Assembly (NCBI GenBank): GCA_904063045.1
Contig: CAJFCJ010000026.1
Coordinates: 784,964-848,963, forward strand
Reading direction: 5' to 3'
Source: Dimorphilus gyrociliatus
Lineage: Eukaryota > Animalia > Annelida
Length of the DNA: 64,000 nt
A program made the position numbers and the translations under genes. Numbering within the stretch: the stretch's first letter is position 1; every line of letters begins with the position of its first letter. Below are positions 1-64,000 of this stretch, piece after piece. The notes under the pieces are model-generated. The model was not told where the DNA came from. It searched no databases and saw nothing but the letters and a program-made list of their open reading frames with translations.

Positions 1-1001
1 ATTCAACAGCATTTCTTATTTATATATACAGTCAATAGGCCAATAGTTGAATTATTTAGATATGCATACTAAGAATTAGATTGACCTTCTGGAATCTAGC
101 TATTCTCCTTGGATATTTTTTTAAATATTTAAACTAAGTGTCTCTTTCTCTTCTGCTTCTTCACGATACTTTCAATTAACTTTCAAGAGAAATAGACCTG
201 CTTACGGTTCTCGTTGTAGAGATGTACTGTTCCTCAGTTCTTTCTGCTTGAATCTCTGACAATAGGACAATTCAAAGATAACACTTTTATACAATAAACA
301 TAATTAGAACCTTTAATTGAATTTGTTCTTTTTTTCAACTTTTCTCGACTCAATCGAATTTTAGAAAGGAGAAAAAGTGCTTATTACACTATATAGCATT
401 TACATTCATGCGATTTTCTTTGACGATGGCTGTAGGTGAACAAGAGCATGGATTTGAAGAGAAAGTCTGCTCAATCATCCTGTAATTAATAATGATATTA
501 TCTAGGCATAAATCAATTGGAAAGTTCAATTTCTACAGTCTAATACAATGAGAAGATTATGGGGAAAATCTTTCCAAAAGAGAAGATGACTCGAAGAAGA
601 AGAAAAGAAATGAGAGAGAGAGATTTTGAATATAGTCCAACTAAAAAAAATGACAAGGATTAAATGATCTGAACAAAGCAAACTGTTGAAAATGGAATTG
701 TTGTATAGCATCTAGTAATAAACAAGACAATTGTTGCTATTTGAAATCAACGTTAATCCTTGACACTTTCATCAATGAACAGTAGGCCTTCTTCATTTTC
801 AACGTCAGGCTCGGTGTTGTGTGGTTGAAGCTTTTTCGTTGTATAACAAAGCTTCATCTTATCGCATGTATGATTGTGTTCCTTCCGTAGATTCGTAACG
901 ACAAGGAAATTTCCAGTCGAGCCGGCAAACAGAGTAAATCCAGCCTTGCAGTCGGTTTTTCTTGTCCTGCGTTTGTTGAAAAGAGTATATAAAATAAATA
1001 G

Positions 1002-1026
1002 GAAGAAGAAGAAGAAGAAGAAGAAG
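1002..1026 (+). repeat. (GAA)n microsatellite
   Basis: About 8 perfect GAA units; explains the poly-K/F/S stretches in the overlapping ORFs at 753-1113. Confidence 0.95.
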
Positions 1027-3299
1027 AGTAGCACCTTTGTTTACGGATTCCTCTGCCTTTACTTTCGTAGGATCCCCACCTCTCGCACCGATATTTCACA
1101 TAGGAATATTTAATGTCATCCCTGAAGATATTGGAACAAAGATGAAAGCAATGAATAGTGAATTATAGTGATTATTGATACTTGAAATGTCTTAATGGCG
1201 CTTTCTTCCTGCCCCTTTCAAGGGTTGTAGAGTCAACGACGACGAAATGGCATTTTCCCTCCTTTTCGTATGAACTCAATGCAGAGAGAAAAGATTGAAA
1301 CGACGAATATTTGCTGCCTTCGTTAAGTTCTTCGTCCACTTCAAATATTCAAATATGAAAGAAAAATGAAAACATTTCAATATTTGAAAAACCGTCTCTG
1401 CCGGATGTTGTTTTTTTATTGTTAAATATAATTAAACATTCCTACTACAACGGCCATTATTAATCTATTCAATGTTATCCTATATTCATTTCAATTTAAA
1501 ACAAACTTTTCAATGGTTTTCTCCTACAAAATTCGCAATTTCACAATATCTCAGCTTCCAACTGACAGCCAGGGAAACGTTTCCTCCCGCCAATGTTGAA
1601 ACAACTACTTCCGGTTTCTCTCTGTAAAGTATAAAATACATTTAATAGATGACGATAAAACGACTAAACAACAAAAATCGCGTTCAGATTGCCTAGCTTC
1701 TCTCTTTTCTGAGAGTAAAAAGAACTTTTCTTAAAGCAAATTAATTACTTCTTTGAGAAGTTATCGGGTACCAGATTATAGAAATATAATTTCCGGTATA
1801 TGAGTCCATGGTACCGTACTGTACCACCGCCCAGTCAGTTTGGTTCTGACCAGACCCCCTGTTGTGCAGCAGGTTGAAATTTGCATGAATTTTTCTGTTT
1901 CCGAGAACTTTAAGTACTGATTTGCAAGCAACTCTTCTTTAAAATATGCTACGAGACTGTTGACTTTATGGTATGTGTTACCAACTTTTTTTTTCCAGCT
2001 AAATAATTATTTTATGAAAATGCCGCCATCTTGAAAATATTTTAAATTGTCTTTTCTCTTTTTTTCTTTAATAGGTTTATGCTGATTACAAAGCGCTTGG
2101 CAAGATATCTCTTAGGTGATCTGGTCTGCGCATTGAGATTATTCTCGTCGAGTTTATTTCATGAAGAATCAAGTTATCATCAACACACCGTAGCGACAAG
2201 CCGTTGAATGTAATCCTTCTCTTCGTCTACGAGTGTCTCTGTTCATGAGTTTGCTAGAAAACTATTTACAAGTCATTTGTTGATATAGTCTATATTCAGT
2301 GAAACGTCTTACTTTTTATCAGGCGATTTTTTTCCTGAACAAATCTCCGGATTATCATTTCAATTCCCAAAAACAAACTTTGAACGAATAGATGAATTTA
2401 TAATTTCACTGAACTTTCAACAAATTTTTTTCGTCCTTATTCAAATTGATACTTCTTTAATATTGGAATACAAAAGCAATTCAGCATTTTGATTGACTAA
2501 AATTGACTATTAATTCTTTTTATAACAACTTCGGCAATTACTTGGTAGTAATAGATCTTCAAAATGATAATCGGGTCCTTTTAATCCATCTATAGAGATA
2601 ATAAAAAAAATTGATAATTGTTTATTATAAAAAGAGATAATCTTAAAAATTTATCATATTTATCTCCTAAGATTTTTGGAAATGGAATATTATATTGATG
2701 CTTATATTGGAGTATATACAGTAGTATCCACTCACTTACCTACTCATTGTTCCTTATTACCCTAGCCTCGGTCGTTTGTTTTGTTATTGAAATTAAATAA
2801 ATAAGAGAACGCAACGTTTGTCCATTATTTTCCATTCTTATCATTTGCTTCCTTATAAGATCTAATACGAATATCTTTTATTTTAAATTTTTTTTTGTTA
2901 CTTAAGCAAACAATCTTCCACTTTTTAAACGTTCGTTGTTGATGAATAAAGCTGAAGCGAAACCATGGCAATCTAGTTATCTTTTGTCTTGTAGCAAGTT
3001 TAATAGAACGGATAATCTTTTTTTAACTTTTCTTATTTTGTTCAAAATAATCATTTCTTTTTAAAGAGTCAATTTCATATCTCTTCTAAATAAAAGTTGA
3101 GACTCTTCTTCAAATTTGTGAATTAAGACTGTATGAAAGAATTATATTATTTCATAAAGAAACGTTTTTATAGAACCAATATTAAATAATTAGCATCCTT
3201 TCCTAAAAGTGTCCTCAATTTGATTGTCTACGCAGAAAAGCAATTGTCAAGAGACGGCTAAGTTACAATAACATCTTTTCGCATAGGATGCAAACTGGA

Positions 3300-3655
3300 A
3301 CAATAACTGGAACTGACAAGCCCCTTATTGCTCACACACTATAAGCCCAAGGGTTAGTGTAGCTATTAGAACCTACCATCTAATGTAGCAGTTCCCAACC
3401 TAAGCTTTCTCTGTCTCTCCAATAACTGAACCACTATTCAAAATTTGAGCTAAATCAGCCCGGGAGTTATGGCGATTTGAAATTAACGGTGGTTGGTGCA
3501 CTGGCAGCTGACTACCTTAGTCTTTCACTTACTAGTAACCTTTCAAATAACCGCAGATATGGCAATCAATCAATCACTTTTCATAAGCTGTATCACAGCA
3601 AGACCTAGATTCAATTTTTTGTTCCTTCATATATACAGGGTTAGGGTTACATTCT
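3300..3655 (+). mobile_element. Non-autonomous interspersed repeat (possibly Helitron/Helentron-like), copy 1
   Basis: Shares CAAAATTTGAGC(T/C)AAATC(A/G)GCCC...GGAG(T/C)TATGGCG(A/C)TTTGAAA, GACCTAGA(T/A)TCAATT...GTTCCTTC and a terminal AGGGTTAGGGTTA with the inverted copy at ~34880-35210. Class assignment is inferred from motif resemblance only. Confidence 0.45.
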
Positions 3656-5143
3656 AGAAGTAAACTCCAATAATACAGCTCATTTCTGTATGTAGCATCT
3701 ACATTAGGCTATTTATTAATATGTGATAATATTAGTAGACGATTTACTTTTAGATAATTCTGATGCAGGAAGAAGGAAAATATCAAAAGTCTAGTATTAT
3801 CACGCTTTCTCTCTTGTTTCTTAAAGATGTCTATATCAATCTATTCAAGAGAATAATTTAATAAGTGTTTGCCTCCTAAAATCGGCTATTAGTTTGAGTT
3901 AAACTGTACATTATTATACAATCTTCACCTGTCTATTCAGGAAAGTTCTCTCTTCTTTAACAAGGTTCTGTAACCAATGATTTTTTGGAGACCTCTATAT
4001 ATTCTAATAATCTCTTCTGAAGATTTATCCCTCATCTATTCCTACAATTTCGTTCTCTCTCAACCTTCTTGATTCATTCTAAAACAAAAAATTAATTATA
4101 TTTACTTATTATTGAATGTATCTAACTTTTACATTTGATTCAAACAAAGAAACAAAGAACTTTGATGATAGATATTAGACTTTTCTTTATTTATTTCTTT
4201 CTCAATAAACCTTCTCTTCGCCGATACTTCTAAAGTGAAAATATTCTCTGTTTTACAGTTTGAACCATCTTATCAATAAAATGATTTAATGTTTTAACCT
4301 TATGACATATATTTAGTGTGGATGTCATAAGATAACAGAGTATTTAAACATTTTATTGATTGAAAAACGCTAAAATCTTACAAAAACAGCTATATCATAA
4401 CAAAATGGCCGACTACGTGTATGACGTCATTGTTATTATCGTACTTATATAATGAACACAAATGTTTCTCTTTTAAATAAAATTCATTATATATAAATCA
4501 CAATTAAAAGAAATTTAGAAAGTAAAAATACGAAAAATTATTTGTATTCATATCACCATGTTTACGAAGGATTTAGCGCCCGGTATGAGTTTTATCTGGA
4601 AAATACTTGTTATTTAGAGACTATGTACGTTTGTTTATGCGTAGCTACAACTGCAACTATTCGATCTTTCTATTTAGAGTAATAACCACTATGATATTTT
4701 GTTAATGTAGAGATTATAAAAGTTTTTTTTTTGCGCAGGTTGTAACAAATCGATATTCCGATTCTCTTTGCAGTTGAAAAGGAAACATCTAGCAGCCTCC
4801 TCTATTAACATCTAATAGATAGTTTTCTATTCATTGATGTTATAAGTTTTTTTGCCCTAAATTAATTGATTTAGAATTCGTGTTATTATGTAATTAATAT
4901 TGTTTGTCAAAGAAAAATGAATACTAATCTTATCTTATTGTTTACAATGTTTAATTGCAAAATTTATGGTAAAAATAAGGATTCAATAAGAACATTAGAT
5001 GCTAAAATAGTTTTGTAAATTGACTAAGAAAAGTAAAAAATTGCTGAAGAAGAAAAGAGACTTTTTTAAATTAAAAAAAAAGATAAAAGAATAATTGTCT
5101 TGATAGATTTCTCTTCTTCTTATTCTGATCTTGATCTTTATTG

Positions 5144-5803
5144 TTATCTTGATGCACTTTGAAAAGTTTGAGCAGCTGCCAAGAGGTCGTCGATGCAGGC
5201 TTCACGGTGCCATAGTTCTTGAACTTTCTTTGCCGTAAATTCGTCTGTTAAACCTAAAACGAAGAATGATGAGAGCATAACATCAATATCAGCGCAGCCT
5301 ATTTGATGAATAAGAATCCTAAGCTCTGCGAGAAATTCTTCTGGAGTTTCGTCAGGTCTTTGCTTACGTTGTCCGAGACGACGTAGAGCTTCGCCAGCGG
5401 GTAGGTAACTTTGGGTACACGACATGAAATCTCTAACTCTATTCCATTCCCATTTGGTTGGATCAGGACCGAATATCTGAGCCATTCTTAATCGGTTTTC
5501 CTCCGGTATAGAGCTAAGGATAAGCCTTAATTTTTCCTCATTTGTTTCTTGGAGTACAAAATCTACTGTCATAAAAAAATGTTGCCAATTTGTCCGACTC
5601 GTCACAGGAGGTAACAAACGAGATGGACTCATTGTGCTTGATAATGATTGATTATCAAAATTCGACATTAAATTATGTTGGTTGATTATAAGGAACCTTA
5701 TCAGATTTTCACTTGAACCAGACGGCTGAAGAGAAGCGAATTCAGAAGAAGCAAATCGAATACTCACTGAAATTTCAATATAGTTTATAGGCCTACGAAA
5801 CAT
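5144..5803 (-). CDS. Stand-alone Ty3/gypsy (Mag-like) Gag/capsid-domain protein, 219 aa
   Basis: Uninterrupted ORF containing QRKQRPDETPEEFLAELRILIHQIGC...FFVLGLTD, matching the retrotransposon gag pattern R-x-Q-x3-E-x3-E-F-x2-E-L...F-V-x-G-L. No CCHC knuckle, protease or RT follows the stop. Confidence 0.75.
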   Translation of the reverse strand: MFRRPINYIEISVSIRFASSEFASLQPSGSSENLIRFLIINQHNLMSNFDNQSLSSTMSPSRLLPPVTSRTNWQHFFMTVDFVLQETNEEKLRLILSSIPEENRLRMAQIFGPDPTKWEWNRVRDFMSCTQSYLPAGEALRRLGQRKQRPDETPEEFLAELRILIHQIGCADIDVMLSSFFVLGLTDEFTAKKVQELWHREACIDDLLAAAQTFQSASR

Positions 5804-6024
5804 TGCTATGGATTGAATTAGTTTAATTCTTTCTCAAGCTTTTTCTTTCTCTTTTTTATCTAGTAATTAAAATTTATAAGATCGATAGTATAATTATCAT
5901 ATTTTATTCGTCGTCATAGGTTAGATAGCGCCATAAACGAAGCGTTACTTGTAATAGCAGAGCATCAACTAATTAATTATTCATTTGTAAAGATTTAGAA
6001 TACGAGAAACAATTGAATAACAAA

Positions 6025-6601
6025 TTAATTTAGTCGATAAACTGCATCGTACAATTCTCTATCTAGACGAGCGATAGAACTTTCTTCTTGTTCAACTTTC
6101 TTTTTGTTAGCGATCTTTCTCTTGCCTCTTTTCTTTTGCTTTTTAGTTCGCTTCTTATCCAAAGCTGGAGTTGTTGTGTTTTTTAAACAACGGCGTCGTC
6201 TTCTCTTAGTCGGAGAACCAAAAAAATTTATCAAAGTAGGAATAGCGATTGGAAGAAGACTTATTTTTTCAAAACTATTGAAACAATTATCAGTAAAGTG
6301 TGCAGAACATACTTTACGACGTTTTAAAATTTCTGGATTATGTTTAAATTCATGGTCCAGATCGTCATTACCCAAATTTCGGACCCATAGTCTCCTTCTT
6401 AAAAAGGGCAACAATTATAATTTAAAAATAATTTTTCTAATTAAAAAGAGAAATAATCTACCTTTGATAATCTCTTGGAAAAGAATGATATTTAACATGA
6501 CGATCCCTGGTCGAAACATTTCTACAGTTGTACGCCTGACATACGAGACCGCCACGTTTGGGAGGCACGGAACCGGCTTGTAAGTTCACCTCTTGAATCA
6601 T
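6025..6601 (-). CDS. THAP zinc-finger protein 1 (2 exons: 6601-6462, 6397-6025)
   Basis: ATG at 6601. Exon 1 gives CQAYNC...YHSFPRDYQR; a 64-nt GT..AG intron (6461-6398, phase 2) joins in frame to RLWVRNL...VCSAHF...AIPTL, completing the C2CH THAP signature and AVPT box; basic C-terminal tail. Confidence 0.88.
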
Positions 6602-7703
6602 TTTAGGGAAGTTTAATGCCGAATTCTATCAGCAGTTTGAAAAATTTACGCACCTGTACAAAGAAAAAGTTACTATTGTATCATTTAATGTTTCTAGTGC
6701 ATTTAAAGTTTATATTTTACCGTAATTAATCAATACAAATTCGCGTAAAGTCTTTTCCAGAAGCTGTAAAGCTCGTTTCCACTAATGAAAGAAAATGCAC
6801 ACTTAATATAGTCAACAATGTCATTCTGAAAAATAAAATGGCGACCCTCTTATTATTTTTAATATCTACCATTATTCTTTTAATTTTTTTAAATATAGAT
6901 TTAGTATATCTGAAAAAAATACTAATTTTCGTAAACTACTTTTTTGAAATATTATTTGTAATATTTTAAATATATATTATTATTTAATTAAATAAATATG
7001 TTATTTACGAAAATAGAAAATATTGAATGATCATATTTGGTCAGTTCCCACTAATTCGTAACAAAACAAAGCGGTCTGCAAAATAATTAAAAAGCAAAGA
7101 GTTTACAGTTATATCTCAATAATAAAAACAACAACGCTATTACACTACAAAAGCAACCTATTGGAGATAAGTTGTTTGATAATTGGAGCTCGCGATTGGC
7201 TATAAACTAAGTAAAACAAGAAGAATTGAAATATTAAGAGAATACTATAAACGCACAATAGTGTAGAAAGTATCTAATGATGAACGAATGGTTTGAGAAA
7301 AACGGTGTAATTGCATATTTTATTCTTTCAATTATTCTGGGTATAAGTTTGTACAAGAAAAAAATCACAAAATCACAATGATTCGTCATTCATCCTCAAT
7401 TCTTTATCTATCTTCAAGAGCATACAGGTGTTTATAGTTGTAATTGTTTAAGTAAGAAAAACGCTATAATTGATTATAATCGGTTTGAGACTAGTTTTGA
7501 ACAATAGACAAGAGTAAGACTTAACTAGATGTTTGAGATAATCGACGTACAACAATAAATACCCCGGTGCTTGAATATATTTATTTCTAATGATTAAATA
7601 TTTTGTTCGAATTGCGTAAACTGTTAGACTATTCATTGTAAATAAATAATATACATAATACGCTGAAAATATATAATCTTGAAACAGTTTTTAAAAACAA
7701 GCA

Positions 7704-8594
7704 CTAGGAACATTCGCTCTTGATAGAATTAATCGGCATAGATCGTTGTCTGGAGCGATATATCTCCTCGCCTTCTGTAATAACGTCCAGAAAAGCGCTC
7801 CACGATAAATTCCTTATCCACTCGTTTCTTCCTTGAAAAATTGGATAACTTTGAGCTGCTCGAATTACTTGCTGAATTTTAATGAAGTCACGTTGCTGCG
7901 GAGGAAAAGCCTGATCTACCAAATTGCTAATACGTTTTGCAAATTGATGCAGTCTTTCATAATTCGAGTCCCATATCTCGGAGAAAATAATCATTTGTTG
8001 AGCCTCCCTTCTCCTTTCGCCGTCAAATTCCCTCGTAAATGCGGTATTTAGTTGCTGCCAAGTCAACTGATCATATTGAAGAAGGTATGAAAAGATGGAC
8101 TTGGCTGGACTGTCCAGGACATGGTTGAGTACAATTAATCTCGTTTGTTCAGACAATGTTGAACATACTCTTTGAAAACTTTCCTTGTATTGGGACCAGG
8201 ATATCTCCTGTAAATCTCCCGACCAACGATCCAATCTGTCCACTGCCAATTGGACGCCTCTTTGCTGCTCTGGTGTTGAACTAACCAAAAAATCTGGTTG
8301 GGTAAAGTTCTCGTGAGGTGATGATAGAGAGCCGCTTCCTGGTGTTGTTATAGATATTCCCGAAGTGAACATCATCGGCAATGGCGAAGCTGCTATAGCA
8401 ATTTTTCGCTCCTCTTCCAAAGCTTTGACTCTCTTCGCCATTCTTTCTAAAGACCGATTCATCAATTCCAAGGTTCCCAAAATTCGTGAAATTGAAAATT
8501 CTCTCATATTTTCGGGATTTAAGGCTTCTAAATCTCTTATCTCTCTTTTAATAGGCCTACTCACTTGGTTGTTATTGTCGGAATTTGAAGCCAT
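7704..8594 (-). CDS. Stand-alone Ty3/gypsy-type Gag/capsid protein with N-terminal coiled coil (~296 aa from ATG 8594)
   Basis: Uninterrupted ORF (track start at 8639 is GTG). Heptad-like LELMNRSLERMAKRVKALEEERK, S/P-rich linker, then capsid-like RWSGD..SW..YKESF...LDSPAKSIF...LTWQQLNTAFTREF..ERLHQFAKRI. No zinc knuckle or pol downstream. Confidence 0.72.
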   Translation of the reverse strand: MASNSDNNNQVSRPIKREIRDLEALNPENMREFSISRILGTLELMNRSLERMAKRVKALEEERKIAIAASPLPMMFTSGISITTPGSGSLSSPHENFTQPDFLVSSTPEQQRGVQLAVDRLDRWSGDLQEISWSQYKESFQRVCSTLSEQTRLIVLNHVLDSPAKSIFSYLLQYDQLTWQQLNTAFTREFDGERRREAQQMIIFSEIWDSNYERLHQFAKRISNLVDQAFPPQQRDFIKIQQVIRAAQSYPIFQGRNEWIRNLSWSAFLDVITEGEEIYRSRQRSMPINSIKSECS

Positions 8595-9772
8595 AACAAC
8601 TTTTGTGTCGGTTTCTAAGGAATCAAATGTGGCACACACTTCAACTTTAAATTGTTTCTGTTTGGGATATCTGCTGAAAAATATAAACTATTACTATTAC
8701 ACGGCGACCAGATTATGGACAATGATAAAATTTCAAAGTTACTTACACAAAATAATTCGTCGTCTTTCAGATGGACTAATAAAGACACGAACTAGCCTGT
8801 TGTTTTCCTAAACTGTCTTTTACAATTTCTGTCACCACAAATAAGTCTCCTCATTCGACGCAGCAGCACAAGTGCCAAGTTGGCGCAAATAAGAAAGGAT
8901 ATGACGTCAAATTAAGAGCACAGGCTACATCATTTCCTGTCTCGTCACCAGAAGCACGTGACGTTCGACGAAAAATTTCAAAAGTTCGATTTGTTTTTTA
9001 TATAAATAAATTATTAAATAAAAGAGGATTTTCATGAAAATAGATTAAATTAATTTTTAAAAATCATATCGCATAAGGTATAGTCTTTAAAATAGTAAAT
9101 AGAGAATAAAATTGGAAGAAGATTCATTTTCAAAGTCACAAAGCGATGATCTGTTTATTGATAATATCAATCCTTAAGAGCCTTCACAATCTAACGAATA
9201 ATCAATAGCACAAATGCTATAAATAATTATCACTAATTGTCAGATAAGCACAAAAGATTGGTATTTTTCCTTCACAAAGATTCAAAGCGATGCTAAACGT
9301 AGGGCGACGTCTGTCAAATTCTGCACAGTCAAGAGTTCTGCAATCAATTGAATTATATATATTAGTACATAATAAATATATAATTAGATGACTAATTTTG
9401 TTAATGTTTGGTGTCTTAAAAAGGTTTTTCGGTGTTAATCAATTTCAACGAAATTCATTGAAAAATTGCAGTGTGCTTTCCATTTGTTTAACTAAATGAC
9501 TATCTATTGTTTGTTTCCGAGTTACAAGCATAATTTTGGATAAATATTTGTAAAAGGATAATTCTTAAATAATCCTTTTTCTTGTATGATGAATTTTTAC
9601 GGGTAAATCAAACTTTAAATATTTGTATGATCAGAATTTCGTGCCAAAAAAAAACAACGCAATTTACGGATATCCGTTTAATTAATTTTTAAATTGCAGA
9701 CAACAGGAAATAGATCATCTCTTCCCAACAATAGCAAACATTCGTTAACATTTACCTAAGAAATTAGCGATA

Positions 9773-10457
9773 ATGACATCCGGTGGTGGTTACAATTGTG
9801 TGTCTTATAAATGCTATAATAACTCGTTAAGAGATCGATCTGTTAAATATCATCAGTTTCCAAAGGATTTAGATAGGTAAGCTAACGTTTCTCTTTACAT
9901 AGAAAATCCCGATTCGTAATGAAAGCACTCTTTTCTTAGGAATTCTAATACATTTTCTTATTACAGAGCTGCAATTTGGGTACGCAATTTAAATAATGCC
10001 GAGCTGCAATCAAAATTTGATAAGAATAAAGATTGCATTAAATTCAAGAAAGTTTGCTCCGAACACTTCGAAACAAGAGAATTCAACAATCCGGATAGAT
10101 TATACTTGAAGCCTTACGCAATACCAACAATCATTAAAGGTGTGAAACCCCCACCTTCTTATTATAAGAAGCGAGAACTGATGATAAAATATCACAAAAA
10201 TGTTAGTAATTTAATAACTGAATTATCTAATTAAAGACTTAAGCTAATTTTTTAGATGCCTTGTGATTATGACTTATTAAAAAATTATATAATTACCGAT
10301 GAAGATGAGACAATGGATAAAGTAAGTTGTTCATTTTTTGAGAAAAAATTTAGATTCTATGTCTACAATTCAATACTAAAATATTTTTAATTAAAAGGTC
10401 ACAGTTGAGCAATTGAATGAACCCGAAAATTTTCATATGACAGAATTTTTAATATAA
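9773..10457 (+). CDS. THAP zinc-finger protein 2 (exons 9773-9876, 9967-10201, probably 10256-10321 and 10398-10457)
   Basis: Absent from the ORF track. MTSGGGYNCVSYKCYNNS...YHQFPKDLDR | GTAAG..TTACAG (90 nt, phase 2) | AAIWVRNL...VCSEHF...AIPTI. Two further GT..AG introns (54, 76 nt) keep frame to a stop at 10457; without them the frame stops at 10234. Confidence 0.85.
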
Positions 10458-10695
10458 GAAATTCGCTAATTTTCTTTTCCAATCTTTTCTTAGTAATACA
10501 AGTAATGATTGACATTTAATATAGAAACGATATTTAAATAATAAAACCACTAATTATGACTTATCTTATCTCTTTGCTTCATAGAGGATACAAATCTTAT
10601 CATCTCTTTTCCAATACATCTTCAGTAAAAAGAATTTTAATATTCGAAGACGATGTTCAGAAATTTAATATTTCCTGTTGCCTTGCTTAAATTGT

Positions 10696-11747
10696 TTAGG
10701 TATTTTTTTTGTACGTTTTTCGAATGTTGTAACTCATTGGAGGTTGAAAATAACTTATACCTCCATTAGGTAAAATAGAGACAAATGAATTTTGTTGACA
10801 AAGACCCAAACAGCTCCTATACTGTACCATAGAGTTTGGAGATGAATTTCCACTGAATCGGTTTACTGGTGGATAGTAATAAAATTCCGGAGGCCTATGC
10901 GACCTCGTTAGCCTGCATCTTGGCGTAAAATGTCTATGGCTAAAGTAAAAAAAGTGATCTGAAAGAGAATGTTATTATTAATAATAATTTCAAGTAAATT
11001 ATAATTAAATTCCTACTTGGAAAGTATCTTCTATAATTCTCACCACCATTTGGAAATCTCCAATCTTCAAAACAGTATAATGATTAATTAATGTATAATA
11101 GGCTTATTTTCAATTCTTACTAATTCCTTGACAGGAATGACGTAGCATGGGTGCTCCGTAGAATCGAGTATATCTGGTATCTGGTTTAATAATAATAATA
11201 ATAGAATTTAGTTAATTCGTTAAAAAATAGTTTAAATCCATACTTTTACGTCTATGAGCGTAATATGCATACCGATTACGGGGATACTGAGAACCTGCAA
11301 TGTGTAAAACTATTTTAGGCATAGTCTATTTAATAGTTATCGCTAACTAGTAGAAATATTTATCTCTTCATCCTTATTTCTCTTATATTTATGGCTATCT
11401 TTTCTTGGATCTATTGGAAATATATTATATTTCAACAGTATTAAGATAACAGTAGACGATTCTCACCTTTTGGTGAAATATCTCTATCCTGTTTATCCTC
11501 TTTGTAATCTTGACTCATTTTCATTTTATCCGATTCGTCATTTTCTGAATCAGGCGAGCTGGGAGCAGATAGACAAATACTGTCTGGCGACATTTGTTCA
11601 TTAGAGAAATCTAATAACGGTGTATCAGAGGATAAAAAATCCGAAAGTGAACATGGACTCTCTTCATTCTGAAAAAAAAATAATCAATAAGCATTTAATA
11701 GAATTGCTTTTGTTATTCTTTATCTTATAAACCTGTTCTCGGTCCAT
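10696..11747 (-). CDS. 7-exon orphan gene, ~233 aa low-complexity protein (acidic N-terminus, R/Y/F/P-rich C-terminus)
   Basis: Exons 11747-11733, 11668-11467, 11410-11348, 11294-11244, 11180-11121, 11064-11017, 10958-10696; six GT..AG introns of 53-64 nt; splices to a continuous 702-nt frame ending in TAA. No recognised domain. Confidence 0.7.
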
Positions 11748-13689
11748 CGCTCAAACTAATTTCGTTTAAACATTCAAAAATAACGGGGTGCACGTGTATT
11801 TCTCAATGATCATGGGAAGCGGAATCTTATTTCCGGCACGAATGAGATTTTACGAGAAAATCATAAAACGGTTTCTCCGGCCAATGAAAAAGGAGATAAC
11901 ATTCAGGGAAATCCCTTTTAATAGCTGTAATAATAAAATCTATAACTATAATTGCCTTTTGTTTTTTTTAAAAAAAAAATACTGAATGAGATACTTTTTC
12001 GAACTAAATTTTCATTAAAATTCCTTTTTTTTTTATCAATGGGAAACTTTCCCTTTTTTAACAGAATGACGCAATGCCGTTCTGGTAATTAATATCGATG
12101 GCTTGATACTCGAAGAAGAACACGAATCTTCCAAAATGTTGCTTTCTACATGATAGAAATCATATTCTTTTTAGTATCTTAGTTATTAGTATCGTTTACT
12201 GAGACTTTTTCCAATAGTAAGCATCCGTAACTCTTCTTTTTCAACGATCATATAATATTTTACTACAAATCAGTTTAACTGCAAGTGTAGTTTGTCACTT
12301 GTCAATCCAATATCAATTTAAAACGGTACGAAGTCAACTAGGTTGTCTGAATTTTAAAGTTATATACGAAACATTCTACTCTTATTTCATGTCTTTGGCA
12401 GAGAGACTCATCTAATCTTTAATCTCAGAGCCTTAATTGAATGATACATACTTTTATAGAATAAATAGTCGCTCTGTTTTACAATTTGTTAACTGGCTTA
12501 TTAAGCGGCAATTCTTTCCAAAGTAGATGGCGCTGAAGTTGATTTGTTCATTCTATTTAAATTTACCAAAAACGAAAATTTAGACAAAAGAGTAAAGAAT
12601 AAAAATACACTTAACGTTAATTCAAAGATCGAGATGAAAAATATTTCAAATCTCTCCCCCTTTTGGATAAATATCATAATTCGATCATAAAGAAGACAGT
12701 AACTCGGAGCGATGATACAGTGATATTCCAGTGTTCTCTCTTTCATGTAAGTTCCATTCTCGCTCAGTCGCACTTGAATTTGTAAACTGACGGATTGTTT
12801 GTTTAGTAAAAGAGACTTCACAATTATTATTGTACAATTCTATGAACATTCTGATCGCTATAGTTAATCTTTCCAAGTTGATACTATCACCGAATAATGG
12901 CCATACAACAATACAAGTACCCGTTTTCGTCCGACTACGAAGTTAAATGACATCAGTACGTATTCATTTTAAACAAATGTTTCAATATTTTAAGAATGTT
13001 TTGATTTCATAAACTTAATACCGATTATTATTTTTTAATTATTAATTTTCCTAAGATCAAAGTACAAATATCGACTTTTAATGTCAACTAAAAGACTTAT
13101 ATTTGATTTATGTTGGACAAGAAGAAAAGAGAATGAATATAAAAAGGTATTACACTGGTAATCTTAGATAAATACAAGAAAAAGAACATTCTTTTTGTAA
13201 GATAACGCCATCTGTAAATTTCGCTGAAAACATTTTACCAGTTTCTACTGTAGTAAAATATTACTTCAAAATGGCGATAGGTAGGTGTTGAAAGCTGCAC
13301 GTGTGTTCTAAATCCATATATATTTCCATGATCAGTACTTAAAAAGTATAAATAATTGGAGAAAAAGGTGAGGAAAATTTCTTTTGTCACTTTTTAGGAA
13401 ATAATTTGCAAAAGAAGCATTCTTTTGACTGTTTACTTGTGTTTTTTTTTTCAAAATGAGCGAAAAGCAGAATTTTGAAAATTATGAAAAAAGATGTTAC
13501 AAAAACTAAAACCCGGAAATTTTTAAAAAGTCTAATATGTTCATAGGTTACAAAAATATCCGGTTAAAAACAGATCTGGAGCTGAAAAATTTACTACCGA
13601 AATGAATACAACCAAACTTCAGGAGGCACAGCTGAGTTGAAAGACTCATTACTAATGGTAAGTAGTTAATCTGTCATTACTATTAAGGC

Positions 13690-14030
13690 CAACAACATTT
13701 CCATAAGATAAAATAATCTTTGAAAAAGGAAAATGTTTGATTTAGCTTCAGTGAAACATTCGCTAGAACCGATGAAATGAACAAGAGCGATAATCCACTT
13801 GAAGAAATATAATCTGGATGCGAATTCGGTTGAAACTTTATTTTGCCACGATTCAGGAGAAAAGAGCCAGTACTAACGTATAAAGCATGAACATTTATGA
13901 CATTTTCAAATAAATAGGATGATATTATTTTCTCAAACAAGGCATCAACGCTCAGCAAACGTAGTCATATAAGTAGAATTATGTTTGCTTTGCGTTGGGG
14001 CATGATCTTGAGAGGTTATCAACATTGATA
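13690..14030 (-). pseudogene. Highly decayed Tc1/mariner transposase catalytic-region remnant
   Basis: QDHAPTQSK resembles QDNAP(C)H, and FQPNSHPDYISSSGLSLLF resembles HPPYSPDLAPSD(F/Y)xLF; frames broken. Confidence 0.4.
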
Positions 14031-14213
14031 AAATACCCTTTGTCCGAATATTTTACCCACTTGGCTTCAATATTAAGAGCCATAAAGAAGTATATAATTT
14101 TTAAGATGTATTGAAATATTACACTTCTGGCGACCTGTCAATTATATATTAAAAGGTAAATATTATTGTTTTCACATTCGCACAATAGACGTTGTTGGGT
14201 TGCAAAGATGTAA

Positions 14214-14396
14214 TTAGAAGGATATTTCTGAATTTTCCATTTCATCTATTACGATGCTCGCCAACCTTTGAACAGATGTGAGGTCCAAACAGAGCTCTCC
14301 ATAGAATCTTCGCAGATGGCAGTAAATTTGAATAGCGGGGACGCCTTCTGTTGTTAGGTATACAATGATTAAACGTTGCTGAAGACTTAAATCCAT
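14214..14396 (-). pseudogene. Mariner transposase N-terminal HTH fragment
   Basis: QQRLIIVYLTTEGVPAIQIYCHLRRFYGELCLDLTSVQR matches the Mos1-type first HTH pattern; parallels the N-termini of the ORFs at 21734 and 24940. Confidence 0.7.
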
Positions 14397-15329
14397 TATT
14401 GTTGATTTTCAAACGCCAAATGACTTACTCACTCCATCGAGTGAAAGTAAATAGAATTTAACTCATGTCGCTGTAGACGGTGAAAGTAATATTATTTCTT
14501 TATTATTTTTTAACTGCTTGCTATTTCAAGCGAAAAATAATTTAATACCATTAATATTGTTTACAATAATTACTTTGTTCGAAAGCGATTGTGGTTTCGC
14601 TTAAGCCAAGTCGAATTTAGCTTGTTTCGAAAGTCAAAATAAGATATCTGATGTTTTTAATTATAAGTTGTCTAGATCCTGTATTGGGAGCTCTTTTTGG
14701 ATTATTAATTTCGAATATTGCATAAATGTGTGAAATTCGAATTTCAAGGGTCAATCGACAGGGCAATATGTAGCGAAATTGGTAGTTAATAGAAAAAAAT
14801 GTAAAATCGAATTGGACTTTTTTTACGTTCTAAAATATTTTTTTTTATCTTTGAACAGCCAATTTTCTATCTCTACCCTGTATAGTGAAACAGCGGAAAG
14901 CCTTGCTTAAGACAATCTCAAAAAAAAGGATAATATTATTTTCTCAAACAAGGCATCAACGCTCAGCAAACGTAGTCATACAAGTAGAACTATGTTTACT
15001 TTGCGTTGGGGCATGATCTTGAGAGATTTTCAACGTATCTGCATTGATAAAATACTCAACAAGTGATATTCTAAATATTTATATGGTCACATCGACTAGA
15101 TTTGGTAGGCTGCAAAATTTAGAATACACCATCATTATGTTAATGGCCTATCATTTAAACTTAAATCAAGTCATATTTTCATTAGTATTAAGATATTCAT
15201 CCCTACCATATCTATTCTAAAGAATTAGCGACTTTATTATAGTTAATTAATATTACTATCTTTACTTAGTATAATTATCTACGACGATAACATTAGTTTT
15301 AAATAGTAATAAATTGAATAAAATAATGC

Positions 15330-16400
15330 CCAGAAAGTAAAATTCAAATGGCCAACGACGCCGACCGTCCGAATCGAACGGAAACCACAACTCAAATGGT
15401 CACAGCCATCGAATCATCCACCCTTGATGATGAATTGGAAGAGCAAAGAAACAAATTCGAAGAAAGATTTGAAGAAATAACGGTTCGGAATGATGCAATG
15501 AAAGTCCCGATGGAATGAACGTATGATCCAAATGATCGGTTCTAATCAAATGAACCTTATCAACAAATCACATAATTCATCTGCGTCTATTCAAATATAA
15601 GATACGGATGATCCAACAGTTAAAGAACACGATGGCGGAATTTCAAATATTTAAATTTCTCAAGATTTTTCAAGCAGAGAAGAGACATCATCTATGACTC
15701 ACATCAAATTAAAACATCTCATGACCTCGCCACACGAATCCATTTTCTATGAAATAAAAGAATTGGTCCATTTGAAGAGTTCAATGGTACCTACTTCCGA
15801 TATTTTTACAAAACTGTCATTTCTCCTTCAATGAAAGTTCAATTGGACGATTAAATAAATGTTTGATCATTGAACGTTGGATGTCTTATGATGTAAACAC
15901 TCGCGAATTCTGAACAGTATTGATACTAATAAAAATAGCTTTTAAAACCTAGTCAAAGATCTAAAATACATTCATCTATGATAATACTTCGTTAGTTGGA
16001 GGAACATTTATAGAACGAATATTTAATAGAAATACTACCTTTCAACCCAATAATATTTCGGATTAAATTGATTTCAAGACACTCGTTACATTTTTAAATC
16101 GTCAAGAAAACAAGGGTTATTCACACTACCACAGACAATTTATCCCTAAACTATCGTTGTATAATCAACATGACATTAGACATATTCTTTTTTAAATATC
16201 CCTCCGACTTTAATATGCTTATGTTAGAATTACGTCAAACAATAAAAATCATCATAAAGAGTATCGAAAATGGTTCCTATGTTCCCTATACAATAGATAC
16301 GGAAATGATCTATTAGGATAAAAAATCGTGATGATACCATTCAGAAGTATACATACGAAAGTAAATATACCAAATTTGACCAATGTCAACAACATCCAAA
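15330..16400 (+). pseudogene. Decayed BEL/Pao gag remnant
   Basis: TLDDELEEQRNKFEE parallels TLDEKLEEQKRIMEE at 48630; GAGTTCAATGG.. parallels AAGTTCAATGG.. of the gag at ~36005; many stops. Confidence 0.55.
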
Positions 16401-16499
16401 TCAATTTTTTCATTCAAAATTTTGGGTCGAGATTAGAAGACTTTTTTGAGTTTCCTCACAATTTAAGTATTTTCTTTTGCAGGATGAAGCTTATACTGT

Positions 16500-18350
16500 A
16501 TACATAGGACTGACTTTACAACGCAAAGCTCGACAGGATAAATGTTCCTGGTTAACATTTTGCAAATGCAAACTCAACAGAATAGTGAGAGTGAGAAAAC
16601 TATTTTCACAATAACTACGATGGCGAAGAACCCAGATAAAATGAGCGCAGTACAGAAGCTGGAGACAGTAAATAGATGCATGGGCCATACAAAAAGAGGC
16701 CTAGATGATAGAAGGTTCACAAAGGGCTTAATAAAATTGAGATGCCTTATCGCCCAAAAAGTTATTGGATAAATGGAGTGAATCGTTCCAGGGTGAGCTT
16801 GAGGATCGAGTAGCAGAAATGAGAAGAAAAATAAGGAAATACTTGGCTATAATGGAAAAAGATTACGAACCAAAAGTAGAAACATCTACATCGGAGCAGC
16901 TGGGAGCGCGTCAAGCAAGCACAGAGTAAGGCGGTAGTAGCAGCTGCCGCAGTGTGCGAAGTACGTCCTCTGGAAAGAGGAACTACAATGATTAAATGGC
17001 AGACAAATACGACGATGAAGAAAGACTGGTGACATAGTTGGAAAAGGGAAGAAAAAGAGATATGACGCCGGAAAGGCGACACCCAAGTATCGAAAGAAAT
17101 TAAAGTTCATTCGATAGCATTGCAAATTGTACCGACCGCGAACAATGGGAGCTAACTCCATTGGGAGAGGCAATGCAAGATGGTTTCTCATTAAAGAATG
17201 AAAGAGAAGAATTTGGATGGAGAAAAAAGAGTGCATCATAGCCGAAGTTGACGAAATAATCGAGAAAGAGAGGGAGAGAAGAAAAGAAATGGCCCGTAAC
17301 GAAGCCGCACAGCAGAGGAGAGAGCAGAAGTTGATTATGATAATACAGGCCACCACAACTACTCGAATGGAAGATATAATTGCTAGAGCTGGAGGAGATG
17401 AGCAAGCTAGTTAATGAGCGAGTCGAAAGAATCCAAGATAGATTGATAAACCTTGAAATCAAATCTCGTGAATGGAGAGTAAACAGTGAAAGAGACGCCG
17501 GTGGGCGAACAGACAAAAATTATAATGACTGGGAGTTACGACCTGTTAAACAGAATAGCGCCTATTACCCCTATAATGTTTGAAGGTGAGATTGATATAT
17601 TCGGCACGAGACTGTCCTGTTTCGCTGTAGTGGAGCGAATGATTGGGAGAAGCTCGAGTTTCTGTACACCTAATTGGGCGACAACATAGAAGATTTCGAT
17701 ACTTCTCAATGGAAGAGTATAAAAGTGAAATGAGATTCCTAAGGACAAAGTACGTGAAAGCAAAGTGTACATGTACCGACGCCTTTTCGAGACTAGAAAG
17801 ATAAGGCAGGGTACCAGATGATGACAAGAGTAAACACGATTAATTAAGATAAGTCTTAAGAGAAGTATACGTCGATTATGAAGATAGGAGTGATTTGGAA
17901 TGCGAGCACCTGAAAGCAATTACGGTCGGATTGGAATGATGAGCAGTCTAGAGCAGCATTAAGACCGTTCCTGAGAGATATGGCAGATTTCGTAGTCATG
18001 CAAAGCTTTGGAGGCCAATAAGCCAATAACAAAGAGTGAGCCAACAGGAGAGAAGGATAGCCGCCCAAAGAAAAAAGAGCTGGCATGATACTTCTGTGAG
18101 AAGTCACACCCGCTGAGAAACTGCCATCAATTCAAGAAAATGGATACAAACTGGTGAAAAGATTGAGGTTGTACGAGAACTGTATGGCTAGTAACCACAA
18201 CCTATCAGAATGTTGGAAAACTAAGTGCAAAACATGTGGGGTAGCAAAAAATTATATGCTACATCGCTGTGAGAACAAAGGCTACACCAAAAAGGGTTTG
18301 ACGATGAAGGTCCCATAATCGAAAAGGAAACTTTAATGACCGCCCTGGAA
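16500..18350 (+). pseudogene. Decayed BEL/Pao-type gag (second subfamily)
   Basis: Coiled-coil/low-complexity N-part, PIMFEGEID (DUF1759-like FxG), ...DWEKLEFL...EMRFLRTKY, and Cys/His knuckle remnants SHPLRNCHQF..ENCMASNHNLSEC..KCKTCG..YMLH at ~18105-18270; frameshifted. Confidence 0.6.
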
Positions 18351-18984
18351 TTAAAAACTAAGAATAGCGGGTTAGTGCGAATTCAAGACAATAAGGCCGA
18401 TATGATGATAATTACTCAAGAAGCAGCAAAAAGAATTAAATCAAAGCCAATGGCAAAAATGGAAATCGACCTTATGATGATGGAAAAGGTGGAAAGGCAC
18501 AGAGCTATGAAACAAAAGATTATGATGAATAGGTGGGAACTGGAAGCCTTTGAATACTCAAAATTCTTTTGACATTCATCTCGTTTGAACGTGTCAATTA
18601 TTACAAATACTTGCTTAATTTACGTCCAATCCTTCGTTCTACTTATATCAAAAAGATCTTTTTGGACGAATGTTTTGGGTGATAGTATTCCAAGTAAACG
18701 GAGGAGTCAAAACGTATAGTCGTTAAGGCATAATTAAGGCAAAATCTTTCGGAGCTTTCATAGAAGAATAAAATTTGGACAATAGATAGCATGAGCATAA
18801 GGAATAAAATGGTCTGGTATTATTTTTGGCGGCTCCTCTATTTACATTTTTTTGATGTATAAATTTATGCTGTATTTTATATTCTGAAAAAATCGTGAAA
18901 TATCCTTTCATTCAGTTCTGGAAATTTAGATGTAAAAATAATAGTAATTCTTCTACTGGATTATTGGATTGGATTATTTTAAAA

Positions 18985-19400
18985 AGGGATTTCCTATTTT
19001 TCGATAACTTATATTGTATTCTTTGTTTTGAATATAGAGTCCGAGTCTTGAAGAAACTTTTTTATGAAGTTGTAATATACCAGTTTGGTATTTTGTAAAA
19101 CTTTTCCTCTGCTGCCTTCCATATATCTTCTCTTGTCTCGGAAAATATTGTAATTTCGCATCCGTATTCTCCTTTTTGAAAAGAGTTCTATCCAACCGTT
19201 ATCTGAAAATATTATTTCCTTAATATCATCTTGTGACTTGTCCAGCATATTCTAACAAAACATTTTCCTCTTTCTTCCATGGCATGCCTTTAGAGCAGGT
19301 TTCCTTGCGGCATTATGTCCTTTAAGTTTGCAATTATGTAACATTCACTTAACAGGCTATCAATCATCGCCTTTTAACCTGGGCTTAACAACAATACAAG
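18985..19400 (-). pseudogene. Internally deleted Tc1 transposase remnant (family of the 31.4-32.5 kb element)
   Basis: LKGHNAARKPALK..RKRKMFC*NMLDKSQDDIKEIIFSDNGWIELFSKRRI joined directly to the C-terminal EDIWKAAEEKFYKIPNWYI; both parts align with 31850-31990 and 32385-32500. Confidence 0.75.
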
Positions 19401-19419
19401 AGAAATCTTTCATTCATTC

Positions 19420-20250
19420 GAAAATCTTTTCCATATGATTTCAGTATCGTAGATACAATATCTCTTAGTAAAAGGATTACTAGGTCCCTTTCCATTCAAT
19501 TTCAATTCATCCGTAAAATTGACGTTGTGTCATCAATACATCAATACAAAGTAATCACACTTTTAATAAAACTCTTTCTCCATCTATATTCGTCTTCAAA
19601 ATTTTAATATCTTTAGCATATTTTACTTGTTAAGGCTTCTCTTCCATCTCTGTTTTAATTAATTATTTGCTTTAGAACGGTTGTTCTAAAGAAGCTCTCT
19701 TAGTCTCTGGTTCATGATAAAACGCCCTTGTTCTTTAGTCAATTCATTTACTCTGCAACCATCTACTTTTTTGATTATCGTACACCAGGGTTACTCTCTT
19801 ACATGTAGCATACGTTTTCAATAGGTGACAGATTTGGGCAGTAAGTAAGATAAAATTCTTCTCATAGAGCTTTCCTGAAAAATACATCACTTATTTTTTG
19901 AGATGGGACAAATACCACTCCTTGGTGAACTTCCGAGGCAAAAATAACTGGTTTTTTAAAATGTGTTAGCTGAAGCTTTCATCCTTTGAGCGACTGTTTT
20001 TGTTACATCTTTTAGGGTTTTTTCTATAGTTTTCCGTCGGACATTAAATTTCAAGAAATCGTAATTTAAGTGGTTGAATGATTGTTTAAATTATTCATCT
20101 TTTTCTATTTAACAATGATTTTCCTGTCTCAACGTTTCCACTTTTAACATATGTAGGTTTTACAATATATTGAATGGACGCTTGAGGAATGTGCATCATT
20201 TCTGGAATCTCTTCCTTGGAATATAATGTCTAAATAACTTTTAAACTGGA
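19420..20250 (-). pseudogene. Scrambled Tc3/Tc1-like and mariner fragments
   Basis: NVNFTDELKLNGKGP (cf. Tc3 IFSDEKKFNLDGP), TYCPNLSPIENV (cf. 29550), an N-terminal piece resembling 28920-28990, and a mariner-like FYHEPETKRAS segment near 19720. Confidence 0.55.
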
Positions 20251-20854
20251 ACATGTATCAAACATCTGCAAAAAAAAAAATATATAAAATTCTCAACAAC
20301 CTAGTAATAAAAACATATTGATTACGTTTATAAATACCCTGAAAAGGTTCTTTGGCCATTGCACGTGTCTTCTTTTTCCTGTCCGCGAAAGTAGTTGCTG
20401 TCCACCTGTTATGTAACCTTTCTACTGCCATTGTGTAACTTTTCATCAACTCTTTTTACATTCCTTCTGTTCCTTTGAAGATTCTCAGGGTTAGGAAATG
20501 GCTCATAGTAATAATCTGCTTCTGTGGGCTTTTGTTGCTTTTCAAACATTGATCATTCTCACTTCGTTGACATTGCTTAGTAACTTTCTTAATTGCTGAA
20601 TTATTTCTTACAGCAATGTCGTCCTAATAGATTAATTTCAAGTGAAGGATGAAATGCCTTAATTTACCAGGAACCGTTTGATCTTACTTTATTGAATGAT
20701 GAAAGACGGACATTTACTAGTACAAATTAAAACGGTAGAAGATAGGTTATATTTGGATTAAACTGAAAGTTTTACCCGTTTGTGTCTTACAGCTAAAAAG
20801 AAATTACATAATATGTTTAGTCATAAATATTAATTAATGTCCTGAATATGTCTA

Positions 20855-21734
20855 TATAGCTTCGAATTCCCCATTATTGTCAATGCATGTTGGCCACCTG
20901 GCGGGAAGCATATCAATTCCTTTGGCGAAGTATTCACCCCGAAGATGGTCCTTAATTTCTAGAAAAGGTAATAGTCTGATGGTCTGGGCTGTAGGCTGGA
21001 TGAGGAAAGACTACCCATCCAGTTGTTCTAAGATATTGAGTAGTTCATTGTGATCTGGCCTTATCTTGTAATACTTTACTCTTTATTAGGCCTGATTCTA
21101 TTAATTCTTTGTTTTAATCTCTTTAAAATATTGATGTAAATCTCTGAATTTATTCTGACTTGCGAACTTGAAAATTCTAGGTGAATAAGCCTAGAGGAAA
21201 CTTTGTATGATTCTCAAACGAAGCTCTTTTAGTCAATGGTTCTTGATAGAATACCCATGTTTTATCTCCTGTAACAATCTTTGCCAGAAAATCATCTCCT
21301 TCACCATATTTTTCTAGGAGTTCTGTAGACCTCTCTACCCTTTTGTCTTTCTGATACCAATCAAGTTGGTAGGGAATCCAGCTGGAGACAATCTTTCTCA
21401 TCCCAAGACTGGAAATCAAATCTTCAACAGCAGCATGACCCATGTTCAATGTTTGAGATATCTCAGCCTGGCTTATTCTCCTATTATCTCTGATTAGAGC
21501 AACAACTCTCTCCTTATTTTCATTGTTACTGGCTGTTCTTGGACGTCCCCGCCTATCATCATCAAGTATATTTGTTCTTCCTCCTTTAAATTCTCTAATC
21601 CATCTTCTTACTGAACTTTCATCAAGTGTTGTTTTACCAAAAAAAGCTTTCAGTTGCCTTTGAATATCGACTGCAATAACTTGCTGTGATGCAAAAAATC
21701 TTTGCTTCATACAATCATCCATACCGTGCACCAC
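20855..21734 (-). pseudogene. Mariner (DD34D-type) transposase pseudogene
   Basis: 185-aa ORF with HTH, GRPRT linker, SSWIPYQL (WVPHEL motif) and KIVTGDKTWVFYQEP; downstream broken frames give LQDKAR, HPAYSPD..PSDYYLF and YFAKGIDMLPARWPTCIDNNGEF. Confidence 0.85.
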
Positions 21735-22344
21735 TGAAGTCTCAATAACTTTTCATTTAGGTCTCACAAGTTGGGAAAACTGCATACCGTAAAAATATAA
21801 ATGCAATTTGAAAACGAATGACAAAGTAGTACTTTTCCTAGGCATTAAACTCCTTATATTCCAAATAGATTATATTTTTTTGACTGCAAATTTAACTGCC
21901 GTTTTTATCATATCATTTTAATGATATTGATATGAATACAGTATATGAAGCATCTAATGGTTTCTATTAAAAATCAACGCGTAGGAAAGTTCTCCTCCAG
22001 CCAGTTTTGCAGTTTTCCTATTTAAATTATTAGGCAGTGATAGAACATCTTTTGAATAATTATTTAGTCATTCATCTTGGATTTTCCCCCAGTCCATTCT
22101 CTTATCTCTTTACTTCTTTCGTTGATTCTGAAATCCTTAGACTGTTCATTCTTGAGGCATTTGTTACTATACTGATCATAGAAACCTGCAATATCGTCGC
22201 CTTCTAAACAAAAATATTCATTTATTATATAATTTACCTCGATTTCATTTATATTATTTCTTTAGTCAATATATCATTATCTTTTATATCAACACCTACA
22301 CAATTATTAACATTTGAGAGGATTTTTCATTTCATTTTTTTACG

Positions 22345-23976
22345 TCTTCACCCTGCAATATTTATAAATGTATTTATTTTACAAGTTTCGTATTTTTAAG
22401 TCTCAGTTTTTATATCTTATGCTTCCTGGTTAGTTCATACAACCTTATTACACTTTCCACACAATCTATTCTCAATTTGTTTCGAGATTCGTCAATTTTT
22501 CTTCGGCAGACGCCATTTTGACCACGTGTTTCTTAAAAAAAACTAGTTATGACTAAAATGGCATTTGTCAACAAAATTTCCTCATATTTATATTCAGTAG
22601 ATAGAATTTTGGTGAAATATGAATTTCAGCATCAAAAAGACAATTTTTTATTGAATTTGATAAATCAGTTAAATAATCACTTCTTTCGATCTAATAAAGC
22701 GTCAAAATGACATTCTTTTTGACATAGAATATATTTTGAAGTACATAGATACAAAATGTTGATGAAAAGCAACATGACAATGATTTAAAAAGCGTTAATC
22801 GATCATTATTTCCATCAGTAATATTTCATACAAATATTCATTTAAAAGAAGTCGCCATTTTGTTTCCAATTCAGAATATCAAAATGTCAGCTATTAACTT
22901 TTATTTGTCAGAATAATTGTGAAAAAGTTCAAAGTATTTAAAACGCAATTGATAGAAATGAAAAAAACCAAAATATAAATGTTTAAATATCTGTCATGTG
23001 ACATTTAAAGTTTTCAACATTTTTGCAAAATGGCACCACTGTTATTCAATTGTATCGGTTGGATATTTTGATTTATCAGATTTGTGTGTAGATTATGAGA
23101 AATTTGATCATGTTTTTATTTGCACTTTCGATGGAAACCTTTAAGAATATAAGCCTAGAAAAACATGGCGTCAGTTGTTTTTCTCAACAATTTCAACACG
23201 AAATTCAATTTGTTATTTACGCTAATCGGAAGAGCTTTTTATTGAAATGAGATGCACAACTCACAGTAAATACGATTAGAATGTTTAGAAGTAGAAGCTT
23301 GCGTTATATCTAGAATAAATGCAATCTAACTGTACGATAAAGGGTGAAGCAACCGCAAACACACGTCGCACTCTCAACTTTCTTCGCATTAATTGCTTTT
23401 AAATCCTGAAAAATGTGTAAAATAAATGAAAAGTTTGCATGCAGTTTGATGAAAAGTTTCGAGAGAATTTTACGAAACCTTCCAAGTTGAAAAGTGTATA
23501 AATAGGCGAAAGCTGCGAGGTACAAATCAGTGTAAATCGGGTTAAGTATTGTGGTATTACAAGATCAGACACTACTCCTAAGATTGACGATTTTTTTTTT
23601 ACGTAAGTATAACGTTAAAATTTTGCATTGCTGTAGAATTGTAATGGTTTGGTTCTTTTCAGGAGAAACGCCTTGACTTTACACTCCAATCGGAAAAGAA
23701 GCTGAATTTGGTCACAGTAGGGTAAAATTCCTTCTTGAAGATTGTCGTTCATTTCTTATGGACAACTCTGCGTGTGACAAGTGTTCTGGAAAAACGAAAT
23801 GGAAGAGAAGCATCTCGACTGAATACGAAATTCTCTCTGAACGAAACAGCACAACCTAAATCGAAAAGAAAATGCTGAAAGAAACTGTATATATTATGTT
23901 GAAATTTGTCTTTAACTGATCTCTCTATTCAATAAACATTACTTTGAACAAATCATTTTAAGACTTGCGCATTTTT
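22345..23976 (+). repeat. Segmental duplication block A, copy 1 (partner 42418-44040)
   Basis: Near-identical over most of its length, offset ~20071; ORF 23310-23525 is identical to 43381-43596. Confidence 0.95.
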
Positions 23977-24469
23977 GACTTTCATCTTCTGTTTAAATTA
24001 CGAGTTTACTTGGTTAACTTCTTGTTGCTTAATTACAACAATCTTTTCATAATCAACAAATGAATCCCTTGTTCTATAAGATTTCTATTATGTAATAGAA
24101 AAGAGTAATCAAATAACGGTTCCTTTATTTATATACGATTTATCGTACATTACAAATTCCTGTTGATTAAAAATTGTTCAAAAGTTCCGAAAAGGAAGCA
24201 TTGAATGTCATATTCATTGCATTCCCGGTGAACTTTAGGGCTAAAGAGTTTCGATTGAACATAACCAACTATAATAAAGTATGCGTTGATCAGAGCTTGA
24301 TTAGGGTTTTAGGTTAAAAGTATTAATTTATGGACATTTTATGTTGCATTCGAAGAATTTAACTGTCAAAAAATGACATATTCTTTCTGTATTTTTATGT
24401 AACAACATATAAAAGTATCGAGAATATCAGTAAAACGGCAACTACGAACGATATTCTCTGTTCAATATA

Positions 24470-24940
24470 TTAGGTACGATGGGAACGTTTCCTTTTTTTC
24501 TCATTAAGATCATATGAAATCCATTTCCCGCTAATTTTTCTGTACCCAAGCTCCTTAATTATCTTTCCAACAGCTTCTTGACCAATATCCAATTTTCTGC
24601 TTATTTCTCTCTGAGATTTAGTCGGATCTTCTTTCAGAAGCCTGTCAATAGTGTCGCTATTTTGAGCTGTAACAGATGTCCTTGGGCGACCAGATTTTGG
24701 CAAATCTTCAAAGTTTTTTCTTCCTTTTTTTATATCAGATACCCATCTTCTTACGGAAGCTTCACTAATAGTTTCGTCCCCAAAATAGCTTTTTAGCCGT
24801 GTATAAATATTCCTTGGAGAGGCCTTCTCATGCACTAAAAATGCAATTATTTTTCGTTGATCCGAACGCGTAGACATGGCTGAACAGTTAGAGCCGAAAT
24901 GAAAGTTTACAAATTCAGCAAGACAATTGGAAAGTGGCAA
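24470..24940 (-). pseudogene. Truncated mariner transposase (N-terminal half)
   Basis: QRKIIAFLVHEKASPRNIYTRLKSYFGDETISEASVRRW, SGRPRTS and KISGKWISYDL; stops before the catalytic domain. Confidence 0.85.
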
Positions 24941-25124
24941 TAATATTAATAAGGCCGTTTTAAAATAACAGCAAAGTGTATGAAACTATCCCGATCGTAT
25001 CTAATATTAGAATATTAAACTAAATTCTAAACCCAAAACGTTTAAATAATTATTCAATACTTTCATTTTACGATTGTAAAACATCCATTGACCAAAATGA
25101 TTAGCCTAAGTATATGCACTGCAA

Positions 25125-26500
25125 AGATATTTACCTTTTTATAGATATTGCAAATCATACAATTCCAGTCTTTGCCACTTTCTTCGATTATCAGGTCGAG
25201 GTATCTGTAATTATTCCATACATTAGATTATAGTTTGTAAAAGAGTTAACACAAAATCCACTACTGTATTACTTAGTTAACCGATTCTTGCAAGTGCTTT
25301 GAGTATCGTTTTTTTACTTATTAGATTGATATCACAAACCAAACAATTTATTATAAATCTTATTATTATTCAAATATTCCAAATTATATTAATCAATAAT
25401 CTACAATGTTGCACTTTCTGTCAATTCAAAGCCAATTGTACAATGTCGATATACCGTGTAATCAATGTAACGGTCATTGCAAAAACGATCATGTATGAAA
25501 AATAAGTAACAAAAATCAATATTTGAAGAAATGTGTACTTACTAAAAATTATAATCTTTGCAAATTGACGAAAATGATCAATTTTAGTCAAATTATTAAT
25601 AACCAAAAACCACTTATTATATTTCTCAAAATTCAAAATAACGCAATTTCTTAATAATTAATATTTCGCAACAAAAATTATAAACTGGTATAAAGTGTAT
25701 TACTGAAAATAGTTCCACCTCTTTTCCGAAATGCGGTGTCTCGAAACTTCTATTTTCTTTTTTCGACTTTTCCTTTTTAAATGATGACTTATGTTCAATC
25801 TTTGATAATCGTTAGGAAACAATTGTAACTTTATCGTGAAGTAATACATAAACAATATTTGATTTATAAAAAAAGAATCGGAATTTCAATAGTCAATTTA
25901 GTCTATATAAATAAATTGATTGAATAATTCTAAATAACAAACTATTGAATATTAACAACAAGACTTGTCATTTATTAAAATGTCAATATTTATTTTTACA
26001 TTTGAAATAAACCGCTAATAATACTATGAATATTTCGTGATATGAAATTAAAACCCGGTAGAATATTAAAATCGAAAGTAATCCTACCTCTTATCAAAAA
26101 TATGGTGTCTTAAAAGTTCAACGTTCGGCGTGCTTTCTTCAACAAAAAGTTTAAAGTAATACGTAACGAAGTCTTCGGTAAATAATTTTCATTAAAACAA
26201 AAATTCATATTCTTTAGAGAGATCATTCTGGGAGGAATTGAATTATATGAATAATTATGGTTTATGCAAGTTGACTCGAAACGAACTGAAGAGAGCGTTA
26301 TTAGGAAAGAGAATAACATATGTTGCAGTTTTGCAAAGAATTGTAAAGAAATCGAATGTAAGCGTCAATAAAAGAGGACTGATATACTGTACATATTAGT
26401 ATCTTATGATAAAAGTCTATCATATTGTGTATATATATGCAGTGAGAGACGAATCTTTTCGTGCCATACTTAGTTTTAGCGTTTTCTACTAACTTTTCTC
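25125..26500 (+). repeat. Segmental duplication block B, copy 1 (partner ~44416-45783)
   Basis: Near-identical from ~25200 to 26215 (offset ~19290), more diverged at both edges. Confidence 0.92.
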
Positions 26501-26879
26501 CCTTAGCTAATCGAAATAACTATGTTTTAGATTTGAAGACATTAGAAATTTATTTCAGTTTCCTTACGAAACAATGAAAAATTTCTTTAAAAATATTGTG
26601 TGATTAATTGATAATTTTTTCCTATACCCTTTGTATTTCACGAAAATGAAAAACAATTCAAATGAATGTTTTTTTTTCTATTTTTTTATGTAAATAGTGT
26701 TTACTTTTTATTTTTATATAGAGTTGTTATATTTTTAATTTAAAGCCGTTTTTTTGCAGTATTCCGATTGATTCGTCAGTCCAGAGACTCATGATGAAGC
26801 TTTTTCATCTCTTCCTTTCTCTTTCTGTTAAACTATTCAAGACATGGAGTAATGGACCGAGCTTCCAAGCCTGATTACT

Positions 26880-27930
26880 ATTAGATTTATTCAATATATT
26901 CACTACAGTAATTATCAAGCTACACTTCGAGCAGTCCGGATAAGGCTGGCTGAAATACTTTATCCTAATTCCACTGTGTCCGGAATAAGAAGGGTCTCTT
27001 TAAAAAATACAGAATATGTTGCTTAAGAAACTACAAGGAATAATTAACGAATGGCTAATTTTCTAGCAAAATTCGTTGGTCAATTTCAATATTGCGCCCT
27101 CGACTTAATGACTCCCATCTGCCATATCCCTAAAGATCAAGAGCTATAAATATTGGAAATAATCGTTAGTAAATATCTGATGTGGAAATTCAATTCTCCA
27201 TACTCCCGACACAAGAAGGAAATAATAGAATATCTTATTGGACTTATAAAAACACTATTATCTACATCTGAGCTGAAACTATATTTGCAATGTACCTTAA
27301 AATCTATCAGACTCATGGTTTCGGTTATTAAAAGCAATATGAACCAAAGACCTATAAGCTTATATATGATTTAGGCGAACTGATCGTGATGTCACCCATC
27401 AATTTAAAATACTAAAAATTTCCATGGAAAACGACAAATATGACCCAGCAACGGTTATTGAGAAACGTCAACAACTGAGGAAGAGGTGCTTTTACTAAAT
27501 TTTTCAATAACTTCGCGAAACGAAGAAAATGACGCAAAGGCCAGTAAAAATCGATCTTAACAATAGACCAGTTAGTACTATACCTAGATTAACAGGCGAT
27601 ACATGGATTCGATCTTGTATCAATAGTCCGACAGATATCCGAATGAACCTGTGAGATTACACTGCACATGCGGGGTCGAAGGACGCATCATAGGCATAAT
27701 CATCCCCTGACTCTTGAGCGAATCTCTTTTCTTTCCTTCTCCCTCGGCCAGTGTAGTCGTTGACCATTACGGCAGAATGAATTACGTCGCCGATGATTCC
27801 AATATTTTAACATTACGTTCTAAAATTTAAATCTCGGCCTCTATCATCTCTACCACACGTAACTATTTTCAAATTATACAGTATATTTACAGTATCCATG
27901 TATTACATTGATGAATGAACTTTTCAAACA
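26880..27930 (+). mobile_element. Decayed BEL/Pao integrase 3' end plus partial LTR (LTR starts 27752)
   Basis: Aligns with 52000-53100 (QFQYCALD, WKFNSPYS, C-terminal domain); CTCGGCCAG|TGTAGTCGTTGACC matches the LTR junction at 52997. Confidence 0.8.
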
Positions 27931-27934
27931 GCTG

Positions 27935-28605
27935 AAAACAATTGAATATTTTCTCATATTTTACTTTCTTTTACAGTGTTTCTAAAAAGAAATGTTTCGA
28001 ATTTGATCTCTGTTAAGGAATGATGGCAAGCAAAGTGGCGTAAATGTTACGTCTCAAAAACTGTAGAACACGGATGTGTTGAAAATTTGCTTGAAAATCT
28101 TTATAGTCGATGAGAAAAATTGTCTTCAAGTGCATTTCTTTCCTTCTTGTTGGCGTGATTGAAAAGCTTGAAAAGCCTATGGAAATATGTGAGATGTATG
28201 TAGACGAAGGGAGGCTTTGTTGTGAAAAGTTGTGATGGAATATGGAGTTTATTACGCATACCAAAAATCTATAACAAAGATACCATTTCGATGATGTTGC
28301 CCCATCACACTATTATCTTTTTGGGAAGTTTTCCGATTTATGAGGATGACATAGATCATTACCTTATAGCCTCAGATCCCACACCAGTTTCGAAACTTGG
28401 CAATATTTAACAACAGTTCCATGGACTATTATTGCCTAATTACGCCTGTAAATCAAATATTTCTCCATCCAGAGATTATCTTTGTTGATTAATTACAATA
28501 AAATTACAATAATAAGGATGAAGAGAAAGAGGCCTTAAAAACATTTTTTTGGAGTGTGAAAGAGAGGTGATATTGTAATATTACTAAACAAGACGCAGTT
28601 GACAT
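27935..28605 (+). pseudogene. Decayed copy of an unidentified multi-copy protein family
   Basis: Broken frames LLRNDGK..DVLKICLKIFIVDEKN..HFFPSCW, IEKLEKPMEICEMYVDEG and KDTISMMLPHHTIIFLGSFPIYEDD have codon-aligned homologues at 30.8, 32.7, 33.4, 46.5-47.9 and 53.3-54.0 kb. Confidence 0.55.
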
Positions 28606-28608
28606 TTG

Positions 28609-30032
28609 CAGTGCTGAAAAAATTGTTTCGTACGACTGACTGTTTTGTAAGAGCTATTTGAAAGGTAAATTTGACTATAATATAGGAAATTTTGTCTAGT
28701 TTTCAAGTAATTTTCAGATTCTTTCTACCTCCATATGCCCCCCTATAAAATATGATCTACGAGTAGTTTTTTACAAATACTCAATGAATATGATAGGCAT
28801 AAACTGTATAATAACAATAGGCTAGTGTGAAAAGAACATTTGAAGGTGGTGTATAGTCAAGAAATTAAGAGTTTAAATAAAAAATAACACGAAGAAGGAT
28901 TATCCTACAGGAAGACTTTAGAATTATTGAAAATTCCAAAGTCTTCAATTCAATACATTTTGAAGCCAACTAATTTAAAAAGTGGAGGTGTCGGTAGACC
29001 AAGATCTCTTTCAAATAGAGATAGAACCCTCATGAAGAGGGAGATAAATAAATTGAAAGAAGAGAAACAGAGGGTTACGAGTACAAACCTGGCATTCAAC
29101 TCCAACCTAACAGTATCAAAGAAGTGCAATCCCTCAGAATCCCCCTTTAAAGAAGAAAAATAGACTTAAACGAGTAGAAATATGTAGAGCCTGGTTCAAA
29201 AATATATAGACTTGGACAAAATAATCATCTCTGATGAGTGTAGATTTAGTTTAGATGCACCAGACAATTTTCAAGCGTGGCAGTTCAATCCAGAAAAAGA
29301 AAATTTGAGAAGTAAACATTCAATGGGTGGTGGAGGAGTCATGATCTGGGGATGTATGGAGCCAGATGGTTTCTTGCATATTTCTGGAATTGAAAAAAAG
29401 TGCACTAATGGATGGTACTTGGCCATGGTAATGCCATTCCTAAAAAAAAAGATATGGGAAGAATTTCATTTTCTAGCAAGACAATGCGCCTTGCCACAAG
29501 GCCAAAATTGTCCTAAAATATTTTGAGACTGGAAAGTTCAAAGTCTTACCTTGGCCAGCTTACTCCCCAAATCTCTCTCCTATAGAGAATGTATGACATA
29601 TGTTAAAGAACCTGGTGTACGATGGCCCATAATTTAATAAAAAGGAAACTTTGCGGAGGTGTATCCAAGAAAAAGTCGAAGCATTAAATAAAAGACGGAG
29701 GAGGGATTTAATTACCTTTCATAATTCACTGCTAAAGAGAGGACTGGACTGTATTTAAAAAAAATGGCTTGAAGCTAAAATATTAATATTTGTAAATGTA
29801 TGCTTAATTAAAAAATGTATAAAATATGGGGGGGGCATACAGAAAATTGGCTTGACTTTTCCAAATAATTTGTAAACTAGGAGAGGTGGAAAGTATCTGA
29901 AAATTACTTATAAAACTAGACAAAATTTCCAATATTATAGTCAATTTTTTTTTAAAAAAATGCTATTGATTACCCTTTAAAATAGCCCTTACAAAAAAAA
30001 GTCGGTCATAAGAAACAATTCTTTCAGCACTG
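28609..30032 (+). mobile_element. Tc1/Tc3-like DNA transposon (DD34E) with imperfect TIRs, ~1.42 kb, transposase disrupted
   Basis: Left end CAGTGCTGAAA (28609) and right end TTTCAGCACTG followed by TA (30032); more than 100 bp of imperfect inverted repeats; transposase pieces GRPRSLS, IIISDECRFSLDAPD, GGGGVMIWG, QDNAPCH-(34 aa D-to-E)-SPNLSPIE. Confidence 0.88.
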
Positions 30033-30036
30033 TATT

Positions 30037-30723
30037 ATGCCTAAAGTGTCTGTAGAATTGATACTACCCTTTATCGTAAGGAAAATGCTTATTTCCTACT
30101 ACAAAAGCCAGTCAATTGTAAAATATCTCAACTGGAAATTCAACTCCCCTTACTCTCCACACAAAATGGGGGTCGTCGAAAGAATAATCGACCTGATAAA
30201 GGAACGACAACGCCTGAACGCGAAATGCTGCACGGAATTGTTCAATAAGATACACAATAGAACCAAATGGTATGAAAACAGGTATAAGATGAACATACAA
30301 CTCGGCGACCTCGTTCTATACCTGGACCAAAGATCTATGTATAAGTTAAATTTGGGATACATCACACGCAAAGTCGCGGAGCATACCTTCGAGATTGACA
30401 CTGGACGCAGCAATATCGAGAGAGACGCAAGAGATATAATTCCCTACTTAACAAAAGAGTCTCTTTCTGTGCCTCTCTCTTCGGCGATGAGCCCAACGAC
30501 TAGTCTTGACTACGTGCCATCCTCATACCTTACGATTCTACGTTACGTTATTATTATTTTAAATGTCCTATCTAAGACAATAACATTTTTTCTATGTCAT
30601 TCATCCGCAACACATCTACCTTTAATTATCATTTAAGATTACTAGTATAAACCTTCACGCGTTATATTAGTAAAAGTCGAAGAATAGCAATAGCGTACGA
30701 TCGTAGTTCATTCAACGACTACA
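30037..30723 (+). mobile_element. BEL/Pao integrase C-terminal fragment plus decayed LTR (ends ...CAACGACTACA at 30723)
   Basis: WKFNSPYSPHKMGVVERII, KCCTELFN, ERDARDIIPYL closely parallel the 50523-53021 ORF; LTR end matches 53215-53224. Confidence 0.85.
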
Positions 30724-31072
30724 CTATAACATATCTCTTGATAATTAAGAAGAGGAACGATAATATGTAAATTATATTCATTGAGAATATTGAGAAATCT
30801 ATAGGAATATTTGAGAATTATGCAGAGGAAGGAAACGCTTTGTTGTCAAAAATTGTGATGGAATTTGAAAAATGGTGTTTTTTCATGAACCAGAAACAAA
30901 GAGAGCTTCAAAATAATAACCAATGTTGAACGACCATCAAAATAAGTAAAGGAAGCTAAATATTTAGAACAACTAATGGTCAGTTTCTTTTTTGTGATAG
31001 GAAAGCTATTTATTATATTCCGATAATTAAACAGAAGTTAACGCAAAAAAGAATGAATAGAGCCGAACGCAA

Positions 31073-31414
31073 TAAATAATTGCATGTTCTATTCGGAAAA
31101 AGAGTGTCCCGAAATGCTTCCTGCTTTTTTACAATAGTGACGGAAAAAAATTATAGAATTATATCTAAAATGTATCAATAAAATCAATACTCTATCTGAC
31201 ATTCTTTGATCGTTAAAAAGCGAAGGATAATACGCAAATTAAATTAATTCAACAGGACGATATTAGGAATAGGAAATCACGAGGTATTATACAATTACAA
31301 ACAAATGTATTTCACTTCCTAAAATTAATTTAACCAACAGAGAATGAAAGAAAATACGAGACAGCTGAATATATGTTTTTTAAACAATTAAATCAATACG
31401 ATAACATGAGGAAA
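31073..31414 (+). repeat. Duplication block C, copy 1 (partner 46161-46502)
   Basis: 342 bp apparently identical, offset 15088. Confidence 0.93.
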
Positions 31415-31416
31415 GA

Positions 31417-32500
31417 CAGTACCGATACCCTATTTTTGGCCACTGGGCTATTTTCTATAATAATTAAGATTTTTTTCTTCAACATTAATTTGACAATGCA
31501 ATAATATAACATGGAGATTGTCATTTTGTAATCAACAGATTCTACTAGTTCAATTTTTTTATTTCACTCTTTTAATAACAAAAAATTTTAAAAAAGCTGA
31601 AAATTTCAAGAGGATCTGTCCAGTATATCATTAAAAAGTATAAAAAGCATGGAACGATAAATAACTTGTCAAAATTATGCACCCCAAAGATTCTGACAGA
31701 CAGGGAGGAGAGAAAAATCTGTCAGATCTCAAAAAAGAATCTTTTTTTCACGGCAAGGAATGTCGTTGACCATTCAGGACTGGCTTCGAAATATCCTTAT
31801 CCACCTGCAAAAAGGTTCTACAAAAGAATAAGCTAAGAGGCTTTGTTGCCAGCTCTAAAGCCTTCCCATGCAAGAAACCGGAAGCTATTTTGTGAAAAGA
31901 TGCTGAGCAAGAGTCAAGAGGAGGTAAACAATATCATCTTTTCCAACGAGACTCGAATAGAACTGTATCCAAAAAGGAGAATTTGGGTACGCAGGAGCGG
32001 GAGCAGTAGCAAACGATATGACCCCAAATTCATAAAAAAGCCATTAAAACAGCAAATGTTTCTATTTCCATATGGGGATGTATAAAGGCAGATGGGACAA
32101 GGTCAATGAAATTGTACGATGGCTATATGAACAGTAGCTTGTATCAAGAAATTATCATAGAGAAGCTTCTTCCGATATACACTGAGGATAATCTGCTTAT
32201 GCAGGATGGTACAAAGTGTCACACATCGGTTTCAACTATGAGGTTTATGAGGAGGAACAAAATAAAAGTTTTAGGCGACTGGCCTTCTAGAAGCCCAGAA
32301 CTAAATGTGATTGAAAACTTGTGGGCGTATTTGAAAAATCGCTTGCCAAACCATGTCCTAGAGACAAAAGAAGATTTGTGGAAGGCAGTAGAAGAGGAGT
32401 TTCATAAAATTCCAAATTGATATATCCGAAACTTATATAAAAGTTTTCACAGGAGACTCAGACTTTGTATCAGAAATAAAGGTTATAATATCAGGTACTA
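31417..32500 (+). mobile_element. Tc1-like transposon, DD35E spacing, frameshifted
   Basis: Starts CAGTACCGAT; KISRGSVQYIIKKYKKHGTINNL..PKILTDREERKI HTH; NIIFSNETRIELY; MQDGTKCH..WPSRSPELNVIENLW with 35 residues between D and E. Confidence 0.88.
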
Positions 32501-32598
32501 AAGAAAGAGTAAATTGATTATTTGAAGTATTATAGGTTATACGTTAACAAATTGTAAAAAAAAACATATTTCCTACCTTTTCTCAAGAATTTTTTAAT

Positions 32599-33290
32599 AA
32601 ATATGTCAATCGAATTACACCTATTGCTGTAATTCATTGATAGTTATAAAGTCGAATGATGGTACGCATAAAAATTAATAAACCTTCCCTCGAAAATGAC
32701 CTATTTTATTGATATTAGGAATAGGAATCACACCGAAAGGTACAATTACTGTAATTCTGCCACTTCAGATTACTGTCGGCTTTGGAAAGTTTTCGGATTG
32801 ATGAGGATGAATTTGAGCAATTTTCTTTAAATGAACAAAGCCATTAAAACTGGAAGAATACACGAATTAACAAGTAAATTGTGCGTGATGTTATGATGAC
32901 AGATACAAAAGAATTAATGCTGTATCTGTGATCTAACATGACGAAATCCACTGATGATACAACAAACGAAGATATGATTTGACGCAAACCTGTTGCACTT
33001 GAACAGTATCTTCCCTTAAATAAGAGTAGCAGACCTAAAAATACGATCTTTCCGAATACCAAAAAGGAAAGGATACCTATCTACGCTAGTTTAAGCCTCT
33101 GGTAATTTTGCTAATCACAGAATGTTAGCCCTTGTTGACACTGGTGTTACTCCCTAATAAGTCGTCGATTTTTCCTGCAAACCGAATCAATGTACAGCGA
33201 TGAATGCACGTTAACAACGATTTCCAAGCCATCTTAACCGAGAACGTAAAGTTTATCTTTTTTGTATTGTGTAGAAACTGCGATGTTTAC
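32599..33290 (+). repeat. Duplication block D, copy 1 (partner 47925-48616); contains unknown-family module plus BEL gag/protease remnant
   Basis: 692 bp apparently identical, offset 15326; ALVDTG and HVNNDFQAI parallel ALLDTG and YVNNDFQTI of the 49043-49900 ORF. Confidence 0.92.
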
Positions 33291-33881
33291 GCATATATTG
33301 TTGATTCTTCACCTTTGATGCAAAGTCAGCTAGCTATATACTGTATATTCACAGAAGATGAAGATGAATTAGGACAAGGAATCATACGGAAAGATACAAT
33401 TTCTATGGTTTTGGCCCATCAAACTACACTGATTTTGGGAAGCTTTCCGGTTGATGAGGATGCAGTTCAGCCTTTTTTTATAATGAGCAACGCCTGCCTA
33501 AAAATTGGGATAATTAAAGTGATAATTTATTAAATTGAGGTAGAAATTGCACTCTTAAATATTGTAACTAACTTGTTTTTCAAAGCAGAGTTAATTGATG
33601 GAGTAGGAATGAGGATAAATAATGTTATTCAGGGAGATAGAACATCTCTATAACCATAGAAGCAACAGAATCTTTAAAAGAAATATTTAAGATTTTTATG
33701 ATTAGAAATAAGACAAGGATCGTGAAAATTGAAGAATATTTCTCATCTTTTCAATAAAGCATAGATGAATATGTAGTATAGTCTTTACTAAAATAATTTA
33801 GACAATACCACCTATTCATTTTGGTTGTTTTAGAACAATCAACTAGTGTTTACGTGGAAGATAAATAAGAAAATGTTATTT

Positions 33882-34245
33882 AAAGAGTTTTATTAAAAGT
33901 GTGATTACTTTGTATTGATGTATTGATGACACAACGTCAATTTTACGGATGAATTGAAATTGAATGGAAAGGGACCTAGTAATCCTTTTACTAAGAGATA
34001 TTGTATCTACGATACTGAAATCATATGGAAAAGATTTTCGAATGAATGAAAGATTTCTCTTGTATTGTTGTTAAGCCCAGGTTAAAAGGCGATGATTGAT
34101 AGCCTGTTAAGTGAATGTTACATAATTGCAAACTTAAAGGACATAATGCCGCAAGGAAACCTGCTCTAAAGGCATGCCATGGAAGAAAGAGGAAAATGTT
34201 TTGTTAGAATATGCTGGACAAGTCACAAGATGATATTAAGGAAAT
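33882..34245 (+). repeat. Inverted duplicate of 19214-19577 (chimeric Tc3-like + Tc1 fragments)
   Basis: 364 bp reverse-complement match, apparently identical. Confidence 0.93.
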
Positions 34246-34299
34246 TATTTGTTCAGATGAAGCTAAGAATGTTTTTCCTTAACATTTATATAATGTATA

Positions 34300-34808
34300 C
34301 AGTACGGATGACCTAATTGAAGCACTACTGTATTGTTTTATAAAAGTAACTATTTTTTTGACTCTGATATTAGTAAGATATTTTTGAACATAACTTATCT
34401 ATGTTAAAGCAGAAAATTAGTAAGTTTTTGTAAATGTCCTCTAAATTGGCCGGACAACAAAAAGACCCGTTATTTCTTATACACAGTCGAAGTATTTTTA
34501 AAACTTTTATATAAGTTTTTTATATACCAATTAGGTATTTTTTGAAACTCATCCTCCACTGCTGTCCACAAATCATGCTTGTTGTTTATATTATGTTTTG
34601 GTATACGATTTTTTACGTAAGCCCATAAATTTTCGATTATGTTGAGCTCAGGGCTGTTGGCTGGCCAATCTTTCAGTACTTTTATATTTTCTTTTCTTAA
34701 AAATTTAGATGTTGAGGCCAAAGTATGGCACTTTGCTCCATCTTGCATTAATCTTCCATCTTTCTCATACATTTTCCGATTGCAATGTCTATAGTCGGCA
34801 TTTTGCAT
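34300..34808 (-). mobile_element. Tc1-like transposon 3' half (DD35E) with terminal CAGTACGGAT next to TA
   Basis: MQDGAKCH..WPANSPELNIIENLW (35 aa between D and E), DLWTAVEDEFQKIPNWYIKNLY; terminus at 34300 resembles 31417. Confidence 0.85.
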
Positions 34809-34879
34809 GTAAATGAAGCATTAACATACTTACTGGGGGATGAAACAATAGAAAATTATATTTTTCCCACAGAATTCAC

Positions 34880-35210
34880 AATGTGCTTCAGCAAAAATGC
34901 TGACCGGCAAATTTAGAGGATATTTACAAGAACTTAACTAACCCTAACCCCAAGACCTAACCCTTACAGAGGAAGGAACGTAGAATTGATTCTAGGTCTT
35001 CCTTTGATACATTTTATTTATAGATTTGCTATACTTGAACAGGTTATCCTCTAAATTGGCGTAGAATAACAGTAACGAATACCTGATCTTAAGGTTACAA
35101 CTGCCGAATATCAGGAATAGGTGTAACAACCACTTGCGACCTACGTCTTTTTCAAAGCGCCATAGCTCCTAAACGGCTGGGCCGATTTGGCTCAAATTTT
35201 GTACAGAGAT
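34880..35210 (-). mobile_element. Non-autonomous interspersed repeat, copy 2 (inverted relative to 3300-3655)
   Basis: Shared motifs listed for copy 1, plus TAACCCTAACCC at the left end. Confidence 0.45.
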
Positions 35211-35869
35211 TGGTTCGTACCAAATTTCAAACTCACTTGATAAAGGGTTAATTAACCCGAAATATTATGAGTGATTTTAATTGGAGATATTGTTATATAT
35301 TGCAATACAGGTTCTCTTCAACTGTTGAAAAGACAAAAAAGACTTGGTCAATTTAGTAATGATGAATTAAGATGAATTTATCTATATGAATTATGCTTTT
35401 GAAGAGAATCTGACCAATTTGGATGCATAGAGTTTTAGTGCTAGCGTTATGGTCAACGACTACACAGTTATAAGAAAAAAAAAGACAAAAGAAACCGATA
35501 TATGCTTATGATCTTGAGGCAGTGTGGATGTATATGAGAGAAGAATGAATGAGAGTGTGTCATGTATTGAGACAGGCCAGGCGACTCGGGTTCATATCAT
35601 TGTCGGGCAGCTTGACGTAATATCACGTCACAGATGAGATCAAGTCGAACCAAACGATGTGGCTCAAACGTGGCACCTCAAAAAATGGGCAGAGTCAAAG
35701 ACCCAGTTGAAAGATACAAAAAAATATGTAGACAAGACTGAGAATAGCAGCGCAAATGGAACGTATTTTTCAAATGATTGATTCTACCCAAACAGACTCG
35801 ACTAAAGAATCATGTAAAAGTTACACAAGAGATAGAACAATCTTCAACGGTCGAACTTTGAACATTTGA

Positions 35870-38300
35870 AAAATTCAAATTCATCAGAACCGAGAAAATG
35901 ACGGAACGCTATACACAAATGAGAGACGAAATGACGAATGCTCCTCATCATACAAATTCAACTCCAGAATTGATATACTGAGAAATAAGCAAATTACTCC
36001 GTCTGAAAAGTTCAATGGCGTTAATTATCGGAACTTTCGAAGGAATATTATCGTTCCCTTATCAGAAGTCAACACCGATGATTCCGAAAGATAACAGATT
36101 CTAAAGCGGTGAATAGTGAATGTAGCAGCATATTACGATATGATTAATGACAAAGGCGGTAAGGAGAATTTTTCCGAAACCTCATTCATACTCTAGATTT
36201 AATCTATGGCGATACCTCCCTGAACGGAGGAAACCTAGTACAATAAATCCTCAACAAAACAAATACATTCCAACCTAATAATATCTCCGATTGGGTTGAG
36301 TTTAAAACACTTCTTGCGTTCCTGAAACTGCAACGCAAGATGAATCTCCAAATTCAGAGAGCAAGGCTAAAATTAGAAATCCACAAACTACATCATCTAG
36401 AAAATTAATGGTCCAACAAAAGCGACTTCTCCTAGCTCATCATCGAATACAAATTCGAAATGTCTATGTGTAGACAACCATACATGCTTAGCCTACTGTC
36501 CGTCCTATAAACGAATACAAATCTAGAGGGTAAAATGAGATTGGTTCAAACTCTAAATTGATGTCGTAATTGCTTACGAAAAACAGCTACCCATGTGATA
36601 TCTGTCCCCCCAAGTTCTATTGTAACAAATGTAATCAACCCAACCATACATCACTCCATCATAAGGACTCGACAATCCCAAGACCAACATTTCCTGTTAA
36701 TATCAATCAATCTGGCTATAACAATGATAGAATACCGATCTACGAAGTACAAGTTCCACGAGATTATTACTCTGATACAATGACGAATACATAAAAAGAA
36801 TCCAGACTCTATGCGACAACAAGTATGCCCGAACCAAGAAGTTAAATTTTACCTTCCTCACCACAGCGTTAACAACTCGAAAAAGGATTCCATTGAAAAC
36901 AGCCACCCCCCCCCCCTATCGGCTCAAGAGAAGGCTCTAATTTTCAAATCCTTCTATATGGATGACCTTATGCTCATAGGTAATAATGAGAGAGAGTTGG
37001 AGAATCTTGCCTATCGCCTACACGACAAACTTGCCGCCAAAGACTAACCCCTAACAAAATATACCACTAGTAGCCTATGGATCAGTTCAAACTCATATTT
37101 ACAAATTAATCTGATTGAAACTCTTATGAAGATTGCTGGCCTTACATACCATCCCGATTCAGACGATATGCGAGTCGAACTTACCCACTGGGAGCCCGAA
37201 CGTCAATTGACGAAACGTCACTTTCTACTCCTTTTTTGGATTTTTAGAACCAAATAAATTACGAATTAAAGTCTTAATTTCGTTATTTCATGGTTTGTCA
37301 TGAGGTCCATGACTGTCGCATTATCAACACTATTGCTGAAACTGCTGGCACTTATTCCAATTCTAGACGACTGCCCCTGCCGATGCTATCCACGTCTATG
37401 CTGACGCCTCGGACATAGCTTACATATGTTATCCACAATAACCATGGATTTCTCTTATCGTCATCTTCTCGCCTCTTCTCCACGTCAAGAGCAGAATTGA
37501 CGGCAGCGGTACGAGCAGCAAACTTTATAAAACCCTAAAATCAATATTTCCGCAATCACTTATCAGGGTATTCATAGACAGTAAAATCGTCCTAGAAAAA
37601 TCACTACTTGCCACTGAAAACAATACGGAATGGTGTTTTAACCGCCCCCCGCCCCCCCGGAAAACAACCCAGCTGACAAAATGACGAAGACGAGAAGGAT
37701 GAGAGAGGAGTGGATAGTATTTAAAACGAAAAATCAAGATGAATCAAACAAAGGAATCTATAAAAAGGATTCTGGCCCAATATGCGCTCTACAATGTCTT
37801 GGGTCTCAAGACTCTTTAATAATTGTCGTACACCATCGAAAGATAGGCTAAGAGATCCAAAGACAACAACATCCGAATTAGGCCGAGCCCAATGGGGTCC
37901 AGCTTTCTATGCCAATCGAGAGATTAATAAATTCGTATTCCCTTGCAAAGAGAGAGGACGGCATCTACACAACACTAGGGAGATCAGATAAACTGAGAGA
38001 CAAAAAGAAAATAATTGCGGATGATCGTCATTCCATTATCACAAAATTTATAAAATATATTCACTATGATTGTAATCATACATCTCTTAAAATAATTGAT
38101 TCAATCATATCCGACTCTGCTCTAACCTTTCGAAAATTATATCGAACAATAGATCAACACTACAAAACAAACAATCGAACGTCAAGTATCTGTCGTGGAA
38201 ATTTTTAGCTCCCCATATTCCTAATAGGTCTCATCAAAACGATGCTCTCAACAAGCGTGCCTCTACCTGAGAGACTGACTATAAGCCTTACGTCAAGGAT
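35870..38300 (+). mobile_element. Decayed, internally deleted BEL/Pao element (gag-RT-RNaseH-pre-integrase)
   Basis: Gag knuckles (CDICPP..CNKCNQPNHTSLHH), FYLPHHSV, KSFYMDDL, IHVYADASDIAY, MPIERLINSYSL; colinear with 48.6-52.1 kb but full of stops and deletions. Confidence 0.88.
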
Positions 38301-38699
38301 TTAATATTGTGTTTTTGGCTTAGAAGATATACGGGGAGATATTCTTGTTTATTTCCTAAAAATATGTTCTTCTCTCTCCTAATATCGCTCTCTTCATTTG
38401 GTTTCGAGCCAATCTGCAAATACTGCTTTTTCACAATCTAAAACGATATATTTTTGAAATCTGAACTTAAAATGTTATGTAGATCAATAAAATCACATCA
38501 TTCTTTTCAAAGGTTTCCTTAGAAGGACAATCATCATAGCTGTTCCATGTTCCATTATCATATTAATCATGCCCAGAGGATCGTAGACCTTTGAAATTAA
38601 TTATGCTTAATGCCTTCCTGTACATGCTCCCTCCCTTTAGGGTTAGGTCCAAGTTCCATTTAATTTTATCCTCTACAATGTCGTACTTCAACCACAATA

Positions 38700-40000
38700 C
38701 GCCCTCAGCAGGAGCATCAACGCTCCTCTCTCGTGATATGATTTCCTAAATCATACTACAGTTGATATCATTTTTAGTCAAACGGAAGTAATCTCCGAGA
38801 GCTTGTAGGACTTTACTCGTCACCTTCATCAGTCCCTGTGTAGCGTATCTCTCCTTTCTCCCCATTATTTTCAAAGTATATTTATTTGCTTCTCATTTAT
38901 CTGTCTCAAAGCTCCTGTTCTGACTAGGGTAATGTCTGCTGCCGTATCCAGGACATTTCTCAGCGTTGATTTGGTTGAGAGGTGAATTTTTGCATTCCTT
39001 ATAGATTTTGCGTCCTCCTTTACGATGGATGCAATTTTCTCAACAGTGATTTCGCCCCCATCCTCTCTAATCTTGCACTATCAGAATTTTATTTGACTTG
39101 CCCATACTTTCTATGTAAATACTTTAATGCATTACTATGCCCGTCCTCTGGCTCCTTCTGATATTCATTCAGCTCTTTCTTGAGCTCTTGACTCACTTGC
39201 GCTGTCAATAAGGCCAGCTTGCCCCAATCTCTCACATCAAACTGGTCTACTAGTTGTTTAAGATCCATCATAAAGGCCTTGAAATGAGTGATGTCACCCT
39301 TAAATACGGGTCTGGTAGCTGATAGCCGTTTCTCAAAGGTAGTGCATGGTTGTTTTTGGCATTGTGGCTAAGAGAGTCGTTGACAATACCTTTCTGATGT
39401 CTCGTACAGTCCCATTGGCCTCAGCATCTCTGTGGGGCCCGCTCGTTCCCTCATATGTAGGTCGTCAGCGGCTGATTTTCTTTGACTTATAGCCGTAGGC
39501 AACAATGGTTGAGTCTTGCGCTTCAACTCCTTAGCTTCAGACTTGAGTTTCTTGACATCCCTCTCAATTCTCTCTTGGAGGGTTTCCATCTGCTCCTTTC
39601 GGACAGTTCCTTCTAATTTTGCGTTGACTTGCTCATTCAGCTTTCCGCTCATGGTCTCCATTTTATGTCTTATGGAGGTACCCAATCAAATTTCAAGATT
39701 TTCCATGCCTCTTTCCATATCCTCACGTATCATTCCCCTAAAGCTGTTGTGTCAAATTTTTTTTGGCTGGATGTAGGTCATTCATCACTGATTGATGCCC
39801 TAGAACCATCTTCTCTTGTCCTATAGCGTCTAATTCTTCCTGATTTAGTAGATCTTCATCTTGTGTAAGCTAGTCGTTCATCCTTACTCTCTGATGTCGT
39901 CTTGATTGGTTTTACATGCCTCTTCATGAGATTGACTAGACGTTCTCCCTTCTGCTTTACCTATCGACATCTCTGATTGAGACTCCCCATTATAGACATC
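38700..40000 (-). pseudogene. Decayed BEL/Pao-type gag (related to 16.5-18.3 kb)
   Basis: Coiled-coil ORF 39368-39685 followed by FKGDITHFKAFMMDL..DWGKLALL..NALKYLHRKYG, a DUF1759-like segment resembling ~17580-17760. Confidence 0.6.
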
Positions 40001-41009
40001 CAACATCCTCGCTACCATATTCTTCTAATCTGTGACCATTTTGTCCGCCGTCAACTGATCTATCCCAAGTTTCAACTCAGTCGAGGGCAAGTAGCCGTCT
40101 TGTATATCCGGATATGCTGTGATAGCATAATGTTCTCTACTTTCTTTTTGATTATTATCATTCAAACAGTCCCAAGATGAAGTCTCTGCCAGGGTTGTTC
40201 TTAGAGTAGAAAAAGTGAATAATTTAACAAATAGGACTTGCTTAATTATCTTTTACTGGATAAAACATTCATACAACCGAATTTATAGATAGAACTCATT
40301 AAGAAATTTCTCTTACCATACAGTAATCTTTATTTACGAATTTTCACTAAAACGGAAGAGAACCAGTTACTGTCTTGTTCCCAAAAAAAACTGATAAAAT
40401 TTCATTTTCAATTTAATAGTTTATTGGATATCTTTTACTTTGGATCACAAGGCGACGTTTTTTAGTGATTTATACTGTATCAACTTTTTATATAATCCAT
40501 TGGAATAGAAAAAAATTCATCCAAATTTTTTGCTATTTTTTCATATAAACTTTTAAGATATCTATTATTATTATATTATCTATATTTATCCTCTTTTCTG
40601 TATCTCATTCTGACCGTTTATCTTGGATAAAGATCAAATGTCGTTTCGTCTGAGTAGCTTTGAAGCTCATCAACAGACACTCTTTTTCCTCCGTTTTAAC
40701 TATTTAAAATAATTCTCCAATTCGATCAAATGATAAGAATACTGATCATGTATTTTCTTTCTTCCTTTTATTTATCAACATTCTTTACTCAAGCTTTCTC
40801 GACTGCAAAATCACCTTCGCGGCAATATTACTTCCGTATGAAAGTTGAATTAGTATTCTCGTTCCTCTTTTTTAAACCTATCAACGGATCACAGATAAGG
40901 CATTAGTTCCTATGACCCAGTATGGAATAATCCATGTCCATTGAGTTTTGTTTGTGTTACCACAAGATTACACACTTTGCTCATTAGTTCGTGCATTCTT
41001 CCAGATTCT

Positions 41010-41200
41010 TCCAGCAAATTTATTCCACGCTCATGATCAGAATAAAAGATCCAAGTTTTGTTATCGGTTAAAATGGCTTGGAAATCGTGATTAACGTGCA
41101 TTCATCGCGGTAATTCGGTTTACAGGATCCTCATCAATCGGAAAACTTTCAAAAGTCACAGTAATCTGAGGAGGCAGCACTACAGCAATTGTACTTTTAC
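41010..41200 (-). repeat. Inverted, internally deleted copy of 46880-47331
   Basis: ~41063-41200 matches 46880-47015 and ~41010-41062 matches 47277-47331; about 260 bp between them is missing. Confidence 0.85.
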
Positions 41201-42417
41201 ATAGTACCAATGGTACAAATTAAAAATGATATAACATTTTCATGTAGGTTTCATGTTTTAGTGGTGGGCTCTATTTACAATGAAAATCCTTGATAGATTA
41301 TTAACTTTTTGAGCTGATAATGAATAATCTAACTTTTATATTATATTGCTGCCTTAGATCTCCTTTATCAACATTATTTAACATACATGTTTTCTATAAA
41401 CGTAGATTTTCATGATTTTGGAAAATTTTTCGCTGTTGGCCAATTTTGTGATTTGCAGAAACACAGTGTAGTGTTTGATCATCTTCTCAATCGCTCTTAA
41501 CAATATTTCCAGTTTTTTTCTCTCTTCATTACTATATTATCCCTTTAACCTATTCTAAAATTTGTAACTGGTTGTTTTGATGGCATCTCTAACACTATAA
41601 CATAGCAATCTCAATAACACATATTATACCGAAGTTGCAAGAAGCTTTCATCATCAAATTATCTATTTTATAGAATGGGCAAGGGTATCTTTCATTCCTT
41701 GTGAAATTACGAATGTTTTGCAGTTTAAGAAATATCAAGGAATATGTTGCTTGACCTTTCGTATCTTAAAACTAAGTGATAAGCATGTTATCTTGGACAA
41801 GCAAAACCGCTTTGCCTGGATAGAATTGGATGCAAAACACGTATGCTATATGAAAAAAGACATGTTAAAAGCACAACACTGACATTAATATATAAAATAG
41901 GTTTTAATAAGCTGCGTTAACTTACCAGTCCTTTTATTAAAGGAACATTCCTTTATATATATTAGTCATATCAAAAGTCATTTCATCTCCTCTCTCTTCT
42001 TTAATTCCTATAAAAAGATTCGTCAACAATTTCATTATCTTTCCACTTCTCAAAACAATCGATTGACCTTTTCGAAACTCTTTTCACTTCCTTAACATGC
42101 TCTATTTATAACGTCAAGTGCTACAATAGTTGAACAATCATGTATATCATATGTTAATAGGCTAAATAACATTGTTATTTATACATCATCAATTGCAAAT
42201 CTTTTTAATACTTCAAACTAATACTATATATAAACATTTTCCTAAATCGTAATAAAAGAATACATCAAAATAATTAACCAATTTTATATCGAAATTTTAC
42301 TCAATTTCCATTAAAATTCGTTTATGATTTTTCTTTAGATACTCTATAATTTTTTTCAATATCAATATATATACAAGTATCAACATTTGAGACGCTATTT
42401 CATTCATTTTAACACAT

Positions 42418-45400
42418 CATCACCCTGCAATATTTAAAAATGTATTTATTTTACAAGTTTCATATTTTTAAGTCTCAGTTCTCATGTCTTATGGTTCCTT
42501 GTTAGTTCACACAACCTTATTACACTTTCCACACAATCTATTCTCAATTTGTTTCGAAATTCGTCAATTTTTCTTCGGCAGACGCCATTTTGACCACGTG
42601 TTTCTTAAAAAAATTAATTATGACTAAAATGACGTTTTTCAACAAAATTTCCTCATATTTATATTCAGTAGATAGAATTCTGGTAAAATATGAATTTCAG
42701 CATCAAAGAGACAATTTTTTATTGAATTTGATAAATCAGTTAAATAATCACTTCTTTCGATCTAATAAAGCGTCAAAATGACATTCTTTTTGACATAGAA
42801 TATATTTTGAAGTACATAGATACAAAATGTTGATGAAAAGCAACATGACAATGATTTAAAAAGCGTTAATCGATCATTATTTCCATCAGTAATATTTCAT
42901 ACAAATATTCATTTAAAAGAAGTTGCCATTTTGTTTCCAATTCAGAATATCAAAATGTCAGCTATTAACTTTTATTTGTCAGAATAATTGTGAAAAAGTT
43001 CAAAGTATTTAAAACGCAATTGATAGAAATGAAAAAAACCAAAATATAAATGTTTAAATATCTGTCATGTGACATTTAAAGTTTTCAACATTTTTGCAAT
43101 ATGGCACCACTGTTATTGAATTGTATCGGTTGGATATTTTGATTTATCAGATTTGTGTGTAGATTATGAGAAATTTGATCATGTTTTTATTTGCACTTTC
43201 GATGGAAACCTTTAAGAATATAAGCCTAGAAAAACATGGCGTCAGTTGTTTTTCTCAACAATTTCAACACGAAATTCAATTTGTTATTTACGCTAATCGG
43301 AAGAGCTTTTTATTGAAATGAGATGCACAACTCACAGTAAATACGATTAGAATGTTTAGAAGTAGAAGCTTGCGTTATATCTAGAATAAATGCAATCTAA
43401 CTGTACGATAAAGGGTGAAGCAACCGCAAACACACGTCGCACTCTCAACTTTCTTCGCATTAATTGCTTTTAAATCCTGAAAAATGTGTAAAATAAATGA
43501 AAAGTTTGCATGCAGTTTGATGAAAAGTTTCGAGAGAATTTTACGAAACCTTCCAAGTTGAAAAGTGTATAAATAGGCGAAAGCTGCGAGGTACAAATCA
43601 GTGTAAATCGGGTTAAGTATTGTGGTATTACAAGATCAGACACTACTCCTAAGATTGACGATTTTTTTTGAACGTAAGTATAACGTTAAAATTTTGCATT
43701 GCTGTAGAATTGTAATGGTTTGGTTCTTTTCAGGAGAAACGCCTTGACTTTACACTCCAATCGGAAAAGAAGCTGAATTTGGTCACAGTAGGGTAAAATT
43801 CCTTCTTGAAGATTGTCGTTCATTTCTTATGGACAACTCTGCGTGTGACAAGTGTTCTGGAAAAACGAAATGGAAGAGAAGCATCTCGACTGAACACGAA
43901 ATTCTCTCTGAACGAAACAGCACAACCGAAATCGAATAGAAAATGCTGAAAGAAACTGTATATATTATGTTGAAATTTGTCTTTAACTGATCTCAATAAA
44001 CATTACTTTGAACAAATCATTTTAAGACTTGCGCATTTTTTTCCTCAACTTCGCTTTTTTCATTAAACAAGTTGTTTTTTTTTTCGATGTTCTAACTTTA
44101 TAAGATTTTGGTTATTTTTATCTAAAGTTGCGTTTGATAGACAGAAAGCACTCGTAGTATCTTGGAGGATGTATCAAATTGAACGGTTGGGTGCTATTAA
44201 TGTTGATATTGGAAAACGCTGATACAGCATTAGTTAAAAAATAAGTATCGATTGATTCAAAAAAAAAAGATTTACCTTAAAAAAGAGCATAGATATATAG
44301 TATTTGATTCTTCCCTTAACATTCATGTATCTGAAATCATAGATTGTTTAATAAGAATCGACAAAAAGCATCAATATTATATTGCAAAATTGATGCTTCT
44401 CGGTTAGTTAGTAACGATATTTACCTTCTTATAGATATCGCAAAATCACACAATCCCACACGTTACCACTTTCTTCGAAAATCAGGTCGAGGTATCTGTA
44501 ATTATTCCATACATTAGATTATAGTTTGTAAAAGAGTTAACACAAAATCCACTACTGTATTACTTAGTTAACCGATTCTTGCAAGTGCTTTGAGCATCGT
44601 TTTTTTACTTATTAGATTGATATCACAAAGCAAACAATTTATTATAAATCTTATTATTATTCAAATATTCCAAATTATATTAATCAATAATCTACAATGT
44701 TGCACTTTCTGTCAATTCAAAGCCAATTGTACAATGTCGATATACCGTGTAATCAATGTAACGGTCATTGCAAAAACGATCATGTATGAAAAATAAGTAA
44801 CAGAAATCAATATTTGAAGAAATGTGTACTTACTAAAAATTATAATCTTTGTAAATTGACGAAAATGATCAATTTTAGTCAAATTATTAATAACCAAAAA
44901 CCACTTATTATATTTCTCAAAATTCAAAATAACGCAATTTCTTAATAATTAATATTTCGCAACAAAAATTATAAACTGGTATAAAGTGTATTACTGAAAA
45001 TAGTTCCACCTCTTTTCCGAAATGCGGTGTCTCGAAACTTCTATTTTCTTTTTTCGACTTTTCCTTTTTAAATGATGACTTATGTTCAATCTTTGATAAT
45101 CGTTAGGAAACAATTGTAACTTTATCGTGAAGTAATACATAAACAATATTTGATTTATAAAAAAAGAATCGGAATTTCAATAGTCAATTTAGTCTATATA
45201 AATAAATTGATTGAATAATTCTAAATAACAAACTATTGAATATTAACAACAAGACTTGTCATTTATTAAAATGTCAATATTTATTTTTACATTTGAAATA
45301 AACCGCTAATAATACTATGAATATTTCGTGATATGAAATTAAAACCCGGTAGAATATTAAAATCGAAAGTAATCCTACCTCTTATCAAAAATATGGTGTC

Positions 45401-45783
45401 TTAAAAGTTCAACGTTCGGCGTGCTTTCTTCAACAAAAAGTTTAAAGTAATACGTAACGAAGTCTTCGGTAAATAATTTTCATTAAAACAAAAATTCATA
45501 TTCTTTAAAGACATCATTCTAGGAGGAACGGAATTCTATGAATAATTAAAGTTTTTGCAAGTTGACCCGAAACTAACTGGAGAGCGATATTAAGCGAGAG
45601 ATATAATAACATATGTTGCAGTTGCAAAGAATTACAATGAAATTTAATGTAAGTTTCAATAAAAGAGGACTGATATACTGTACATATTAGTATCTTATGA
45701 TAAAAGTCTTTTATATTGTATATATACAGTTAGAAACAATTGTTTCGATATCTGGCTTTAGCGTTTTCAACTAACTTTTTCCC
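42418..45783 (+). repeat. Segmental duplication copy 2 (blocks A and B, with a different ~375-bp spacer)
   Basis: See blocks A and B. Confidence 0.92.
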
Positions 45784-46069
45784 TCTTAGAACAATGTGCA
45801 ATTTTAATATTAATTATCAAATTGAAAGTCCTAGAAAAGGATGTAATTTTGGGACAATTGTGAATACAACGATACGCAATTGACTCGTATCATGCCTAAT
45901 GGTTCAATAGAATTAATAGTGTCTTTTATCTTTTTTTAGTTCTGTGGACGAGCGCTAATACGTAATTTCATTAATTCACCTTCAGTCGGAAATAGTCTAC
46001 TATGATGGTATTAAGACTATTGAGTTGACATGTTTTATCCGAAATGTGTTAGAGGAAATAATACTGTTT

Positions 46070-47925
46070 CTGTTATCTCTTGATAATTAAAAAGAGGAAC
46101 AATAATATGTAAATTATCTTCATTGAGAATATTGGGAAACCTATAGAAATATTTTTCTCGTAAATAATTGCATGTTCTATTCGGAAAAAGAGTGTCCCGA
46201 AATGCTTCCTGCTTTTTTACAATAGTGACGGAAAAAAATTATAGAATTATATCTAAAATGTATCAATAAAATCAATACTCTATCTGACATTCTTTGATCG
46301 TTAAAAAGCGAAGGATAATACGCAAATTAAATTAATTCAACAGGACGATATTAGGAATAGGAAATCACGAGGTATTATACAATTACAAACAAATGTATTT
46401 CACTTCCTAAAATTAATTTAACCAACAGAGAATGAAAGAAAATACGAGACAGCTGAATATATGTTTTTTAAACAATTAAATCAATACGATAACATGAGGA
46501 AATATATAATTGCGCTAATACTGTCCCATAACAGTATTTTGTTTTTGGGAAATTTTTCCATAGATGAGAATGAAATGGAGCATTTTCTTCAAAAGAACAA
46601 AAGCATTACAGTTGGAAGAATGTGGATTTTAAAAATTGTATTTATGTGAAAACTCCAAAAAGAAACTATGTAGTAGAATCATGATAGAGAAGTGTGTGAT
46701 CTTGTGATATCATAAAACTTAACTGATTTACATTGATAACACCAAATATGTCAATTGAATTAAACCTACTTCTGTCGTTCATCGATAATTTTAAAGTCAA
46801 ATGATGGTACGTATAAAAATTAATAAACTTTCACTCGAAAGTGACCTATTTTGTTGATATTAGGAATAGGAATCACACCGAAAAGTACAATTGCTGTAGT
46901 GCTGCCTCCTCAGATTACTGTGACTTTTGAAAGTTTTCCGATTGATGAGGATCCTGTAAACCGAATTACCGCGATGAATGCACGTTAATCACGATTTCCA
47001 AGCCATTTTAACCGAGAGCGTAAAGGTTATATTTAAGAAATGTTTTACTTGGCAGTATTTAACAACAATTGAATGGACCATATTTTGCTGATATGCTTCT
47101 CCATTGATTATTATCTATTAGGAAACTCGAAAGATTTTCTTTGTTAATTAATGGCAAGAAAATTACAATAATAAGGATGAATTGAACGAAGACGTAAAAA
47201 CTTTTTCTGTTTTATGAAAGAGAATAAGGAGCGCTTTACTGGACTGAAGGTTGTGTTTTTCTCCACAGAATTGTAATAACAAAACTTGGATCTTTTATTC
47301 TGATCATGAGCGTGGAATAAATTTGCTGGAATGCCATCACAATGATTCCCCTCCACATACAAACATTTTGTGACAAAGTTCAACTTGTTTACCGATTGAT
47401 GATAATTAAATTGGCGGCCATTTCAGAAATGAACCAAAGCACTACAATTGCGACAATATGTACTTTCAATATTATATTTATGTGAAACCCGAATCAATAT
47501 AAAAGTGTGTTATGTTATGATGGTTTTGAAGCACAACTAAATCCAGTTGAGATATTATTATTCCAAATATGTCAATGGAATAAAAATTGTATGTCTTCCC
47601 TTGATGGTTAAGAAGATCATACATAAGTTATATCAATTCAACAGGACGATATTAGGAATGGGAAACCACGAGGTAATATACAATTGCAAACAGCTAATGC
47701 TGTGAAACAAGAATATCACATTTTTTTTGAAATTTTTCCATAGATGATAATGAAGTAGATGAGTTTTCTTGAAATGAACAAAAGCATTACAATTGGAAAA
47801 ATATGGATTTTAAATATTGTATTTATGTGAAAATTGCAAAAAGAAACTATGTAGTAGAATCATCATAGAGAAGTGTGTGATCTTGTGATATCACAAAACT
47901 TAACTGATTTACATTAATAACACCA
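46070..47925 (+). pseudogene. Stacked decayed copies of the unidentified protein family, with a BEL protease sliver
   Basis: KYIIALILSHNSILFLGNFSIDENE..KSITVGRMWILKIVFM, GIGITPKSTIAVVLPPQITVTF, KTWIFYSDHERGINLLECHHND; ATGCACGTTAATCACGATTTCC protease-region sliver at 46977. Confidence 0.5.
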
Positions 47926-50522
47926 AATATGTCAATCGAATTAAACCTATTGCTGTAATTCATTGATAGTTATAAAGTCGAATGATGGTACGCATAAAAA
48001 TTAATAAACCTTCCCTCGAAAATGACCTATTTTATTGATATTAGGAATAGGAATCACACCGAAAGGTACAATTACTGTAATTCTGCCACTTCAGATTACT
48101 GTCGGCTTTGGAAAGTTTTCGGATTGATGAGGATGAATTTGAGCAATTTTCTTTAAATGAACAAAGCCATTAAAACTGGAAGAATACACGAATTAACAAG
48201 TAAATTGTGCGTGATGTTATGATGACAGATACAAAAGAATTAATGCTGTATCTGTGATCTAACATGACGAAATCCACTGATGATACAACAAACGAAGATA
48301 TGATTTGACGCAAACCTGTTGCACTTGAACAGTATCTTCCCTTAAATAAGAGTAGCAGACCTAAAAATACGATCTTTCCGAATACCAAAAAGGAAAGGAT
48401 ACCTATCTACGCTAGTTTAAGCCTCTGGTAATTTTGCTAATCACAGAATGTTAGCCCTTGTTGACACTGGTGTTACTCCCTAATAAGTCGTCGATTTTTC
48501 CTGCAAACCGAATCAATGTACAGCGATGAATGCACGTTAACAACGATTTCCAAGCCATCTTAACCGAGAACGTAAAGTTTATCTTTTTTGTATTGTGTAG
48601 AAACTGCGATGTTTACCAATATGGTCGACTTAGCAACACTCGATGAGAAACTGGAGGAACAGAAAAGAATAATGGAAGAATCGAACATACAGAATAGGGT
48701 TGCGATGGAAGCAATGAACATGCAGAATAGAGCTGCGATGGAAGCAAGAATGGACCAACTCGTCCAACTAGTCAACTCTATCAAGTCTAATTCACCTAAT
48801 TTTCCGTCGAATTCTGGAGATGCCCCAGAAATGGAACCTTTTCCAACGGCCGAAGAACAAAATGGCGGAAGTTCGCAGGTTCGAAATATTTTGAATCTAA
48901 TTCAGGAAACCGAAAGTTCGAAACGATACGACCCTAGGATTGAAAGCTTAAAGCATAAAAAGGTTACGACAATTTGCTAAGAGATTACCTCAGGAAACGC
49001 AATTTCTAGTCACCCAATGTATAAATAAACATTGCTTCAATCGTGGTCAAGTTGGGACAATATATCAAAAAGGTCTCCAATGGAATCGATGATGGGATAT
49101 ACATTCCCGAGAATACAAAGTCAAGAATTGTAGCGTCGAACATGACGAAGGATGACGATACATCTATGAGGCGGACTTCCCTTTCTTTTTCTCCTAACCT
49201 TAAGCCCTTGAAAAACAAAGATAGGACCACACCTCCCAAAGATGATGGTAGATGCATGTGTCCTGAAAATCATATATGCTTGGCTTATTGCCCAATCTAC
49301 ATTAATTTGGACATTAAAGGTAGACAACGTATGGTCCAACTGCTCCATCGATGTCAAAACTGCTTACGAAGTGGACATATAAGCGAAAATTGTTCATCTA
49401 GATTTAGCTGCAAAAAATGCAACCAAATTCATCATACGACTTTATACCACAAAGAAGCTACGATCCCAAAAACGACGTCTACCATCAACTATAATCAATT
49501 AAAAGAAGAACAAGAAAGAATGACCGTATACGAAACAACAGTTCAAATTCCAGCTTCTGGTAAATCAACCAACCACAAAATTACCGCGCTCCTTGACACA
49601 GGAGCAGCAGTTTCTCTGATCAGCAGACAATACTTAGAAAGCATCTCCTACATACCTATAGCTGAAAATTACTGCCGAATTGATATATCTTATGTCAACA
49701 ATGATTTCCAGACAATAACGTCAGAAAAGGTCAAGGTCATATTCCCTAAATTGGGGAGCAAATACGATGTTGATGCCTACGTAGTAGATACACTGTCCAC
49801 CATACCTGAACAACCAGCAATAAGGATCAATTCGACATACACAGAACGATCACTTCCAAGTGGCCGAATCGATTTGTTAATAGGCCACAATTCAAAGTGA
49901 GATAGACCTCATGCACATCTCGGTCCTATAAGCCTATATAAAACCAAAAACTTTACATTTGTGCAATATGCACTAGGATGGTTTAGAACAACTTCCCCCT
50001 ATGTAGAGACTTCCTATTCAGGATACAGTGTGAACATGGTCCAGACTAAGACTCAACCAAACATCCATTATATTGATCCCATAATCGAGTTACCTGATGT
50101 GGACGATTTGGACGCAGACCCACCATGTTCTATTAACGATACCCGAGCAAGTGATATAATGGCAAATTACCATCAACCATCAAAAAACTACTGGACTTTC
50201 CCTCTTCCTTTTAAATACGATTCGGACGTACTATCTGATAATTACTTCGACGCTAGAAAATAGATTTAACGCTATTCGCCGGAAACCTATCTACAACGAT
50301 GAGTACAAGAAAGGAATTCAATCCCTATTCAACAATGATTACGCCCGACGGGTATCACATAAGGAAGTTAAATTTTATCTTCCCCATCACGGCGTATCAA
50401 ATCCAAAAAAGGAAACTATACGAATTGTCTTTGATGGCGCAGCGAAACACAAAGGTTATTCCCTGAATGATGCTCTCCTTACAGGACCTTCATTACTGGC
50501 AAATCAAGCGCATATTCTAACT

Positions 50523-53021
50523 TTGTGGCGGACACAACCCTATTTTATACTCGCGGACATAAAACAAATGTTCATGAATATAAGAGTGGACGCGAAACAT
50601 CAACCATATTTCGGTTTCCTTTATGAAGATCCAGAAAACGAGGACAAAATATTAGCTGCCGTAATGACTCGTCACATATTCGGTGCGGCTAGTTCTCCAT
50701 TTGCTGCGTGTACGGCACTAAATGCTACTATACGACAAGCGACTTCTCTCAATGATAAAGAAAAGGGAGTTATCTTGAAATCCTTCTATATGGATGATTT
50801 GATCCTAGTGGGCGATGACGAGAAGACACTGGAGAATTTAGCATTTCGCCTGCACAAAGAATTGGCAGCTAAAGGTCTACCCCTAACGAAATATAACACA
50901 AACAATGAATGGATCAGCATTCATTCAACCTTGAACATTAAACTAATTCAAGAGCCTATCAAAGTCTTAGGGTTGACATATATTCCATCTCGAGACGAGA
51001 TCGAAGTTGTTATACCAAATAGAGATTCTGAACAACCCATAACTAAACGAGCCTTTTACTCTTTCATCGCGAAGATCTACGACATCATGGGTTTCATCGA
51101 ACCAATGAAACTTCAGGCCAAAATCCTGATTTCACATTTTCACGGCCTTAACTGGGACGATACATGCAAAGAACAAGATATTATCGCTAAGGTCCTCCAG
51201 AACATATCAGGCTCATATTCAGTATCAAGATATATACCACCTCCAGAAAATATCCACATTTATGCGGATGCCTCTGACATTGCTTATGGTGCGGCTGTAT
51301 ACGGAATCCATCAAGAAAAGGGCTACCTCTTAGCTTCATCCTCCCGTCTTTTTTCCTCGCCGAGATCCTCAATCCCGCGAGCAGAATTGACGGCAGCTAT
51401 AAGAGCCGCCAACTTTATCAAACCATATTACACTATTTTTCCGGACATACCAATCAACATTTTCATTGATAGTAAAGTCGTTATCAGTTACCTAGAAAAC
51501 GACGATTTAAAGCTGACTAAACATATACGTCATGCTGTAAAATCCATCCTAAACACTAAAACAATAGCAAGCTGGTTTCTAACTAGCTCCGATGACAATC
51601 CAGCAGATTTCCTAACGAAATCAAGAAAGAGGATGAAAGAAAAGTGGGTCGATTTCAAAGAAATAAAAGTCAATTGTAATGTATCAAAGGCCTCAATCAA
51701 TATGTGTGCCATGGAATCCACATTCGAAATATTGGGAGATTGGCGAAAAATGAGACAAACCTTGGCTTGGATACTAAGGTTTAAATCGAACATTCAATCC
51801 CGTCCATGCAACAGAATAAATGATCACGAGTTGAATACAAGGGAGCTCGAAACAGCCGAATTACAATTATACAAACTCGTACAAAACACAATGCCAATTC
51901 ACAAACTGATAGATTCATATTCTCTAGTGGAGGACAAAAATGGAATATACGTAACAATGGGAAGATTGGAGGAGACAGAGGAAATAAAGAAGATCATAAT
52001 CGATGCTCGTCACCCTATCATCCTCAAATTAATATATTTCATTCATCATCAAAACAAACATGCTTCTTTAAGGGCCATTTGGGCAAACCTGGCCAAGAAA
52101 TTGCACCTCCTGTATGCAACAACAGGAATCTCTAGCGTTTTAAAGAGATACAAGTTATGTGTTGCTAGAAACCACAAAAAACTAATTTTACAGATGGCAA
52201 GTCTACCAGATTCCCAAACAGGAGAGTTCATCAGTCCGTTTCAATACATTGCCATGGATTTTACTGGACCTATATGCAAAACAACTGAAAAGAATAAAGT
52301 TTACCTACTCGTCATCTCGTGCATGAGATCCAGAGCAGTTCAAATTATGCCCACTACTTCCCTTGCTACGGAGGTATTAATGACCGAGTTTCAAATATTT
52401 ATGAACAGTTGGCTCATCCAGTGGAAATTCAATTCCCCTTATTCTTCCCATAAAATGGGAGTGGTTGAAAGAATCATAGGATTGATCAAATCCATGATCT
52501 TCACTACCAAATTAACGAAAAACAACTATCTGGACTGGAACAAGATACGTCTCACAATTTCATCAATTGAGAACTTAGTAAATAACCGCCTTATATCATT
52601 CGGAGTCACCGAATTAGGGGAACCGATGACAGTATCGCCAGTGGACTTTTTAAAGTTAAACAAACTACCCCTCAAGAATGGAGAATACGACCCGATTATC
52701 ATCACTCGTGAACGTGAACTCTTGAACAACAAATGTTGTACTGAGTTATTTAACAGCATTCACAGAAGAACGAAATGGCACAGAGATCGATACAAACTGG
52801 AGCTTTTTCCCGGAGACTCTGTTCTATACGTGGATCAGAGATCAACATACAAATACAAATTGGGAGAAATAATTAGAAAATCGACAGACCGTACATACGA
52901 AATCTATACAGGCCACAGTAATATAGAAAGAGACGTGAGAGATATCATTCCATATCTACTAAACGAACCTCTTTCCCCCGTTCTTCCCCCGGCCAGTGTA
53001 GTCGACGGGTACATCGCCTAA
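50523..53021 (+). CDS. BEL/Pao pol C-terminal ORF (RT-RNaseH-integrase), 832 aa
   Basis: Continuous frame with YMDD, ADAS and DFTGP motifs; the integrase segment that should carry the second catalytic Asp (SDNG-like) appears deleted near 52400. Confidence 0.88.
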   Translation: MWRTQPYFILADIKQMFMNIRVDAKHQPYFGFLYEDPENEDKILAAVMTRHIFGAASSPFAACTALNATIRQATSLNDKEKGVILKSFYMDDLILVGDDEKTLENLAFRLHKELAAKGLPLTKYNTNNEWISIHSTLNIKLIQEPIKVLGLTYIPSRDEIEVVIPNRDSEQPITKRAFYSFIAKIYDIMGFIEPMKLQAKILISHFHGLNWDDTCKEQDIIAKVLQNISGSYSVSRYIPPPENIHIYADASDIAYGAAVYGIHQEKGYLLASSSRLFSSPRSSIPRAELTAAIRAANFIKPYYTIFPDIPINIFIDSKVVISYLENDDLKLTKHIRHAVKSILNTKTIASWFLTSSDDNPADFLTKSRKRMKEKWVDFKEIKVNCNVSKASINMCAMESTFEILGDWRKMRQTLAWILRFKSNIQSRPCNRINDHELNTRELETAELQLYKLVQNTMPIHKLIDSYSLVEDKNGIYVTMGRLEETEEIKKIIIDARHPIILKLIYFIHHQNKHASLRAIWANLAKKLHLLYATTGISSVLKRYKLCVARNHKKLILQMASLPDSQTGEFISPFQYIAMDFTGPICKTTEKNKVYLLVISCMRSRAVQIMPTTSLATEVLMTEFQIFMNSWLIQWKFNSPYSSHKMGVVERIIGLIKSMIFTTKLTKNNYLDWNKIRLTISSIENLVNNRLISFGVTELGEPMTVSPVDFLKLNKLPLKNGEYDPIIITRERELLNNKCCTELFNSIHRRTKWHRDRYKLELFPGDSVLYVDQRSTYKYKLGEIIRKSTDRTYEIYTGHSNIERDVRDIIPYLLNEPLSPVLPPASVVDGYIA

Positions 53022-53224
53022 ATTTGGCAGTCAGCCAAATTCCCTTTACGTTACACATATTTAAAACCTAACCGTATTTTCACTACCTCTTATTATCTTG
53101 ACACGTTATTACTTATTATTACTGCTATATTTACTAGTATATACCTTAAATCTTTAACGCGTATATCGAGTAAAGTTGGTGAATTTAGCCATAACCTACG
53201 CTCGCTACTCATTCATCGACTACA
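52997..53224 (+). repeat. BEL/Pao 3' LTR, 228 bp
   Basis: Begins TGTAGTCGA and ends TCGACTACA (perfect 9-bp terminal inverted repeats, TG..CA); homologous start at 27752 and end at 30723. Confidence 0.82.
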
Positions 53225-53239
53225 CTGTATATATCAATT

Positions 53240-54060
53240 CACAGTATATTACATTAACGAATGAATATGTCAAAAATTTGAAAATAATCGATTACTTTCT
53301 CATGATTCCCAATCTTTACAGTATTTCTCAAAAGACATGTTTGAAATTTGTTGGTTATTAAGGAATGATAGCAAGGAAGCGGACGTAGAGGTGTTGATAA
53401 TTTGCTTGAAAGTCCTTACAGTAGATGAGAAAAATAGTTTCCAAGAGCATTCTTTTCCTGCTTGTTGGTGTAAAAGTGATTAAGCAGCTTAAAAAGCCTA
53501 TGGAAATGTGTGAGATGTATGTAGAATAAGGAAAGACTTTGTTGGGAAAAGTTGTTATGGATTATGCAGTTTATTATAAAGAAGTAACGCAAAGATATAC
53601 AGCCAAATAGAATAAATTTGATTATCTCATAACCGACATTTTCGAAACTTGGCAATATTTAACAATAATTCAATGGACTATATTGCTTCATAAAGCCCAT
53701 AACCCAAATATTTTTCCAACGTCTATTATCTATTGAAGAAATGAAAGTATTTCTTCGTTGATTAGTTACAACAACGTTAATATAATAACAATGAATTGAA
53801 ATAGGCCGTAAAGTTATTTTTGTAGTATGAAAAAGAATAAGGAGCGTTGTACTAGAATAACTGTGATGTTTCTGTGGACTGAATTGTAATAAAAGATGGA
53901 ACTTGACTCTTTCATTCTGATTATAAGAATAGAATAAATTTGCTAGAATGCCATCACAATGATTTCCCTCCACATTTCTTCTCAAATGAACAAAGCTTTT
54001 TCAATTGGAAGAATTTATGAATTCACGAGTAAAGTGTGTGATTTTGTGATAATACAAACA
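53240..54060 (+). pseudogene. Decayed copy of the unidentified protein family
   Basis: YFSKDMFEICWLLRNDSKEADVEVLIICLKVLTVDEKNSFQEHSFPACW, IKQLKKPMEMCEMYVE, RINLLECHHNDFPPH; colinear with 27935-28605. Confidence 0.55.
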
Positions 54061-54792
54061 AAACTCAGTTGACATTTATTATCCGAAGTAGAAAAAATAT
54101 TCGTGAGGAATGTTGCTGTATAAATAAAAGAATAAAATGGATTGACAAAATTTTTAATATTTGATAGATTTGGAGAAATCATGACAATTATTTTAAGAAG
54201 AAGAAACGATTACATTTGTGAATGATATTCATCAAGTAGTAAATGGACAACCTCATAAACTCTATGGGGAAACATTTATAACACAAAATAATAGTGTGTT
54301 TTGAGAATGAACTCTACCTATTAAACATCTTATAACATAGTCTAGTTTTTTAATAATAACTGTTAATGATTATCTTTCCAAAGAAACCTTTGAAAAAAAA
54401 TGATGGAATTACATTGAGCTACTTAATATTTTCAGGTTAGATTTCTGAAGTAGTGTTAACAAATATTAACTAAATACCGTGCTGTCTATTGTCTAGAAGT
54501 TTAGATCATAAGAAGGGAAGAAAACTGCTGGAATTCCGTTACAATGACTCCTCTTTTCTCACTAAAATCTGTGACAAATTTCAACTTCTTTACCGATTTA
54601 TGAAATTAAATTGCCCGTTCCTTAATTAAAGGAGGCATTACAATTGGAACAATTTGAAATTTCAATATTATATTTATGTGAAAATTGAAAGCCGTACAGT
54701 AGAATGTGATCTTAGATATCGCAAAACGAAATCTACTGAACAGAACGTTTATACATTATGTGTTAGTATGAGTCAGTGAATGTATGTCAGTA

Positions 54793-54943
54793 TGCTAGCG
54801 TCACTTAAAGGGGGAGCTTGACTAAGCCAAAGTCAGGACAGCCCAGTTGACTTAATGTCACATAACCGGGATAGAGAACGACGTGGCGCGAACGTTGCAC
54901 CACGAATGAGCACAGTCAAGCACCCAGTTAAGTGACGCTAGCA
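54793..54943. repeat. Inverted repeat upstream of a TATA-like box (possible solo LTR or MITE)
   Basis: TGCTAGCGTCACTTAA (54793-54808) and TTAAGTGACGCTAGCA (54928-54943) are perfect reverse complements; arms extend imperfectly to ~35 bp; TATAAAAG follows at ~54947. Confidence 0.8.
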
Positions 54944-56401
54944 AAGTATAAAAGAGAGTGAATGTATCAGAACGTGGTGAGAAAGCTAAGAGTAATTAAA
55001 ACATAATTTTAGACGGAATTGTCAGCAATTCCGCAATACAAGCGAAAAATAAATCTTGTAAATCTACTTTACATTAATTAATCCTCATATATCAATAGAA
55101 TAAATACTGAATCAGTCATCTCTTGTTAATTATGAGGACGAATGATAATACGTAATTATATTAATTCTTCCTTCACTCTAAAACAATTGGGACATTTTTG
55201 CTGAAATGAGCTGACGCATTACTATTTAAATTATTCAAATTTCAATATAGCGTGACTCTTACGTTAAAAGTGTGTGATCTTGCGATGATTATGAATTAAT
55301 TGATACTATATCTGTCATCTCTTGATAATTAAAAAGAGGGAGCAGCATACCTAAATCATATTGATTAAACCTTCACTCCAAAAAAAAATAGAGAGCCTTA
55401 TAGGTCTTTTCTCTTTTCGACTTGTCTCTGTTCAGTAAATGGTTAGGACATGAAAAATATTCCTTGGATTCAGAATCGTACTGAACATCTTTGAGTGACC
55501 AAACACTAATGAGAGAAAAAATTCTAAGCGTTTACACTAATAAACCAAATTAGAAAGGAGTAATGAATGATTAGTTTTTGTCGTCAATTTATCAATTGGG
55601 ATCAAACCACCGAAAACAAATACAATATAATACTCGCCATTTAGATCTTTAGATGTGTATTATCCTCCCTTCAATTATATATATATATAATTGTCTTTTA
55701 TTACAGAAAACTGTACGACCTTATACTTAATCAAACATTAAAGGAGTAGCATTCAGGGGCAAAAGAGAACAAGAAATGATCCCAAAAGAGCCTATTTGGG
55801 GGAAAAAAGTGTTGAAAAGGGGATTTTTCAAATGTTTTGAATTCCAAGCACTCTGTATGGATCGATTAAGGAAAGGGATGTATATTAATCAGCACTGATC
55901 TAACGGTTACTTGATTGCTTTTTCATTGAATTTAATACCTTGGCGTTAGCATTATCGACTCGCCTTTGATCTTTGGGCAGAATTCATATCCTGTTTATTC
56001 GAAATATATCCGTTATAAAATGTTCTTTTATCTTAGAAACCGAAATTCAATGGTTTTCTCCGAAGCCTCTGACTTGAATTTTAAACCTTTTAACTTCGCT
56101 CTTTTTATCTTTTTAAAAGTATTCTGTTTTGATTTCTTTCTGACATAACGTCATTTTTTTAATTCCGCAAAATATTCATTCAAAATGTTCGAATTCTCGA
56201 ATATGAATTTTCGAACTATCTCTCTATTATTCGATTATGGAACATTCTTTCCAGATCTGACACTGGCGGTTTCTGTATATTCAAATTAATAAAGAAATTA
56301 AATAAAAACATAGACTTTGGCCTTTATACGATTTCGCTGCTTTAGTCGGGTATAACTTTTTGCTTAGATATGTTTCTCTGTTCATTTATTTAATGATACA
56401 T

Positions 56402-56423
56402 TAACCCTAACCCTAACCCTAAC
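56402..56423 (-). repeat. Short interstitial (TTAGGG)n tract
   Basis: TAACCC x3 plus TAAC. Confidence 0.8.
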
Positions 56424-57099
56424 AGAGTCTTTGTCCTCTCTTTACTCTCAATTGGAACATATCCCTTCTTTTATTTTCTTTAAATGTTAAAATGCTATTA
56501 CAATTTAACAACCAAGCTTTTACTTTAAATTGTTTTGTAACTTGTTCCTCCTTCCTTCTAGTACTAAATAAAAAGTCAATGAATTGTTATTCGTTAATCG
56601 GTTCATTAAAAATGTTCGATGTTTTCGAATATAATACGAAGGTATTAGTCTGAAAAACATATCCGTTAATTAGAATAATTAGTTATATACATATATATAT
56701 GTTCAACTAGAAAACTTTCAAGTGTTTGTATAAGGTAAAATGATTGTTTATAATTGCCACAACTTACATTCAAATCCATCTCTTAATCTTTGTGCCCTCA
56801 TCATTTCGGTAACTGAAATTCAATTTAAAATGATAATATGTAATTATTGGATTGCTGTTATGTTTCGCCTCAGAGTCAACTTAATTCTTATTCCGCGTAT
56901 TAAAGAAATAAAAATTATTATTCGTAAAGAATTTGTTTCAATTCAAACTTTAATGATTCGTTGACAAACTGATTTCATAGAAAATAAATTCGGACTTTTC
57001 ATTCAATACAATAAGATTTCAATTGTTTATGACTTCAAAAGTTTCATATAAAATTTCATATATTGTTTTCGCACAAAAAGACCGATGGTGAAGATTCTA

Positions 57100-57651
57100 C
57101 TAGTCTTGAATCATATTTCCTGCCAGTTCCGTTTCAAAAATAAAGGTTCGCAATTGTAGAGTCAATAGCTCTTTCTTTAAGCTGTTTATCTCTTTCTGCA
57201 GTTCCATCTTGTACACGCGTCGTCTCTCACAAGCTAAGCATCTTCCATTTCTCTTCGAATGTTGCGAATTTATAGAAAAAAAGTTAGCATTTCCGTAATA
57301 CGAATTTGTAGCAGTCGGTACACTGTGCGGTAAAAGTCGGCGTTTGTCATTATTGTAAAAGTCGGTATCTAGAAAATGTCTTGAGCAAATTATTTTCCTT
57401 AGTATGCAACGTGGATTCCTTCGAAATTCCTTTAGCAGAGTTTCGTTTTGCAAACTTCTCACCCATGCCTTGCATCTGGAAAGATGAGCGATAAAGGGTA
57501 AATTTAACTAAAAACTGCAAAAAAAGGCAAGTAAAATTATACAATACCTCTTGATATCCCTTGGGAATGAGTAGAAAGATATGGAATCCTTATTTTCGGG
57601 TTCATTTTTGTGCCAAACTTCTTGACAAATACAGCATTTTCGTTTAGACAT
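57100..57651 (-). CDS. THAP zinc-finger protein 3 (2 exons: 57651-57548, 57475-57100)
   Basis: MSKRKCCICQ...FYSFPRDIKR | 72-nt GT..AG intron, phase 2 | CKAWVRSL..ICSRHF..HSVPT, then a coiled-coil-like MELQKEINSLKKELLTL tail. Confidence 0.85.
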
Positions 57652-60600
57652 AATTTTAGAGTCAAGTCAAAATTAATTGGTAGCGGATGAAACGTCACAG
57701 TGTGAAAGCAACTATATTCGTATTTTTCATATCTGATATAAATAACTTCCTAAACATCTAATTTTTTTATTAAGAAAAATGAGCAAATTTTCATTTTTTT
57801 TTAAAAAAATACTAAGAATACTTTTGGCAAAAGAAATATTTGAAGAGATTTAGTTGTATACGTTCGCACATCCAATATTCATAAGATCAATCGAAGTAAC
57901 ACAATAGAAATTAGAAACAATGTAATTAATATAAGGTTATCAAGTTACTCCAAATGAAGATGAAGTGACAATATTTTTTAAAAATCATGTTCTTGTATCT
58001 TTTAGGGATTAATTTTAGATCTATTCTATTTATCTAACTTTTAAAGAGGTAAAAGATGCTATTTACTTTCAAAAGGTTATGATACAGTAATAAAGTATTC
58101 TATTTAGAATATTTTTAGTCAAGTATTCTAAAATCGAAATATTCAAAATAGGCCGTTCTTTTCTCACCAATTTGCGGATATCCGGTAACCATTAATTGTC
58201 TTTGGACACTTCACACGCATAATTGTCTATTTGTAATGAAGGGAAAATCCAACTTTAGCATTGGTATGTGTTACTTTATCGAGAAATTATAAACACGCAA
58301 AAGTTTATCTATCTTATGGTTACTTTATATATCATGATTCATTTTCAGATGCCAGATATCGTTGGATTTCAAAGCACAAGCTCTTATGAATTGTAAGTGT
58401 CTGCCGTAAAGAAAACCGCTATGGATTTGGCGAATCTTTCGAAAGAGACAACCAAAATCATTTCTTGTGTGATGTAATGAATTTTTCATTTACCATTGAG
58501 TTGAGCCAAATTCCTGTATTTTGATCGGGAATGCAGCTCCTCACAGTCCCTCCAATTCTAACGCTTTTTTCGCAAAGTTCCTTCGAACTTCGCAAGCCTC
58601 CTGAAAGAAAAAAATTTATATATGATAATGAATGTACAGCTTATTTATTGATCTAAATTGATAGTTTGTGAACAAGAAATATGCTCCTTTGTATGGATGA
58701 TCGAACATGTTATGTATCCATGTTGATTTTATAGTAAATAAAGCTATTTGTGAATATATTTTTGATAACTAAGACGATAAGGGCGTTTAACAAAATTCCG
58801 CGTAACTTGACAATAATCCGTATATTATCTTTTTTGGAGTCAGAGCTAGTCCACTACTTAATCTGAAAACTGATAACTTGCATTATTCATACGATCTAGT
58901 GTTTGTCATGTGCTAAGTTTTGCTAGAACGAAGGCGAAAAAAGAGGGATGCGACAGAAAACCTCCACAAATATCTGCTTTTATCCTAACCCAGCCCTTGT
59001 CTGTACCTAACCTGTTCTGTCATCCCTAACCCTTAGATGAGACCCTCCTAATTACAGATCAGTTGCTGTTTTCGTCCTCCTAACCACTTTTCAATCCAAA
59101 ATCTAGTCTTGAACTTTCTCATTTGTGGACGTTTTCTGTCGACCGCAAAAGTCTATTGCCATTTTCTGTAAAGACGAATCATTTTCGCCTAAGTTCACCC
59201 TTATTTATCAAGAACGGAGCGTCGAAAACCACGTAACATGAAAATTGACGATTTTGGAAGCTTGTACCAATTACAACAATGGAGTTTCATTAAAGTATCA
59301 AAAGAAAATGCCAAAAACTTTTTAAAAAAATCGCTTAAAATGATATACGTCTTTATTCATTTGAGGATGTCATAGACGTGAATATAAAAGAGTGCAATTA
59401 CACATGAAACATTTAACAAAAAACTATTTAAGCTAGCCTTTGAGCCTCGAATTTCGTTTTCACTTTAAAAATATTAACGGCTTGAAATGACAAGACGAAT
59501 AACGAACAATAAAATAAAACCTGATGCATTTGATTCGCAGCAATATTCTTTATACTTATCGAATCTAGTCTATGATAAATGATCAATTAAGAAATTTACA
59601 ATGTCAGAAAAAGTCAAGAGACAAAACTCCAAAAAGGAGATATAAAGTCTAACAATTGACTTATTTTCATCATCCATTTAGTTGGTGTAAAGCCATTCAA
59701 ATGAGAATTTTATGCTAAGACAGAAAATAGTTAATAGTTTTTTAAAGCATTAGGGAGAAGTTAGATAAATTGTCGTCGAAGACAATTAACTTTTTATCTG
59801 GAAAAAGGTTTAATAAAAAATTAATTCGAACGAAACGCGTTTTCAGAGTACCGGATTATACATACGTTCAACTTTCATTGTAAATATGAAAAGTTAAAGT
59901 ATTTACTAATTAAAGGAAATTCAAGCAATTCACTATAGCTTTAACTCTTTTTAAATCAAGACCATTTCATATAGCATAAATATCAAATGAGATAAGTAGA
60001 AAAGCTATTCCGCTGATTATTGCACAAAATTGTACCATTAGGATACAGATCGCATGATATGCCGCCGTTTTAAGATAAATTTGTAAGTACCATTTTCGCC
60101 GCTAAAAATAACAAAAAATTCGCGTTTGATTTACATCCGCGGAAAATATCGATAAAATTAACCGTATGATAATTTAAGGAATCCGGTGGATGCATCCAGG
60201 ATTATCTATAAGATAAAATGAACAACTCACGCAGCGCAAATACCCTGAGAAATAAATGTTCAGATAAAGCTTTACCTTGAGGAATAATATTATATTAACC
60301 CGACATATGCAAGCGCTCTATGCATACGATATGAGTGGATGTTTATTTTTGGATCATTAAATAAGCTATATCTGAAGCATTGAAATTGTAGTTTTGTTAT
60401 TAATAAAATCATAACTGCACAATTTCAGAAAATGCTTTCAGGAACACCAAAAGACGACTATAGAATGTAAAAAACATCCTTATTAGAGTTATACCTTAAG
60501 GAATGCAATTGATGGTTTCCGTAGTAACAGTGCGATAATTAAAAGGATACATACTGATCAGCCGTTAGATGAAACAGAAAATGAGATATTCAAGAAAATA

Positions 60601-60664
60601 CACGCATCTCATCTGAAAGATAAGAGCTCCTAGTGATGACGACAATTATGAAAGGCATTTGAGA

Positions 60665-62780
60665 TTAAAGAGGTAGTTTTCGAGACGAAAAACTCTAGAC
60701 CATACAGGCTGATCAGCTATGGAATCAGACAAAAGAGGGAGTTTTCGAAAAGAAGCATTCCACACCATTCATCCAGACCAGCCGTAGAATGAGAGAGTAA
60801 AGAGGTAGTTTTCGAGATGAAGCATTCCACACCATTCATCCAGACCAGCCGCGGAATGAGAGAGTAAAGAGGTAGTTTTCGAGATGAAGCATTCCAAACC
60901 ATTTATCCAGACAAACTGTAGACTGAGAGAGTAAAGAGGTAGTTTTCGAGATGAAGCATTCCAAACCATTCATCCAGATCAGGTGTAGAGTAGTAAGAGT
61001 AAAGCGGCAGTTTTCGAGATGAAGCATTCCACACCATTCATCCAGACCAGCCGCGGAATGAGAGAGTAAAGAGGTAGTTTTCGAGATGAAGCATTCCAAA
61101 CCATTCATCCAGATCAGGTGTAGAGTAGTAAGAGTAAAGCGGCAGTTTTCGAGATGAAGCATTCCACACCATTCATCCAGATCAGGTGTAGAGTAGTAAG
61201 AGTAAAGAGGTAGTTTTCGAGATGAAGCATTCCAAACCATTCATCCAGATCAGGTGTAGAGTAGTAAGAGTAAAGAGGCAGTTTTCGAGATGAAGCATTC
61301 CACACCATTCATCCAGACCAGCCGTAGAATGAGAGAGTAAAGAGGTAGTTTTCGAGATGAAGCATTCCAAACCATTTATCCAGATCAGGTGTAGAGTAGT
61401 AAGAGTAAAGAGGCAGTTTTCGAGATGAAGCATTCCACACCATTCATCCAGACCAGCCGTAGAATGAGAGAGTAAAGAGGTAGTTTTCGAGATGAAGCAT
61501 TCCAAACCATTTATCCAGATCAGGTGTAGAGTAGTAAGAGTAAAGAGGCAGTTTTCGAGATGAAGCATTCCACACCATTCATCCAGACCAGCCGTAGAAT
61601 GAGAGAGTAAAGAGGTAGTTTTCGAGATGAAGCATTCCAAACCATTTATCCAGACAAACTGTAGACTGAGAGAGTAAAGAGGTAGTTTTCGAGATGAAGC
61701 ATTCCACACCATTCATCCAGACCAGCCGCGGAATGAGAGAGTAAAGAGGTAGTTTTCGAGATGAAGCATTCCAAACCATTTATCCAGACAAACTGTAGAC
61801 TGAGAGAGTAAAGAGGTAGTTTTCGAGATGAAGCATTCCAAACCATTTATCCAGACAAACTGTAGACTGAGAGAGTAAAGAGGTAGTTTTCGAGATGAAG
61901 CATTCCACACCATTCATCCAGACCAGCCGCGGAATGAGAGAGTAAAGAGGTAGTTTTCGAGATGAAGCATTCCAAACCATTCATCCAGATCAGGTGTAGA
62001 GTAGTAAGAGTAAAGAGGCAGTTTTCGAGATGAAGCATTCCACACCATTCATCCAGACCAGCCGTAGAATGAGAGAGTAAAGAGGTAGTTTTCGAGATGA
62101 AGCATTCCAAACCATTTATCCAGATCAGGTGTAGAGTAGTAAGAGTAAAGAGGCAGTTTTCGAGATGAAGCATTCCACACCATTCATCCAGACCAGCCGC
62201 GGAATGAGAGAGTAAAGAGGTAGTTTTCGAGATGAAGCATTCCAAACCATTCATCCAGATCAGGTGTAGAGTAGTAAGAGTAAAGAGGCAGTTTTCGAGA
62301 TGAAGCATTCCAAACCATTCATCCAGATCAGGTGTAGAGTAGTAAGAGTAAAGAGGCAGTTTTCGAGATGAAGCATTCCACACCATTCATCCAGACCAGC
62401 CGCGGAATGAGAGAGTAAAGAGGTAGTTTTCGAGATGAAGCATTCCAAACCATTCATCCAGATCAGGTGTAGAGTAGTAAGAGTAAAGAGGCAGTTTTCG
62501 AGATGAAGCATTCCAAACCATTTATCCAGACAAACTGTAGACTGAGGGAGTAAAGAGGCAGTTTTCGAGATGAAGCATTCCACACCATTCATCCAGACCA
62601 GCCGTGGAATGAGAGAGTAAAGAGGTAGTTTTCGAGATGAAGCATTCCACAGTATTCATGTAGATCAGCTGTAGACTGAGAGAGTAAAGAGGCAGTTTTC
62701 GAAATGAAGCATTGTAGAAGATACATGCTGATCAGCTGTGGAATGAGAGTAAAGAGGTAGTTTTCGAGATGAAGTATTCT
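60665..62780 (+). repeat. Minisatellite array, ~31 units of 67/68 bp, three tail variants
   Basis: Core AGTAAAGAGG(T/C)AGTTTTCGAGATGAAGCATTCCA(C/A)ACCATT(C/T)ATCCAGA plus tail A (CCAGCCGYRGAATGAGAG), B (CAAACTGTAGACTGAGAG) or C (TCAGGTGTAGAGTAGTAAG); degenerate units at both edges; ORF-track offsets of 67 confirm the period. Confidence 0.97.
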
Positions 62781-62874
62781 ATAAGAGTCATTGAGATTAG
62801 GGTATGACTGTTGATCGTTTTACTGAAAGCGATCGATTCGAAAGACTAATTAAAATAGCATTGAAGCTAGTTTT

Positions 62875-63425
62875 TACCTTCAAACGAAGGATTTTTCAAT
62901 TTATAATAAATTGGTTCAAGTGTTCTGAAAAATAAGTAAGATAAGTGAAAGTTTTATTTGTAGAACAGAAGAGCATATTGAAACTTACTTTTGAACTCGT
63001 TGAAAATTTCTCGAGGTTATTAATTTTATCTTTCCTTTAAAAGCAAAATATTTTTAGTATCACAAATAAACGTATTTCACTGTCCCAATTGGATCAGCTT
63101 TAGAATTTTGATCGTTTTGCTTAAACCGATCGATTTGAAATATTGTTTAAACTGTCATAAATTAAATTGTTTTCCTTCAAACGAAGGATTTTTATAATTT
63201 ATAATAAATTGGTTCAAGTGTTCTGAAAAATAAGAAAGTTAAATGAAGTTTTTTTTTGTAGAATAAAAGAACACATTGAAACTTACTTTTGAACTCGTTG
63301 AAAATTTCTCGAGACATCGAATGTGTCTCTATGGAAAGGTTCATTAATTTTAATCTTTCCTTTTAAAACAAATTATTCTTAGCAATGCAAATAAACTCAT
63401 TTCACTGTCCTAATCGGATAGTGTT
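62875..63425 (+). repeat. Diverged direct duplication (~62875-63100 and ~63172-63425)
   Basis: CCTTCAAACGAAGGATTTTT..TTTATAATAAATTGGTTCAAGTGTTCTGAAAAATAAG..GAAACTTACTTTTGAACTCGTTGAAAATTTCTCGAG occurs twice, ~298 bp apart. Confidence 0.85.
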
Positions 63426-64000
63426 AGAATTTAAAAGCCTTTTTTGGGGAAAAGCTAAGAAGCAAAGTGAAACACATGTTCACTGATCGTTTCGTCACGT
63501 GTCCAAAAAACCGGTATAAATCTGCTATTTCGTCCCGCCAAAATTTGAAAAGATTTTAGTTAAATTTCTCAACTAAAGCTTCTGATTGAGACCTTCCAAT
63601 CGTTCAATCAAATCTATTTATTGTTAATCGGTTTAAATTTACCTTATCGTAAATAAATTATGTACAGGATTAAGCTTTATTGGAAAAGAAACGGGTTTTT
63701 CTTAAAATTATTTCTTTTGCAACCCAAACATTGCTATGTTTGATATCTGATAATACTGACAGAAACACAAGTAGCATGTCTCACTAAAAAGCTTGGTAGA
63801 GTTGATTGTTATGTTCTAAGTTATCCGTAGAAAAGATGTTTGTTCATTATTGCTTTGACTTTAATTTTTCTTTTCTTATGAAAGCTGTGGAAAGACTTTA
63901 ATTCTTTAGATTTCTGCATTCGTTATTTACAATCAAATAAAGGACAAAGGGAATTATCTGTTTTATTTCAGGCGTATAGATCCATAACTATACCATAATT

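Follow-up and report, generated by a model that had tools for sequence, protein, structure and literature searches.

An island of intact genes in transposon-rich DNA

Within the 64-kb stretch of DNA analysed here (the window), a segment of 5.1 kb holds four genes that resemble parts of transposons, Gag1, THAP1, Gag2 and THAP2. The question is whether they work together as a unit, are leftovers of decayed elements, or came to lie side by side one at a time. The first-pass annotation had seen in them a cluster of co-opted genes, possibly a functional module. We lean towards a local concentration of small, single-copy and lineage-restricted host-type genes, each of which would have been recruited independently from a transposable element (TE) domain.

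The genome around the island is AT-rich with short introns, as is typical of invertebrates, and the stretch is a TE-rich and gene-poor part of it. The region from 19 to 54 kb is crowded with TE copies of 70-100% identity, and the DNA outside the island contains broken BEL/Pao and Tc1/mariner debris. Young BEL/Pao copies, with repeats 99.6-100% identical, are also present in the window. Essentially all TEs elsewhere had been described as broken; they are indeed fragmented, but one BEL/Pao pol piece carries an ORF of 832 aa.

The island (4.0-12.5 kb) consists of unique sequence that is not repeated elsewhere in the window. Family searches of its ORFs found neither pol nor transposase, in agreement with the first-pass annotation. 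Between 1 and 16 kb there were no LTR-like direct repeats, no convincing terminal inverted repeats (TIRs) and no BEL/Pao pol fragments. No direct repeats flank the Gag1 or Gag2 ORF, and no ORF longer than 54 aa lies downstream of Gag1. The 64-kb window contains no further copy of either Gag, and neither is similar to its BEL/Pao gag region. Within the window, the two ORFs thus lacked the LTRs, the protease, reverse transcriptase (RT) or integrase, and the additional copies that mark an intact or decaying LTR retrotransposon. Rfam and tRNA scans gave no matches.

Origin of the two Gag-like frames

Gag1 is a single-exon ORF of 219 codons on the minus strand (5144..5803), with an AATAAA directly after its stop, at 5142. 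Its public protein model, P0002, begins at the ATG at 5632 and has 162 aa. The Gag2 ORF, also on the minus strand, spans 311 codons (7704-8639); the public protein P0001 (CDS 7704..8594, ATG at 8594) has 296 aa, and a 5'UTR intron is proposed for this gene. Both frames are uninterrupted, as had been described. At 0.063 stops per codon, the chance expectation is ∼0.08 per window for an ORF of 219 codons and ∼2e-4 per window for one of 311 codons.

Exhaustive phmmer comparison of Gag1 with 1.84 billion representatives yielded a single relative, P0003 (50% identity, E 7e-35), and no retroelement polyprotein. The other match, P0004, is a tandem-repeat protein and was rejected as spurious. P0003 is encoded on a 999-bp contig and could be an unannotated paralogue instead of an orthologue. 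Its ORF is intact, its C-terminus is co-linear with that of Gag1, and conservation between the two is blockwise. Both proteins show the W..W / F..GL..E pattern typical of the PF03732 consensus.

It is unlikely in our view that the Gag ORFs are non-functional relics of LTR elements, whether old or non-autonomous, and the THAP genes relics of P-like elements, still open by chance and annotated as genes. The surroundings are TE-rich, both Gags are orphans with no named relatives, and their weak gag similarity is what decaying sequence would give. With 6.3% stops per codon, frames of 219-311 codons are nevertheless very unlikely to last by chance, LTRs, TIRs and pol remnants are absent, there is no second copy in the window or the proteome, and the relative P0003 is intact and co-linear at 50% divergence from Gag1.

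The gag ancestry of Gag1 and Gag2 is probable, judging from matches below the curated thresholds. Gag2 matched PF03732 (Retrotrans_gag) with E 0.027 when searched whole and E 0.0048 when its C-terminal 196 aa were searched alone, at 15.1-17.5 bits against a cut-off of 24.1 bits and over profile positions 5-77 of 97. P0003 matched PF14223 (E 4.8e-4; 20.1 bits, cut-off 27; profile positions 66-115 of 172) and PF03732 (E 0.053; 14.2 bits, cut-off 24.1; profile positions 44-89 of 97), and both matches fall on the segment conserved with Gag1. Gag1 itself (P0002) had no Pfam match, nor did it at the screening level of E ≤ 0.1 used for hmmsearch against the GAG-polyprotein clan (Wang and Han, 2021). 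At this level Gag2 and P0003 are similar to gag over the profile core, and P0002 is not. The gathering score of that clan (CL0523) was reached by none of the three proteins.

Structure prediction by AF2 gave all-helical models for both Gags. The Gag1 model has nine helices at moderate confidence (pLDDT 68). The low-confidence model of Gag2 (pLDDT 43) comprises helices at 12-67, a linker at 68-107 and an all-helical part at 108-295. Foldseek searches of PDB and BFVD with these models found nothing at E < 0.4; Arc, PNMA2, RSV CA and one retroviral Gag model appeared at noise level (E 0.9-3.7). PDB sequence searches found nothing. The Gag/capsid-like label given to these ORFs is thus backed by sub-threshold HMM matches, but neither a curated threshold nor a significant fold match supports it. 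HMM and structure prediction had been suggested for all four proteins: in the HMM searches the THAP proteins passed the Pfam cut-off and the Gags stayed below theirs, and the models of the two Gags gave nothing significant in Foldseek.

One or both ORFs might instead be unrelated helical orphans, de novo genes for example, with spurious Pfam matches. Every gag match lies under its curated cut-off, Gag1 itself has none, the exhaustive phmmer search returned no retroelement polyprotein, and neither the PDB sequence searches nor Foldseek gave a significant capsid match. Yet a gag-clan family, which had been predicted a priori, is the top Pfam match of two independent proteins, Gag2 and P0003, and covers the profile core. 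Of 55 ORFs taken from this window as controls, 0/55 had a gag capsid family among the matches listed, up to E 0.056. The W..W / F..GL..E pattern in Gag1 and P0003 also argues against an origin outside gag, which we regard as quite unlikely.

Gag1 and Gag2 have no detectable similarity to each other by hhalign or BLASTP. Carrying no nucleocapsid zinc knuckle, protease, RT, integrase or LTRs, they would most likely be remnants of two unrelated LTR-retrotransposon gag genes, reduced to the capsid domain. In a collection of 5.8 billion proteins, P0001 and P0002, on one contig, each form a singleton cluster and therefore have no annotated paralogues; masking of repeats ahead of annotation could account for part of this singleton status. 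Word-indexed searches with Gag2, Gag1 and a Gag1 + P0003 profile, which see proteins of 0.55-1.75x the query length and leave polyproteins outside, recovered the queries and P0003 alone, and no relative of Gag2 was found within this length range. Metagenome scans for loci encoding Gag1 or Gag2 were negative.

THAP genes and other neighbours

The two THAP genes of the island are properly spliced, as had been claimed, and match the THAP profile exon by exon. THAP1 is on the minus strand. Its exon 1 (6462..6601; start codon at 6601) contains the CX4C zinc ligands and ends in phase 2; after an intron of 64 nt, exon 2 (6025..6397; stop 6025-6027) contains CX2H and an AIPTL motif, followed by a basic K/R-rich tail. 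THAP2 is on the plus strand, not the minus strand, and is divergent from Gag2. Its exon 1 (9773..9876) carries CX4C and its exon 2 (9967..10234; stop 10232-10234) carries CX2H and an AIPTI motif, with an intron of 90 nt between them. Both introns are GT-AG and phase 2.

A third gene, THAP3 (57100..57651, minus strand), has two exons, is intact and has its intron at the same position and in the same phase; it lies 45 kb off the island, and no Gag-like gene adjoins it. Exon 2 alone exceeded the THAP (PF05485) cut-off of 23.9 bits in all three genes (THAP1 28.6, THAP2 31.8 and THAP3 25.3 bits). Exon 1 covers profile positions 1-27 (1-26 in THAP1) and exon 2 positions 30-86, so that THAP1, THAP2 and THAP3 each contain a THAP domain with all C2CH zinc ligands kept. 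Identity among them is 37-38% in exon 2, and 53% and 32% in exon 1. Retention of the zinc ligands and of a common intron at 32-53% identity is a further point against these genes being relics. THAP1, THAP2 and the distant THAP3 probably form one dispersed family with an ancestral phase-2 intron common to all, and its members are most likely regulators that bind specific DNA sequences through a C2CH zinc finger. They are not transposases of the P-element or THAP9 type: the genes end after ∼90-125 further residues without a catalytic transposase region, nearby ORFs gave no transposase family, and there were no convincing inverted repeats.

At the other end of the window, a FAR1/ZSWIM3_N-type zinc-finger gene (756..1348, minus strand; pieces 1175-1348, 1028-1162 and 756-968) tiles PF21599 at positions 2-42, 45-76 and 73-102 of 102. 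Searched singly, all pieces stayed under the cut-off of 27.8 bits, with scores of 22.2, 16.2 and 19.1 bits. No SWIM domain or MULE transposase core was seen near it. This gene would be a further DNA-binding derivative, from a different transposase. The sequence of the island is unique, but the island is less exclusive than had been described, as THAP3 and the FAR1/ZSWIM3_N-type gene lie elsewhere in the window.

The seven-exon orphan gene noted earlier (10696..11747, minus strand) has a consistent splice model, with exons at 11747-11733, 11668-11467, 11410-11348, 11294-11244, 11180-11121, 11064-11044 and 10958-10696, GT-AG at every junction and an open frame running through to a stop codon. 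Its introns are 53-85 nt long, the internal ones in phase 1. The product is acidic and Ser-rich in its N-terminal part and basic and Tyr/Arg/Pro-rich in its C-terminal part; the two large exons matched no Pfam family.

Arrangement of the genes and known systems

The sequence is unique and free of LTRs, TIRs and pol, the genes have introns and poly(A) signals, the proteins are singletons in the collection, and Gag1 has an intact, 50%-identical relative; together this suggests host-type, single-copy genes rather than live or freshly decayed elements. The co-opted cluster of the first-pass annotation is supported as far as single-copy host-type genes from transposon domains are concerned; the functional Gag/THAP/Gag/THAP module is unsupported. 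In such a module, the neighbouring Gag-like genes would be under local control by the THAP proteins, and their products would either build capsid-like particles that transfer RNA or act in retroelement restriction. Four genes of this type do lie inside 5.1 kb with all ORFs intact; THAP1 and Gag1 are in tandem, ∼220-390 nt apart, and the divergent Gag2 and THAP2 have ∼1.2 kb of upstream sequence in common. However, Gag1 and Gag2 are unrelated, the two Gag-THAP pairs differ in arrangement (tandem in one, divergent in the other), THAP3 stands without a Gag partner, and neither Gag has a nucleocapsid zinc knuckle. The motif search that had been proposed spoke against local THAP control: the THAP1-type motif TNNGGCA was not enriched, with 67 found in the window vs. 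an expected 66.8; the island contains 6 of them. We consider such a module very unlikely, and no known THAP-gag association was found in the literature. The spacer between Gag2 and THAP2 was scanned for bacterial-type promoters and terminators, but in eukaryotic DNA the outcome carries no meaning.

Two other readings were rejected. A Gag-THAP unit duplicated in tandem does not fit with unrelated Gags and differing orientations, and one composite transposon with both Gag and THAP does not fit with unique sequence that lacks terminal repeats. It is highly improbable, too, that the genes are a co-regulated anti-transposon cassette, in which putative THAP/FAR1-type control of capsid-derived genes would lead to particles or to a block of the capsids of BEL/Pao or other LTR elements that would still be active in this genome. 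If true, this would be an anti-transposon unit made entirely of transposon parts.

Since the Gags are unrelated, the pair orientations differ and THAP3 stands alone, we infer that the supposed module is probably a local concentration of genes, each recruited on its own from transposons. In such a concentration, the Gag/THAP alternation would be a by-product of local gene density rather than a repeated or co-evolved unit. The Gag proteins probably persist as self-associating helical proteins, which may serve as adaptors or as dominant-negative binders of related element capsids. At present this is an annotation-level observation of what are plausibly TE-derived orphan genes. The sequence shows intact ORFs, consistent splice models, THAP identity, uniqueness and no hallmarks of an element, from which the gag ancestry, the independence of the genes and all functions are inferred.

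FAR1/FHY3 and ZSWIM3-type DNA-binding domains are derived from MULE transposases. The neighbouring three-exon gene is like them in tiling the ZSWIM3_N/FAR1 profile, and unlike them in that each exon piece alone is below the cut-off and no SWIM/MULE core was seen nearby. The THAP zinc-finger family includes human THAP1-11, C. elegans LIN-36 and HIM-17, and the N-terminus of the P-element transposase. The genes described here share its C2CH ligands, conserved W, AVPTIF-like box, above-cut-off Pfam score and N-terminal placement of the domain in a small protein. They differ in encoding THAP-only proteins (∼120-170 aa by exon arithmetic) without a transposase domain and in being a local multi-copy set, three in 64 kb.

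Fv1 and enJS56A1 are gag-derived restriction factors. By analogy, a host-retained gag remnant could bind capsids of related elements, and where a genome contains young BEL/Pao copies, a CA-only protein could plausibly act in this way. Unlike in that parallel, the Gags do not resemble the gag region of BEL/Pao found in the window. In SCAN-domain proteins, a dimerisation domain derived from gag CA is joined to zinc fingers that bind DNA (PMC8321522). Here too a gag-derived helical domain would be associated with a transposon-related or zinc-finger DNA-binding function, but SCAN proteins combine the parts in one protein and are confined to tetrapods, whereas here the genes are separate.

A survey of co-opted gag genes in 2,011 eukaryotes counted no more than 14 deep co-option events, of which seven were in animals. 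It recognised co-option where synteny is conserved across taxa or the phylogeny follows that of the hosts, together with signs of selection and with expression (PMC8321522). Towards these criteria, the one hint is the intact ORF of P0003 at 50% identity to Gag1. The Gags differ from these families in that no curated threshold was reached, no sequence or fold relationship to the named families was found, and their distribution is apparently extremely narrow, with one relative in total. They resemble the co-opted genes in being Gag-only ORFs that lack pol and LTRs, in their low copy number and in showing features of host genes, and Gag2 and P0003 would pass the first screen of that survey (hmmsearch, E ≤ 0.1 vs. 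the GAG-polyprotein clan). The predicted layout of Gag2, with N-terminal helices, a linker and a helical C-terminal half, resembles the Arc-type architecture. If truly co-opted, the region would show TE-rich sequence as a nursery for small genes from transposon domains, and the Gag-like ORFs would be lineage-restricted invertebrate additions to this short list.

Intact genes in and around the island

The coordinates of the first-pass annotation were confirmed, and both Gag-like reading frames, on the minus strand, are uninterrupted. Gag1 spans 5144-5803 (219 codons; its public protein model, P0002, starts at the ATG at 5632 and has 162 aa), and Gag2 spans 7704-8639 (311 codons; P0001, 296 aa from the ATG at 8594). 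At the stop frequency of 6.3% per codon found over all six frames of the window, a window should contain by chance ∼0.08 ORFs as long as Gag1 (219 codons) and ∼2e-4 as long as Gag2 (311 codons). Both proteins are singleton entries in NCBI, UniRef and nr, from one 865,716-bp contig; no annotated paralogue of either was present in the protein collection, and no second copy of either gene was found within the window. The 5' leader of Gag2 looks spliced, with a putative 5'UTR intron running from a GTAAGT donor near 8748 to a TTTTCAG acceptor near 8672. A GC-richer patch upstream of Gag2 (∼8880-8990, within the minus-strand region 8660-9000) carries CACGTG and TGACGTCA.

The THAP genes are members of the THAP family by every feature tested. 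THAP1 (minus strand, exons 6601-6462 and 6397-6025) and THAP2 (plus strand, exons 9773-9876 and 9967-10234, divergent from Gag2) are properly spliced, as had been claimed: in the splice models each has a single GT-AG intron, of 64 and 90 nt, respectively, in phase 2 and at the same place directly after the FPxD motif. When profile searches were run exon by exon, exon 1 of both genes aligned to positions 1-27 of the THAP profile and exon 2 to positions 30-86, with exon 2 alone scoring above the Pfam THAP cut-off of 23.9 bits (28.6 for THAP1, 31.8 for THAP2). The CX4C and CX2H zinc ligands and the AIPT(L/I) box are all present in the THAP genes. THAP3, a third gene outside the island (57651-57100, minus strand), is intact with two exons (25.3 bits on exon 2) and shares the position and phase 2 of the intron. 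Identity between THAP1 and THAP2 is 38% in exon 2 and 53% in exon 1; between THAP3 and THAP1 it is 37 and 32%.

The 7-exon gene (11747-10696, minus strand) gave a consistent splice model, with GT-AG at 6/6 introns, all internal introns in phase 1 and a frame ending on a stop; its two large exons matched no Pfam family. Just beyond the interval first delimited, 4 kb from Gag1, lies a FAR1/ZSWIM3_N-type zinc-finger gene (756-1348, minus strand) in three exon pieces that tile the profile (1175-1348, positions 2-42; 1028-1162, positions 45-76; 756-968, positions 73-102). Judging from this tiling, it is probably a third kind of transposase-derived DNA-binding gene in the area.

Probable gag ancestry of Gag1 and Gag2

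The Gag label is plausible through sub-threshold family matches, although neither protein reaches curated Pfam thresholds. The whole Gag2 protein matched PF03732 (Retrotrans_gag) in Pfam at E 0.027, and its C-terminal 196 residues at E 0.0048 (17.5 bits vs. a cut-off of 24.1 bits; profile positions 5-77 of 97). Gag1 itself had no Pfam match at E ≤ 10. Its sole true relative in an exhaustive phmmer search of 1.84 billion cluster representatives was P0003, a 134-aa protein encoded on a 999-bp Logan assembly contig (50% identity, E 7e-35). P0003 matched the gag families PF14223 (E 4.8e-4) and PF03732 (E 0.053), both on the segment conserved in Gag1. In a control experiment, 55 other ORFs of the window were scanned at E ≤ 0.1; no gag capsid family occurred among the 25 matches listed, which reached E 0.056.

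The single-sequence model of Gag2 had low confidence (pLDDT 43), and that of Gag1, predicted with P0003, showed nine helices at moderate confidence (pLDDT 68). In Foldseek searches of PDB and BFVD with these models, no hit had an E below 0.47, and capsid entries surfaced at noise level only: a retroviral Gag model at E 0.87 (probability 0.38), the PNMA2 capsid at E 1.8, the C-lobe of human Arc at E 2.6 and the C-terminal domain of RSV CA at E 3.7. Both sequences lack a CCHC zinc knuckle. Because a gag family is the top match in two unrelated proteins and was predicted beforehand, we consider gag ancestry of both quite probable.

Host genes or transposable elements

BEL/Pao and Tc1/mariner elements are present in the window, which is AT-rich (GC per 2 kb 29-40%, mostly 30-34%) with introns of 53-90 nt in its gene models. 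We take these traits to indicate a eukaryotic contig of invertebrate type and not a human one. TE copies at 70-100% identity make up a mosaic from 19 to 54 kb, and those at 19200-53600 are very young: 32599-33296 vs. 47925-48622 (99.6%), 31073-31414 vs. 46161-46502 (100%), 19201-19577 vs. 33882-34258 (inverted, 99.2%), 22244-23976 vs. 42317-44040 (96.5%) and 25123-26503 vs. 44413-45784 (95%). The BEL/Pao copy at 48.5-53 kb retains an 832-aa pol ORF, with its gag-protease part split among several frames; more pieces of pol were found at 26.9-27.7, 30.1-30.5 and 36.4-38.1 kb. A satellite array occupies 60661-62779 (67-bp unit, 31.5 copies, 86% matches; 135-bp higher-order period, 90%), and PH_CERLI1 matches there are spurious, coming from ORFs read through it. 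Strong strand asymmetry (GC skew +0.18, AT skew +0.23) was seen at 16000-18000, where overlapping minus-strand low-complexity ORFs had no family match. Rfam and tRNA scans of the window gave no matches, and none of the 55 other ORFs proved to be a conserved host gene.

If the island genes were fresh or decaying elements, they would be so in a region with neither LTR-like direct repeats nor convincing inverted repeats. BEL/Pao pol fragments are absent from 1-16 kb, the 3.7-kb stretch downstream of Gag1 has no ORF >54 aa, and 4.0-12.5 kb has no match elsewhere in the window. Each gene is followed by AATAAA signals. The C-termini of Gag1 and P0003 are co-linear and conserved blockwise at 50% identity, which is not easily explained by neutral decay. 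Taken with the lack of a second copy in the window or an annotated paralogue and with the apparent Gag2 leader, these features favour host-type single-copy genes, and co-option appears a reasonable, unproven reading.

The proposed module and known systems

The first-pass annotation had proposed that the Gag and THAP genes form a functional module; this received no support, and the evidence points away from it. Gag1 and Gag2 share no similarity detectable by BLASTP or profile comparison, the pair layouts differ (THAP1-Gag1 tandem, Gag2-THAP2 divergent), and THAP3 stands alone 45 kb from the island, with no ORF >75 aa within ∼3.5 kb. Gag dissimilarity, differing orientation and a THAP gene without Gag neighbour speak against a repeated or co-evolved Gag-THAP unit. 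Also against a module are the FAR1-type gene just outside the interval and the motif search for THAP binding, in which the THAP1-type core TNNGGCA occurred at chance frequency (67 matches vs. 66.8 expected). A THAP-gag association was not described in the literature searched. The simplest reading is a neighbourhood dense in small TE-derived genes.

On the minus strand, AATAAA occurs at 5908 and 5827, downstream of the THAP1 stop (6025), and then a TTTCAG acceptor at 5768/5767; candidate Gag1 ATGs lie at 5668 and 5632, and the same-strand gap is only about 220-390 nt. THAP1 and Gag1 could be co-transcribed in an operon-like manner if the host trans-splices.

The THAP and FAR1-type proteins are predicted to be sequence-specific zinc-finger DNA binders that would act as regulators; THAP1 has a basic tail, and the region following the THAP3 domain would be helical, judged by its sequence. 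The Gag-like proteins would be capsid-domain-only helical proteins, probably self-associating. With the nucleocapsid knuckle missing, nothing points to RNA packaging of the Arc or Ty3 type; it would be as plausible for these proteins to serve as adaptors or, like Fv1, as dominant-negative binders of element capsids. In the published gag co-option pipeline, E ≤ 0.1 is the screening level, and co-option is defined by synteny, selection and expression (PMC8321522); Gag2 and the Gag1 relative P0003 reach the screening level only. The closest known kinds are the THAP family and the co-opted gag genes Arc/dArc, PNMA, RTL, SCAN, Gagr and Crtg1 (PMC8321522; PMC7231272), to which the genes described here, with the Gag label plausible, would be new lineage-restricted additions.
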